Shown here: piece by piece, positions 1-64,000 of the stretch
Numbering within the stretch: the stretch's first letter is position 1
How the letters are laid out: the number at the start of each line of letters is the position of its first letter
NCBI GenBank assembly: GCA_964016885.1
Contig: OZ024747.1
Coordinates: 36,022,001 to 36,086,000, forward strand
Length of the DNA stretch: 64,000 nt
Reading direction: 5' to 3'
Source of the DNA: Eledone cirrhosa
Taxonomy: Eukaryota
The notes under the pieces: generated by a model
What the model saw: the letters and a program-made list of their open reading frames with translations, nothing else
Told to the model about the DNA's origin: nothing
Databases searched by the model: none
Position numbers and translations under genes: made by a program

Positions 1-229
1 TTTTACACATCCACTTACTCACCATTGTAACTCAACTACCACCACCACTACTATTATTATCAGCAATCATATTCTGTACTTATTTTCTGCTTATTTGTTT
101 CCATCTTTATCATTTTCATTCATTTTCATTATTATTATATTTTATTATCTTTTGTTATTGATGTTATTGTCTTCATTCACTTGATTCTCCGAAGTATCTA
201 TAAATACCAATGCCATGTGTTACACCCTC

Positions 230-340
230 CAGTATTCCGATGATTTGATCAAATACAACACTGTATTTAAGGTCGAGTGACGCAACTTCGTCATTAGCGG
301 CCATTAGCTCACCTGATCAATGAAACAATTGTTAATACTG
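230..340 (+). ncRNA. Degenerate type I hammerhead ribozyme with long stem II loop, in a PLE-like 3' end that runs into (TA)n at ~553
   Basis: cagtatt-CCGATGA-t-ttgatc...gatcaa-t-GAAA-caattg-TT-aatactg: stem I cagtatt/aatactg, stem II ttgatc/gatcaa, palindromic stem III; core has a T>C change. Confidence 0.6.
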
Positions 341-584
341 TAAATAAAACCCTTTTTGTACGACCGAGCACGTTATTATTCACACTTTCACTACTATTAC
401 TCCAAGAATAACCTGCATGGGAATTCTTGCAAACTCGCTACCTAACTAACGGAATCTCTTGCTGAATCAAACAACGCCGCACGTTAAAAATACCCACAGT
501 ACAGAGTACTCACAACCTCTAACTGGATTACCCAAAATGATAACTTATTATCCTATATATATATATATATATTTTTTTTTTTTA

Positions 585-2060
585 AATAATGGAGAGAACA
601 ATAATATTTATGAATACATATATATTTAATGGCTGACAAGTTGTTTCAAATACTCCACAGTAAGAATGGACATAGATGCTGAGATATCGAATATAAAGCG
701 ACAGATGTACATAAAAAATGAACAAATATGTGTGTCAGTATTATCATTAGAGCCTAAAATCTGTTTACAAATATTAACTCATAAATCAGAACATATCACC
801 GAAATGAAAAACCTTTAAATGTGTAATGTTGATGTTAAACGGTTGGAAATGAAAATACGTTATAGCAGCTATTTCGTTTTGGTTTGAAATTGAAGAAGTA
901 AATAACATTTAAAGGGAGATCATTAATGAAAAAAGGAGATAATTAAGTCAAAACAAGTGAATGATTCGAAAAAAGAGAAAAGGAAGGAGATGAATAAAAG
1001 GTTGAGCCGATTTTAAGGACACATTTAAAATAAAGAATGATAAGTTTAGTGAAGAGGAATAGAAACTATACCCAGTTATTAATAGGGAGATGTAAGACAG
1101 TTCTTTAGGAAAGGGTAAAACAGTTGAAACATCGAAACAAAGTAATAATAAATTTAGTAGGGGTTAGAGTGTATTAGACCAATTGAAATACTAAAAGATA
1201 ATTACATTACATAGGGGATATATGTTCGAAGGTTTATGTAGGTTATAAAGTGTAATGTAATAAGAGGTTTTATTATAAATGAAAATTAAAAAATAGTAAA
1301 TAACGGAATGTAAAATAGATAGTTAAAATATTATTTTAAAGGGGATACGTTAAAAGAAGAAAAGTGATCAAAAATATAGTATAGGATAGGAAAAAGTAAA
1401 ATCAGGAAAGAATGAGGTTTAAAAAGGATAGGAGAGGGACCGACATTTAGTAAAGAGGTGTAGGTAAAGTGCATAAATGTAAAATTAATAAAAGCAGAGT
1501 AGAGGATTTAGAAATAAAAGATCTTACACATTCCTATAAATAACTGGGTATAGTTTCTATTCCTCTTCACTAAACGTATCATTCTTTATTTTTAAATGTG
1601 TCCTTAAAATCTTCTCAACATGTTATTCATCTCCTTCCTTTTCTCTCTTTTAGAATCATTCACTTTATGTTTGACTAAACAGCAATTCTTAATTATCTCC
1701 ACATTTCATTAATGATCACCCTTTGAATGTTATTTACTTCTTCAATTTCAATGCAACACCAAATGGCTGCTATAACGTTTTTTTCATTTCCAACCTTTTA
1801 ACATCAACATTTCACATTTAAAGTAGGTTTTTCACTTGGGTGATATGTTCTGATTTATGAGTTAATATGTTATAAATACTTTTTTTCCGGCTTTGATCAT
1901 AATTTCTGACACACATATTTGTTCATTTTTAATGTACTTCTATCGTTTTATATTCGATATCTCAACATCTATGTCCATTCTTACTGTGCAGTATTTGAAA
2001 CAATTTGTCAGCCATTAAATATATATGTATTCATAAATCTTTGCTGTTCTCTCCAACATT
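585..2060. mobile_element. Old head-to-head palindromic insertion of a PLE-like 3' region
   Basis: ~585-1088 is the reverse complement of ~1531-2060 with many substitutions; begins next to (TA)n; both arms contain a decayed HHR. Confidence 0.75.
1889..2013 (+). ncRNA. Decayed hammerhead with ~100 nt stem II insertion (mirror copy ~630-755, minus strand)
   Basis: ggct-[TTGATCA here, CTAATGA in mirror; consensus CTGATGA]-t-aatact...agtatt-t-GAAA-caa(t/c)ttg-TC-agcc. Confidence 0.55.
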
Positions 2061-2266
2061 TTAAATATGATTTTTAGCTCTGCTTATAATACGATTGTTA
2101 GCAATCTCTCTTTCCATCTAATCATATGACACGCTATTCTAACAACCTATATACATTGAGCACACTAATCCTCTCTCTACTGGTTAGTAATCTGGATAAC
2201 AAATCACTTTTCTCTCCTCCTGATTAGCTTACTTACTTTTTACACACACACACACAGACAGACACA

Positions 2267-2361
<95 letters not shown>

Positions 2362-2364
<3 letters not shown>

Positions 2365-3015
2365 TCATCATCATCATCATCATCATCAGGTTTAGCGTCC
2401 GTGTTCCACGCTTGCATGGGTTTGGACGGGGGTTTTCCCACTTGAGGCAAGAGTGGTTGTCTTGCTCGCATAGGACTGTCTGGCGGGTTTTCTACAGTTG
2501 GATGCCCTTCCTAACACCAACCACATTTACAGTGTGGGGCTGGGAGGTTTTTACCGTGTTGCCTACACGGCCACATTACAGCGTGGACTGTCTGGCGGGT
2601 TTTCTACAGCTGGATGCCCTTCCTAACACCAACCACATTTACAGTGTGGGGCTGGGAGGTTTTTACCGTGTTGCCTACACGGCCACATTTACAGCGTGGA
2701 CTGTGTGTTTTTTGTCGTGACACCTACACTATCTCATTTGTTTCGGCCTGGATGTTGTGGGACCAACATAACTGTACATTGAAAGGGGCGGTGTGGATGG
2801 GGTGGAGGTGGTGGGACGGGGGGGGGGGGGGGGGGGGGTTGATAGAGATGCCTACTGACTGTAGTAGGTTTTTACTTTGTATTTAGGTAAGGCGGGTCTT
2901 CTCTATTACTGAGTACCGCCAAAGGTCTCGGTCCAGTGACATTGTCTTGGAGAGGTGTAAGCGTGTGAGGTCGGAATTTATCAGCTCGTCCCATGTTTTT
3001 CTGGGTCTGCCTACT

Positions 3016-3018
<3 letters not shown>
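2362..3018 (-). mobile_element. Non-autonomous RTE-type retroelement fragment with (TGA)n tail and internal ~113 bp tandem duplication
   Basis: (CAT)n at 2362-2388; ggatgcccttcctaacaccaacc motif, similar to RTE-derived repeats, occurs twice (~2473-2585 and ~2586-2703). Confidence 0.5.
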
Positions 3019-3082
<64 letters not shown>

Positions 3083-3088
<6 letters not shown>

Positions 3089-3268
3089 ATACTTGGGTCA
3101 TATTTGTGTAATATTGCCAGAATTAATAACAGAACACACTCACTGTTTGGTTGGTTTTCGCTTCTCGCTGTCTTTTATATCTGCGATCTAACTTAATCGG
3201 TCCTCAATGTTGCCATTGACTGACCGACGGTCATATAAAAAACCTCGCTAAACTTATTCATCGCCTCT
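3083..3268. mobile_element. Miniature bipartite insertion of the 13391-16178 PLE family: inverted 3' UTR piece plus tail
   Basis: 3083-3232 matches ~13433-13596; 3233-3255 is the reverse complement of the tail at 13391-13411; (TA)n on both sides. Confidence 0.75.
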
Positions 3269-3294
3269 ATATATATATATATATATATATATAT

Positions 3295-3756
<462 letters not shown>

Positions 3757-4012
3757 TTATTATTTTTTCATTCATATATATATATATATATATATATTCA
3801 GGTTTTAAGGTTCACCACTGGATAGAGCTGGTCAATACCGTATGGTCAATCTTAATGTAATAATATGGAGAGTACTCAACGCAAAGCAGTTCAACCGTCT
3901 TCGTTTTTGTAGTTGTTGGTGACAGTACGGAGTTAAATATTATAATAAAATATTACACAAATAATACACAAGTCCAGCCTCCTGTCATTTTAGTATATAT
4001 ATATATATATAT

Positions 4013-4391
4013 GCAAAAGTTTTATTTAAGATTTTTGGGTTACAACGAGTAAATCTTTTATAACTGATATAAAAGCACTCAACAGTTTCTGGAGTAGGTT
4101 TACGATATTAAACAAATGGAGACTATATTTATATTTATAAAACCATATTTATTTCGTTATATATATTTCTGGGATATCATATTAAAAATATGCTATGCCT
4201 TCCTCAGACTTTTTAAAAGGAAGTTGCATTATCACAAGGTATGTCACTAATTATTTATAAAACAGCTTATGTATTGTATTTTGTCTGAGGAAGGCATAAC
4301 ATATTTTTAATATGATATCCCAGAAATATATATAACGAAATAAATATGGTTTTATAAATATAAATATAGTCTCCATTTGTTTAATATCGTA
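4013..4391. mobile_element. Palindromic HHR-bearing insertion in (TA)n
   Basis: Arms 4102-4209 and 4284-4390; tail 4013-4101 on the left arm only. Confidence 0.8.
4278..4341 (+). ncRNA. Minimal type I hammerhead ribozyme
   Basis: attttgt-CTGAGGA-aggcataacatatt-ttt-aatatgatatcc-ca-GAAA-tatata-TA-acgaaat. Confidence 0.65.
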
Positions 4392-4415
4392 TATATATAT
4401 ATATATTTATATATA

Positions 4416-5175
4416 TGAATTAAAAATGGCGTGCTGCGTTTTTGCGAATGTGATACATATGAATGAAAAATAGAGGAAGAAAATAGGACTATCCATCATC
4501 AGTGATCTTCTGACTATCATCAGTATTTCTTCGCATTAAAGACCAGATAGCTCAAGTCAGTGCGAGCAATAATTAAAATAAGTTATTGGGATAAAAAGAA
4601 TTGGGTGGAGAAAGAGAGACATATAAACAAACAAAAATGGTAACACAACGTAAAGAGAGGAAAATGAGAAAACAAGTCAATGATACATGTGAACTTAAGT
4701 TCTAGCGAATCAATGACGAGAAGAAGAAGAGGGACGCGTCTGTACCATGCGAAATGTGAGCGAAAAAAGTATTTCACACACGTCAGACGAGAGGAATTGA
4801 GAGAGGGGGAGCAGCAGAGAGTGAGTGAGTTAAATTGAGAGAGGGGGAGCAGCAGAGAGTTAGTGAGCAGCAGAGAGTGAGTGAGTGAAGAGGCCAGGCG
4901 AGAGAAAGAGGCCAGGCGAGAGAGTGTCACTAGCAGAGGGGGTGAATGAAAGTAAGAGGTACAAGGAGAGAGAAGGGGGAAAGAGAAAGAGGATCGCAGT
5001 AAGGTGATAGAAAAAGACAGGTCACAGCTCCACCCAATTCTTTTTATCCCAATAACTTATTTTAGTTATTGCTCGCACTGACTTTCAGTTATCTGATCTT
5101 TAATGCGAAGAAATACCGATGTTAGTCATAAGATCACTGGTGACGGATAGTCCTGGTTTCTTGCTTTATTTTTCA

Positions 5176-5180
<5 letters not shown>
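4416..5180. mobile_element. Palindromic insertion in (TA)n with purine-rich spacer
   Basis: Arms ~4458-4610 and ~5028-5180; left tail 4416-4457; minus strand has aagaaata-CTGATGA...tatttctt, a possible decayed HHR lacking GAAA. Confidence 0.7.
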
Positions 5181-5232
<52 letters not shown>

Positions 5233-6205
5233 GTGAGGTTTTTTTTACAAAATGAAAAATAACCGAGGTGTCCTACACGAGTGGAAGTATAAAGAAAAAG
5301 GGATGAAATCGAAAGTGCAACTGAAGTCTTATTTTTTTTTTAAATATATATATTTATTTGGTTCCTTTACCGGTTTCGCAGTTCTTCTGCTTTTCAAAAG
5401 GTGAGTTGAGATGGAGGGTCTGTGGTTTTTCTCACATCTGGTTGGTCTCTAAATGTTACTTGTTTTATATGGAAAAACTGGCTCGAAAACCAGGTTTTTC
5501 GAGAAGTAATTTGATTGGTTTGTCAATAATTATAATAAATTTCGCGCCAGTTCGCGTTACAATAGTTCTTCAAATAAGAGAAGGGGGGGGGGGGGGTTGT
5601 CACAGGTTGTTTTTTCATATATGAGTGTTTGAATTTCTTTTTACTTGAAAAAATGAGGCTCATGAAGGCTTTTTTTTGGTTGGTTATAAATGAAATTTGG
5701 CTGTCACGTGAACAAGTTTTCATTACATTTTTGCGCCCTTATTTGGAAAACTATTCTGTAGTCTATAGTGAATGTTATGACAATGGAGAGATAGTGGTCA
5801 AGGGAAAAGGGATTGGGAGAAATGTTCTGGTTCAGTGAATATGGCCAGCTGTCAGAGTTCAGGTGTCAGAGTTCAGATTTTCTATTGAGACTGAAGATAT
5901 GTGTTTATTTGTGTGCTTGTGTGTGTGTATATGTGTGTGTGTGTATGTGTGTATTGGAAGATGATTCTATTAGTAGAGATGGGGGAGGGAGTTGTGTGTG
6001 TGTGTATATGGGTGTTATGTGTGTGTGTGCGAGTATGTTAGATAGAGAGAATATATATTTTTTTTTGTGTGTGTGTATATATATATGTGTGTAGGAAAGT
6101 GGTTCTATTAGTAGAAATGGGGAGGGTGTTGTAGGTGTGGGGGTTTTTATGTGTGTGTATGGGTGTTATGTGTGTGGGAGTATGGTTAGCATGTTAAGAT
6201 GAAGA

Positions 6206-6240
<35 letters not shown>

Positions 6241-6496
6241 GTGTGTGTATGTGTGTGTGTAGGAAAATGATTCCTTTAGTAGGAATATTTTTGAATGAAC
6301 ATATTTTCCTGACTTTTTCGTGTTTGCTGTTGTATTGCCAGTGCAAACGTATGTTTAAGGTTTATTTAGTTCGGGTTTTTATTTTCTAAAGTAGGTGTTA
6401 TGTGTGTGTGTGTATGTCATATTGTGGTGTTGACATAATGTATATTAAACCTTATTTAATGTTGGTCTATATTTTTGAATAAACATATTTTCCTTA

Positions 6497-7724
6497 TTAT
6501 TTCGATGGCAATACTTACAAGCAAATATCGGGGACTGCGATGGGCACAAAAGCCGCTCCAACTTATGCCAACTTAGTCATGGCATACTTAGAAGTCCAGA
6601 TATATGAACAGTCCAAATCAAAATACGGATTGAACTTCCACAAATATTTATCAGAGAATTGGAAACGCTACTTGGATGATTGCCTCATTCTTTGGTCCCA
6701 CACACTCGACCAACTGAAGGATTTCAAAAACTTAATAAACGGCATCAATAACCACATCCAATTCACAATGGAATACAGCCAAGATCAACTCCCATTTCTG
6801 GACATCTTAATCACAAAAAAAGACACATATATCGAAACTGACATACACTACAAACCAACAGATTCCAAACAATATCTGCTATTCACCTCCAACCATCCAA
6901 AGCACACGAAGACGAACATTCCTTTTAACCTAGCAAGAAGAATTTGCACAATTGTCTCCAATTATGAAACGCGAAATAATAGACTTCAAGAATTAAAGGA
7001 AATTCTACTTGAGAGAGAGTACCCACTATTACTAATAAATAATGGAATAGAAAGGGCTAAAGCAATAGGCATTGATGAATTACGGAAACAGAAACAAATT
7101 CAAGGTACGTCCAATATTCTATCATATATCTCAACACACAACCCAAGAAATGCGGAAGCTTACAACACTATTCACAATAACATCCCACTACTAAAACAAA
7201 ACCCAAGAATGGAAAAAGCCCTTGAAACACACAAAATAATCAAAAGCAAAAGACAACCAAAATCACTGAAAACATTACTCACCAATGCCAAATTACCTAC
7301 CACAAACCCACAACCAAGTATCAAAAAATGTGGTCGCTCTAATTGTGGAACCTGCACTCACCTCATTGAAGGCAACACGTATACATTTAAATCAGGACAA
7401 AATTTTACTGTAAAAAATCACTTCACTTGCTCATCAAAAAATCTAATTTATGCCATTAAATGTAAAGGATGCAATGAAGATTATATAGGACAAACTAAAC
7501 TCACACTCAGAAACAGAATGACAGTTCATCGCCAACAATTACGAGATCCAACCACGAGACAAATACCACTAAGTGCACATCTAGACATTTGCGCAAGTAA
7601 TAAGACACCCAAATTCCAAGTCTTCCCATTTTACCTTTGCGCTAACAATACAACAGAACAAATGCGAATAAATAAGGAAAATATGTTTATTCAAAAATAT
7701 AGACCAACATTAAATAAGGTTTAA
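6497..7724 (+). CDS. PLE reverse transcriptase (C-terminal half) plus GIY-YIG endonuclease, 5'-truncated
   Basis: KQISGTAMGTKAAPTYANL, WKRYLDD, LPFLDI, HYKPTD..QYLLFTSNHP, CGRSNCGTC linker, NLIYAIKCKGCNEDYIGQT, RMTVHR, RINKENMFIQKYRPTLN. Confidence 0.92.
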
Positions 7725-8759
7725 TATACATTATGTCAACACCACAATATGACATACACACACACACATAACACCTACTTTAGAAAATAAAAACCCGAAC
7801 TAAATAAACCTTAAACATACGTTTGCACTGGCAATACAACAGCAAACACGAAAAAGTCAGGAAAATATGTTCATTCAAAAATATTCCTACTAAAGGAATC
7901 ATTTTCCTACACACACACATACACACACACAATATATATATATATATATATATATTCTCTTCATCTTAACATGCTAACCATACTCCCACACACATAACAC
8001 CCATACACACACATAAAAACCCCCACACCTACAACACCCTCCCCATTTCTACTAATAGAACCACTTTCCTACACACATATATATATACACACACACAAAA
8101 AAAAATATATATTCTCTCTATCTAACATACTCGCACACACACACATAACACCCATATACACACACACACAACTCCCTCCCCCATCTCTACTAATAGAATC
8201 ATCTTCCAATACACACATACACACACACACACATATACACACACACAAGCACACAAATAAACACATATCTTCAGTCTCAATAGAAAATCTGAACTCTGAC
8301 ACCTGAACTCTGACAGCTGGCCATATTCACTGAACCAGAACATTTCTCCCAATCCCTTTTCCCTTGACCACTATCTCTCCATTGTCATAACATTCACTAT
8401 AGACTACAGAATAGTTTTCCAAATAAGGGCGCAAAAATGTAATGAAAACTTGTTCACGTGACAGCCAAATTTTATTTATAACCAACCCAAAAAAAGCCTT
8501 CGTGAGCCTCATTTTTTCAAGTAAAAAGAAATTCAAACACTCATATATGAAAAAACAACCTGTGACAACCCCCCCCCCCTCTCTTATTTGAAGAACTATT
8601 GTAACGCGAACTGGCGCGAAATTTATTATAATTATTGACAAACCAATCAAATTACTTCTCGAAAAACCTGGTTTTCGAGCCAGTTTTTCCATATAAAACA
8701 AGTAACATTTAGAGACCAACCAGATGTGAGAAAAACCACAGACCCTCCATCTCAACTCA

Positions 8760-8797
8760 CCTTTTGAAAAGCAGAAGAACTGCGAAACCGGTAAAGG
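8760..8797 (+). ncRNA. Hammerhead-like motif with variant TTGAAAA core (mirror 5364-5401)
   Basis: cctt-TTGAAAA-gcag-aagaa-ctgc-GAAA-ccgg-TA-aagg in the PLE 3' UTR. Confidence 0.65.
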
Positions 8798-8867
8798 AAC
8801 CAAATAAATATATATATTTAAAAAAAAAAATAAGACTTCAGTTGCATTTTCGATTCCATCCCTTTTT

Positions 8868-9009
<142 letters not shown>

Positions 9010-9334
9010 TAGCAGTTTAGCCCGGCGTCGTTGCTCGGGGTTATTCATTTGCTATGAAAAGTTACAAACAAGTAAACGTGGCTTGAAAGCGAATAAGCTT
9101 ATCAATTAAGTGCATAAAGCAGTTGAACCGGTTATTAAAAGTTACGAACCAATTAGCATTTTGGACAATCAATGATGGGTTAATAATCTTCCGATAGCGA
9201 ATTTAGCACACCAAAGTTGGAAGATGGTGGCCCTGATGCCGCTGGGTGTCACATCTGTCCGCCATGGGTGACCCTACCGGGAAATAGTTTTCCTGACGGC
9301 ATAGCTCCAACACCACCAACATCGGCACCAACAT

Positions 9335-12160
9335 CTATAGCACCTCTTTGTAGACGATATTGCGTGTCACCCCTTGAGAGGTGTAAGCAAAAAGTGCATT
9401 CCTGCTCTGTACGTGGGAACAGGCAACATAAAGTTGACCATGGGAGAAGTATGGCTCCCCCAAATGTATGCCCGCCACCGACAATGTTTGCCCTTGTGAC
9501 TTGTTAATGGACATGTCAAAACATGGTCTCATCGGGAATTGGGATCGCGGGAAATCGAACGGGATGTCTGACGCCAAGGGGAAAATGTTCATCCTTGGAA
9601 TGAAAACATTCTCCCCTCTCCCGCACCCCGTTACAATGGTGGACTCAATCAAGTCGGGCGTCATTGACTTGACGACGATGCGAGTACCGTTGCACTGCTT
9701 TGGTGGGCGTATGTTCCTTATTAGCATAATGAGACAGCCAACCCTAAGCTTAATAAAATGAGGTGGGAGCCCTGGAGGCTCAAGGGAATTTAATAACTCA
9801 ACCGGATAATTAACGATATCGTCATGGTCTAAGGTCCGGTCGATAGATTTGAAGATGTGCTCTTTATCGGGAATTTTCTCAATCAGTTGCTCGTTAATAA
9901 AATTAACCATGTCATTTTTCGGAGCAAGTATGGCACTTTCGCTGAACCAATCGAAGTTTTTAAAGCTAGATGAGACATTAGGAAAAACTGCTTCCCAAAG
10001 GTCAGAAGGGCTGTTCACAATGTTGCACAGGGAGTCGATTGTAATGCCGCCCTTGTCATCCGCATAGACCTTGCCCTCACCAAGTGCTAAAATGTTCTAG
10101 CAAATGCTGCAGACATGTTGTCACCATGCAGATGAGCACGCATATTTGTGCTCAGGTACAAAGTCTTCACCTGGGGCCACAACGTGGACGATTAAGGCAG
10201 GCACGCACTTCATCAGATTTTGTCCCTTTGGGGATGACAGGCAGCGTATGCCGAACATCCCCTGAGAGCAGAAGGGTTACGCCACCCATAGGAGCCGTAG
10301 ACTCCCTAATGTCTTTCCGGGCCCAGTCCAATGCCTCAAGGGCACCCTTGTGTGCCATTGTAAACTAATCCCAAACAATGAGACAACATGTTTTGAGAAC
10401 CAGAGCTTCGTGTGAGCTCTTGATGATATTGCATGTTGGTGTCTCAGTTTTTATTAAATCCATGAGGAGTTTAAGGGTTGAATGTGCTGTCCTGCCTCTC
10501 GGCAGCAAAGTAGCCGCCATCCCGGGCGATGCAACGGCCAACGCAATTTTTTTGTCCTGACGAATCTTAGCGGGAATCAATTTTGTTACAAAAGTTTTTC
10601 CGGTACCCTCAGGTGCATCGAGAAAGAAAATACCGCCAGTCTGATTTTGAACCGCGTCAATGATAGTTTGGTCCGACAGATGTTTGTGGTCATTATCTTC
10701 TAAGTATTGGGAAAGAGATTCGATGTCATATGCTGTTTCCCGCAACAAATCCGGGGCCAACAACACGCGACGGTTGACGGCAAACCACACGTCGCCAAGT
10801 CACTCCCACACATGTCGAGGAGGCCGTCCCCGATATCAATGAGTGACCTGTTGTATATAATGCCGCTGTAAGCAACTTCCATTGAAGGATACTGCAGATG
10901 GACCAGGCGCTGGAAATCCTCAGACATGAAGTCTCTGTACTTGACCCATAAAGATTTGGGATCACCCAATTCACACTTTTGAAGCAAAATGGCAAAGTGT
11001 TCCCGTAGACCTTTAGGTGATTTCAACAAAGCACCCTCTGCTAAAGTGGAATCCCATTGCGAATCATCTTTCGAAAGACCACGCTTAAAGCAGGCTTTCC
11101 GGTACGTATCACATATTTCTCCATCAACAGTTTTGAGGTCCTAAAATCTTTGTGGGCCTACAACTTCATGCAGAAGAAAGCGGAGATGAAAGCACTCATG
11201 CTGACTTGGGGGCACAGTGTAAACCCTTCCAAGATAGCTGTCAAATTTTACACCAGGATGTCTTTCAACAGCCTGACCTGACTTTCTTCACACCCAAGTG
11301 TTTTTCGACCATATAAAGTCGGATGGAACCTGGGTGTACACAATTGTTTGCGCAAATATATCGAACTGGCAAAGTTTGAAGAAACCTGTCAAAGTGGTCT
11401 CTGTCGGATCGGCGGGCAGCTTGGCGGTGGTTTGGTCCGTAAAGTAAACCTTTGCCCATTTTCCAAATGTATCACAAGCTGTACGATGGCGAGGTGCCGT
11501 TGGTGTAGGGGGAAACCAAATAGTCGCCAAAAAGCTTCATTGCTACTGATGTACCGCCCCGCCATGTATTGTGTGACCTCATCAGAGCCCTTATTTACAT
11601 ATTTGCATATGTATTTTATAGACTTGACGGAGTTGCAAAACTCAACGTTGATGTGGGCGTTGAACATCTTCAAGAGAAGTGGGCAGTAAGGGACCACCCA
11701 TCTATTGTCGACTTGGCCTCCCTTTACCGTTGTGGGGAAGCCACCGCTCTCGAGCCGTCTTCGTCTGTACAGGAGGTACCCATCGCCACCAGTCTGAGTC
11801 TCGTCAATAAATGTATGTTTTGGGGTATCCCTTACTGCACGGCCCCCCTTTCAGATACGTGTGATGCCCATTAGGACCCGACGCACTCGGACCATGTTAG
11901 CTTTGACGATGTCATGTAATTCCTGGTCAGTTGCTCGGTTACGGATTTCAGCCGAAATGAAGCTGTCTATGGCATTTGAATTGATTTTATCAGCTAACCA
12001 AATCAAAATGTGAGCATGTGGCAGCCCTCGTTTTTGCCATTCGACGTTGAACATGTCACATTTTACAGCCCCAAATACCTGACATTTTTTATTAAAGCCA
12101 TGAGTTTAGCCAGTTTCAGTCTGAACACTCTGGCAATGAGGTCATGTCTGTTCGAATAAT
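9335..12160 (-). pseudogene. Fragmented Helitron RepHel coding region
   Basis: ORF pieces 11851-12054, 11389-11697, 11288-11530, 10700-11029, 10365-10790, 10167-10358 and 9335-10018 are colinear RepHel segments. Confidence 0.88.
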
Positions 12161-12289
12161 TTTGCCCAGGAAAAAGTTCACGGGTTACATTCCGATTCAT
12201 ATGTCTATAGCATTAATCTGTTATATGATGTGTTATTTTGCGTGTTGTGATTTGCAATAAGCCAATTGGAAATGCCCCAGATAAGCCGT

Positions 12290-12630
12290 ATGCCAATACG
12301 GAACGCTAAATACGGAACGCTAAATAGGGAACGCTCCACTGCAGTGTTGTCATATAGGGAGTGAGAAGCGACAGAGAGAGTAAAGCAGTTAAATTATAGA
12401 GAGGGGGAATATACGGAACGCTCCATTTCATCACATACATTGTTTCTCTCTCTGAAATGTTGTCATATAGGGAGTGAATAGAGACAGAGTGAGTAAAGCA
12501 GTTAAATTATAGAGAGGGGGAATATACGGAACGCTCCATTTGATCATATACATTGTTTCTCTCTCTGCAGTGTTGTCATATAGGGAGTGAAGAGCGACAG
12601 AGAGAATAAAGGAGTTAAATCATAGAGAGG
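12290..12630. repeat. ~120 bp minisatellite (about 3 units) inside the Helitron
   Basis: Repeated ggaacgctcc...tgttgtcatatagggagtga...gcagttaaattatagagaggggg. Confidence 0.8.
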
Positions 12631-13651
12631 TCGTTATTGTTACGTTTGTTGTTTTATAAATTCATCTGTTGCTTTTGAATATTTGTTATTTGATGTAAAA
12701 TGTAAATGTGTAAAATGTAACGTAGACAGAGCAGTATGTATTTAGTGATTTTTAAATTTTGATATTTGATGTATGAGTGTCGTTATAACTATAGAGAGGG
12801 AGACAATCTATTGTAGAGAGAGGGAAGAGCGACGGAGAGAGTAAAGCTATGGTTGTTGTGTTGCTTAGGTTTCAATGTTTGTGTCGCGTTCCTTCTAAAG
12901 AAGTTTTCTCGTTGTTCTAAATTGTAATGTTGATAGGGTAGTAGACGGAGGCAGTAACCTTTTAATGAGAGATGCAGAGGAGATTGAGGGGGGAGAGTAG
13001 TGAGAGTGATTAACCTTTAAAGAGAGTTGCAGAGGGGATTAAGAGTGGAGTAGAGGAAAATATGAACATTTTAGAGAGAGTTTCAACATGTATGTAGTTT
13101 CATATATTTTTGATGGTAGTAGTGAGAGGAATGAAGCGTGTAAAGAGAGGGTTGCAGCATGTATTTAGTTTTATCTATTTTTTTTTCATAGAAGCAGGAC
13201 ATTTCTGTCAAAAATAATTCCGTGTTGACCTGCCCAGTTAAATTTAGGGTGAAGGTAGCAAGAGGAATTCTTTTCCAAGTAAATTGGAAAAGAATTCATC
13301 AAAATCGGTTGAGAAATGTGGAAATGCATAAAAAATCATACACACACACAGACAGACATCTACCGTTTATATATATATATATATATATAGTTTTGCGAGG
13401 TTTTTTATATGAAATCGTGTGTCGAAACAGATATTGTTATATTTGGGGAGGGTCATATTTGCGTAATATTGCCAGAATTAATAACAGAACACACTCACTG
13501 TTTGGTTGGTTTTCGCTTCTCGCTGTCTTTTATATATATATATCTGCGATCTAACTTACTCGGTCCTCAATGTTGCCATTTACTGACCGGCGGTCAAAAA
13601 TAATACAGATACAATATAGACAAACACATATATATATAGTTTACATAATTT

Positions 13652-13692
13652 ACATAAATCTTTCGTTGCACATCTGCAACATCGTCAGTGGT
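13652..13692 (-). ncRNA. Minimal hammerhead in PLE 3' UTR
   Basis: cca-CTGACGA-t-gttgca-gatg-tgcaac-GAAA-gatt-TA-tgt; stem I is weak. Confidence 0.6.
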
Positions 13693-13972
13693 GTTATATT
13701 CATTGTTCCTCCTGTTGTGTTGTATGTCTACGCCATTTTTTTTTTTTTTTTGTTCAGTCTGTCTATATATTTATTTATTTATTTGCTTGTTTGTTTATCT
13801 TATTTTATTTTGTCTTCTTTGCGCATGCGTTTGCGTGTGTGTATAGTGTTATGTGTGATGTGTGACTAGTGTGTATAGTGTTGTGTCTGCTGGGTGACTA
13901 GTGTGTGTTTATGTGCTTGTGTATGTATTTATTTATCTTATTTTATTTATTTTATTTAATTTACTTATTTAT

Positions 13973-15933
13973 TTATACTTCTCTTAGGTCAGTGTTGTTT
14001 GTTTGGGTGTTGTTGTTGTTCCACTCATTCTTTCTGTTTAGCTTTGGTCTTCTAATTTCTATTTCACTGGCCTCTCTGATTTGCCTATCTGCTGGGTCAT
14101 TCCTATGTTTAGATATTATTCTAATTTCTATGTTGTCTATGTTACCGTCATGTTGTTGTCTAGCATGTTCGTATAGTACTGACCCGTTTTTTTGTCCTTT
14201 TAGTTCCCCCCAGTGTTGGTCTATCCTTTCACCTATGCTACGAGCTGTCTCACCTATGTATGTTGTTGTCGTGTTTCTGCAAGTACCCTCTGTACATCTT
14301 ATGCTATAGACTACGTTTCTAGTTTTACAGTTTATCCGGGGGTTCACCTTACATATGATACATTTCCTATTGGTACAGTGGGTTTTCTTAAAAGGGTAGG
14401 TTTTGCTGATCAGGGATTTTATGGTGGTTCCTGGCTTTTCTACCACCTTTATTTTTAAGTGGGTCTTTCTCAGGGCCTTTCTACACTGGTTAGCTAATTT
14501 CCCTCCAGGGGTGGCGTCCACAAACATGACACTCTGATATCTCTGGTTGTCGTACCATGATGTGGCCTTCCCTATCTTATGTCTAGCCCTATCTAAGCTA
14601 TTCCATGATTTGCTCCTGTATAGTGGGCAAATTCCTTTCATGTCCAGTTCTATGAGGGTCTTATACTTTTCCATGGCTCCTTCGTATACTCTGACTCTGT
14701 CTCTTTGGTTGTAGCCAGAGAACTGCATGCGGTTGATGAAGTGTTGGATGTGTCCTTCCATTTCTGTTGGGTCGCACATGCTGGACACATTCTTCATCAC
14801 TCGTACCAAATCTGCGATCAGAATATTAAACTTAGCACTACTGGACATTGCTGAGTTTTTGAGTATCAGGTATTTGGAGGCCATGGGTTTAGCATAGTGT
14901 GAGTGGAGAATTTGGGCTCTCTCGTCTATAGTGTTAATCCAGAGTTCTGTGTCTAATACAGGTAGTCTATTGTTAGGGTGTTTGGAAGGGAAGTCTATAG
15001 TTACAGTTATACTCTGGTGTATGGAATTAGCTATCTGCTGGATGCTTTCCATCGTGCTACGTTCTAAACCAAACTTGTTAGTGCTCTCTAGTGGGGGTGT
15101 TCTTATAACTATATTGATATCGTCTACATAACGAGAGTACATGATGAGGTCTATGGAGCTTTCATTAAGGAGGAGATCTTTAAGTCTCCTTTCCCACCAT
15201 ACCATGAAAAGGTTGGCAACATCACCAGCTATGCTGACGCCGATGGCTGCTCCCTCATTTTGGGTGTAGATTTTCTCATTGAACTTAAATATGTGGCCCT
15301 TTAGGGTAGTTTTGATACTAGCCCCTATTGCATGTGCGACCATTTTTCTTACCTGATCAGTGTTTTGGGGGGTCCGTATAGCTTTGGTCCACCCAATCCA
15401 CCTTCCTATGGGAGTCTTTTTAGCCATTGAGGTTATGGTGGGGGGTCTACCTCTTATAGGTCTACTAGGGCAGAAACATCTAAGGTCATGGCTGTCTAGG
15501 TAGTCAGTGTCGTAGGTAAGTCTAAGTAGTAGGCCCAGTTCGTCTGTGTCGACGTCGCAGAACTCCACCTCACTCTCAATGATCATCTCCACACATCTTT
15601 TCACAGCAAAATCAATGTTAATGGATGGGTACAGTGACACCACATCCATGCTGCCTATTATGCAGTTGGATAGGCTCCTGTTTTTGTTGCACTCACTGAT
15701 TCTGCTGAGGAGGTCCTCTGTACTTTCACATACATCTGGGGACATCTTGATTATGGGGCGTATAACCATTGAGAGGAAGTAGGAGATCCTGTAGTTGCTA
15801 GCTATATTAGCTCCGCATACGGGTCTTGTTGGTGGTCCTGTTGTCGGGTCGTCGACTGTCTTGTGGTCTTTGCGGAGCCCGTACAAGGGTGGTATGCCAT
15901 TGTTAGACGCCTGGAAGTTGTTGGCAGTGCGTC
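13973..15933 (-). CDS. PLE reverse transcriptase plus GIY-YIG endonuclease (open frame, 5'-truncated)
   Basis: LYGLRKDHK, TRPV, SMDVVSLYPSI, QNEGAAIG, YSRYVDD, LPVLDTELW, CTNRKCIIC, NVVYSIRC...YIGETARSIGERIDQH, RQIREA...LNRKNEW; the first ~36 aa of the track ORF come from the inverted arm. Confidence 0.92.
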
Positions 15934-16173
15934 TGCAGATGTGCAACGAAAGATTTATGTAAATTATGTAAACTATATATATATGTGTTTGTCTATATTG
16001 TATCTGTATTATTTTTGACCGCCGGTCAGTCAATGGCAACATTGAGGACCGAGTAAGTTAGATCGCAGATATATATATATAAAAGACAGCGAGAAGCGAA
16101 AACCAACCAAACAGTGAGTGTGTTCTGTTATTAATTCTGGCAATATTACGCAAATATGACCCTCCCCAAATAT

Positions 16174-16233
<60 letters not shown>

Positions 16234-16237
<4 letters not shown>

Positions 16238-16870
16238 AGTGTAATTTTCTACACAAAACGAAGGTTATAGAGAAAATTGAGGTTGGTAATGGCACATGGA
16301 ATATATAAGAGACAGAATACTTTTTTGTGAAAAAACATAATTTTATAAGGTAAGGAAATAATAAAGGGTATAAAAAATGACCGGTTTCGATGGGTCTGCA
16401 AAAGCCATCTTTTCAAATGTTGATTAATATTAAGAAAAATTAATAATACGAAGAGTTAAAACTTGAGATTTGAAAATTCAAGTATAAAATTCATTGTGGG
16501 ATTTCATAGCAGTTTTCATCTAGGTAGCAACAACAGGTTGACTGCTGTGTCCCTTTCTGTGTCCCTTTCTGCTGTGTCCCTTTCACTACCAGAAAGGGAC
16601 ACAGCAGTCAACCTGTTGCTGCTACCTAGATGAAAACTGCTATGAAATCCCACAATGAATTTTATACTTGAATTTTCAAATCTCAAGTTTTAACTCTTCG
16701 TATTATTAATTTTTCTTAATATTAATCAACATTTGAAAAGATGGCTTTTGCAGACCCATCGAAACCGGTCATTTTTTATACCCTTTATTATTTCCTTACC
16801 TTATAAAATTATGTTTTTTCACAAAAAAGTATTCTGTCTCTTATATATTCCATGTGCCATTACCAACCTC
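16234..16870. mobile_element. Near-perfect palindromic PLE 3'-end insertion with TTGAAAA-core HHR (~16728-16775; mirror ~16376-16420)
   Basis: Arms ~16277-16585 and ~16591-16870; at-TTGAAAA-gatgg...ccatc-GAAA-ccgg-TC-at; left terminus resembles 5228-5270; centre has reiterated ctgtgtccctttc. Confidence 0.8.
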
Positions 16871-18463
16871 TTTCTCAAGGTACGTGGACGATATCCTCAT
16901 CCTCACATCTTCCTAAGACACGGCGAACAGAATCTATGAGACGTTCAACAACACGGACGAGAACATTGACTTCAGTGTTGAACACCCCAACGAAGACGGG
17001 TCACTTGCCCTCCTCGACTTCCGAATCAACATCACGGAACAGGGAAGGATCCACTGCAACTTCTACCGAAAGGCACCTGTTCGTTCACTACAAGTCCGCC
17101 CTCCCTAACAGTGCCAAAAGAGGATACATCACGAACGAGATCGCGCGAATCAAAAACAGATGCAGCGATCCCGCGAGTGGTGTCACTCATACCAAGCGTT
17201 TCCTGGAGGTGCTGGAGACGAACGGGTACCCTACCTCGATCACAGACAGAATAGGAGACACCAGACACAAGAGAGAGAGAGAGGCACCCAAGGCAAGTGC
17301 TTCCTTAAAATTCCACATCTGGGCGAGAATACCACCAAAGCTATCCGCAAGGCTATACGGAGGGAGGGCCTCCACATCCACCTGGCCCACTCGGGCCCCT
17401 CCCGGCGAAGATGCCTCTCCAAGAAACCCGGGAAATCTACTGACGCATGCTCCCTCAGAGACTGCCTGATACGCCATGCGAACTGTTGCCTACGCACATA
17501 CGTCGTGTATAAGATAGAATGTGACAGGTGCAACCAATACTACATAGGTAGCACAATCCGACCTTTGCACATCTGGATCAAGGAACACACTAAAACCAGG
17601 GCCTCGTCTTTCCGGAAACACATAGACAAATGCGGAAACAAAGACGGAAGGCCCATTGTCACAATTCTAGCGACTGAAAGAAACGTCGGCACGTTACGTA
17701 TCAAGGAAGCACTTTTTATCAAACGCCTGCAACCGCAAATAAACAACCGATTAGAGAGAAGCGAAATGAGATGGCTGGTTTAAGTTAACAAACGATGTAG
17801 CAACACACAACACACGCACACACGCACACACAAACGAGACAACTAGACACACACACACACACAGTAGCATTCCACCATACGAACATACTACACTGCCAAT
17901 ACAGAGGAACAAGGCAACTACACACGCACACACACACACACTCAAGCGAACAACAACACACGCACACACACACAGTAACATTTAACAAACAGGCAGAGAA
18001 TGGACTGACAGCTAGCGCCACCCCAATCCCTCATTCGGCCGCTGACCTCTGCTCGACCGACCCCATTTCACGCGCACGCGCGCTCTGCCGAATACCTCAG
18101 ATATTCAAAACAACAAACAGCGGAGGACGCGTTTCGCAACTGTCCGACAGACAACCATTACCCCGGAAAAAAAAAACCCAGTTGATGGATGTGAATCCGA
18201 AATATATAGGGACTATTAAATCTCTCCCAAGGTAACTCTCTCTTGTGTTGTTATTTTTATTTTATCCTTTATACTCTTCCCTTCTTTCTTCTACACATTT
18301 ACACATCTTTACACACCACGCATCTCAACGTACACCCACTTACATCTCTCTCTCCACCACCGGATCTTGTTACCCGGAGATTTACCATTTGCATTGTCGA
18401 GGCTTCCAAACGACTTAAAGATATTTATTTATTATTCCACAATGCTTCAAGCAAACTTCAATA

Positions 18464-18470
<7 letters not shown>
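16871..18470 (+). mobile_element. 5'-truncated, frameshifted Penelope-like element
   Basis: SRYVDDILIL at the start, LFVHYKSALP, VVYKIECDRCNQYYIGSTIRPLH, LRIKEALFIKRLQPQIN; 3' UTR ends in (TA)n; decayed HHR ~18176-18212 (cc-CAGTTGA-t-ggat-gtga-atcc-GAAA-tata-TA-gg). Confidence 0.85.
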
Positions 18471-18499
<29 letters not shown>

Positions 18500-18503
<4 letters not shown>

Positions 18504-18832
18504 TTTGGGATTTTATGGGGAATAAGTTTTAGGCTTTTCAGCGACATTAAGGTTATACGTGCGCTCAATACATAATATCGTAACAACTACTTTGTCACCA
18601 TAACAAAGATAACTCGCATAATAATGAATATGACGATATATATAACACTCACATATCTATCTATCTATCAATTTAGATAGATATGTGAGTGTTATATATA
18701 TGCTCATACACATTATTATGCAAGTTATCTTTATGTTGACAAAGTAGTTGTTACGATATTAAGTATTGAGCACGTATAACCTTAATGTCGCTGAAAAGCC
18801 CAAACCGTATCCCCCATAAAATCCCAAACTTT
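18500..18832. repeat. Palindromic insertion adjoining (TA)n
   Basis: Arms ~18500-18665 and ~18675-18832, diverged; no convincing HHR. Confidence 0.75.
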
Positions 18833-20079
18833 TTAATGAAGAACATTACATTGAAAATGACATCAAATCTCTGAAGGACGAAATCTAAGAATGAAGGAAG
18901 GAATAAATATTTTAAACACATATTCAAACTTATTTTCATTTTGCCATACGGGAATTAATATTCATATATTTTTGCAACGTTCCTTACATACATTCACTCT
19001 CGTTATTCATATTTACAGAGTAATATAGTTTTAAACGCCTTACTTATCACACCCATAATTTAATACCAAATATGTTTAGATAAAGGGCCTAAACTGCTAT
19101 GTGTCCGTAAAAGGTGCAAAATAATATGTTCATGCTTTTCTTAATAGCATTCATGTAGATTTCAGAAATGACTTCGATATGAAATTCAAAACGAATTACA
19201 CTTTTAGTATATTTGTAAATGAAGTATTATTGTGAGATATCCAAACATCTTAGCAATCAGGTTACAGAGATATATCTTCATTCGCCATTATTTAAGTGTT
19301 TAAATATTTTCGATTCTAGTTTCTATATATTGTGAAACGAATTCTCGAAATATACAAGTTTTTAACGTATTTTCAGAAATCTATATTCGAACTTTTTAAT
19401 ATATCTATCTGCTCTAAGTAACACTGCAAACTAAAGAAAGATAATTAGAAAAACGCACATATATTCCGATCAATACGTCTTCATCGGAAGCGAAGAAAGA
19501 AGAGAATAATAGAGTGTATTTCTGCACAATACGCAACGATGAAATGTATTGCAATTCACTATTTCATAATTTACTATTAGTTTGTTTACAGGTTACAGCA
19601 AGACTGAACTACGTCTGGAATGAATGAATAGATTCTTCAGTTGAGTTTGTTTGTCTAACAAATAACGTTTGTTCCCAATGTCTATATTTAGAAGTGTTTA
19701 CCTAATATTGGAATTATCGTTTGAAATTGCTTTCCATTGCTAGTGATTATACATAATATATACTGTGTTGGGTAATTCAAAACAGAAGAAATCGAAAATG
19801 TTAATAAACGTCTAGAATTCATGTAAATAATAATGTGAGATTATCACATATGTTTACACATACCATCATGTATACAAACATACACACATGAACATATTTT
19901 AATCTAGGATCAGCATATGGAAAAAATCGGTTGTTACATTTAATTATTGTGGTTCATTGACTTGAAACCTATAATATATTTACGCATACTTAATGTAATT
20001 ACTTTTGTTTCAGATGAGGAAGTTTTGATATGTATGTATGTATATATTTATGTATGCATGTATGTATGTATGTATGTAT

Positions 20080-20750
20080 GTTGGTGCTACTGGTAACATG
20101 TATCCCAGTACAACCTGTCTCATGGACAGGTCGTTGGCGACTAAACTGGCAACCCCACCAAGGTTTCTTGGTGAGGAGGGTGACTTTGGACATCCTGCAG
20201 GACTAAAAACAAAACCTGTCCAAGGGCAAAGGAGCTCTTAAGAGTCAATGGCCATCCAAAATCACTGGGAGAGATGACCCCTTAGTCTTTGTCAAGGCAG
20301 AATTCTAGGAGAAGGAAAACTCTGATATAACACCTGCAACCCTGATGGTATCCAATGATGTTGACTTGTTCTTCTTTTTGGTAAATATCATCTTGGTTAA
20401 GAGAGTGGGACTGACTTTGTGCAGTGCCTTTGCTCACTATAAAAGCTTCACGGCACAGGCATTGCTTTGTATCTGGAGATATCTGCATTTGTCGTCACAT
20501 GGTACCATCGGCCCAACACTATGTGTCAATAATTATTACAGGTGCAGTGTTTGTACCAGAATTTTCAAGTCGCTGGCTGGACTAAAAAGTCACACTCGTT
20601 CAGTGCATCGGTAGGAGTTCTCCTACATGGATATAAAGTAGTCGCCGTTCGAAATCGAGTTGGCAGCCACCATGTATGTATGTATGTATGTATGTATGTA
20701 TGTATGTATGTATGTATGTATGTATGTATGTATGTATGTATGTATGTACG
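20080..20750 (+). mobile_element. Internally deleted RTE-clade LINE
   Basis: 5' UTR-like ctaggagaaggaaaactctg motif; C-terminal C2H2 finger CSVCTRIFKSLAGLKSHTRSVH*; (ATGT)n tail and upstream (ATGT)n. Confidence 0.6.
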
Positions 20751-20893
20751 CATGTATGTACATATATATATATAACACTGGAAGTTAATATCCGTAGTGC
20801 TAGAGCACTCAGGTAATCCGAGGTGAGGTTCCGCATAAGGTGAAACAATTGTTCTCAGTATGGTGAACTAACTGTTGTGTTGCTACTTCTGTG

Positions 20894-21387
<494 letters not shown>

Positions 21388-21567
21388 GCTTACGCCCTGC
21401 TAACTCTCTAGCCCACTAAATATTAACACTTCGAATATTTAATACTGCCGGCACTAGTATCGAGCACCTTTGGCATACGCTACTTGGCAAATAACTATAT
21501 GTATCACCTATCCTCCCCTTTTTTTCTCTTTCTCGATACGTAAATACTGTATATATATATATATATA

Positions 21568-22313
21568 TAATTAAGTTAAAGTGTACATCTACATATGTAT
21601 ACGGAAGTACTAGTATGCATATAAATACACACATGTATACATATTTACATGTACCGAGTTTTTCACTAGACACTTTACAGTGAGTGTCCAGCTAGTCTGT
21701 ATGTAAACAAACAGACGAACCGGGTTTTAAAGTCATACGAGTTTTCAAGGAAACACACTTCCTCTATTCTCCAGAGAGCCAGACAGGAATATTGGACTAG
21801 TTTCGATGTTATTACATCTCATCAGCAATATATACCCATCTTGTTTTTATCGTTTCCGCTGAACCGGTGCGCACAATGACTTACGTTCTATGCAAATTAG
21901 TCTGCCCACTACTGATTTTCATAGAAAAAGCATATAACGATATGTGCTTTTACAATTCTGCAGATAAGCCGGAAGATGGGTTATTATTGCTGATGAGATG
22001 TAATAACATCGAAACTAGTCCAATATTCCTGTCTGGCTCTCTGGAGAATAGAGGAAGTGTGTTTCCTTGAAAACTCGTATGACTTTAAAACCCGGGTCAT
22101 CTGTTTGTTTACATACAGACTAGCTGGACACTCACTGTAAAGTGTCTAGTGAAAAACTCGGTACATGTACATATGTATACATGTGTGTATTTATATGCAT
22201 ACTAGTACTTCCGTATACATATGTAGATGTACACTTTAACTTAATTGTTTAAGCGTCAGTCATACAAAAGTGAGTTAGAAGCGAAACGAAATTTAATTTC
22301 GTTTCGTTATTTG

Positions 22314-22318
<5 letters not shown>
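21568..22318. mobile_element. Palindromic HHR-bearing insertion in (TA)n
   Basis: Arms ~21568-21842 and ~21972-22246; tail 22247-22318 on the right arm only. Confidence 0.85.
21985..22025 (+). ncRNA. Canonical minimal type I hammerhead ribozyme (mirror ~21790-21830)
   Basis: tattg-CTGATGA-gatgt-aata-acatc-GAAA-ctag-TC-caata; GUC cleavage triplet. Confidence 0.88.
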
Positions 22319-22363
<45 letters not shown>

Positions 22364-22367
22364 TATA

Positions 22368-22614
<247 letters not shown>

Positions 22615-22625
22615 GAATATATATA

Positions 22626-22735
<110 letters not shown>

Positions 22736-22967
22736 TTATATATTAATATACATGATAAACACAGTTAGCTGGCATGAAATAAACTAATTAAAGTGAATAC
22801 AATTTGTCTGTCTCGATATAAGTCAATAAAGACAAGCTTATATTGGCAAAAGCCGTGATTCCTGGACAAATTTAAATAGCCAGCTATACTAGCCATCCCA
22901 TGCTCCCGGTGCTAGAAATAACAGCCGTTTATATGGGATTAAAGGTCAACTCTACAGTTAAGGAGCA

Positions 22968-23188
22968 ATATACTATATTATATTTAGAGATTAAACTCAT
23001 GGTCGTTTACAATTAATCAGCTCAAAGAAAGAGGCATTTCTGTGCAGTGAAATACAAGTTATATATTTATATATATGATAATATATATTAATATATAACT
23101 TGTATTTCACTGCTCAGAAATGCCTCTTTCTTTGAGCTGATTAATTGTAAACGACTATGAGTTTAATCTCTAAATATAATATAGTATA
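22968..23188. repeat. Inverted repeat (hairpin)
   Basis: ~22968-23065 mirrors ~23090-23188. Confidence 0.75.
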
Positions 23189-23259
23189 AGACACACACAG
23201 AAACAAAATGGCGTAGGACAGAAGAAAGGAAAGGCACAGAAACAAAGAAAGGAATCCCC

Positions 23260-23304
23260 AGTCACTGAAGAGGTCACAGAGTGTGTGACGAAAGTACTAT
23301 GACT
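23260..23304 (+). ncRNA. Canonical minimal hammerhead in a solo PLE 3' end (23190-23467)
   Basis: agtca-CTGAAGA-g-gtcaca-gagtg-tgtgac-GAAA-gtac-TA-tgact; element ends cccaaagtataac(TA)n like 3650. Confidence 0.88.
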
Positions 23305-23461
23305 ATATATAAACTACTATCTGGTTGTGGAACCAACCAACCAACCAGAAATTTATAAATTTGTAGATTTGTAACTTTATAAATTTATAAATATATAATA
23401 AATTGAAGTGAAAGCAACTGGTGCGTGTGTTTCTTATTGGCAACATGACCGTCCCAAAGTA

Positions 23462-23558
<97 letters not shown>

Positions 23559-23799
23559 TCAGGGAAATGGGAAAACTCGGCGTATGGAAGGTGATAGCAC
23601 AGCAAAATACCGTCGTAGCGGCGTTGGATAAAATATTACCTGGAAGGGCAGAGATCAACGGCTAGATGTGATATTTTACCCAACGCCGCTTCGACGGCAT
23701 TTTGCTGTTCTATCAGCTTCAAGACGCCGAGTTTTCCCATTTCCCTGACAATCCTTATACACTTGCGTCTCAAAAATTTATTTTCGAGTTAATTTGTTT
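23559..23799. mobile_element. Small palindromic insertion in (TA)n
   Basis: Arms ~23559-23638 and ~23668-23748; tail 23749-23799. Confidence 0.75.
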
Positions 23800-23806
23800 A
23801 TATATA

Positions 23807-23896
<90 letters not shown>

Positions 23897-23900
<4 letters not shown>

Positions 23901-25594
23901 TAAACTCCAGAATGACATAAATACATTCCTAAAAAAGCTGCGAACTACCAATGGAATTATTGTCGAAGCGGACAAAACCTCAAATGTGTATACGATGGTT
24001 GTTAATACATACAATAGCTTCATACGGAAAGAATTACATAAGAAATACAACAAATCTAATGAGGCGGCACGGATAAATATCAACGACGAGGCACACAATA
24101 TAGTCAACCACCTAGGAATAGACGACAGAACGGAGCCACTTAGGCCATGCACCACCACATTTAATCTCAAGCACCACAAGGTAAATTTGATTATAACCCC
24201 ACAATTAGACTTATATGCCCGTCCAAATCGGATATCGGGAAAATTAGTAAATATATATTAGACAGAGTGATAGCACAAATGAAGAATAAACTAGTGATTA
24301 AACTATGGGGTAACGCTACCGAAACACTTAAGTGGTTTAACAATATAGCTAACAAAATGTATCTAAATTTATACAATTTGACATTAACGACTATTACTCC
24401 TCTATATCCTCCAACACCTTGGATAAAGCCTTAGCATTCGCCAAAGCCAATTCTGACCTAACAAACGACGAGATAAAATCATATTAGTTGCTAGGAAAAC
24501 AATAATTAAATTTGAAAACGCCTATTGGGAACGTAAGGATAGGTTAAATAACTTTGACATCACGATGGGGGCTAACGACTCAGCTCAAGTCACAGATTTA
24601 GTAGGTATTTACATAGCCCATAGTTTACAGAGTGAGTGTAGCAACCTTCACGGTGGAATCTACAGAGACCACGCCCTTCTCCTAGTTAAGAACTACAAAG
24701 TATACGGTAAATAGAAATATAACATTGAAATCAAACAAGTCACGCAGTAGCAAATATATTTGGTATAACCCCATATTTAACACCTCTATTAGTACTAACC
24801 TACCCTCTACCTTCTTTAGAATAATAAATAAGCACTTTCCAGATTCACACAGATACACTAAATCTATTAGACTCCACGGCACCAAATATAGAGGCACACA
24901 TTAAGATGCTTAACGCTAAAAAGATACATAACAACACCACAACACTAATTTACAACAATAACAATGCAATTACCATTGAACACAACAGAATATCTAATAC
25001 ACAACCATCCACTAATAGGCAAACAAAACGTAACACACTTGTACAGGCATCGCAGCCCACCAATAATGCCAAAGTTGCCCATGACAAGAATTGTAACTGC
25101 CACCTACCTGAAACCTGTCTATTACATAATGAATGTATGCAGTATAACCTGGTTTACCAATGCACAGTGAAATCAGACAACCAGAAATGATATTACATCG
25201 GAGCGACTGGGTATACATTTAAAGCCTGTTATATACACACCGTTACGCAATGAAACATTCCCACATCGTTATGTAATTACCCTTGCAAACAAGACCTGGC
25301 AACTGAGGGAAAGTAAACATCCTGAAGTGGGAAAAATTATCGAACGCGCCCCCATATCGGAGTGGTATGAGAATCTGTCGATTATGTGACATTGAGCTGT
25401 TCCACATTTTGAGTTCGAAGAATAAGTTACTCAACAATAAAATCAAAAGATCAATTTATTGTAACCATAGACTCAAAGAGAAGTTTTCGCACAAGTGCAA
25501 ATCGAACCCATAACCTCTTACTACCAACTGACAAACTGCATATACTTAGACTTTATACCCTCTTGTTGTATCTAAACCCTTTTAATTACCCACA
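23897..25594 (+). pseudogene. Decayed Penelope-like element (YRDD-type family as at 41031)
   Basis: FNLKHHK, QFDINDYYSSIS, FDITMGANDSAQVTDLVG, GGIYRD, WYNP, NCNC...CLL...LVYQC, YIGAT; multiple frameshifts. Confidence 0.82.
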
Positions 25595-25794
25595 NNNNNN
25601 NNNNNNNNNNNNNNNNNNNNNNNNNNNNNNNNNNNNNNNNNNNNNNNNNNNNNNNNNNNNNNNNNNNNNNNNNNNNNNNNNNNNNNNNNNNNNNNNNNNN
25701 NNNNNNNNNNNNNNNNNNNNNNNNNNNNNNNNNNNNNNNNNNNNNNNNNNNNNNNNNNNNNNNNNNNNNNNNNNNNNNNNNNNNNNNNNNNNNN
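25595..25794. other. Assembly gap (200 N)
   Basis: Run of n. Confidence 0.99.
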
Positions 25795-28700
25795 GCTTCT
25801 TGAAATAAACATATCACATTGTGACTTGGAATCACTTCGTATTGTCGACACTGTTACGAATATTTTAAATCTGAATTTCGCTAACTCTACTGCAGTTTGG
25901 TTGCAGAGACATTTAGGAAAAAGTCAAATAAATATATTTGTCACGTGAATGGGGATTCTGTTTCCAAATATCAACATAACATTATACTTTCTTCTAGTCG
26001 ATCCATTTGAAAATTCAATTTTCCTTTAATTTCCAAATGGATATTATTTTAAAGAAAAAGTAACTCATTTTATGGAAGAGCATCAAGATAGTAGTCTTAT
26101 ATATATATATTAAGGAATATATGCCTATGTCGTGTTGTCACGAATTAAAACTTCATCAGATACTCTGCTGTAAAAAAATAACAACTCAATATAATAAATG
26201 GAATATGTTAAGTAACGTGTGGGTATTTTTATAAGAATGTCTGCTCGGTGCATGAATAGGTTCAAGCAATATTAATCGTGTCCATATAGAATAGGATTCA
26301 AATAATAATTTTAAAAAAACATAAAACCATCATCTAACGGATTGTAGAAAACTGATTCGGTGACTAATAAAGGCTACATCAAGTTTGTTCGTCTTATTAA
26401 GAACATACCCTACCGTACACATCGAAATAAATTCATATAACACAATTCTATAGTCACACATAGAACGTTTCTTCAAATGGGACAGGTATGTTAACGAAAA
26501 TAAATAAGCAGCAGCTCCATAGAAAATGTTTGACCTAGTGTGCTTGAAGCTCACATTCAACAAGGTCTACTTGATTATACAAAGTCACACGTCATCCGGT
26601 TAGTTTTCCAAAGAATAACTTCCAATATAATGTGTCAGATACAGGTAACATAATCTGTACTAAACTAGACACAATGCCAGTAATATTTAAAGAGAGGAAA
26701 GTAGAATAAATCAACCCCAGTGCTTTACTGGGGTTGATTTTACGAACCTAGAAAGAAGAAAAACAATTTGACCCCGTTCAGATTTGAAATCAGAATATAA
26801 AGTGCATTAAGAAATACCACAAGAATTTCTGCAAATCTTGTGATTTAATCATTATCATATAAAGTTAATTATATAATCTATACCCCGAGTCAAGCCTGGT
26901 GCGGCCATTTTTTTCTGCAAATGTTTCATACGTTAATTTTGGAAATGTTTAGAAAAATTATATTTTAATCACTAATTTTCTGCACGGAAACAACTAAGAA
27001 AGCGTTGTACCACTCGGTAAGATTTTATGTTTCTATGTTTATATAGGGTATTTATGTTTACCTAGGGAAGAAAATCATAATATCTACACTCAAATTTGTT
27101 GGTACGTATGGAGTACTACGCTGAACAGGCTTAGGATTAACAGGCAGATACCCACTTAGAATAGTCTTAGTCAAACGGATTTCTCATTAAAAGACAAAAA
27201 TGTTATCACTGTTAATATACACTGAACTTAACATTATTTAAAGCACACCTTTTACCTTTTAAGGTAGAACTGATTTATTGTATACTAGACTGCAAAATAA
27301 CAGCACACTACGTCAAGCTGATTGGAAATCGTACAATAATAATATCTGAAATCTGTTTATTCTTCAGAAGGAAACAAAATGAATTAATCTTATTTGAGAG
27401 CAATTATTAATAGCAATTAAAATAGTAAACTTATTTCTCTATGCGGATATATTCAAATATGAAATGACTATGGCAATAATCGTATAATAATATTCAAATA
27501 AATTCACTTTATTATTACCAAGTGCAATTATATCTGCGCCTTCATTCAATCAAGTTGCATACTTTTATCTAGTCAGCTCCAGTGTATTTTTCCACATGGT
27601 ATAATCTGCATTTTATGTTCTAGTACATTTATGATATAGCTTTGGATTGGTTTTATTATAGAAAACAATTTGGGTAAAATTTATGTTCCGTGGAAAATTT
27701 ATTGATGCAGATTTTATATATTCGTCACTATTATGCGATTAGATTCTCCTTAGATAAAATCATACTTAAAAGTAGGCGAGTGGTCTACTAAGTTCAACTG
27801 AAAGTATGCATTAAAATGTGACGTCTATATTCACTGCCCGTCGTATATGGTGATGAAATTATCAAAACGACAAAGTTAAAGACTTAGTTTTGATGGTTAT
27901 TTGGCACTAACTTCTGGAAAATGATAACCATTCGTTTGGTTATTCAACTGAAATAATTATGAAAATTATTTCCATTGCACACTCCAATAATTATTTTTAA
28001 TCTCCCTTTATCGTTCAATGAATCGAATAAAGTATCAATGTGTTAACTATTGGTTTTCGTACATATGTCTACTGAGAATATTTTAAAGTTTCATGTGTCG
28101 ATGACATAAAAGCTAGGGAAATATTGAGGTCAAATTACCGACAATTGCCTCGAAGGAATTTCTGGGTCCCTTTGGGTAAACTGAATCCAATATGATGTGT
28201 AATAGTGCAGTGGAGTATATGATTTAATAAGAATCTCGACTTTGTTATAACAGGAGAAAATATATTGATATTAACAGTTCCGAACTCAAGGTGATGTTGC
28301 TATACCTGGTATTTATGCAGGAGAATGAAGTTCTCAATAAATAAATGTTACAGCTTTTTAAGATCCAGGAAATTCTATGTGGTATAAAGCAATAAGATAT
28401 TTTTTCCGACGCAACTGTCGCAGAAAAGATCCAATCATAGTTATGACAATTTTACATAACTAAATTATGGATCACAATTTTAATTCCTTCCAATTTAAGC
28501 GACCAAAAATGGTTTTCAAGATTCTGACATTGTGAATGCAAGATCGGGATATTTAGTGTCATATATGAACCTAAATACTACAGGTTACATGAACCTTGAT
28601 ATTGTTGATACCTAGACTGAAATAAATTCTTCATTTTCTTGTCATTTTCTTCATGTAAATTTCTTATTATCTACCTATATAAAACTAAAAGTCTATGTTT

Positions 28701-29379
28701 ACATGCTTGCTTCCTTGTCTGTAAAGTAATACAGCCAAAAGGGCGCATAATTGGAAATACTTTGAAAAGATGTTGACCCTGAAATGGGAATACAAATGGA
28801 ATAAAACAAGTTTCGCTAAAATCGAATTATGCATTCCCGAGATATGGGGTTTTTCCAGGTAACTTCATAAATACCCAAAACGGTGCATGATGGAAAAGTA
28901 CTCCGAAAGTAACATAACTCTGCACACCTTCATAAATAGCCAAAACGGTGCATAAAGGCAATATTTACTCCGAAAGTAAAATAACGCTGAAATGGAATAC
29001 AAATGGCATAAAGCAAGTTTGGCGTAAATCGGACATAGACAATATTTTCATCATTCAAAATATATTCTTAAGTGAATAGGATTTAAAAAATACATTCAAA
29101 CATTTATTTTCATTGAAAATATTTTGAAAAATACAAGTTGTTTGTATTTTAAGTATTTATATTTCAGCTTTCTTTAAACAGACGATTAAAAAAACGATAT
29201 TTTAATTGTTAAAAAAAAAGATTTTAAGGTGAATATGACTGAAAATACGAGTTGTTTTTACAGTAAATGTTATATTTTTGCTTTCTTTAAACCGAATATT
29301 TTAATTATTTAGAAATATTTTCAAGTAAATGTGATTTCGGAAATACCAGTTGTTCGTACAGTAATTATTTATATTTTAA

Positions 29380-29565
29380 GGGCGGTGGATTGGCAGTATC
29401 GGTAGAGGGTCGGACGCCATGCTTTCAAGCATAGTTACGTCCCTTTACGATCTGAGTTCAAATCCCGCCGAGGTTGACTTTGCCTTTCATCCTTACGGGG
29501 TCGATAAAATAAAGTACCAATAATGCACTGGTAATTGCTGGCCTTGTGCCTAAAGTAGAAACAAG
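29380..29565 (+). mobile_element. tRNA-derived SINE with Meta-like core (octopus-type)
   Basis: ggcggtggattggcagtatcggtag (A box-like), gagttcaaatcccgcc (B box-like), gactttgcctttcatccttacggggtcgataaaataaagtacc. Confidence 0.8.
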
Positions 29566-29999
29566 TAATTATTTATATTTTAGCTTTCTTTACACAGACA
29601 ATATTTTTATTTTATTTTTTAACTATTTTCAAGTGAAAACGATTAAAGAAATATGTCTTGGCATATTTAAAGAATATTCTTAAGTGAGAATGACCTTCCA
29701 ATTTCATTTTACATTATATATATGTCTATGTATATTTTAATTATTTAAAAATTCTTTTGAAATGAACGTGACCTTACTGGTATAGTATACTACTAAAATT
29801 CTATGATTGCGTGTTTGCTAGTCGTAAGAATATGTGCATCTTACTAATTTCATAGCACTAAATTCAGTTTTGATATTCATTTTTTGCTATCGGACCAGAA
29901 TGCCTTCATATGAGATCGAAAATATGTTCCTCGTATTGCATTATTTATCCATTGTGTAACATATGATGACTTAAATATAAACATATTAACATATTAATA

Positions 30000-31754
30000 A
30001 AAATATATAAACATATTTTTATCTATTTTTTTGACACTTAGTATATTAACAAAACATTTCTGAACAACATTCTGAACATAACAAAATATTTCAAAACATT
30101 TCTAAAAGAATTTCTGGATTTTGCTTTTACGCTTGTTTTACTGGCTCTCCTCAGGTTGCAGTGTCCAGCAGTAGTCTCCCATCATGTTGGGGTTGAACCG
30201 ACCCTGATACCTACTCTCCATTATGGCAATGTCGTGGTGAAACCTGTCTCCATGTTCATCACTGATGTCTCCTAGATTACTTGGGAAGAAATCCAGATGA
30301 GAATGGAAGAAATGAAGCTTCAACGTCATTCGTGAACTCAGAGCGCGATAATTTTATATCATGGTTTCAACAATTTCTTTATAGTTGTCTGCACGGTGGT
30401 TTCCAAGAAAGTTCTGTGTCACATCTACAAATGATTTCCATGCATTAGTCTCCAAAGGGTTTAGTGTTTTCGTAAACTCACTATCATTAACCAACATACG
30501 AATCTGAGGACCATTCAAAACCCCTGCTTTTAACTTTGCTTCAGATACCACTCTACACAATTTCTTACACAAGTACTGAAACCTATTACCTGTATGATCC
30601 GTGCTTTTAATAAAGTTTTTGGCCAAGCCTAATTTGAGATGTAATGGAGGGAGGAATACTTTTTCTGGATCCACGAGAGGTTTGTACAGACAGTTGAATC
30701 TACCGGGTGCATCCGTTGGTCTTGTTGGCCAATCCTTCTTCATGTAGTGCTCCGCATCTGCTCTACGATTCCACAAATATAAAAAAAACACATATTCTTT
30801 GTGTAACCAGTCTGAAGACCTAAAAGTAGACTAATTAAGTTGTTTATGACGATGACGAGCGGTTGTAATGCGGACGCCAGGTTCCAACAGGTTTCCTAGC
30901 TCCAGTCTTGATCCCAAGAGCTCAGCCTTTTCTTTAGACAAATGTAGGTCTCTAATGAGATCGTGAAGGGCTTCCTGGTTAAATGGTATGGGTTCACTTG
31001 TCTCATGTTCGTCTTGATAGTCATCATTAATAGGGGTGCTACTAGAATCAGAATCAGAGATTAGCTCGTGTTCAGCAGGTACTGGTCGGATTGCTGAGGA
31101 GATATCGGGGTATTGAAGTGTAGTTCGTGTCTTCACAGCAATTCTGGATGTATATATGGCAGAAGTAGCAATCGTTATTGTGGTCTTTTGGTTCTCGCCA
31201 CACCATTTGTACGGCAAATGGCAAACCAGAGCTTCGTTTCTCATTCTTCCATTCACTTAGATGATTAACACATGACCTACACGCTATATGAGGCGCCCAT
31301 TTCTTGTCCTGGTCTCCTAACGGAGATTTGAAGTAGGATTTGTAGTTTACTCGAACTGCTTTTGTGATTGGTTTGTTTATGTTTTCTGGGGTAAAGAGTC
31401 CACAAATATACCAAAATAGGTCCGGGTCATTTAAACATTTCCGGCGTTCCATCTCTCCCACTAGTAAAAGTTGTTGTGAATCATCCAAGAATAGCTGAGG
31501 ATAGTTACAATTCTGTGATCTGAAACAAAAGCAGTAAGTATAAATTAGTTAACAACTAAATATAGTGGATACAATTGGATGAAGTAATATGAGCCACATA
31601 GCTATGGGTCATAAACATGGATATGCTGGTTCTCGAAAACTAAAGCCGATACAGCTTAACTGTTGTCATATTCAGATTCTGCACATTTGACTACCCTAGA
31701 ATCATACTAAATTATAACAGAAACATGAAATGAATATTTTTTTATTGACCAGTG
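30000..31754 (-). mobile_element. Decayed Chapaev3-like (CMC) DNA transposon
   Basis: CLNDPDLFWYICG, WAPHIACRSC, PFAVQMVWREPKDHNNDCYFC, LIRDLHLSKEKAELLGSRL, LPPLHLKLGL, LKLHFFHSHLDFFPSNLGDISDEHGDRFHHDI; terminus CACTGGTCAATAA (minus strand) at 31754 flanked by TAA; other terminus not found, so the start is approximate. Confidence 0.7.
30138..31488 (-). pseudogene. Frameshifted, internally deleted transposase
   Basis: ORF pieces 31072-31488, 30831-31256, 30354-30791 and 30138-30329. Confidence 0.8.
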
Positions 31755-31799
31755 TAATCAATGTTTTCGTTTTTTAGAGAACAGCTTAATTGCGATAGG

Positions 31800-33480
31800 G
31801 AAGTTGAGAATTTCTTATCTATTCACATAAAGGTATGTTTATGGTTAAAACAAGGTTCCTTAAATGTTGATGAAGTCCCCCTATGTAATTTATACAATTT
31901 ATCATAAGTTTTAACGGTGCATTTATACATTAAATTTCGGTCGAGGCATTTATTATCTAACGGGCAAGAGGGATTGCTTTACAATTACAATGTCTTATGT
32001 TATTATTTGATGATATAGCTCTATTATTTAGATGTAAATTGTTACTATTGCTAATGCTATTATCGATAGTATTGTTAGTCCTGGGGGTTATTTCTATTTG
32101 GTTTAATTTGAGATTCCTATAATTCATTTTTGCTATATTTTGGGCTATATTCATAGTTGTTGAGTATGATAGTTAGATAGTACGTCTATTAAATATGTGG
32201 TAATATTTATAGGTTCTAGGAAACATTTATCGAGAGCTCTAAAGAACTGTTGTGCTAAATTGGTGGACAATACCATATTATAGCACGGAATCTGGCTTTT
32301 CTATGTGATTTGTTATTTTTGTTTATATGAGGGTTATTCTGGTTATGAAGTTGATTTATGTTATTATTATGTGAATTAACTCCTTTATGATATGGGTATA
32401 ATTATCCTTACCTATGTAATTACTTTTATTACATTAGCCTGCCCTATAGAGCGCTTCATTGTAGTATTCTGCCTTATTGTCAAATATATCTTTATTAGCG
32501 GAGAGTCTTGAAATTCTGAGTTGAACACTATTGACTATAGCTTTCTTAACATTTTTAGGGTGGATGGAATAGAAGCTAACATAATTCAGGCTTCCATTTA
32601 ACTTATGGAATGAGTAGTATAGGACAGAATTAAGATTTAAGGTAACGTCTATGAAATTAACTATTTTATTTATGTTTTCTATTTCCAGTTTAGGGTCATA
32701 ATTATTAAAGAAGTCAATTATGATTTTCTTTTTTTTTTATTAAGGACACTATTGCTATGGTTATTTACTATAAATAATGCATCATCACATATAAACCACC
32801 GGCATTTTCAGGCAGTTATCTATGTATAGATTTAAGGATGTAAATACCAACGAGGTCTGTAACCAGAGCTGAGTCCGAAGGCCCTGATATATCTGTATGT
32901 TTTGATGCGTAAATTAATGCTTTGTTAAGTAAAGTTGGAGTTATAGAAGAATAATGGTTAGGTATATCCATTTGGATGAATTTAGTGTTATTTATAAATT
33001 TAAGGTTTACAAACCAGTCTATTACTTCATTAGTTCCATTCCAAAGTCTGAGATGTGATTTTAATTTTAAGATCGGTAACATTCTGTCTAGTACGTTTTC
33101 GATTATGATCCCTAAATCCGATTTAGAGGTGTTTATGAGTTTGACAGGTAGATCAGATTCGAAATTGTTTTTGTGATCCTTCATGTTCAGTTTGGGTTGT
33201 CAAGGTGTAAAAGGTTCCGTGTTGCGTTCAATTCATAGTGTGGTGATAAGTCTGAAGGCTTCTTTATTTAAGGTTGAAAGATCTTCCTTGCAAGTTTTTT
33301 TGTAATTTTTCCTAAGCTCTTTCAATATTAAATTGTTATAGTCGTCCTTTTCTATTCCATAGACATTATTTGTTTCATCCGATTTAACAAGGATTTTGTT
33401 TGTTTTCTTCATGTTATCAATTTTATTTTTAAGGCCTTTTAGATAATCCTGGCCTCTGGAAAGATTTTATTTATTTCATG
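31800..33480 (-). pseudogene. Decayed Penelope-like element (same clade as 41031 and 23897)
   Basis: MKDHKNNF..PVKLINTSKSDLG, IQMDIPNHYSSIT, DSALVTDLVGIY, HCNCK. Confidence 0.8.
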
Positions 33481-33519
33481 CCTTTATTTATATTGATTGT
33501 ATATATATATATATATATA

Positions 33520-34002
33520 GTTAAAAGAATAGAGGTGTAACACACAAGTTATTATATATTGGTAAACGGAATAGAAAATGCTGACAAATTGTTCACAGTT
33601 GAAAAATGGTTTAATTAGGAATAAAAGAGTATTAGTGATTGTATGGGTTAGTATTCAGTTGTGGTTTTAAGTTTTTAAGTTTTTACCGGTTGCGCATTTC
33701 TAAATGCTTTTCAAAAATAATTTTGAGATAGAGTGTCCGTGGTGTTTGCTCTGATCAGAGCAAAAATAATTTTGAGATAGAGTGTCCGTGCTGTTTGCTC
33801 AGATCAGAGCAAACAGCACGGACACTCTATCTCGAAATTATTTTTGAAAAGCATTTAGAAATGCGCAACAGGTAAAAACTTAAAAACTTAAAACCACAAC
33901 TGAATACTAACCCATACAATCGCTAATACTCTTTTCTCTTTTATTCCTAATCAAACCATTTTTCAACTGTGAACAATTTGTCAGCATTTTCTATTCCGTT
34001 TA

Positions 34003-34008
<6 letters not shown>
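33520..34008. mobile_element. Palindromic insertion with TTGAAAA-type HHR (~33840-33878)
   Basis: Arms ~33553-33800 and ~33806-34008; ttt-TTGAAAA-gcattt-ag-aaatgc-GCAA-c(c/a)gg-TA-aaaa; ~49 bp tandem duplication near the centre; left tail 33520-33552. Confidence 0.8.
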
Positions 34009-34068
<60 letters not shown>

Positions 34069-34072
34069 TGAG

Positions 34073-34119
34073 ATTCTACAGGACTAGAACTGTTTCATTC
34101 TTTAGAAATCATCAGGAAT
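34073..34119 (-). ncRNA. Canonical hammerhead as a ~55 bp solo insert in (TA)n; related decayed copy at ~53925-53970 (+)
   Basis: attc-CTGATGA-t-ttct-aa-agaa-t-GAAA-cag-ttctagtc-ctg-TA-gaat. Confidence 0.8.
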
Positions 34120-34129
34120 ATATATATAT

Positions 34130-34825
34130 AATTATGATTCGTGCTCTGAAATAGCGATGTATACATGAATACATGTATACATGAAATGTATGTATTTGGC
34201 AATATACCGTATGTTTAATTAAAAATATTTTGAAGAGCTTGCCCTATCATTTTAAAGTAGTGATTCCGTCACTTACTTTGTTCTCTGGCAAAGGAAGGGA
34301 GACGAGCGGACAGATTCTGTTCACACTGTTGGTGTCGCTCACAGCAACGTACTACCTGGAAACAGAATCTGTCAGCTTCTCTCCCTTCCTTTGCTGAAAA
34401 ACGAAGTAAGTGACTTAGTCACTACATTAAAATTATGGCTCAAGATCTTCAACATATTTTTAAGTAAGCATACTGTATATTGCCAAATATACTATACATA
34501 CATTCATGTATACATCGCTATTTCAGAGCACCAATCCTAATCTTTAATTTTTGCTGGACCGGCAACCGATCTCTATAATTATTCCTGATTATTACTGGAA
34601 TTTTATAAGAATCCAGCCTCTATAATTTTCGCCAGAAGCAGGATGTACGTTGCTCTGAGGAACACCAACAGTGTGAAACAGAATCTGTCAGCTTCTCTCC
34701 CTTCCTTTGCCGAAAAAAGAAGTAAGTGAAATAGTAACTACTTTAAAATGATAGCGCAAGGTCTTCAAAATGATTTTTATTAAACAAGCGGTATATTGCC
34801 AAATATACTATACATACATTCATAT
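34130..34825. mobile_element. Retrozyme-like ~317 nt HHR unit: about 1.5 tandem copies (+) plus one inverted partial copy
   Basis: aacagaatctgtcagcttctctccc at ~34361 and ~34677; ~34130-34355 inverted; HHR 34652-34692 gct-CTGAGGA-acac-caaca-gtgt-GAAA-cag-aat-ctg-TC-agc. Confidence 0.78.
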
Positions 34826-34834
34826 ATATATATA

Positions 34835-36045
34835 TCCAAAATTAAATTAGGGGTGTCATGTCCGAGAGACATGCGCCATATCCACTGTAGAATATTCTCA
34901 AAGATTCAAATGAATAGATCTCAAAGATTCAAATGAATAGATCCGAGCCGTTTATATCAACTAGAAATTGATTGACATATATATTAAAAATAAACATATG
35001 AAACAATCACAGGGACGAATTTGTAAAGTGTGTAAGCACACACAGTTACGTAGGTAACTAATTAAAGTTTAACTATAACTTTAAATACAGATACCTTTTA
35101 AAATCAATAATCTTCATTAAAGAAATATATTTCACCATAAATCGATCAGTAAATCGCAGTAGTCAAATCTCGGATTTTAAACAAGGGAGAAGATTTAACT
35201 ATCTGTGTTTACACAGCAAATGCAAATCTGCGAATGACTAGTAGCACGTGTTGCATCTTTTTAAAAATACACACATCATACCAGAGTTATCTCAGTGGCG
35301 TGAATAGGATGATTGACAAATAGAAATAGCAGCCGAGTCCTTTCAACTGAGTTAGCTCTACAATTAAGGGGCCGTATATATATATATATATATCCAAAAT
35401 TAAATTAAGGGTGACATGTCCGAGAGACATGCACCATATCCACTGTAGAATATGCTCAAAGATTCCAATGAATAGATCCAAGCATTTTATATCAACTAGA
35501 AGTTGATTGACACATATATGTATATCTAAAATAAACATATGAAACAATCACAGGGAATAACTTGTAAAGTGTGTAAACACACAAAGCTAGGTAGGTAACT
35601 AATTAAAGTTTAACTAGAGCACTTTAATATAAAGATACCTTTTAAAATGATTAATCTTCCTCATATATATTTCATTAAAGAAACATCAATCGATCGGTAA
35701 ATCACAGTAGTCAAATACGGATTTTCAACATAGGAGAAGATTTCAATATCAGTGTTTACACAGCAAATGCAAACACAGATAGTTAAATCTTCTCCCTTGT
35801 TAAAAATCCGAGAATTGACTACTGTGATTTACCGATCGATTGATGGTGAAATATATTTCTTTAATGAAATATATATAAGGAAGATTAATCATTTTAAAAG
35901 GTATCTACATCTAAAGGTCTAGTTTAACTGTAATTAGTTATCTACCTAACTGTGTGTACTTACACACATTACACATTTTCCCCTGTCATAGTTCCATGTG
36001 TTTATTTTATATTTAGATATATGTCAATCAATTTCCAGATGATAT
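34835..36045. repeat. ~558 bp tandem unit (2 copies) followed by an inverted partial copy
   Basis: ~34835-35230 matches ~35393-35772; ~35772-36040 is the reverse complement; bounded by (TA)n; no clear HHR. Confidence 0.75.
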
Positions 36046-36059
36046 ATATATATATATAT

Positions 36060-36886
36060 GTTAGTTAGCACCCCGAACACATAATTAGGAATATAATCAC
36101 TTATTTCCTAATGTTTGTTGAGTGAGTTGGAATTTGGCCGGAGTATCGCTAAAAAGCTTTCTCCGATATTGCATTTATTTACTTACTCTTGGCGCAGCAG
36201 ATTTGAAAAAAATTCTCGGTATAAGGTTAGCATTTCTTTGTTTATTTTTTATATATGAATATTGATTGTTCCTCATATCTCATTCTGTTATTTTGCCCGA
36301 GAAAATATCTGTGTGTGTCATCAAATGTTGTACACACATAGATATTTTTTTCAATTTACAATTGAGTTCTTAGCACGTGGCCTGAATTCCTTTCAGAGTT
36401 CATTGTCACGCGCTTGTATTGTTTTTTTTTTTGGCGGTAATTCACTTCCTCATTTTTTTAATCAGTTCGAACACTTCTTTCAGAACTGCTGGACTGGCAA
36501 CCTGACAGATACCTCAGGCACAGAAAGTGATTATCGCTAAATGCTGATGTTGGTTAGATTATCAATATTAGTATTATTGGGGCACCCACTGATGAATTAT
36601 AGGAGCCCACTTGAATATATATCTAGTGATGGTATACAAGCTCCTACATAAATTGATATAATTTCACCCAAATTGTAGGAATCCTATAAAGAAACGAGAC
36701 GTCCGTCTGGGAAGAGATATATTAGATATGTCTCATTTGAAATAATACAGCCAATTTTCCACGCAATACTTTTAGTTAGCACCCCGAACACATAATTGGG
36801 AATATAATCACTTATTTCCTAATGTTTGTTGAGTGAGTTGGAATTTGGCCGGAGTATCGCTAAAAAACTTTCTCCGATATTGTATT

Positions 36887-36890
<4 letters not shown>
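36060..36890. repeat. ~118 bp direct repeats flanking ~590 bp, between (TA)n tracts
   Basis: ttagttagcaccccgaacacataatt...ctccgatattg at 36061 and 36773. Confidence 0.7.
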
Positions 36891-36967
<77 letters not shown>

Positions 36968-36986
36968 TATATACATATATATATAC

Positions 36987-37017
<31 letters not shown>

Positions 37018-37032
37018 CATATATATATATAA

Positions 37033-37151
<119 letters not shown>

Positions 37152-38312
37152 GATAAATCTACCAAGAGTTTACGGTAGTGTCCAATCCGTATGAAGAACT
37201 CAATGTATTCCGGATATCATGGAAAGAAGAGATGTAATGAAAATCCACTTTCGGTGAAAGATAAACGGTATACAGAGTCAAGATAAAATATTAAGCAAAT
37301 AATGAATAAACAATTCCTTATATTAAACAAAAAAAGTTCATTATTTAACGATCGTTTCTAGGGTATATATGTGTTATAATTGGTATGCATATTCAACAGA
37401 TCTATGTACAAAATTATACAAAATTATACAAATTATCAAGATTAAATATACATACCTAACACATATATACGCCGTCTTCAGAAATAATGAAGTATATTTA
37501 TTGATAATAACAACAATTCAAAATATCAGTTCAAAATTGACCAATGAAAACACAAAGGGTCAAAAGCAGTTCGGTGTGTGTATATACATGTAAAATCCTT
37601 ACACATATTTTACAATAATGTGTGTATAATTTGTATGCGCATACTAAAAAGATGGATGCAAACACAAAATTTCAAGGTTAATATCTCTGTAAGCTTAATG
37701 CGCTGATAAGATGCGCATTGATACTTATGGAGTCAAGCATATAAATATATTTTTTCATACTCACACATATCAGTATAATCACACATACATGCGCGTATAT
37801 GCATAAATATACACATAACCACGAACATACAAACACACACACACACCCCCACTCACATTTATATATGTGGATATAAAATCATAAGCACATAGAAATTAAG
37901 TCACTCACATAAAACACTGGCACACACATTTCAAGATCAAGATACGGAAATTAGGTGGGAGGGGGGGGAGGGGTCAGTATTCAATTGTCTGAGCAGACTG
38001 CCTAATATAAATGTATCTATAAATTAAGAAAAATAAAAAAATAAAAACAATAAAATATAATAAATAGAATATAATGTACATACACATACAGATATATATA
38101 CACATACATACATGTACGCGCACATAGAGATATTTACGCATACACACATACACACATACATATACAGTCATATACACACATACACTTACACGAACATACA
38201 CATACACATATAAAAAGATATATATATACACACACACACGCGCAACACATACACACATACACATATATATAAAAAATAGATAATAAAGATATATATCCAT
38301 ATATATATATAT

Positions 38313-38363
<51 letters not shown>

Positions 38364-38454
38364 CATATACACATACATACACATACATCTAAATATACAT
38401 ACACATACATACACACATACATGTACATACATGTACATACATATACGCACATCG

Positions 38455-38502
<48 letters not shown>

Positions 38503-38826
38503 TCACATAGACATAAAGATACATACACACACAACTTACATACACACGTATATATATATATATATAGATGTACCTTCATACATAGAATTAGATATATAAT
38601 CATACATACATATGCACCTACTTATACTCATATAAATAAATACATACGCTTCCATATATGTGTATATACATAAAAAACAATACAACCTCACCAAACTCAG
38701 ACATACAAATGAAAATAATAATAAAAAGGCATATGTATATACATACACACACGCATTAATAGAGATATATATATATATATACACACACACATACACATAT
38801 ATATATACATACACACACACATATAT

Positions 38827-38874
<48 letters not shown>

Positions 38875-38887
38875 GCACACACATAGA

Positions 38888-38924
<37 letters not shown>

Positions 38925-39265
38925 ATATATATCCACACACTCATACCACCATAAATACACATACAAACACCCACATGTATATATATATATATATATATAT
39001 ATATTTCATTACTCTTATATATACACATATTATATATACATACACAACCTCACTTATACACATATACACATAAGTTATATTACAATAATAATAAAGAATA
39101 ATATACATATATATATATACATATACATATATATATATATATATATATACATACATACATACACATACATACATACACATAAATATATACATACATAAAT
39201 ACACACATACGAATAAAGACATATATTCACACATAGACACCTATATATATATATATATATATATC

Positions 39266-39316
<51 letters not shown>

Positions 39317-40459
39317 ACACACACACACACAGACACACATACACACTCACATATATATATATATATATATATGTGTATGTGAGTGTGCGCACATACACAT
39401 ATATACACACACACATACAAACACACACAAACACATACATATGCATACGTGCACACACACACACATATATCACATAGATACGAAGATAAACATATAAATA
39501 GAGAGACATACATATATATACACAACACACATACACATACATACATACACGCATATACATATACATACATATATACACGTATATATATTCCTATATATAC
39601 AAGCATACACATACATACACATATATACACATACATACACATATACATACAACACATTCACATACACATACATATATAATACATATATATACATATATAT
39701 ACATACATATGTATGTACAATCATATATACACACACAATCTTACATTCATATTTGCATGCTCATATATGTATTTTTATATTTAGATATAAATACCCAAAC
39801 CTATATAGACACCTACCTACATATATATTCATACATAGACGCTTACAAATACAGATGATAATAGTATGGGGGAAAGGGGGGGTTTGGAGAAGGGGATCAA
39901 AGTAAATATATGTTTCAAGAAACATATAATATTTTCCGTATCTTAATTCAATGTATGTTCTTACATATTTTCAGTGCTAGGAAATACGAAATCTATGCAT
40001 CTCAAAATAAATAAGTATACCATTAATCATATGTTAACTAAACCAAAGATAGTCAACATATTGATTTCTAAGGTGTAAATTAGTTAGGTTTATAATATTT
40101 GAAGCAGAATTTTGAAGTCAAACAGTAGTAGATTATTAATTACATTATAACTAAATTAAAGTTAATAACGTTATGGTATCAATATTAGGAGATGAATTTA
40201 GTAATAGGGAAAAGAAACCCAAATAAAAATAAAATAAAATATTACATCGGTAGTAACATATAAATTATATGTTAACTAAATTAAAAATTATATATTTATT
40301 TCAATAGTATACGTTAATTAGTATATGTTAATTAGGTATACAATACATAAAGCAGATATTGTATTTCATCAATAGCATAATATAATTATATGCAAATAGA
40401 AATCAAAATTAATACGCATACATATACATATACATATACATACACATATACATACATAT

Positions 40460-40502
<43 letters not shown>

Positions 40503-41030
40503 TATATACACACATATACATACATACAGATACACATACACAACACACACATATACATATACATATACATATACATATCTTTTTCAAAAAATTGCACAGA
40601 ATATATTAGGTATATATCCAAAACACATCCCATTCTATGATTACATGACATTCTGCAATTCGTCTGTATAAGGATACTAATTTTAAGCAAATTAAAATAA
40701 AAGTTTTAGGTTGATTAAAACTAAAACCAAATAATAAATATATTTCCAAAATGTATATTAATTAGGTCTATAATACTAAAAATTCTTTCTCCGTCATTGG
40801 ATACATGATATTATTTTGTTATATTTTATCTGTAAAAGAATTATAATAAAAGGTTTAAATAAATTAAAATTAATCTATAAATTAAATTACTAAGTATATA
40901 TTAGTAATATTTAAAGGTTTTTCACAATTTATGATTACATAATATTTTCTCATCTGTAATAAAATATTAATTAAATTAAATTTATAGGTTAACTAACATT
41001 TAAATTAAATTAATTTCTAGAATAATGTTA

Positions 41031-43009
41031 TTAATTAGGTTTATAATATTTAAATGTTTTTTTTAATTTATGATTACACGATATAATTAATTCCTGTCGT
41101 TTATTTAATAAGATATCCTTAGACTTCATTATTTCAAATAGTTCTTGGGAACATAATCTACATTCCTTTCTATTATTTTGATAAGGGGTGGCTCTTTTGA
41201 GCACACTCCAGGTCAAATCATATTTTATATTCTTATTTTTATAACTATTGATTTTTTCTGCTAGAGATGTTGTATTAGCCAGTGCGGCATTTTTAAAACT
41301 ATGTTTGTGGGTATTAAACCTTGTCTTAAAATTGTTAGAGGTAGCTCCTATATATGAGCAAATAGAATCTTTAGTTTTAACATTACATTTATAGACTATG
41401 TTGTTAACAAGACAATTCCCTTTTAATGGGCAGTTTGTTTTGTTTCTACAGTTACATCCTTTCGTTAATTCTGTATTTGAGGAGATATTATTGTTAATTT
41501 GATGTACTGGTGGTATACTTATGGTTTTCTTACATTTATATGCATTATATGCACTTATATTTTGTTTTATGTTATTTGTTGTAGAGTATGAGAATTTAAC
41601 TGTAGACCTATTTAAGATTTGATGGTATTTGTGGTTTGGCGGGAAGTTTTTCTCAAGGATATAAAAAAATTTTTTAGCAATATTATCCTTAACTTGTAAA
41701 TTAAAAGGAGCATTATACCAAGTAACTCGTCTATTACGGTTTCTATGTTGTTTATTATTTTTATTATTTTTATAGGTTGTATCATGATTTTTACTAGGAG
41801 GATTAATGTTAATGATCTCACCACAACTATTTTTAGTTATATTTGTAGATTTAGGTGTTTTATCTTTTTTATTAGGAGTTTTATTATTAATATTTATTAT
41901 AGTTGTATGATGAGTAGTTTTTTGAGGGTTACTATACTTTATATTAGAAGATTTAGTATTTTGGGGTATATTGTGGGTGGCATTTAGGTATGTACTTTTC
42001 ATTTGGTGTTTGTTGGTAATATTATGCTGTATGCTTTCAGTATTTTTAGTAGAAGGTATATACTCTAATCTATTTTTGTGGCCACTTCTATCTAGAGCTT
42101 CATTATAAAAGGTCGCATTTTTATCAAATACATCTTGGTTAGAAGAAAGGTTAGAAATTCTAAGTGATATATTATATGCAAGGTTTTTAAGGATAGATTT
42201 AGGGTGATTAGATTGTGAGTGTATGTAATGTAAGTTTTGGTTAGGTTTATGGTAAGGTTGGTATATACCCGTAGCTAAATCTAAAGTTATATCTAGGAAA
42301 TTTACTACTTTACTTGTTTTTTCAAAAGTAATATTAAGATTATAATAGTCTTTAAGGAAAGTTCTAATATGTTTTTTGTTTCTTTCGATTTCTGAAAGGC
42401 TAAGGTTGTTAGAAAGAAGAAGACAGTCATCACGATATAAACCACCTTTGAGGTGGGGAAAAGAGGCATTTATGTTGAAAAGGAGAAAGAGGCCCACAAG
42501 ATCAGTAATTTGGGCGGAATCGCTTGAACCCATAGTAATATCAAAAAGATTACTGTATGTGTTTCTGGTCCAGTATTCATTCTGAAATTCAATAAGTGTT
42601 AGTCTAGCATGTGTAATAATGTTAATGTCATCCGAAGTTAAATTAGATCTATTTTTAGCAAATATTAATGCTTTGTTCAGGAGTATGGGTGATATAGAAG
42701 AATAGTAATTATCTATATCAAATTGTAGGAAAGAAGCAGAAGATTTACACCTAATATTTTTAAACCAATTAATTACCTGGGAGGTGTTTTCCCAGAGTGG
42801 TAAAATAACGTATTTTCTTATTTGTGGGATGACTCTATCTAAAATTTTTTTGCTAATTATTCCAATATCTGATTTGGAGGGACATATAAGTCTAATAGAA
42901 GGATTAGAGTTAAAGTTAGATTTGTGATCTTTCAGGTTGAAGTGTGGTCTTTTCAATGCCAAAGGTTCAGTTCTATCTTCAATGTTTAGTTTTTTTACTA
43001 TGTTGTGTG
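41031..43009 (-). CDS. PLE RT plus GIY-YIG endonuclease, open frame, 5'-truncated
   Basis: NLKDHKSNF, RLICPSKSDIG, QFDIDNYYSSI, TMGSSDSAQITDLVG, GGLYRDD, VNFLDITLDL, YIHSQSNHP, N/K/T-rich insert, WYNAPF, CNCRNKTNCPLKGNCL, IVYKC...YIGATSNNFKTRFNTH, CRLCSQE. Confidence 0.92.
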
Positions 43010-43158
43010 AGAAAGAAGAAGACAGTCATCACGATATAAACCACCTTTGAGGTGGGGAAAAGAGGCATTTATGTTGAAAAGGAGAAAAAGGCCCACAAGA
43101 TCAGTAATTTGGGCGGAATCGCTTGAACCCATAGTAATATCAAAAAGATTACTGTATG

Positions 43159-44692
43159 AAACACATACAGTAATCTTTTTGATATTACTATGGGTTCAAG
43201 CGATTCCGCCCAAATTACTGATCTTGTGGGCCTTTTTCTCCTTTTCAACATAAATGCCTCTTTTCCCCACCTCAAAGGTGGTTTATATCGTGATGACTGT
43301 CTTCTTCTTTCTAACAACCTTAGCCTTTCAGAAATCGAAAGAAACAAAAAACATATTAGAACTTTCCTTAAAGACTATTATAATCTTAATATTACTTTTG
43401 AAAAAACAAGTAAAGTAGTAAATTTCCTAGATATAACTTTAGATTTAGCTACGGGTATATACCAACCTTACCATAAACCTAACCAAAACTTACATTACAT
43501 ACACTCACAATCTAATCACCCTAAATCTATCCTTAAAAACCTTGCATATAATATATCACTTAGAATTTCTAACCTTTCTTCTAACCAAGATGTATTTGAT
43601 AAAAATGCGACCTTTTATAATGAAGCTCTAGATAGAAGTGGCCACAAAAATAGATTAGAGTATATACCTTCTACTAAAAATACTGAAAGCATACAGCATA
43701 ATATTACCAACAAACACCAAATGAAAAGTACATACCTAAATGCCACCCACAATATACCCCAAAATACTAAATCTTCTAATATAAAGTATAGTAACCCTCA
43801 AAAAACTACTCATCATACAACTATAATAAATATTAATAATAAAACTCCTAATAAAAAAGATAAAACACCTAAATCTACAAATATAACTAAAAATAGTTGT
43901 GGTGAGATCATTAACATTAATCCTCCTAGTAAAAATCATGATACAACCTATAAAAATAATAAAAATAATAAACAACATAGAAACCGTAATAGACGAGTTA
44001 CTTGGTATAATGCTCCTTTTAATTTACAAGTTAAGGATAATATTGCTAAAAAATTTTTTTATATCCTTGAGAAAAACTTCCCGCCAAACCACAAATACCA
44101 TCAAATCTTAAATAGGTCTACAGTTAAATTCTCATACTCTACAACAAATAACATAAAACAAAATATAAGTGCATATAATGCATATAAATGTAAGAAAACC
44201 ATAAGTATACCACCAGTACATCAAATTAACAATAATATCTCCTCAAATACAGAATTAACGAAAGGATGTAACTGTAGAAACAAAACAAACTGCCCATTAA
44301 AAGGGAATTGTCTTGTTAACAACATAGTCTATAAATGTAATGTTAAAACTAAAGATTCTATTTGCTCATATATAGGAGCTACCTCTAACAATTTTAAGAC
44401 AAGGTTTAATACCCACAAACATAGTTTTAAAAATGCCGCACTGGCTAATACAACATCTCTAGCAGAAAAAATCAATAGTTATAAAAATAAGAATATAAAA
44501 TATGATTTGACCTGGAGTGTGCTCAAAAGAGCCACCCCTTATCAAAATAATAGAAAGGAATGTAGATTATGTTCCCAAGAACTATTTGAAATAATGAAGT
44601 CTAAGGATATCTTATTAAATAAACGACAGGAATTAATTATATCGTGTAATCATAAATTAAAAAAAACATTTAAATATTATAAACCTAATTAA
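43159..44692 (+). CDS. Mirror PLE RT C-terminal half plus GIY-YIG
   Basis: Track protein matches the last 500 aa of 41031-42962. Confidence 0.92.
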
Positions 44693-45220
44693 TAACATTA
44701 TTCTAGAAATTAATTTAATTTAAATGTTAGTTAACCTATAAATTTAATTTAATTAATATTTTATTACAGATGAGAAAATATTATGTAATCATAAATTGTG
44801 AAAAACCTTTAAATATTACTAATATATACTTAGTAATTTAATTTATAGATTAATTTTAATTTATTTAAACCTTTTATTATAATTCTTTTACAGATAAAAT
44901 ATAACAAAATAATATCATGTATCCAATGACGGAGAAAGAATTTTTAGTATTATAGACCTAATTAATATACATTTTGGAAATATATTTATTATTTGGTTTT
45001 AGTTTTAATCAACCTAAAACTTTTATTTTAATTTGCTTAAAATTAGTATCCTTATACAGACGAATTGCAGAATGTCATGTAATCATAGAATGGGATGTGT
45101 TTTGGATATATACCTAATATATTCTGTGCAATTTTTTGAAAAAGATATGTATATGTATATGTATATGTATATGTGTGTGTTGTGTATGTGTATCTGTATG
45201 TATGTATATGTGTGTATATA

Positions 45221-45261
<41 letters not shown>

Positions 45262-46408
45262 ATATGTATGTATATGTGTATGTATATGTATATGTATATG
45301 TATGCGTATTAATTTTGATTTCTATTTGCATATAATTATATTATGCTATTGATGAAATACAATATCTGCTTTATGTATTGTATACCTAATTAACATATAC
45401 TAATTAACGTATACTATTGAAATAAATATATAATTTTTAATTTAGTTAACATATAATTTATATGTTACTACCGATGTAATATTTTATTTTATTTTTATTT
45501 GGGTTTCTTTTCCCTATTACTAAATTCATCTCCTAATATTGATACCATAACGTTATTAACTTTAATTTAGTTATAATGTAATTAATAATCTACTACTGTT
45601 TGACTTCAAAATTCTGCTTCAAATATTATAAACCTAACTAATTTACACCTTAGAAATCAATATGTTGACTATCTTTGGTTTAGTTAACATATGATTAATG
45701 GTATACTTATTTATTTTGAGATGCATAGATTTCGTATTTCCTAGCACTGAAAATATGTAAGAACATACATTGAATTAAGATACGGAAAATATTATATGTT
45801 TCTTGAAACATATATTTACTTTGATCCCCTTCTCCAAACCCCCCCTTTCCCCCATACTATTATCATCTGTATTTGTAAGCGTCTATGTATGAATATATAT
45901 GTAGGTAGGTGTCTATATAGGTTTGGGTATTTATATCTAAATATAAAAATACATATATGAGCATGCAAATATGAATGTAAGATTGTGTGTGTATATATGA
46001 TTGTACATACATATGTATGTATATATATGTATATATATGTATTATATATGTATGTGTATGTGAATGTGTTGTATGTATATGTGTATGTATGTGTATATAT
46101 GTGTATGTATGTGTATGCTTGTATATATAGGAATATATATACGTGTATATATGTATGTATATGTATATGCGTGTATGTATGTATGTGTATGTGTGTTGTG
46201 TATATATATGTATGTCTCTCTATTTATATGTTTATCTTCGTATCTATGTGATATATGTGTGTGTGTGTGCACGTATGCATATGTATGTGTTTGTGTGTGT
46301 TTGTATGTGTGTGTGTATATATGTGTATGTGCGCACACTCACATACACATATATATATATATATATATATGTGAGTGTGTATGTGTGTCTGTGTGTGTGT
46401 GTGTGTGT

Positions 46409-46459
<51 letters not shown>

Positions 46460-46893
46460 GATATATATATATATATATATATAGGTGTCTATGTGTGAAT
46501 ATATGTCTTTATTCGTATGTGTGTATTTATGTATGTATATATTTATGTGTATGTATGTATGTGTATGTATGTATGTATATATATATATATATATATATGT
46601 ATATGTATATATATATATGTATATTATTCTTTATTATTATTGTAATATAACTTATGTGTATATGTGTATAAGTGAGGTTGTGTATGTATATATAATATGT
46701 GTATATATAAGAGTAATGAAATATATATATATATATATATGTGCATGTCTGTTTTTTATGTGTGTGTATATATATATATGTATGTATGTATATATATATA
46801 TGTATACGTGTGTGTGTATATGTATATATATATATATATACATGTGGGTGTTTGTATGTGTATTTATGGTGGTATGAGTGTGTGGATATATAT

Positions 46894-46928
<35 letters not shown>

Positions 46929-46941
46929 TCTATGTGTGTGC

Positions 46942-47007
<66 letters not shown>

Positions 47008-47331
47008 ATATATGTGTGTGTGTATGTATATATATATGTGTATGTGTGTGTGTATATATATATATATATCTCTATTAATGCGTGTGTGTATGTATATACA
47101 TATGCCTTTTCATTATTATTTTCATTTGTATGTCTGAGTTTGGTGAGGTTGTATTGTTTTTTATGTATATACACATATATGGAAGCGTATGTATTTATTT
47201 ATATGAGTATAAGTAGGTGCATATGTATGTATGATTATATATCTAATTCTATGTATGAAGGTACATCTATATATATATATATATACGTGTGTATGTAAGT
47301 TGTGTGTGTATGTATCTTTATGTCTATGTGA

Positions 47332-47381
<50 letters not shown>

Positions 47382-47472
47382 CGATGTGCGTATATGTATG
47401 TACATGTATGTACATGTATGTGTGTATGTATGTGTATGTATATTTAGATGTATGTGTATGTATGTGTATATG

Positions 47473-47539
<67 letters not shown>

Positions 47540-48360
47540 ATATATATATATATGGATATATATCTTTATTATCTATTTTTTATATATATGTGTATGTGTG
47601 TATGTGTTGCGCGTGTGTGTGTGTATATATATATCTTTTTATATGTGTATGTGTATGTTCGTGTAAGTGTATGTGTGTATATGACTGTATATGTATGTGT
47701 GTATGTGTGTATGCGTAAATATCTCTATGTGCGCGTACATGTATGTATGTGTATATATATCTGTATGTGTATGTACATTATATTCTATTTATTATATTTT
47801 ATTGTTTTTATTTTTTTATTTTTCTTAATTTATAGATACATTTATATTAGGCAGTCTGCTCAGACAATTGAATACTGACCCCTCCCCCCCCTCCCACCTA
47901 ATTTCTGTATCTTGATCTTGAAATGTGTGTGCCAGTGTTTTATGTGAGTGACTTAATTTCTATGTGCTTATGATTTTATATCCACATATATAAATGTGAG
48001 TGGGGGTGTGTGTGTGTGTTTGTATGTTCGTGGTTATGTGTATATTTATGCATATACGCGCATGTATGTGTGATTATACTGATATGTGTGAGTATGAAAA
48101 AATATATTTATATGCTTGACTCCATAAGTATCAATGCGCATCTTATCAGCGCATTAAGCTTACAGAGATATTAACCTTGAAATTTTGTGTTTGCATCCAT
48201 CTTTTTAGTATGCGCATACAAATTATACACACATTATTGTAAAATATGTGTAAGGATTTTACATGTATATACACACACCGAACTGCTTTTGACCCTTTGT
48301 GTTTTCATTGGTCAATTTTGAACTGATATTTTGAATTGTTGTTATTATCAATAAATATAC

Positions 48361-48515
48361 TTCATTATTTCTGAAGACGGCGTATATATGTGTTAGGTAT
48401 GTATATTTAATCTTGATAATTTGTATAATTTTGTATAATTTTGTACATAGATCTGTTGAATATGCATACCAATTATAACACATATATACCCTAGAAACGA
48501 TCGTTAAATAATGAA
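48361..48515 (+). ncRNA. Hammerhead with long stem II insertion (mirror 37337-37491; diverged copy ~48790-48922, minus strand)
   Basis: ttcattattt-CTGAAGA-c-ggcgtatatatgtgtta...taacacatatataccc-ta-GAAA-cgatcg-TT-aaataatgaa; 10 bp stem I; diverged copy has TA at the cleavage site. Confidence 0.82.
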
Positions 48516-48560
48516 CTTTTTTTGTTTAATATAAGGAATTGTTTATTCATTATTTGCTTA

Positions 48561-48603
<43 letters not shown>

Positions 48604-48606
<3 letters not shown>

Positions 48607-48922
48607 GATAAATCTACCAAAATATACGGTAGTGTCCAATCCGTATTAAGAACTCAATGTAATCCAAATATCATGAAAAGAGAAGATGTATTCAAAATTC
48701 TTTCGATGAAAAACACAGGAAAACAGAGTCAAGATAAATTAATAAAAACAATCAATAAAAACAAAGAAACAGTTCCTTATATTAAAAAGTTCATCATTTT
48801 ACGATCGTTTCTAGGATATGTGTGCGTTGGTATGTATATCATATAGATCTATGTAAAAGTTTTACAAACTATCAGAGGGAATATACATACCTACACATAT
48901 ATATGCTGTCTTCAGAAATAAT
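48604..48922 (-). mobile_element. Diverged solo 3' end of the 37149-48568 PLE family
   Basis: Matches ~37149-37490 including the tail, and starts at the same gtagataaatctaccaa terminus after (TA)n. Confidence 0.8.
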
Positions 48923-49130
48923 TATGACGTATTATATTCGTTTTTTCCCGTTCTTTGCCAGGGAACGTTTCCACGAACCAAAGTATCGTCTTCCTGTCTT
49001 CCTCCGGTTGCAACGTTTTTTAAAATATCCACTTCTGCGTTTACAGATTGACTTTGTTAGTTTCAGAAGATCGCATTAAGGTTGAAAGCAGCGATTCTTT
49101 GCTTAAACTTTAATCTGTTATTTTAATAAA
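48923..49130 (+). mobile_element. 3' end of the CAGAAGA-HHR family (also 57437-57740 and 59359-59520)
   Basis: Shared ...gtttcagaagatc...gaaagcagcgattctttgcttaaactttaatctgttattttaa(TA)n. Confidence 0.75.
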
Positions 49131-49169
49131 TATATATATATATATATAATATAAATATATATATATATG

Positions 49170-49219
<50 letters not shown>

Positions 49220-49243
49220 CATATATATATACATATATATATA

Positions 49244-49300
<57 letters not shown>

Positions 49301-49340
49301 ATATAGATATATATATATATATTTATATATATATATACAT

Positions 49341-49796
49341 ATATTAATTCAAATATTAACAAAATAGATATTCTTGTGATCAATTAAATTTTATTATACA
49401 TATTTCAGAGGTACTGAATTAAATTCAACAGTACGTCCTCATCAGATAAAATAAAATGATACATGACATACCCTGACATGTCAGATGGTTAAGATTTAAT
49501 CAAGATAGTGGTTAACTTATGGGAAAACTCAATAGTTATACCCTAATATTGAGAACATGAGAAAACGGTTGACCGGGTATGTCATGTATCATTTTATTTC
49601 ATCTGATGAGGACGTACTGTTGAACTTAATTCAGTACCTCTGAAATATGTATAATAAAATGTTATTGATCACAAGAATATCTATTTTGTTAATATTTGAA
49701 TTAATATTAAAAACTCTGGAAAATAATTACCGTAGAGTGCTTCCAATCTACTGTAAAACTCATTTTTTGATGTACTCATTGAATTTTGATTATCTC

Positions 49797-49800
<4 letters not shown>
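49341..49800. mobile_element. Palindromic insertion with canonical HHR (49388-49452 minus; 49592-49660 plus)
   Basis: attttat-CTGATGA-ggacgtactg...cagtacctc-t-GAAA-tatgta-TA-ataaaat; arms ~49341-49473 and ~49575-49710; tail 49711-49800. Confidence 0.85.
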
Positions 49801-49850
<50 letters not shown>

Positions 49851-50835
49851 GCACATACATACATATTCTTAAGCTTACCACGATTATTTAGCTAGTGTTT
49901 TTACGTTGAAATTTCTTGCATATTGCCACAAACTACACAATAACACATCACATGGCATTGTCACCAATCTTGTCTTTTTTCTTGCCAAACCTTCTTTCTA
50001 AACATGCATGACAAACAATGTAAGCAGTTTTTCTATTATTTACAATTTCAAAAACTATTTCAGTGTATCGATTATTGATGTTTCCTCGTACCAATTAATA
50101 TTAAATAAATAAATTTTACTTCATTGATTTATATAGTTTGTTGATTATTCAATAAAGTTAATTTTACAACAGATTAGGGGCACTCTACATGATTTATCTG
50201 GACTATCAATAATATTAATAATATTAATAAATGGAAAATATCTTTACAAAACCGTATTTATTTTATTGTACGTATTTCAAGGGTACTAACAGTTTAGTAG
50301 TCTTTCGTCAGATAAAATATAATATTTGGTGTTAAGATAGTGACATATTTTCATGTGATTTTAATGGTATAAGCCCAATGAAGGCAGTGATTCAAACATT
50401 CAAATCCCACGGGATATAAGATTAATGTGTATCCGTTAAAAGAGAAAAGAGCCGTTAAAATTAGGTGCTTGATGAATTTTGATAAAAAAAAACTTTTTAT
50501 GTGGTTGTAATTATAGGGTGAAACTTAATGTAGAGTAAGTAAAGAAATAATTATAGATATATACTCACAAAGATATATACATGAGTTTGGAAGGAATCAC
50601 ATAATTATAGGTATTTATTTTCCAATATATATTTTAAGAATATGAATGTATTTATAATGTTTACATAAGAAATGTAATATATTGTAGTATATGACTAGCA
50701 GAATGGTCCGGCGTTGCTCGGGAGTTGGTCGAGGGTTCTTAAATATTTTATATATATTTATCCTTATCGAGCCTCGTGAAATATATTCTGTTATTGCGTT
50801 GCGTATGCAAAAATATATGTACACGTATATATACT

Positions 50836-50890
<55 letters not shown>

Positions 50891-50972
50891 TATATATACA
50901 TATATATACACACATACTGATAGCGACGTCATATTGTCGTAATCCAGAGAGTCAGACATACAGACATATATT

Positions 50973-52140
50973 ACTAGACATGAAAAATGCGCAAGCTCAA
51001 AAGTGCCACAGAATGTTATAATAAACCTTCAAAAGTGTGGGACTAGAGTTGTTGCTAAAAAATATTGTAATCATTATATATCGTACATTCTGTGGCATCC
51101 TTTATAAAAATAGCTTAAACCAACGAAGCCTTTATTTTTACGCTATTTCACTTAGTTAATTCTTAGAGTGTAACATATAAAAATATGATTTACAACTATA
51201 AAATAAATTAATTAATATAATAACAGAGCTGCGGAGCTGAAATTTAGGAAATAATGGAGTATCGGATCCTGAGTTGGAGCCAGTCAATTTTTGACCGACT
51301 CCGCAGCCCTGTATAATACATTTCATATTAAAGTTATTAATAAACCTATTTTACACTTCATGCAAATTACCACGAGATATTGATATTAGATATAAGATAC
51401 AGCGCAATATCTACAGCTGTAAAAGTACGAAAGCGAAGTAATAATAAGTGGCTTAAGGTAATTCCAATATGAAAGTTTGTAGTGATAAAAATTTGATAAT
51501 GCAATACGATTGTTAATATTATAGTTCTATGAAAATGTAACAATAGATAACTAAATTATTTTACTATTAGTATATTTAAGAAATTATCATTATAGATTTG
51601 ATCGTTCATATAAGCATCATATTAAGTTTCAACACAATTATTTTGTTACTATGAGTATATGATAATAATATTACGTAATTATTTATAGCTGTTATTACAT
51701 TAAACATAGATGTATTTATTTTTATATGTTACACTCTAAGAATTAACTAAGTGAAATAGCGTAAAAATAAAGGCTTCGTTGGTTTAAGCTATTTTTATAA
51801 AGGATGCCACAGAATGTACGATATATAATGATTACAATATTTTTTAGCAACAACTCTAGTCCCACACTTTTGAAGGTTTATTATAACATTCTGTGGCACT
51901 TTTGAGCTTGCGCATTTTTCATGTCTAGTTTAATATTTTTTTAAGGCAACGCTTGTAATAACTCTAGTTAAACAGGATATATATTAATAATAAATTATCG
52001 TTGTAATGTAATTAGATTATGTAATTGTTATTATAAATTATCTTATAAATATTAGTGTAAGATGTATAAAAATATTTTCAGACTTTTAATATAAACAACT
52101 ACAAAAAACAATCAATATTAAATCAATATATTATACATAA
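50973..52140. repeat. Inverted-repeat element family, copy 1
   Basis: ~50973-51185 mirrors ~51722-51930; internal stem tgccacagaatgt/acattctgtggca; right-arm extension matches ~55980-56190. Confidence 0.75.
51224..51311. mobile_element. hAT-like MITE
   Basis: TIRs CAGAGCTGCGGAG / CTCCGCAGCCCTG; 8 bp TSD tataataa / tataatac. Confidence 0.65.
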
Positions 52141-52489
52141 TAGAAAACATAAAATATACAATACAAAAACAAAATATTTACATACATTTGCAATTATCAG
52201 TGTATATACATTTTCTTTATATTCCCTGAGCAAATTAATAAGATTTGTTTTTATTGTACATAATTTGATGACTTGTTGGAGTGTATTAAAAGATAGCAAC
52301 AATTTGTGATTAAATTGTTATCTTAAGCAACTCACTTTTTAATAGTTGTTGGCTGAGCGAAATTGTAAAAGCCTATGAGCAAATATAAAAAAAAATACAC
52401 AAACAACATTTCCTTGTGTTATTACAACATTAGATAAAATAATTGAGCAATGTCGTTATATTTTGCTCTTATTGCACATTAATAGTGTT

Positions 52490-52650
52490 TCTATTTTTCG
52501 GCACAAATCCATTACGGCAGTCCATTACTGGTACTTTATTTTATCGAATTAGTAAGTATGAAAGTCGAAGTTAACCTCGGCAGGATTTGAACTTAGAATG
52601 CAAAGGACCATAACAATACTGCAAAGCATGGTGTCTGACGCTCTACCAAT
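52490..52650 (-). mobile_element. Octopus-type SINE, diverged
   Basis: Reverse complement of the 29380 SINE core. Confidence 0.65.
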
Positions 52651-53043
52651 ACTTGTGTTGAGCTGGTCATTAATTTATGGTGGTCGTGCGTGAAGTAGAG
52701 CAATCGCTAGTTGAAATATTATGAACAAAACATTTTTATTTGCCGAAGAACATATTTTCAATACTGTTTGTGAATGTGACGAAGGAAATACATTCTGATA
52801 TGGAACAGTGTACAAAGTGTGTCTGTGAATAACATAATGTTACCTCATGTTGTTGTCAAGACATAATGGATTTCGTTTATCCAGTTAGAAGATGAAACCT
52901 AGCCATCTCGGATTAGTTATATTTCATGCCATGTGTAAACGTGTTTGAGGATAGCAAAATATGCGCGTTAATTATAATAATTAGTTAATAATATTACAAA
53001 ATATACCTAATTAAACTCTTTGCTTGAAATTTTATCATTCTTC

Positions 53044-53111
<68 letters not shown>

Positions 53112-53337
53112 TTATCTAGTCCTTCGCTCAAGATTAATCTATAAGTTTAGATGTTTGCCTTCGTTTAAGTAAATATTACAGTAAGATTTTTAATATAAAC
53201 AATTGCAAAAAACAATTAATATTAAAACGAAAAAATTATCAATGATAAAAGAAGCGGATGCAACTTTTTTTTTTATAAAGTTATATTCCTGTTTCTTTAA
53301 AGAACATTTCATTTTTGTTCTATTGTAGGCGAAATAA

Positions 53338-53525
53338 TTGTTTCTACTTTAGGCACAAGGCCAGCAAATTACCCAGTACATTACTGGTACTTTATTTTAT
53401 CGACCCCGTAAGGATGAAAGGCAAAGTTAACCTCGGCGGGATTTGAACTCAGACTGTAAAGGGACGTAACTATGCTAGAAAGCATGGCGTCCAACCCTCT
53501 ACCGATACTGCCAATTCACCGCCCT
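53338..53525 (-). mobile_element. Octopus-type SINE
   Basis: Near full-length reverse complement of 29380-29565; partial copy at ~53676-53722. Confidence 0.8.
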
Positions 53526-55533
53526 GTAGGCGAAATAATGCAATGGTTTAATAGGGAAGATATAACTTACGAATTATGTCTCTAACCGTGTAACGCTTTT
53601 TAAGTAGATAACTACAATTGAAAATACTAAAGAAATGGAACCAACAATTCAATTTGAAAGTCGTCTAGTGACAGTGTATTACTGGTACTTTATTTTATCG
53701 ACCCCGTAACGATGAAAGGCAAAAATGCAAATGCTTAAAATTTAAATTGCCTTAATTCTATCGTCTGCTGTTTCATTAAAGGGAGATTATCGTCTGTATT
53801 TAATTCTATCGTCTACTGTTCCACTAAACAGATATACCTCCACTATCGTCTCTATTTATACATTTTAACTTATAACTTATACACATTTGATTTGAAATAT
53901 TTTATCTAGTCCCCCCTCTCAATATTATGATGATTTCTTTCGAATGAAACAGTTCTAGTCCTGTAGAAGCCATTTATATATATAATTGAACTGAGTTAAA
54001 AATTCACAATATTTATAATTAAATAAGCTCATATATATATGTGTGTATTTATCTGTTTATTGTATTATATATAATGTGTGTATATACAGGATGTCCCCCA
54101 AAAATATATACACACTTCAACAGCATTCTAATAACTATTGCCTGTACAGGTAATCAAAGTGTCAATCGAATGTTAGTTTCGTGTTTTAACAGTACAAATT
54201 TACAATACACACATAAAACCAGTGTATATACATACATGAGTGTGTATACACATACATGAATGTGTATATACAATATATATGTATATATATATATAGACAC
54301 ATGTATTCACGGTGCAACGGTACATTAAAATATAGATGCGGGAGAGGGGGTGTATATATAGGGGCGCTGGGGATAAAGGAGTGTAAAGCGTGTGTGATTG
54401 ATATATTGAAGGAGAGGAGCGTGCAGCGATAGAGTAACAAATATATAGAGAGGGGGAGAGATGGTATTGAAGGGGAGGAGTGCAAAGCGAAAGAGTAAGA
54501 GATATAAATAGAGACGGAACAGATAGAGAGAAACAGGCGTAAGTAACAGTGGAAGAGATATAGAGAGAGGTACTCTGATTGGTTGAAAATTAGCCAATGA
54601 CATACGATCACCACCACGGCTATCCCCGAAAAATTTTTAAAGAAGCTAGGCATATATGTTAGAACACGAAAAGTGAACATTCTGTGTTTCACACTTTTAG
54701 TGTTCTAACAGATAAGGGCACGACGTTATAGCTATGTATCTATCTATAAAGAAAAACTAAGAATTATAGAGAGAGATCGCTAAATCGCCTAATGCGGTCC
54801 CTAGGGCATTGAAAATTCGAAATTTCTTTTGCTCAAAACATTCACCGGTCTATAAGTATTACATGTGTAAAGCTTGAAAATGGTCGGTTGGGTGGTTCTC
54901 GAGTTTTAGGGAGTCAGACAGAGAGACATTCTCTGTTTTAGATATATAGGTAATCTATTATTCTATATGGTTAGTTAAAGTAATAACAATTCAATCCATA
55001 TGTGGTTATGTGATTTAATATACATCGTATTTACACATCGTATTTACACATTTACATAGATTTATATATGATCGTATTTATTTTTTAGCATATACTTTAA
55101 TACTACGAATGTAATTATAATGTTTACATGAGAAATATATGTTGTAGTATATTATAAATCATTACTGTATATCGTTATTTAAAATAATAAATAATTATTC
55201 AATACATAAGTGATTATGCGTGAATATACATCGCATTTATGTATATATATATATAGATATATAAATGAACGTAAGAGAGATCATATACCTATAGATATGT
55301 ATTTTTACATATATTTTAAGAATGTGGAAATAATTATATTTCTTAATTAAAAATGTACAGTATTTTGGTATAATCTATTATTGTATATGGTTATTAATAT
55401 AATATTTAAATATTTATGTAAGTTGAAATATATCGTATATATGAATTTTGACTGTGTAAACAATAAATGGGGGAGTAACACTAAATTAAGTATTTTAAGT
55501 AATGTGTTAAAGGTGTGCTTATGATAATCATTT

Positions 55534-56190
55534 AACTAGACTTGAAAAATGCACAAGCTCAAAAGAGCCACATAATGTTATAATAAACCTTCAAAAGGGT
55601 GGGACTAGAGTTGTTGCTCAAAAATATTGTTATCATTATCTATCGTACACTCTGTGGCATCCTTTTATAGAAAAGAGACTCATAACGAACTCAAGACAAC
55701 ACGATAATTATTTAAGCTAATGTTCAATATCTCATATTAGATGTTTAGTAATGATTAATACGAAATGCACTTAAACCGAAATCTATATTATAAATTCACT
55801 TAAATAATTATCGTGTCGTCTTGAGTTCGTTATGAGTCTCTTTTTTATAAAAGGATGCCACAGTGTGTACGATAGATAATGATTACAATACTTTTGAGGA
55901 ACAACACTAGTCCCACACTTTTGAAGGTTTATTATAACATTATGTGTTTCTTTTGAGTTTGCGCATTTTTCAGGTCTACTTTAATATTTTCTTAAGGTAA
56001 CGCTTGTAATAACTCTAGTTAAACATGATATATATTAATACTAAATTATCGTTGTAATGTAATTAGATTATATAATTGTTATTTTATAAATGATCTTATA
56101 AATATTATTGTAAGATGTATACAAATATTCTCAGACTTTTAATATAAACAACTACAAAACACAATCAATATTAAATAAATATATTTTACA
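55534..56190. repeat. Inverted-repeat element family, copy 2
   Basis: ~55534-55712 mirrors ~55803-55980; homologous to 50973-52140. Confidence 0.75.
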
Positions 56191-57007
56191 TAATAATTGT
56201 TATAATTGAATTAATAAAAATTAAATATTACATACAAATAGTCTAACATAATAATAAAAATAAAAATCTAACATAATAATAATAAAATAATCTAACATAA
56301 AACGAACAATAATATTGACAAATATACAAGTACATATGATACAACCAATATTCTAAGCATGTTATAACGAACTGAAAAAAAAATAGTTAATATAAATTTA
56401 AAAGATCATATATAAAATAACAATATAACTTAACAAAACGAGAAAAAATATTTTAATGTTAAACGACGAAATACAGGAGGAAAATTCGAAAGCGAAACAA
56501 TAAATAAACGTGCAAACAAAATGGCGGATGCTTTTGGGCAACAATTATTCTCATTGGTTGATTAGCCAATACGATGATAAAATTAGCCATTAAGACGATA
56601 CATTACAAAACATGTTTGTCAGCGATCGCACGGCCAGCGACAACCCTTGAATGTTTTATTCACAAGCTACGCATATATGTTAGACACGCAGACTTAAAAC
56701 ATTCTGTTGTTAGTCACTGCGTGTCTACCAAATAATATATTATTTAATATAATGTTTTCCATAATTATTAATTTCTATTTACATTATAATTAAATAATTT
56801 ATATAAGATATCCATATACTAAATATGATTTTCATAATAGTTGTTTACATTGTATTAGGTTTAAAAGTATTTGTATTTATATTGTATATAGACAACTTAT
56901 ATAGACCATAATATAGTAGATTCTATAAAAGTATAAACATTGTGAAATGCCTTGGAGAAACGAGGCAAACAAGAATTAAATATTTCCTTTTTTAATTTTT
57001 TTTGTTA

Positions 57008-57189
57008 ATAATTGTTTCTACTTTTGGCACAAGGCCAGCAATTAACCAGTACATTACTGGTACTTTATTTTATCGACCCCGTAACGATGAAAGGCAAAGT
57101 TAACCACGGCGGGATTTGAACTCAGACCGTAGAGGGACATAACTATGGTGGAAAGAATGGCGTACGACTCTCTACCGATACTGCCAACC

Positions 57190-57190
<1 letters not shown>
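57008..57190 (-). mobile_element. Octopus-type SINE
   Basis: Same core as 29380. Confidence 0.78.
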
Positions 57191-57441
<251 letters not shown>

Positions 57442-57668
57442 TAACAGATTAAAGTTTAAGCAAAGAATCGCTGCTTTTATACCATATACGGGGTTTTGTC
57501 TTTGCGTGTAATTGTTTTTCACCGCTCCAAATAATGACGTATTATATTCGTTTTTTCCAGTTCTTTGCCAAGGAACGTTTCCACGACCCAACGTATCGTC
57601 TTCCAGTCTTCCTCCGGTTGCAACGTATTTTGAAATATTTACTTCTGCGTTCACAGATTGACTTTGTT

Positions 57669-57719
57669 AGTTTCAGAAGATCCCGTTAAGGGTGAAAGCA
57701 GCGATTCTTTGCTTAAACT
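57669..57719 (+). ncRNA. Hammerhead-like motif with CAGAAGA core, inside palindromic insertion 57437-57740
   Basis: agttt-CAGAAGA-t-ccc-gttaa-ggg-t-GAAA-gca-gcgattctt-tgc-TT-aaact; same core in three copies. Confidence 0.6.
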
Positions 57720-57826
57720 TTAATCTGTTATTTTAATAAATATTTGCTCTACGGTTCTTATATATTTGATATATATTTATCCTTATGGAGCCCTCTTTGC
57801 ATTTTAGTCTTCACATTTATTATTAT

Positions 57827-57874
<48 letters not shown>

Positions 57875-57891
57875 TTATAACTAGATGTATA

Positions 57892-57995
57892 CTAGCTGAG
57901 GTACCCAGCTTCGCCAAGGTTAACAAATGATAAGAGAAAACCGGCAGAAGAGAAAACGTCTGTATTTAATGCATTGTCTTGTTTACAGTGTGTGT

Positions 57996-58057
<62 letters not shown>

Positions 58058-59320
58058 CGTGTTTGTGTGTGTGTTTGTGTGTGTGCTTGTGTGTGTGCTT
58101 GTGTGAGTGTTTTTCTGTGTGAGTGTGCTTCTGCGTGTTTGTGTGTGTGAATATGTAAACCACCGTTGGAATCGCAGACATAGGCCGCGAAACACGATCA
58201 TCACTGACAACGAACTCGCAGAGAGAATCCCTTATGGTTGATTCTCAACCTGCTAGAAATAGCAGTCAGGTTGGTTAGCATACGTGGTATGTCTTTCCTC
58301 TTCTTTGGTGTTATAAAATTAGTATCAATAAACTTTCCTGGATATGCTCTTATCCCAATCTTGTACATACTTTCCGATTGTCACTTTTCGTTTTTTTCGT
58401 GTGATACGCGAAGGAACCAACCAACAAACATCTCTCATTTATATCTATTTTATTTGTTCATTCAAAATATTTTTCAGCTAATTCTCTCGTACGATATACA
58501 TCAGCACTCGTTATCTAATGTTTTAAACATGTGAATAGCTGCGATATATGCACCATATCAATCAAAAACGATATGCCAATTGAATACCATACTAAAGCTC
58601 CAGTAAGCATGCTAAGAACCTGCAGGTAGAAATGTTAATAAATACAACATTTGTCTTGGGTAAACCTTAAGATATTCTTTCATTGTAGGTTTCTTTTCTC
58701 AGCCAGTACGTTAAAGAAAATTGATAGTTACAACAATAAAGGTTGAACAGAGAACACATTTTTTAACAAACTTTACAATAATTTGTACAACCATAATGGA
58801 AATTCCAAGTAACAGAAAATACATTAATTACATTGTTAGGGCCTCAGAGTATACAATATTTTGTGTTCTGCTCTCGGGAGCAAAGATGGAGAGATTGTTT
58901 GGCGAGCTCACTCTAGAGGATCTTACATACAATTGACCATGGTTTACCCAGATGAAGGCCAGCCACTTTTAGGGTTTGACCCTGAGCTTTGTTGATGGTA
59001 ATCACGAAGCTTAGTCTCTCTGTTGCTCTAGTAACATTTTTCTTCTGGAAAATCTGATTTTGCGGCCAGGCTAGGACATTTTGGGTGACATATCGTCAGT
59101 AACAATGACGATAAGCCGTCTGTACGTTCGTGAAATAAATACGTTTGTTATAACATTTTTTTCGTCTGGAAAATCTGATCTTGCGGCCAGGCTAGGACGT
59201 TTTTGTTGGCATATCGGCAGTAACTAAGACGATAAGCCGTCTGTGCTTTCGTGAAATAAATACGTTTGTTGATATTTTGTTTTTGTGTATGCAAAAATAT
59301 CTGTACACGAATATATAATT

Positions 59321-59363
<43 letters not shown>

Positions 59364-59731
59364 TAACAGATTAAAGTTTAAGCAAAGAATCGCTTCTTTC
59401 ACCCTTAACGGGATCTTCTGAAACTAACAAAAATCAATCTGTGAACACGGAAGTAAATATTTCTATAAACGTTGCAACCGAAAAAAAACACGAAGATGAT
59501 ACTTTGGTTCGTGAAGACGTTAGGAATGTCGTATAACCGGAAGTGTTGACATTTGTAAATTTTAAAGAAGTGAATATTTAAATAATGTCTTTAATCTTTT
59601 AACAAAATTCAGTAGACAAAAATATCCTCACTTTCTTAGTTAGAAAAGGTTACATATATAGTGCAAATTTGGTCCAACCGTTTGGCGGAAAGTTTGTTAC
59701 TTACATACGGCCATCAGCTTTATAGTATAGA
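57892..59731 (-). mobile_element. Non-autonomous Helitron remnant
   Basis: 5' TC at 59731 (TCTATACTATAAAG), 3' CTAG at 57892-57895; helicase C-terminus ITINKAQGQTLKVAGLHLG/HGQLYVRSSRV...QNIVYSEAL at ~58828-59012; ~117 bp tandem duplication at ~59030-59270. Confidence 0.75.
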
Positions 59732-60932
59732 TATACACACACAAAGAGAAGGATAAGTGTATAGATAGATAGGTAGTTTATACGCAAACATACACAAACG
59801 TATATCTGTGTATGTTTGTGATTGGTGTGGTTATTTGTGTGTACTTATATGTAGTTACTTTATTTCTCATGGTATTTATGTAAGCAACTGTACAGGTTAA
59901 ATTGTTTTATTTATGTAATCAAAACTATTTCATTGATAAAAAGGATATTCAGTAAAGAAAATGTAATATCGTCGCAAACCAAATGATTATTCATACGAGA
60001 TAATGAACAAAAATAATTGAATATATGCCCGTATAGTTATCTTGGAATTTAAAATATATAATGTTATATTTTGATTGTCCTCCATATATATCCAGAGAAA
60101 AATCATCTTTTGCGGAAATGAAATGCAATAAAATTTGAAAATAATTGGCGCAGAATCAATACATATAATGTTACTCTGAATCCTTTATTTTAAGAATCGT
60201 CATATTCTGATCAATGATAATACAATAACTATTTTTTTTACGTTTGAAAGCGCACTATATAGTGATTGCGATTCTTACGTGACTCACATCAGAAATTGGT
60301 CTCATAGATTCATTAGAAATGACCTCAATCCCTATGATGTGGTATGAAGGAATGCTTAGTTCATATATCATCGTAGTTGTTGCCAGTTGGGCTCAACCTG
60401 CATGACGGACGTTGAAGAATAAATATGTGACAGGCAGCAACCTATTCTTCAAATAACATCAGTTCCCAGATGATAAATCTGACTTTTGTTTCAAAAGAAG
60501 AAAAGTAATGTATCAATTAGCCATTCCTTGTTGCTCCAAATTCTTGAGGCAGTACGCATATACAGACGAAGTTCTGTAGTTATTCCAGCAACAGTTAGCT
60601 GACAGAAATGAGGAGTATATTTCTCATCGCTGGGTACATAAACAGCATTATCCTACCATCTATAAAAAGGAAAATGTTTATAGATTTCTTTCGTTCTGGG
60701 CGTTTATGTTATGAGGCAAAAGCCATTATAACATTGGTCGCAAATACATTTAGGATTTGAAAACTGCCTGTTGAGAAATACTATTCTCAAAAGATAAAAA
60801 GGAGAGGAATTGCTACAAGGAAAGATCATGCATATCTCATTTATATTGTGTATAGTAGTTTATTCGTTTCGTTTGTGCTTTCATTTTAAGGATTTTATGT
60901 TGTAATCACACTTATATCATACTCTCTCCCTC

Positions 60933-61035
<103 letters not shown>

Positions 61036-61763
61036 ATATGTGTGCGTGTACATGGATATTTCCATAACAATTTAGTTGAAATACAGCTCGCTCGAGTTAA
61101 TTTATATATATATATATATATTCTCATGAATATTTTCTTAACATTTAACTGAAATATACCTCGCTCGAATTAATTACGATGGACTCTGTGGAGTAAGAAT
61201 ATGTTAGGTTATCGATTATATTTATATATAGATGTATAGAAATATATATCTACATATATACAAACACGTATATCGTCAGACAGAAGGTCGTAAGCCATAA
61301 CGAAATACAACAACCATTACTATTACTACCACTGAATCCTGATATGTGTTACTTAATTTGTTAGTTTAATATATATGAATTCATATCGAAAGACACGGGA
61401 GTATAGAGAACAGAATTAGAAGCATTCTTCTAAAATTAATCAGTTTTGCCTCCATACGGCGTAAATAATATAACAGAAAATGTGAATATTGGTTAGAAGA
61501 CTCTTGATAATTAATACAATATCAGGTATATATATATATATAGATATGTATATATATATATATATAACATATATGTGCGTACCTCTCATTATATATATAT
61601 TTGATTAATACATGTCTGAGATTGGGACACGTGCATATGAACATGTTTGTAAATCGATGAGTGCTTACGCATATAAAACCACACGAGCACTCTTGTATGC
61701 CTAAACGCATACACACACACATCCGTATCTATATAGGAATTTAAGGAAGATATGTAATATACA

Positions 61764-61864
61764 ATACCAGTTTTGCTTAATGAAGGAATTAATGCGAATC
61801 AATTAGTTAGAGCACTCTGACTAATTGGTTTTTATTAATTCCTTCATTGAGCAAAACTAGTATT
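61764..61864. repeat. ~100 bp imperfect hairpin
   Basis: ccagttttgcttaatgaaggaattaat...attaattccttcattgagcaaaactag. Confidence 0.7.
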
Positions 61865-61932
61865 TGTTTGATTCCCTCATATATATGACACTTCTTCTAC
61901 ACACACACATATATGAATATATATATATATAT

Positions 61933-63403
61933 ATAAAAGTTTACATATATATATACATACATATACATATACGTGTTTTGCAACTGGTCACTTTGTGGCT
62001 CAATGAAAATTTAATAAATTAAACAATCAGAGCTATATATCATAAAACATGTCTATAGAATCACAAGATAAAATACATACTATTTCCTCTCCCAATTAGC
62101 ATAATTAACCATATAAAAAATCTAATAGACCAGGCTATAAGAATGAGGCTTCTATGAAGAAATCTCCGACAAATAACCGAAACTAGCGCTTCGCGTCGGC
62201 CGTAGCGGAATATTTATCGAATATTTCGACAGCGTAATCGCCCAGATATAGTCAACTAAACAGAATTAGGTGTAAAATAAACTAGGAGAAAATAGAATAC
62301 ATTTAAATACCTCTACCATGGTTTCGTCCGTATTTTGAGTTTTCCAATAATTATGTAATAATTATATAAACTCGAGCGCCGGATTTATCAGGTAGCTCGC
62401 TCTTATCTAGACACTAAATTTTCCAAAGTGATCGCGCCAGAAATTGATTTCAAAATGGCTAAAAATCGTGACGTAGTCGCGGTCAGGTTGGAAGGGTCCT
62501 GGTAGTTGCTTACGACTGGTGGCATTTTTGCTAGAAAGCACAGCACAATACAGCCAAACTTGTATCTCAACCTAATGGGAGATTATTACATATAAAAGTT
62601 TACATATATATATACATATACATATACGTGTTTTGCAACTGGTCAGTTTGTGGCTCAATGAATATTTATCGAATATTGCGACAGCGTAATCGTCCAGATA
62701 TAGTCAACTAAACCGAATTATTTGTAAAATAAAGACATGTTTTATGATATATAGCTCTAATTGTTTAATTTATTAATTTTTCATTCAGCCACAAAGTGAC
62801 CAGTTGCAAAACACGTATATGTATATGTATGTATATATATATGTAAACTTTTATATGTAATAATCTCCCATTAGGTTGAGATACAAATTTGGCTGTATTG
62901 TGCTGTGCTTTCTAGCAAAAATGCCACCAGTCGCGAGCAACTACCACACCCCTTCAAACCTGACTGCGACTACGTCACGATTTTTAGCCATTTTGAAATC
63001 AATTTCTGGCGCGATCACTTTGGAAAATTTAGTGTCTAGATAAGAGCGAGCTTCCTGATGAATCCGGCGCTCGAGTTTATATAATTATTACATAATTATT
63101 GGAAAACTCAAAATACGGACGAAACCATGGTAGAGGTATTTAAATGTATTCTATTTTCTCCTAATTTATTTTACACCTAATTCTGTTTAGTTGACTATAT
63201 CTGGACGATTACGCTGCCGAAATATTCGATAAATATTCCGCTACGGCCGACGCGAAGCGCTAGTTTCGGTTATTTGTCGGCGATTTCTTCATAGAAGCCT
63301 CATTCTTATAGCCTGGTCTATTCGATTTTTTATATGGATAATTATGCTAATTGGGAGAGGAAATAGTATATATTTTATCTTGTGATTCTATAGACATGTT
63401 TTA

Positions 63404-63410
<7 letters not shown>
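61933..63410. mobile_element. Retrozyme-like ~657 nt HHR unit arranged head-to-head, each arm longer than one unit
   Basis: ~61933-62008 repeats at ~62590-62662; plus arm starts (62733) and ends (~63410) with agacatgttttatgatat; HHR 63051-63136 cttc-CTGATGA-atccg...cggac-GAAA-ccatgg-TA-gagg; (TA)n on both sides; no long ORF. Confidence 0.8.
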
Positions 63411-63448
<38 letters not shown>

Positions 63449-63544
63449 GGGAATTTGTTGATTTATAATAAATTGAAGTGAAAATCAACAGATATATATA
63501 TATTGAAAATCAATATATATATATATATATATATATATTAGTAT

Positions 63545-64000
63545 GTATACACATCCACCAAGGAGAATGCCAACAAGATTTTCGAATCTTTCAACAATGC
63601 TGACAATAACAAGTTGACCAACGAACATCCTACCGACTCCGTGTCCCTCGGGCTATTTGATTTCAGACTGAACATCTCTGATAGCGGTGAAAGCCACTAT
63701 GATTTCTACTGCAAAGCAGGCAGCAGAGACCTTTTTGTTCATTCCAAATCTGTCCTCCCCAACCGCTCTAAAAGAGGTTACATCTTCAACGAAATGGCTC
63801 ACATATGCAACCGATGCAGTGACACTGCTAATAGAGCCACCCATATCAGATGATTCTACATGGATTAACTAATAGCCACCCAAATTCCTTCTCCCCCGCA
63901 CGACACAACCCCAAGCCCAGAGACCGGACCAACACAAACAACAGTTGCTTCTTCAAGATCCCACATCTCAGCGAGGAAACCACCAACGCCACACACAAAG
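63545..64000 (+). pseudogene. Decayed PLE RT/thumb fragment, same family as 16871-18470
   Basis: LFDFRLNI, LFVHSKSVLPNRSKRGYIFNE, FFKIPHLSE; runs off the window end. Confidence 0.8.

Follow-up and report, generated by a model that had tools for sequence, protein, structure and literature searches.

An inverted PLE insertion with non-overlapping arms and its bearing on priming from one or two RNAs

A PLE remnant inverted without duplication

Within the window (the whole 64-kb stretch of Eledone cirrhosa DNA analyzed here, which is AT-rich, with a GC content of 32%, and crowded with (TA)n-flanked repeats), we identified an inverted remnant of a Penelope-like element (PLE), a retrotransposon, comprising 183 nt of unique sequence (3085–3267) between a left (TA)n target tract at 3018–3084, the terminal ATAT of which is common to the PLE internal end site, and a right tract at 3268–3294. 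The locus is a real feature with standard PLE anatomy, in which the tail-side arm is cut below the length of the tail; it has no evident function. We regard it as a short variant of known PLE anatomy, the mechanism of which is testable and unproven: priming of both target ends is probable, and twin priming on a single RNA is our tentative choice among the more specific readings.

The left part (3085–3233) is an inverted arm composed of PLE 3′ UTR, which begins at the internal start site and reaches the counterpart of position 13596 in the reference copy of the family (13390–16177), with the element sense on the minus strand and the cDNA on the top strand. From 3081/3085 to 3233, its alignment to 13431–13596 (+/+ orientation) has 5 substitutions and 2 gaps; that to the inverted arm near 16016–16177, taken as its reverse complement, has 4 substitutions and 2 gaps. 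Since it aligns to both arms of the 13390 element, the left part is 3′ UTR in antisense orientation, running inward from the internal site. The right part has the opposite orientation: 3231–3254, on the plus strand, corresponds to the tail from 13412 to 13389 (23/24 identity, score 44) and starts 18 nt downstream of the internal site. A chance match as the source of this arm was rejected, because its score was never attained by 100 shuffles against the whole window on both strands (best score 30), nor by 2000 shuffles against 13385–13700. The right arm totals 37 nt, 24 of which match the 13390 copy. The 13-nt extension on the plus strand (3255–3267) is absent from that copy and has an end position like that of the sister family at 3295; compared with the longer tail of the latter, it is equal in length and matches weakly in sequence (score 30, equal to the shuffle maximum), so that we consider it likely to be more distal tail.

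The arms meet at a 3-nt microhomology, TCA (3231–3233), present in both source segments; an overlap of at least 3 nt is expected at 6.7% of random joints between these segments. TCA is the sole overlap between the arms and 18 nt of the element (13413–13430) are missing from both, so the rearrangement is an inversion without duplication, and both ends of the 13390–16177 element, the tail end and the internal site, are represented. The sequence-only reading had described such an inversion at 3083–3268, with 3′ UTR running inward from the internal site on the left and distal tail on the right. Its structure and its account of the left part are borne out, with the exact unique sequence being 3085–3267, whereas the tail assignment is firm for 3231–3254 and only likely for 3255–3267, the match of which is insignificant alone.

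Parent element and classification

The reference copy consists of a tail-primed long arm on the minus strand (13390–15933), which includes the tail (13390–13430), the internal site (13431–13434), the 3′ UTR and an ORF, and of a 244-nt inverted arm on the plus strand (15934–16177), which is identical to its partner at 243 of 244 positions and terminates within (TA)n at the internal site. With a tail of approximately 41–45 nt, this is an inverted 5′-truncated copy tailed at one end, as is characteristic of EN+ PLEs. The 5′-truncated ORF (13973–15933, minus strand; 652 aa) appears to encode an RT with a C-terminal GIY-YIG-type endonuclease, in line with the same group. In the Pfam scan, RVT_1 scored below the cutoff (E = 1.4e-4) and GIY-YIG had no match in this ORF by itself; BLASTP against a GIY-YIG-bearing ORF of the window yielded E = 8e-7 for the RT and 3e-4 for the EN region, and the top atlas match scored 0.97, with 40% and 28% of the cluster members carrying RVT_1 and GIY-YIG, respectively. 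RTs of PLEs are not known to carry RNase H, and no RNase H family matched the 652 aa in the same scan, which barely detects the RT of this truncated ORF. By eye, the translation displays C-X4-C-X2-C, two Cys inside the GIY-YIG core and His residues downstream, which would agree with the CX2-5CxxC linker before GIY-YIG and the CCHH motif described for Neptune and Nematis (PMC8557442) and thus suggests a PLE of the Neptune/Nematis type.

Folding of the 3′ end of the family revealed no significant structure (z −1.46; 18 of 200 shuffles were equally good), and the PDB search returned a single, non-significant match. Canonical PLE clades carry a hammerhead ribozyme in the pLTR; no hammerhead was matched over 3085–3267 or 13390–16177 among the 150 listed of 165 Rfam matches. 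Elsewhere in the window, weak Hammerhead_HH9 matches at 21772–21844 and 21972–22042 (34.4 and 28.4 bits, against a gathering score of 52) sit in both arms of a tailed palindrome, and hammerhead-like cores were seen by eye near 21300 and in a 51-nt insert at 34067–34117. ORF pieces at 9335–11850 resemble what we take to be fragments of a Helitron helicase/Rep, and 25595–25794 is an assembly gap of 200 N.

Sister family, tails and internal sites

The locus adjoins a sister-family insertion (3295–3650) with a tail of approximately 58 nt, a near-perfect palindrome (148/146 nt, 2-nt spacer) and an identical internal site; despite this neighbor with the same sites, both arms of the locus belong to the 13390 family. 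Tails in the two families measure 41–57 nt, and the tail end varies among the related copies at 13390, 3267 and 3295 (about +41, +55 and +57 from the internal site), which suggests more than two start sites. In unrelated families, the tail meets the arm at ATAT, TATA or TTTA, each of which briefly matches the (TA)n target; this was seen at the outer arm ends of 3355, 4103, 4461, 5292, 13435, 16270, 33560 and 62041. A three-way comparison within the sister family, noisy owing to AT-rich misalignment, found 19 sites that pair the two arms, and 6 and 11 that pair one arm with the third copy. A single-ended sister-family copy (23189–23465) ends at the internal site, has neither tail nor inverted arm and starts 16 nt before a conserved AAAATGGCG motif, presumably a promoter, which recurs at 13739 (minus strand), 4423 and 56518. 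Visual inspection of 3295 and 21020 gave no support to the idea that symmetric centers are fixed at a promoter or a ribozyme cut.

Two-armed inserts in the window

The census of the window comprised 23 two-armed inserts: 21 with overlapping arms, the palindrome at 37149–48566 and the locus itself; it pools several families, and many inserts are tied to PLEs by anatomy alone. The arms overlap in 22 of the 23, by at least 41 nt each and in one case by approximately 5.4 kb, the exception being 3085–3267. Non-overlap of the arms, which defines L1 twin priming, is therefore not a family-wide rule here, though the census is biased toward overlap because a tail-only arm can be recognized only with the help of a second family copy. 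Both forms occur, with the longer arm on the tail side (13390) or on the internal side (5227–8870 and the locus). One tailed insert, 57437–57829, which has no ORF link, carries a 41-nt arm on the internal-site, that is, unblocked, side; part of its tail resembles 50725–50773. Of 18 internal-side arms, this one alone measures at most 55 nt (1 of 18; wide interval, 0.1–27%), from which plain truncation predicts approximately 0.9 tail-only arms among 17 inserts. Short cDNAs thus form without a block, and blocking by a second primer is unnecessary. Single-ended copies are also present (23189–23465 and 16877–18470).

Near-symmetric arms are in excess: in a test pooling unrelated families, the spacer is at most 30 nt in 9 of 21 inserts, compared with 2.4 expected from random pairing of arm lengths (p ~1e-4). 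When the test is restricted to inserts both ends of which lie on (TA)n, 4 of 13 have such spacers (p = 0.028) and 2 of 13 have spacers of at most 12 nt (p = 0.11). The palindrome at 37149–48566, because of its three-part center, and the extra arms of 34131–34821 and 34836–36041 were excluded. The excess speaks against truncation that is fully independent in the two arms. Run-off of two cDNAs at the same RNA end fits it, and self-priming or fold-back fits it equally well. Palindromes with arms of 150–290 nt persist with spacers of 2–30 nt, some at 86–93% arm identity, and spacer size grows with arm identity (rho +0.52, p = 0.018, n = 20), which indicates that asymmetry has not accumulated with age.

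The tailed palindrome at 37149–48566 (11.4 kb; arms 99.9% identical over 1973 nt) has an ORF whose CxCX5C linker is of the kind reported for the Hydra PLE clade, and a three-part center that includes a 153-nt fold-back hairpin at 43006–43316; the palindrome centers at 33520–34005 and 61936–63405 bear short templated duplications like that at 43006. At 48604–49129, a (TA)n-flanked insert combines a left part resembling the tail end of the 37149 family with a right part resembling the family at 57530–57739; the parts overlap by approximately 14–19 similar nt, suggesting a possible two-template chimera or a deletion between neighbors.

Public sequencing runs

Half or more of the words of the family were found in 8 of the 15 listed public runs. 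Reads of four public runs were aligned to 13390–13735, with runs X3–X5, which had small shares, set aside; in this alignment, tail-only arms would probably escape detection as joints because of their shortness, and the 3231–3233 junction is absent among the 15 of 25 joints listed, with 602 loose ends lying outside the listing. A single strand-changing joint appears among the same 15, namely 13441/13602 in run X6 (one contig, shorter side 47 nt); an entry for run X13, 13437/13407, is of unstated kind. The X6 joint, most simply, represents a tail arm that passes the internal site by approximately 8 nt and is joined 6 nt away from where the left arm of the locus stops. It is either a second near-abutting event, which would support stalling at the first primer, or the locus itself in a longer allelic form, and its orientation is ambiguous; run X6 may come from a species other than that of the window.

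At six sites (13442, 13462, 13590, 13623, 13625 and 13629), the letter present in both arms of the 13390 element is the one in the minority in X6, the alternative letter accounting for 59–85% of the summed depth, which does not equal copy number. The arms differ from each other only at 13581, where one of them has a private letter. The expectation of the sequence-only reading that paired arms share variants is thus upheld for this element. Such sharing is also compatible with two transcripts of one source, fold-back or conversion, and a search for unshared variants is therefore a weak way of refuting a single RNA. In metagenome contigs, an exact 25-nt pattern of the family had 0 matches, and none of the 99 pattern matches obtained with a protein query in the metagenome search was confirmed.

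Comparison with known systems

The formation of tandem and inverted PLE insertions has been described as still undefined (PMC8557442). EN+ PLEs are known as inverted 5′-truncated copies with a tail of 30–40 nt, the tail being ascribed to endonuclease resolution and the palindromes to self-priming (PMC8557442, PMC3846280). The window families resemble them in the (TA)n target, the head-to-head inverted arms, the tail at one end and, for the parent element, an ORF that apparently encodes an RT with a C-terminal GIY-YIG-type domain, and differ in the tail length (41–57 nt); at the locus, in addition, the arm that carries the tail falls short of tail length, which leaves no inverted repeat. In vitro, the PLE protein of Poseidon from Anolis carolinensis cuts and extends both target strands, initiates reverse transcription at two sites, one at either boundary of the tail, and has a predicted dimeric form, with later integration steps left unvalidated in that study (PMC11167929). 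These properties and the AT-rich target parallel the window family. In contrast, the Poseidon start sites are described as non-homologous to the target, whereas the internal site in the window shares ATAT/TATA with the (TA)n flank; the clade differs, no fold was supported in the window family (z −1.46), and the main text of the Poseidon study determines neither an inverted product nor the number of templates (PMC11167929).

The original twin-priming model for L1 is reportedly that of Ostertag and Kazazian. The locus shares with published L1 inversions two inverted fragments, a small internal deletion, microhomology at the junction and a very short non-inverted part (PMC2837659): its 18-nt gap involves no duplication, TCA lies at the junction and ATAT is shared with the flank. 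An L1-made pseudogene likewise has coordinates that leave a 12-nt gap (bioRxiv 10.1101/2024.12.14.628481). L1 differs in combining poly(A) with a random internal site and in having non-overlapping arms, whereas the PLEs have two fixed sites and overlap in 22 of 23 inserts; moreover, target-site duplications are unreadable in the (TA)n target of PLEs. For L1 loci with tail-only non-inverted parts, twin priming (one RNA) and dual priming (two RNAs) were found indistinguishable (PMC2837659), and hence a single PLE copy cannot decide between one RNA and two. Across the literature searched (mostly non-subscription and exclusive of the 2005–2006 PLE reviews), we found no proposal of twin priming on one RNA for PLEs; passages of bioRxiv 10.64898/2026.07.22.740005 contain nothing relevant.

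Models of formation

Each arm is antisense to the RNA when read from its own (TA)n flank and is, therefore, best taken as first-strand cDNA extended from a break end. Together with the activity of the Poseidon protein on both target strands (PMC11167929), this polarity makes it probable that both target ends were primed, in two RT events on one or two RNAs. The sequence-only reading had gone further and placed both on the same RNA: priming from both ends stands, and the sameness of the RNA is compatible with the locus and undiagnostic.

Twin priming on one RNA during primary PLE integration is the reading that we favor, tentatively and at less than even confidence; the locus would then have formed as follows. 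The endonuclease would cut both strands in the (TA)n tract, as the flanks and the published activity suggest; one 3′ end would pair by ATAT with the internal start site and be extended by approximately 150 nt, while the other would prime at the tail end, some 55 nt further 3′. The tail-primed cDNA would halt at a length of 37 nt, with 18 nt remaining to the first primer, and the two cDNA 3′ ends would anneal at TCA/TGA, followed by fill-in. The anatomy, polarity, gap, microhomology and origin of both arms from a single family are direct observations, and the gap and polarity match L1 twin priming, with its two inverted fragments and internal deletion.

The weakest step of the twin-priming reading is the placement of both cDNAs on one RNA molecule. 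In its favor are the in vitro properties of the Poseidon protein, the joint in run X6 (13441/13602) if it is a second near-abutting junction, the near-symmetric arm excess, which run-off of both cDNAs at a single RNA end would predict, and the six minority letters shared by the 13390 arms, together with the derivation of both locus arms from that family. Against it stand the lack of a pile-up at the internal site, with 22 of 23 inserts overlapping by at least 41 nt, the 41-nt arm on the internal, unblockable side, and the existence of single-ended copies. Furthermore, the symmetry excess suits fold-back equally, fold-back is visible at another junction (43006–43316), a 3-nt overlap is weak evidence (6.7% by chance), and the X6 joint, ambiguous in orientation, could be a longer allele of the locus.

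The formation of the longer palindromes by strand displacement, as also proposed from the sequence, is a further step that we consider doubtful; it fits the near-symmetric arm excess, and its published rival is self-priming (PMC3846280). It is similarly doubtful whether all PLE inverted-repeat shapes arise from one reaction, in which a dimeric enzyme would act on a single RNA with two programmed sites 40–57 nt apart. A stall of the rear RT would then leave tail-only arms, displacement would produce overlapping arms, and both RTs running off one broken RNA end would yield near-perfect palindromes. Of the mechanisms considered here, no other single primary one would cover all four arm classes of the window.

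Dual priming, which we judge possible but somewhat unlikely, invokes two templates, each priming one target end, so that the short tail-primed cDNA would be an ordinary extreme 5′ truncation; the templates would be separate transcripts from one source or, within a single tandem transcript, its upstream and downstream pLTR copies. It needs neither blocking nor displacement, and it is favored by the existence of ~40-nt arms on the unblocked side and by the wide overlap in most inserts. The start of the single-ended copy at 23189–23465, if the nearby motif is indeed a promoter, suggests priming in the upstream pLTR, and 48604–49129 may join arms of two families. The predicted dimer and the in vitro starts at the pLTR-ORF junction also suit two templates (PMC11167929), and dual priming produces the same architecture in L1 (PMC2837659). 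Nevertheless, independent truncation fails to predict either the near-symmetric arm excess or a second junction near the internal site, as in run X6; the derivation of paired arms from the same subfamily rules out only random source pairing.

Palindromes are unstable and prone to loss of their centers. The locus could be a secondary product, in which an overlapping palindrome or a near-abutting junction later lost its center between two TCA repeats, a route that we regard as unlikely. The TCA microhomology suits deletion as well as cDNA joining, many Penelope copies are disabled by microhomology deletions (PMC3846280), and arithmetically, a 38-nt TCA-to-TCA loss from the X6 joint (13602/13441), were that an older allele, gives the exact junction of the locus. 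The abundance of the family, however, makes the X6 joint likelier a random junction than an ortholog. The persistence of palindromes with 150–290-nt arms and 2–30-nt spacers likewise speaks against later loss, as does the rise of spacer size with arm identity, which would still allow deletion right after insertion.

Fold-back of one cDNA, two unrelated side-by-side insertions or an assembly chimera are together very improbable. Self-priming is the published reading of palindromes at inverted PLE junctions (PMC3846280), and 43006–43316, which holds a 153-nt duplicate of 42407–42559 forming a hairpin with a 5-nt loop, is most simply read as two cDNAs plus one fold-back; yet fold-back duplicates sequence already in the cDNA, and at the locus neither arm contains the other. 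Unrelated insertions conflict with the lack of a TA tract between the arms and with their membership in one family, and a 3-nt overlap is probably not how assemblers join repeats.

Implications

The copy at 3085–3267 illustrates the question of one RNA or two without answering it. Tail-only arms constitute the insertion class that separates one-RNA from two-RNA models in bulk, and computational analysis could resolve the matter in a genome as rich in tailed PLE palindromes as this one (23 inserts examined in 64 kb).

Follow-up and report, generated by a model that had tools for sequence, protein, structure and literature searches.

We asked what kind of element the short non-coding unit between two (TA)n tracts of Eledone cirrhosa contig OZ024747.1 is, and which machinery inserted it. 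An earlier note on the window, the whole stretch of 64,000 nucleotides analysed here, had proposed a retrozyme of about 317 nt at 34130-34825, repeated head-to-tail with one hammerhead site per unit, likened to animal retrozymes with minimal hammerheads, and mobilised by Penelope-like elements (PLEs). Our analysis makes it likely that the unit is an aged, non-autonomous, ORF-less element of 316-317 nt, of the animal-retrozyme type and derived from a PLE pLTR, which was inserted in trans by the RT and GIY-YIG endonuclease of a PLE.

BLASTN comparison of the locus with itself revealed a direct repeat (34359-34515 and 34675-34831, 87% identity) and an inverted arm (34131-34358) with 79-82% identity to the direct part, the arm and the position inside (TA)n being as previously described (Table 1). 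The repeat period is 316 nt at this locus, with cut sites at 34373 and 34689; the proposed length of about 317 nt applies to many other copies, which are one base longer. The head-to-tail repeat stood insofar as its join recurs in the family, but the direct part measures 463 nt, or 1.47 units, and two full units are absent. TRF reports no tandem repeat for the direct part, and a general repeat search of the window was dominated by microsatellites. No frame is open for at least 60 codons on either strand of 34359-34821 (longest stretch over six frames, 59 codons), in agreement with the non-coding character claimed for the unit, and the RT plus GIY-YIG ORF expected of an autonomous PLE is absent from it. 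The unit runs from the ribozyme through about 130 nt to the 36-nt tail, and from there through about 100 nt to the next ribozyme.

Arm A begins 51 nt upstream of the cut-site equivalent and finishes with the tail, extending 36 nt further out than segment C. Segment B begins mid-ribozyme, at the GAAA box; its start lies 15 nt upstream of the equivalent of the cut site, which follows 34373, and the first direct unit has the 3' ribozyme half only; the ribozyme of arm A is broken. Only one complete hammerhead is present at the locus, and the claim of one site per unit was not borne out. The three arms are 82-87% alike over 149 shared columns; A has 16 private changes, B has 9 and C has 8. The private changes of arm A are mostly transitions (12/16, compared with 5/17 in B and C, p=0.015), a difference in mutation pattern that a single-template event does not predict, and this arm carries a 10-nt insertion; it may have come from a different template molecule or subfamily. 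Just left of the unit, and outside it, a 51-nt stub between two (TA)n tracts (34067-34117) contains a hammerhead-like core on the minus strand. The stub has an inverted relative (about 90%) at 53928-53984, with an identical helix II stem and a different loop.

Table 1. Positions of the parts of the locus and of the neighbouring ORF-bearing elements in the window.
Feature	Positions	Strand	Remarks
(TA)n tract, left flank (target)	34118-34130	.	
Arm A, inverted 5'-truncated unit copy, 228 nt	34131-34358	-	head-to-head with direct part
36-nt tail on arm A	34131-34166	-	missing at the right end of the insertion
Broken hammerhead in arm A	34306-34345	-	C3G, G8C, A9G, one A lost from GAAA
Segment B, one full 316-nt period	34359-34674	+	
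Possible retained 121-nt spliceosomal intron, GTAAGT ... TTTCAG	34406-34526	+	putative
36-nt tail inside direct part	34506-34541	+	
Head segment, once at this locus	34542-34638	+	joins tail and ribozyme in other copies
Distal helix I, 5' strand	34630-34645	+	pairs with 34697-34712
Complete type I hammerhead	34652-34692	+	predicted cut after C34689
Segment C, partial second unit, tail-less	34675-34821	+	ends at AT entering (TA)n
(TA)n tract, right flank (target)	34822-34835	.	
ORF-bearing element	5227-8870		GIY-YIG match, E 3.5e-7
ORF-bearing element	13390-16177		weak RT match
ORF-bearing element	16234-18470		no Pfam match
ORF-bearing element	37149-48566		no Pfam match; RT-region similarity to 5227-8870, E 2e-9

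A scan for type I hammerheads on both strands of the whole window returned five sites, one of them exactly at 34652-34692, the coordinates that the earlier note had given for an intact ribozyme. This site has a helix I of 3 bp, the core CUGAGGA, a helix II of 4 bp with a 5-nt loop, the GAAA box, a palindromic helix III and a GUC site at the predicted cut. No hammerhead match arose in 3,000 dinucleotide shuffles of 34130-34825, and block shuffles of the whole window (n=60) gave 0.03 matches each. Rfam returned no match at gathering score across the window; its 19 weak matches in 33900-35000 include no hammerhead family and are mostly microRNA models on the A/B hairpin or the (TA)n tract. The arm A ribozyme, in which helix I is broken, was missed by the hammerhead scans. 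Its core has both C3G and G8C, a double swap reported to rescue cleavage partly (PMC11167929).

The term minimal hammerhead turned out not to suit this ribozyme. Minimal hammerheads are described as having little or no helix III, an enlarged helix II and a conserved G10.1-C11.1 (PMC4209133), whereas here helix III can form 4 bp plus a 3-nt loop, and helix II is closed by A-U. Helix III is self-complementary, at -10.6 kcal/mol as a duplex; a dimeric ribozyme needs a self-complementary helix III (PMC4209133).

To examine the family, the unit (34500-34835) was compared at 80% likeness with four of nine listed public sequencing runs (X1, X4, X6 and X7), all of them DNA or unlabelled. Matches were found in 3,050 contigs of X1, 13 contigs of X4, one contig of X6 and 2,886 reads of X7. 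X4 and X6 are labelled as two other organisms and had small word shares; X1 held 27% of the sampled window words, and is therefore unlike the window's own sample. With X7 reads of 150 nt and contigs that break in repeats, none of the listed contigs or reads covers one complete unit, let alone two, and 34807-34835 was skipped as repeat, so that the tail-less end is unscored in the runs.

Many other copies stop at 34541 and are followed by (TA)n (77 X1 contigs, 423 X7 reads); the 77 X1 contigs have mixed flanks past this base, with an agreement of 0.54. The summed X1 depth was 249,420 at 34536 and 70,707 at 34548-34559, the latter indicating that a substantial part of the copies continues from the tail into the head segment. 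Single contigs bridge the join of tail and head (X4 record 9, X6 record 16) and that of head and ribozyme (X1 records 2-5, X4 records 12-13), and the join of the 3' part to the tail is bridged by X4 record 10 and by an X1 joint from 34783 to 34509. Because every join of the ring is bridged in other copies, the short 316-nt ring is, as far as these reads and contigs tell, a family trait, and the ORF-less unit is a family of its own and no one-off stump. The additional base of many other copies lies behind 34581/34582.

Over 34640-34647, a stretch rich in private changes of this copy, the X1 depth is down to about 900. We read this dip as poor alignment over the private changes, a like dip at 34580 being bridged; a longer form that leaves the unit at 34640-34647 could also exist. 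A group of 126 X7 reads with few start places leaves the unit at 34639. Piles of X7 read ends at 34599/34602, 34546 and 34779/34781, together with adjacent low-agreement loose ends, were dropped as RAD-library artefacts because they coincide with GAATTC and TTAA sites, which we take to be those of the library enzymes; the GAATTC at the X7 pile is made by the common letter at 34603.

The other copies also inform on the ribozyme. Its distal helix I forms 11/16 pairs in this copy (best of 25 registers) and 15/16 pairs with the letters held by at least 45% of the X1 depth, the letters common in X1 pairing at four of the five positions that are unpaired here; the family letters yield a long helix with a 6 x 4 internal loop. 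Among the variants listed, one in 156 X7 reads has the core CUGAUGA and a compensated helix II, ACGC/GCGT instead of ACAC/GTGT. Since distal helix I is completed and helix II changed on both sides in other copies, the ribozyme looks to be under selection in the family and decayed in this copy. The family ribozyme, with its long interrupted helix I, probably cuts multimers into monomers. In this copy the predicted hammerhead fold of 34625-34715 is 4.1 kcal/mol less stable than the minimum, none of three cut-outs has it as the minimum, and in the fold of the whole-locus transcript the ribozyme is buried in an A/C duplex. The linear fold of the monomer, taken from this decayed copy, is better than that of 98/100 shuffles (z -2.28). 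Loss of four helix I pairs, presence of one complete ribozyme and burial in the A/C duplex suggest that this copy is probably inactive. Eight of nine Xenopus retrozyme dimers were uncleaved in vitro (bioRxiv 10.64898/2026.07.22.740005), so a hammerhead motif is no guarantee of activity. A metagenome scan with the core plus helix III returned 25 loci, which were rejected: none (0/25) resembles the element by BLASTN, and with 32-57% GC they look like unrelated coding DNA.

Insertions of PLEs are described as partial tandems with an inverted 5'-truncated copy, a tail of 30-40 bp at one end and a bias for (TA)n (PMC8557442); a like layout is reported in PMC3846280, where pLTRs also mobilise unrelated DNA in trans. 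A purified PLE protein was shown to cleave AT-rich DNA on both strands and to extend both, and PLE cDNA starts at two internal RNA sites bounding the tail, with unprocessed RNA as the main template (PMC11167929). The locus carries these marks. The inverted 5'-truncated copy stands head-to-head with a partial tandem, the 36-nt tail is present at the left end and inside the tandem and absent at the right end, and the target is (TA)n, both at the locus and at the family end 34541. The case for PLE mobilisation was thus strengthened by the insertion marks, but not by sequence shared with neighbouring PLEs: the unit had none in a comparison with 11 window regions including the four ORF-bearing elements (best E 0.085), and the ends of PLE-type elements within the window offered no partner PLE by similarity.

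Following the published PLE mechanism, the endonuclease would open a (TA)n tract, and each of the resulting DNA ends would prime cDNA at one of the two tail-bounding RNA start sites, 34541 for arm A and about 34505/34821 for C plus B; the resulting cDNAs of 228 and 463 nt would be joined head-to-head. The ribozyme cut does not coincide with the end of any arm: A extends 51 nt past it, and C plus B crosses one cut site and stops 15 nt past the second. The 463-nt run calls for a template that exceeds one unit in length and in which the ribozyme site is uncut; judged by these arm lengths, a cut linear monomer cannot have been the template. We give somewhat better than an even chance to an uncut multimeric transcript and somewhat less than an even one to a ligated circle, which fit equally given that no arm end lies at the ribozyme cut. 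The end of segment B at the 3' foot of helix II would be a plausible RT pause.

The neighbouring elements had been described as autonomous PLEs with the same insertion layout as the unit. An inverted 3'-end copy, a one-sided extension and (TA)n on both sides are common to three of the four ORF-bearing elements (extensions of 65, 45 and 137 nt), which bears out the shared layout; none of the neighbouring PLE-type elements examined has a tandem copy of its own end. The label autonomous was not supported, for the neighbour ORFs, of 413-694 codons, begin at inversion junctions; the elements are probably 5'-truncated. The Atlas clusters nearest to 37149-48566 carry RT and GIY-YIG in part of their members, and a PDB sequence search with the ORF at 13976-15931 gave one weak RT match (E 0.32). 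Inverted arms were present in 21/24 stretches between (TA)n tracts, a biased count from stretches hand-picked among BLAST hits. The neighbour arms are 98.4-99.7% alike, compared with 82-87% in the unit. By their sequence, the neighbours are younger than the unit and not its partner, and they illustrate the insertion mechanism.

Several further structures were observed in the window. The 3' end of the 13390-16177 element (13390-13700, minus strand) has its parts in the same order as the unit, namely a hammerhead core at 13688, then GTAAGT as a donor, 125 nt ahead of a 45-nt tail. Short stumps related to this 3' end lie at 3295-3650, a hairpin 87-90% like it, and at 23320-23465; identities are 87-90% for 3084-3233 and 78-80% between 3356-3649 and 23320-23465. 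The element at 37149-48566 is a palindromic PLE-type insertion of 11.4 kb; its arms match at 99.7% over 3.2 kb, and its 3' regions are long and rich in microsatellites. Decayed relatives lie near 23750-24450 and 32000-33500. A second ORF-less hairpin in (TA)n, at 21570-22317, has a complete type I hammerhead in each arm (21985-22025, plus strand; 21789-21831, minus strand), arms 97.8% alike and a 72-nt one-sided extension, and its sequence is unrelated to the 316-nt unit. Hammerhead-like cores (CUGANGA ... GAAA with helix II) were also found in the hairpins 4013-4389, 49338-49800 and 61956-63405 and at 23265 and 50311, with a core on each arm in two cases (4207/4285 and 49445/49603); for most of these further cores, helices I and III are not confirmed. 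The first letters of 10 of 15 one-sided extensions are TAT or ATAT, which keeps the phase of the (TA)n tract at the tail-less end and suggests pairing of 3-4 nt between target and RNA at that start site.

To the right of the unit, adjacent copies (77%) of another ORF-less element occupy 34836-35374 and 35394-36041, the latter copy forms a hairpin, and its 99-nt extension contains an acceptor-like site and then ATG. An 830-nt stretch between (TA)n tracts (36060-36889) ends in direct repeats of 118 nt (97.5%), lacks both a long ORF and a hammerhead core, and is a possible ribozyme-free element of pLTR type. Fragments of a Pif1-helicase element (Pfam PF21530), which we presume to be Helitron-like, and of an unassigned transposase-like gene are present at 9335-11850 and 30354-31548.

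The unit contains a possible retained intron. Its donor at 34406 is also present in arms A and C (34722), and its acceptor ending at 34526 also in A. With patterns chosen after the sequence was seen, a donor/acceptor pair occurred in 113/5,000 shuffles for a general pattern, 10/5,000 for the exact hexamers and 630/5,000 for the loosest pattern. Among 15 tails examined, four have an acceptor-like site, and an upstream donor within 200 nt accompanies it only in this unit. No joint removing the intron (34721 to 34527) was present among the 11 listed, from runs that are DNA or unlabelled and thus silent on splicing. Introns at the pLTR or its boundary are reported for Penelope and Chlamys-3 (PMC8557442). 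The tail straddles the acceptor, the start sites lying about 21 nt before and 15 nt after the 3' splice site. We consider it rather unlikely that the unit is an intron-bearing retrozyme, which keeps a PLE pLTR intron at 34406-34526, has the unspliced 316-nt RNA (circle or multimer) as its only mobile form, and loses its mobility by splicing. If it were, splicing would yield a 195-nt ribozyme-bearing RNA that lacks one start site and most of the tail and would therefore switch mobility off, and the family ends would be a structural record of a PLE enzyme circling an ORF-less circle more than once. The possible intron is accordingly presented as a lead and not as a result.

Other origins of the locus were weighed against insertion in trans by PLE enzymes. 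That it is the 5'-truncated stump of an autonomous PLE, with the 316-nt unit a tandem UTR or pLTR repeat that never moves alone, seems to us improbable. Hairpin stumps of ORF-bearing PLEs do exist in the window (3295-3650); most single PLE-type hammerheads, including opposite-strand pairs 100-700 bp apart, are ascribed to truncated PLEs (PMC4209133), hammerheads occur in tandem in axolotl PLEs (PMC7229834), and the possible intron and the tail are pLTR features. In a stump, however, at least one of the two unit-shortening joins would be private to the locus, whereas both recur in other copies, in runs labelled as three organisms; and among the 17 of 288 loose ends that were listed, no well-supported continuation in X1 leads from the head segment into a common longer sequence.

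A satellite-type unit with a PLE as its remote ancestor only, spread by DNA-level events such as unequal crossover, local duplication or fold-back repair, is very improbable. Local amplification of PLE termini is one proposed route to tandem retrozymes (bioRxiv 10.64898/2026.07.22.740005), and the arms are 13-18% apart, so that later rearrangement is conceivable. Against this, 97 nt of B (34542-34638) are found in neither A nor C, and B is therefore no local duplication of them; many copies end at one base, followed by (TA)n with differing flanks, as would be expected of fresh insertions and not of arrays; and a tail on one side only is, according to PMC11167929, peculiar to reverse transcription by PLEs. 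Equally hard to credit are mobilisation of a retrozyme-type unit by another enzyme, such as an RT of LINE/RTE type, and a DNA transposon of MITE kind that targets TA. Superficially, the TA flanks and the inverted ends do look like a Tc1/mariner MITE, but the ends are offset by 36 nt, a partial tandem lies inside, and the same offset layout occurs on neighbours with RT and GIY-YIG domains. LINEs are left open as partners in PMC7229834; the element here has no poly(A) or simple-repeat tail of its own. The MITE and local-duplication readings are ranked low.

Insertion by PLE enzymes, the reading we prefer, bears on a link so far drawn from other evidence. The dependence of animal retrozymes on PLEs was proposed from co-occurrence (PMC7229834) and from pLTR homology in Xenopus (bioRxiv 10.64898/2026.07.22.740005); the latter study also argues that such elements derive from PLE pLTRs and leaves local DNA amplification open, and retrozymes are said to be possibly reliant on PLEs (PMC8969392). 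The family adds a different type of evidence, namely the end structures of PLE insertions, with a tail on one side, an inversion head-to-head and a (TA)n target, here on a hammerhead unit that has no ORF; they are accompanied by a fixed family-wide 3' end and by arm lengths that exclude a cut linear monomer as the template. The in vitro PLE assay already described could draw on this unit for a 316-nt RNA whose start sites are defined. In a search of mainly open-access main texts, we found no retrozyme reported with tail or inversion marks or with an intron. Neither 'tail' nor 'inverted', in the insertion sense, occurs in the main text of PMC7229834 or bioRxiv 10.64898/2026.07.22.740005, and 'ribozyme' has 0 occurrences in the available text of the octopus repeat paper PMC13282606. 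The advance beyond published work is modest, because ORF-less PLE derivatives with head-to-tail copies (PMC8557442) and opposite-strand hammerhead pairs (PMC4209133) are already in print, and this copy is decayed.

Compared with known systems, the unit shares with animal non-LTR retrozymes, reported from coral, mussel and axolotl (PMC7229834) and from vertebrates (bioRxiv 10.64898/2026.07.22.740005), a type I hammerhead per unit, an ORF-less unit within 150-450 bp (316 nt, non-coding), a multi-copy family with head-to-tail joins, co-occurrence with PLEs and a palindromic helix III through which the dimeric ribozyme could form. Unlike these retrozymes, it has 1.47 units, an inverted arm, a one-sided tail in (TA)n, one complete ribozyme and a possible intron. 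Active retrozymes are recognised by two consecutive complete hammerheads (bioRxiv 10.64898/2026.07.22.740005); this copy has one, and is therefore not filed among them. Non-autonomous Chlamys elements such as MRC1 are likewise ORF-less PLE derivatives with pLTRs and head-to-tail multimers, but occur in green algae, are mostly without canonical hammerheads and have partners known by 3'-end similarity (PMC8557442). Minimal hammerheads of PLEs (PMC4209133) share with the unit the short proximal helix I, the palindromic helix III region, the PLE context and opposite-strand pairs a few hundred bp apart, and differ from the unit family, which has a distal helix I of 15-16 bp. EN+ PLEs (PMC8557442, PMC3846280, PMC11167929) differ in having the RT and GIY-YIG ORF, whereas in the unit the stretch after the tail enters no ORF and returns to the ribozyme within about 110 nt. 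With them the unit shares the partial tandem, the head-to-head inverted 5'-truncated copy, the tail of 30-40 bp, the (TA)n target, the hammerhead upstream of the tail and, in putative form, splice signals near the pLTR boundary.
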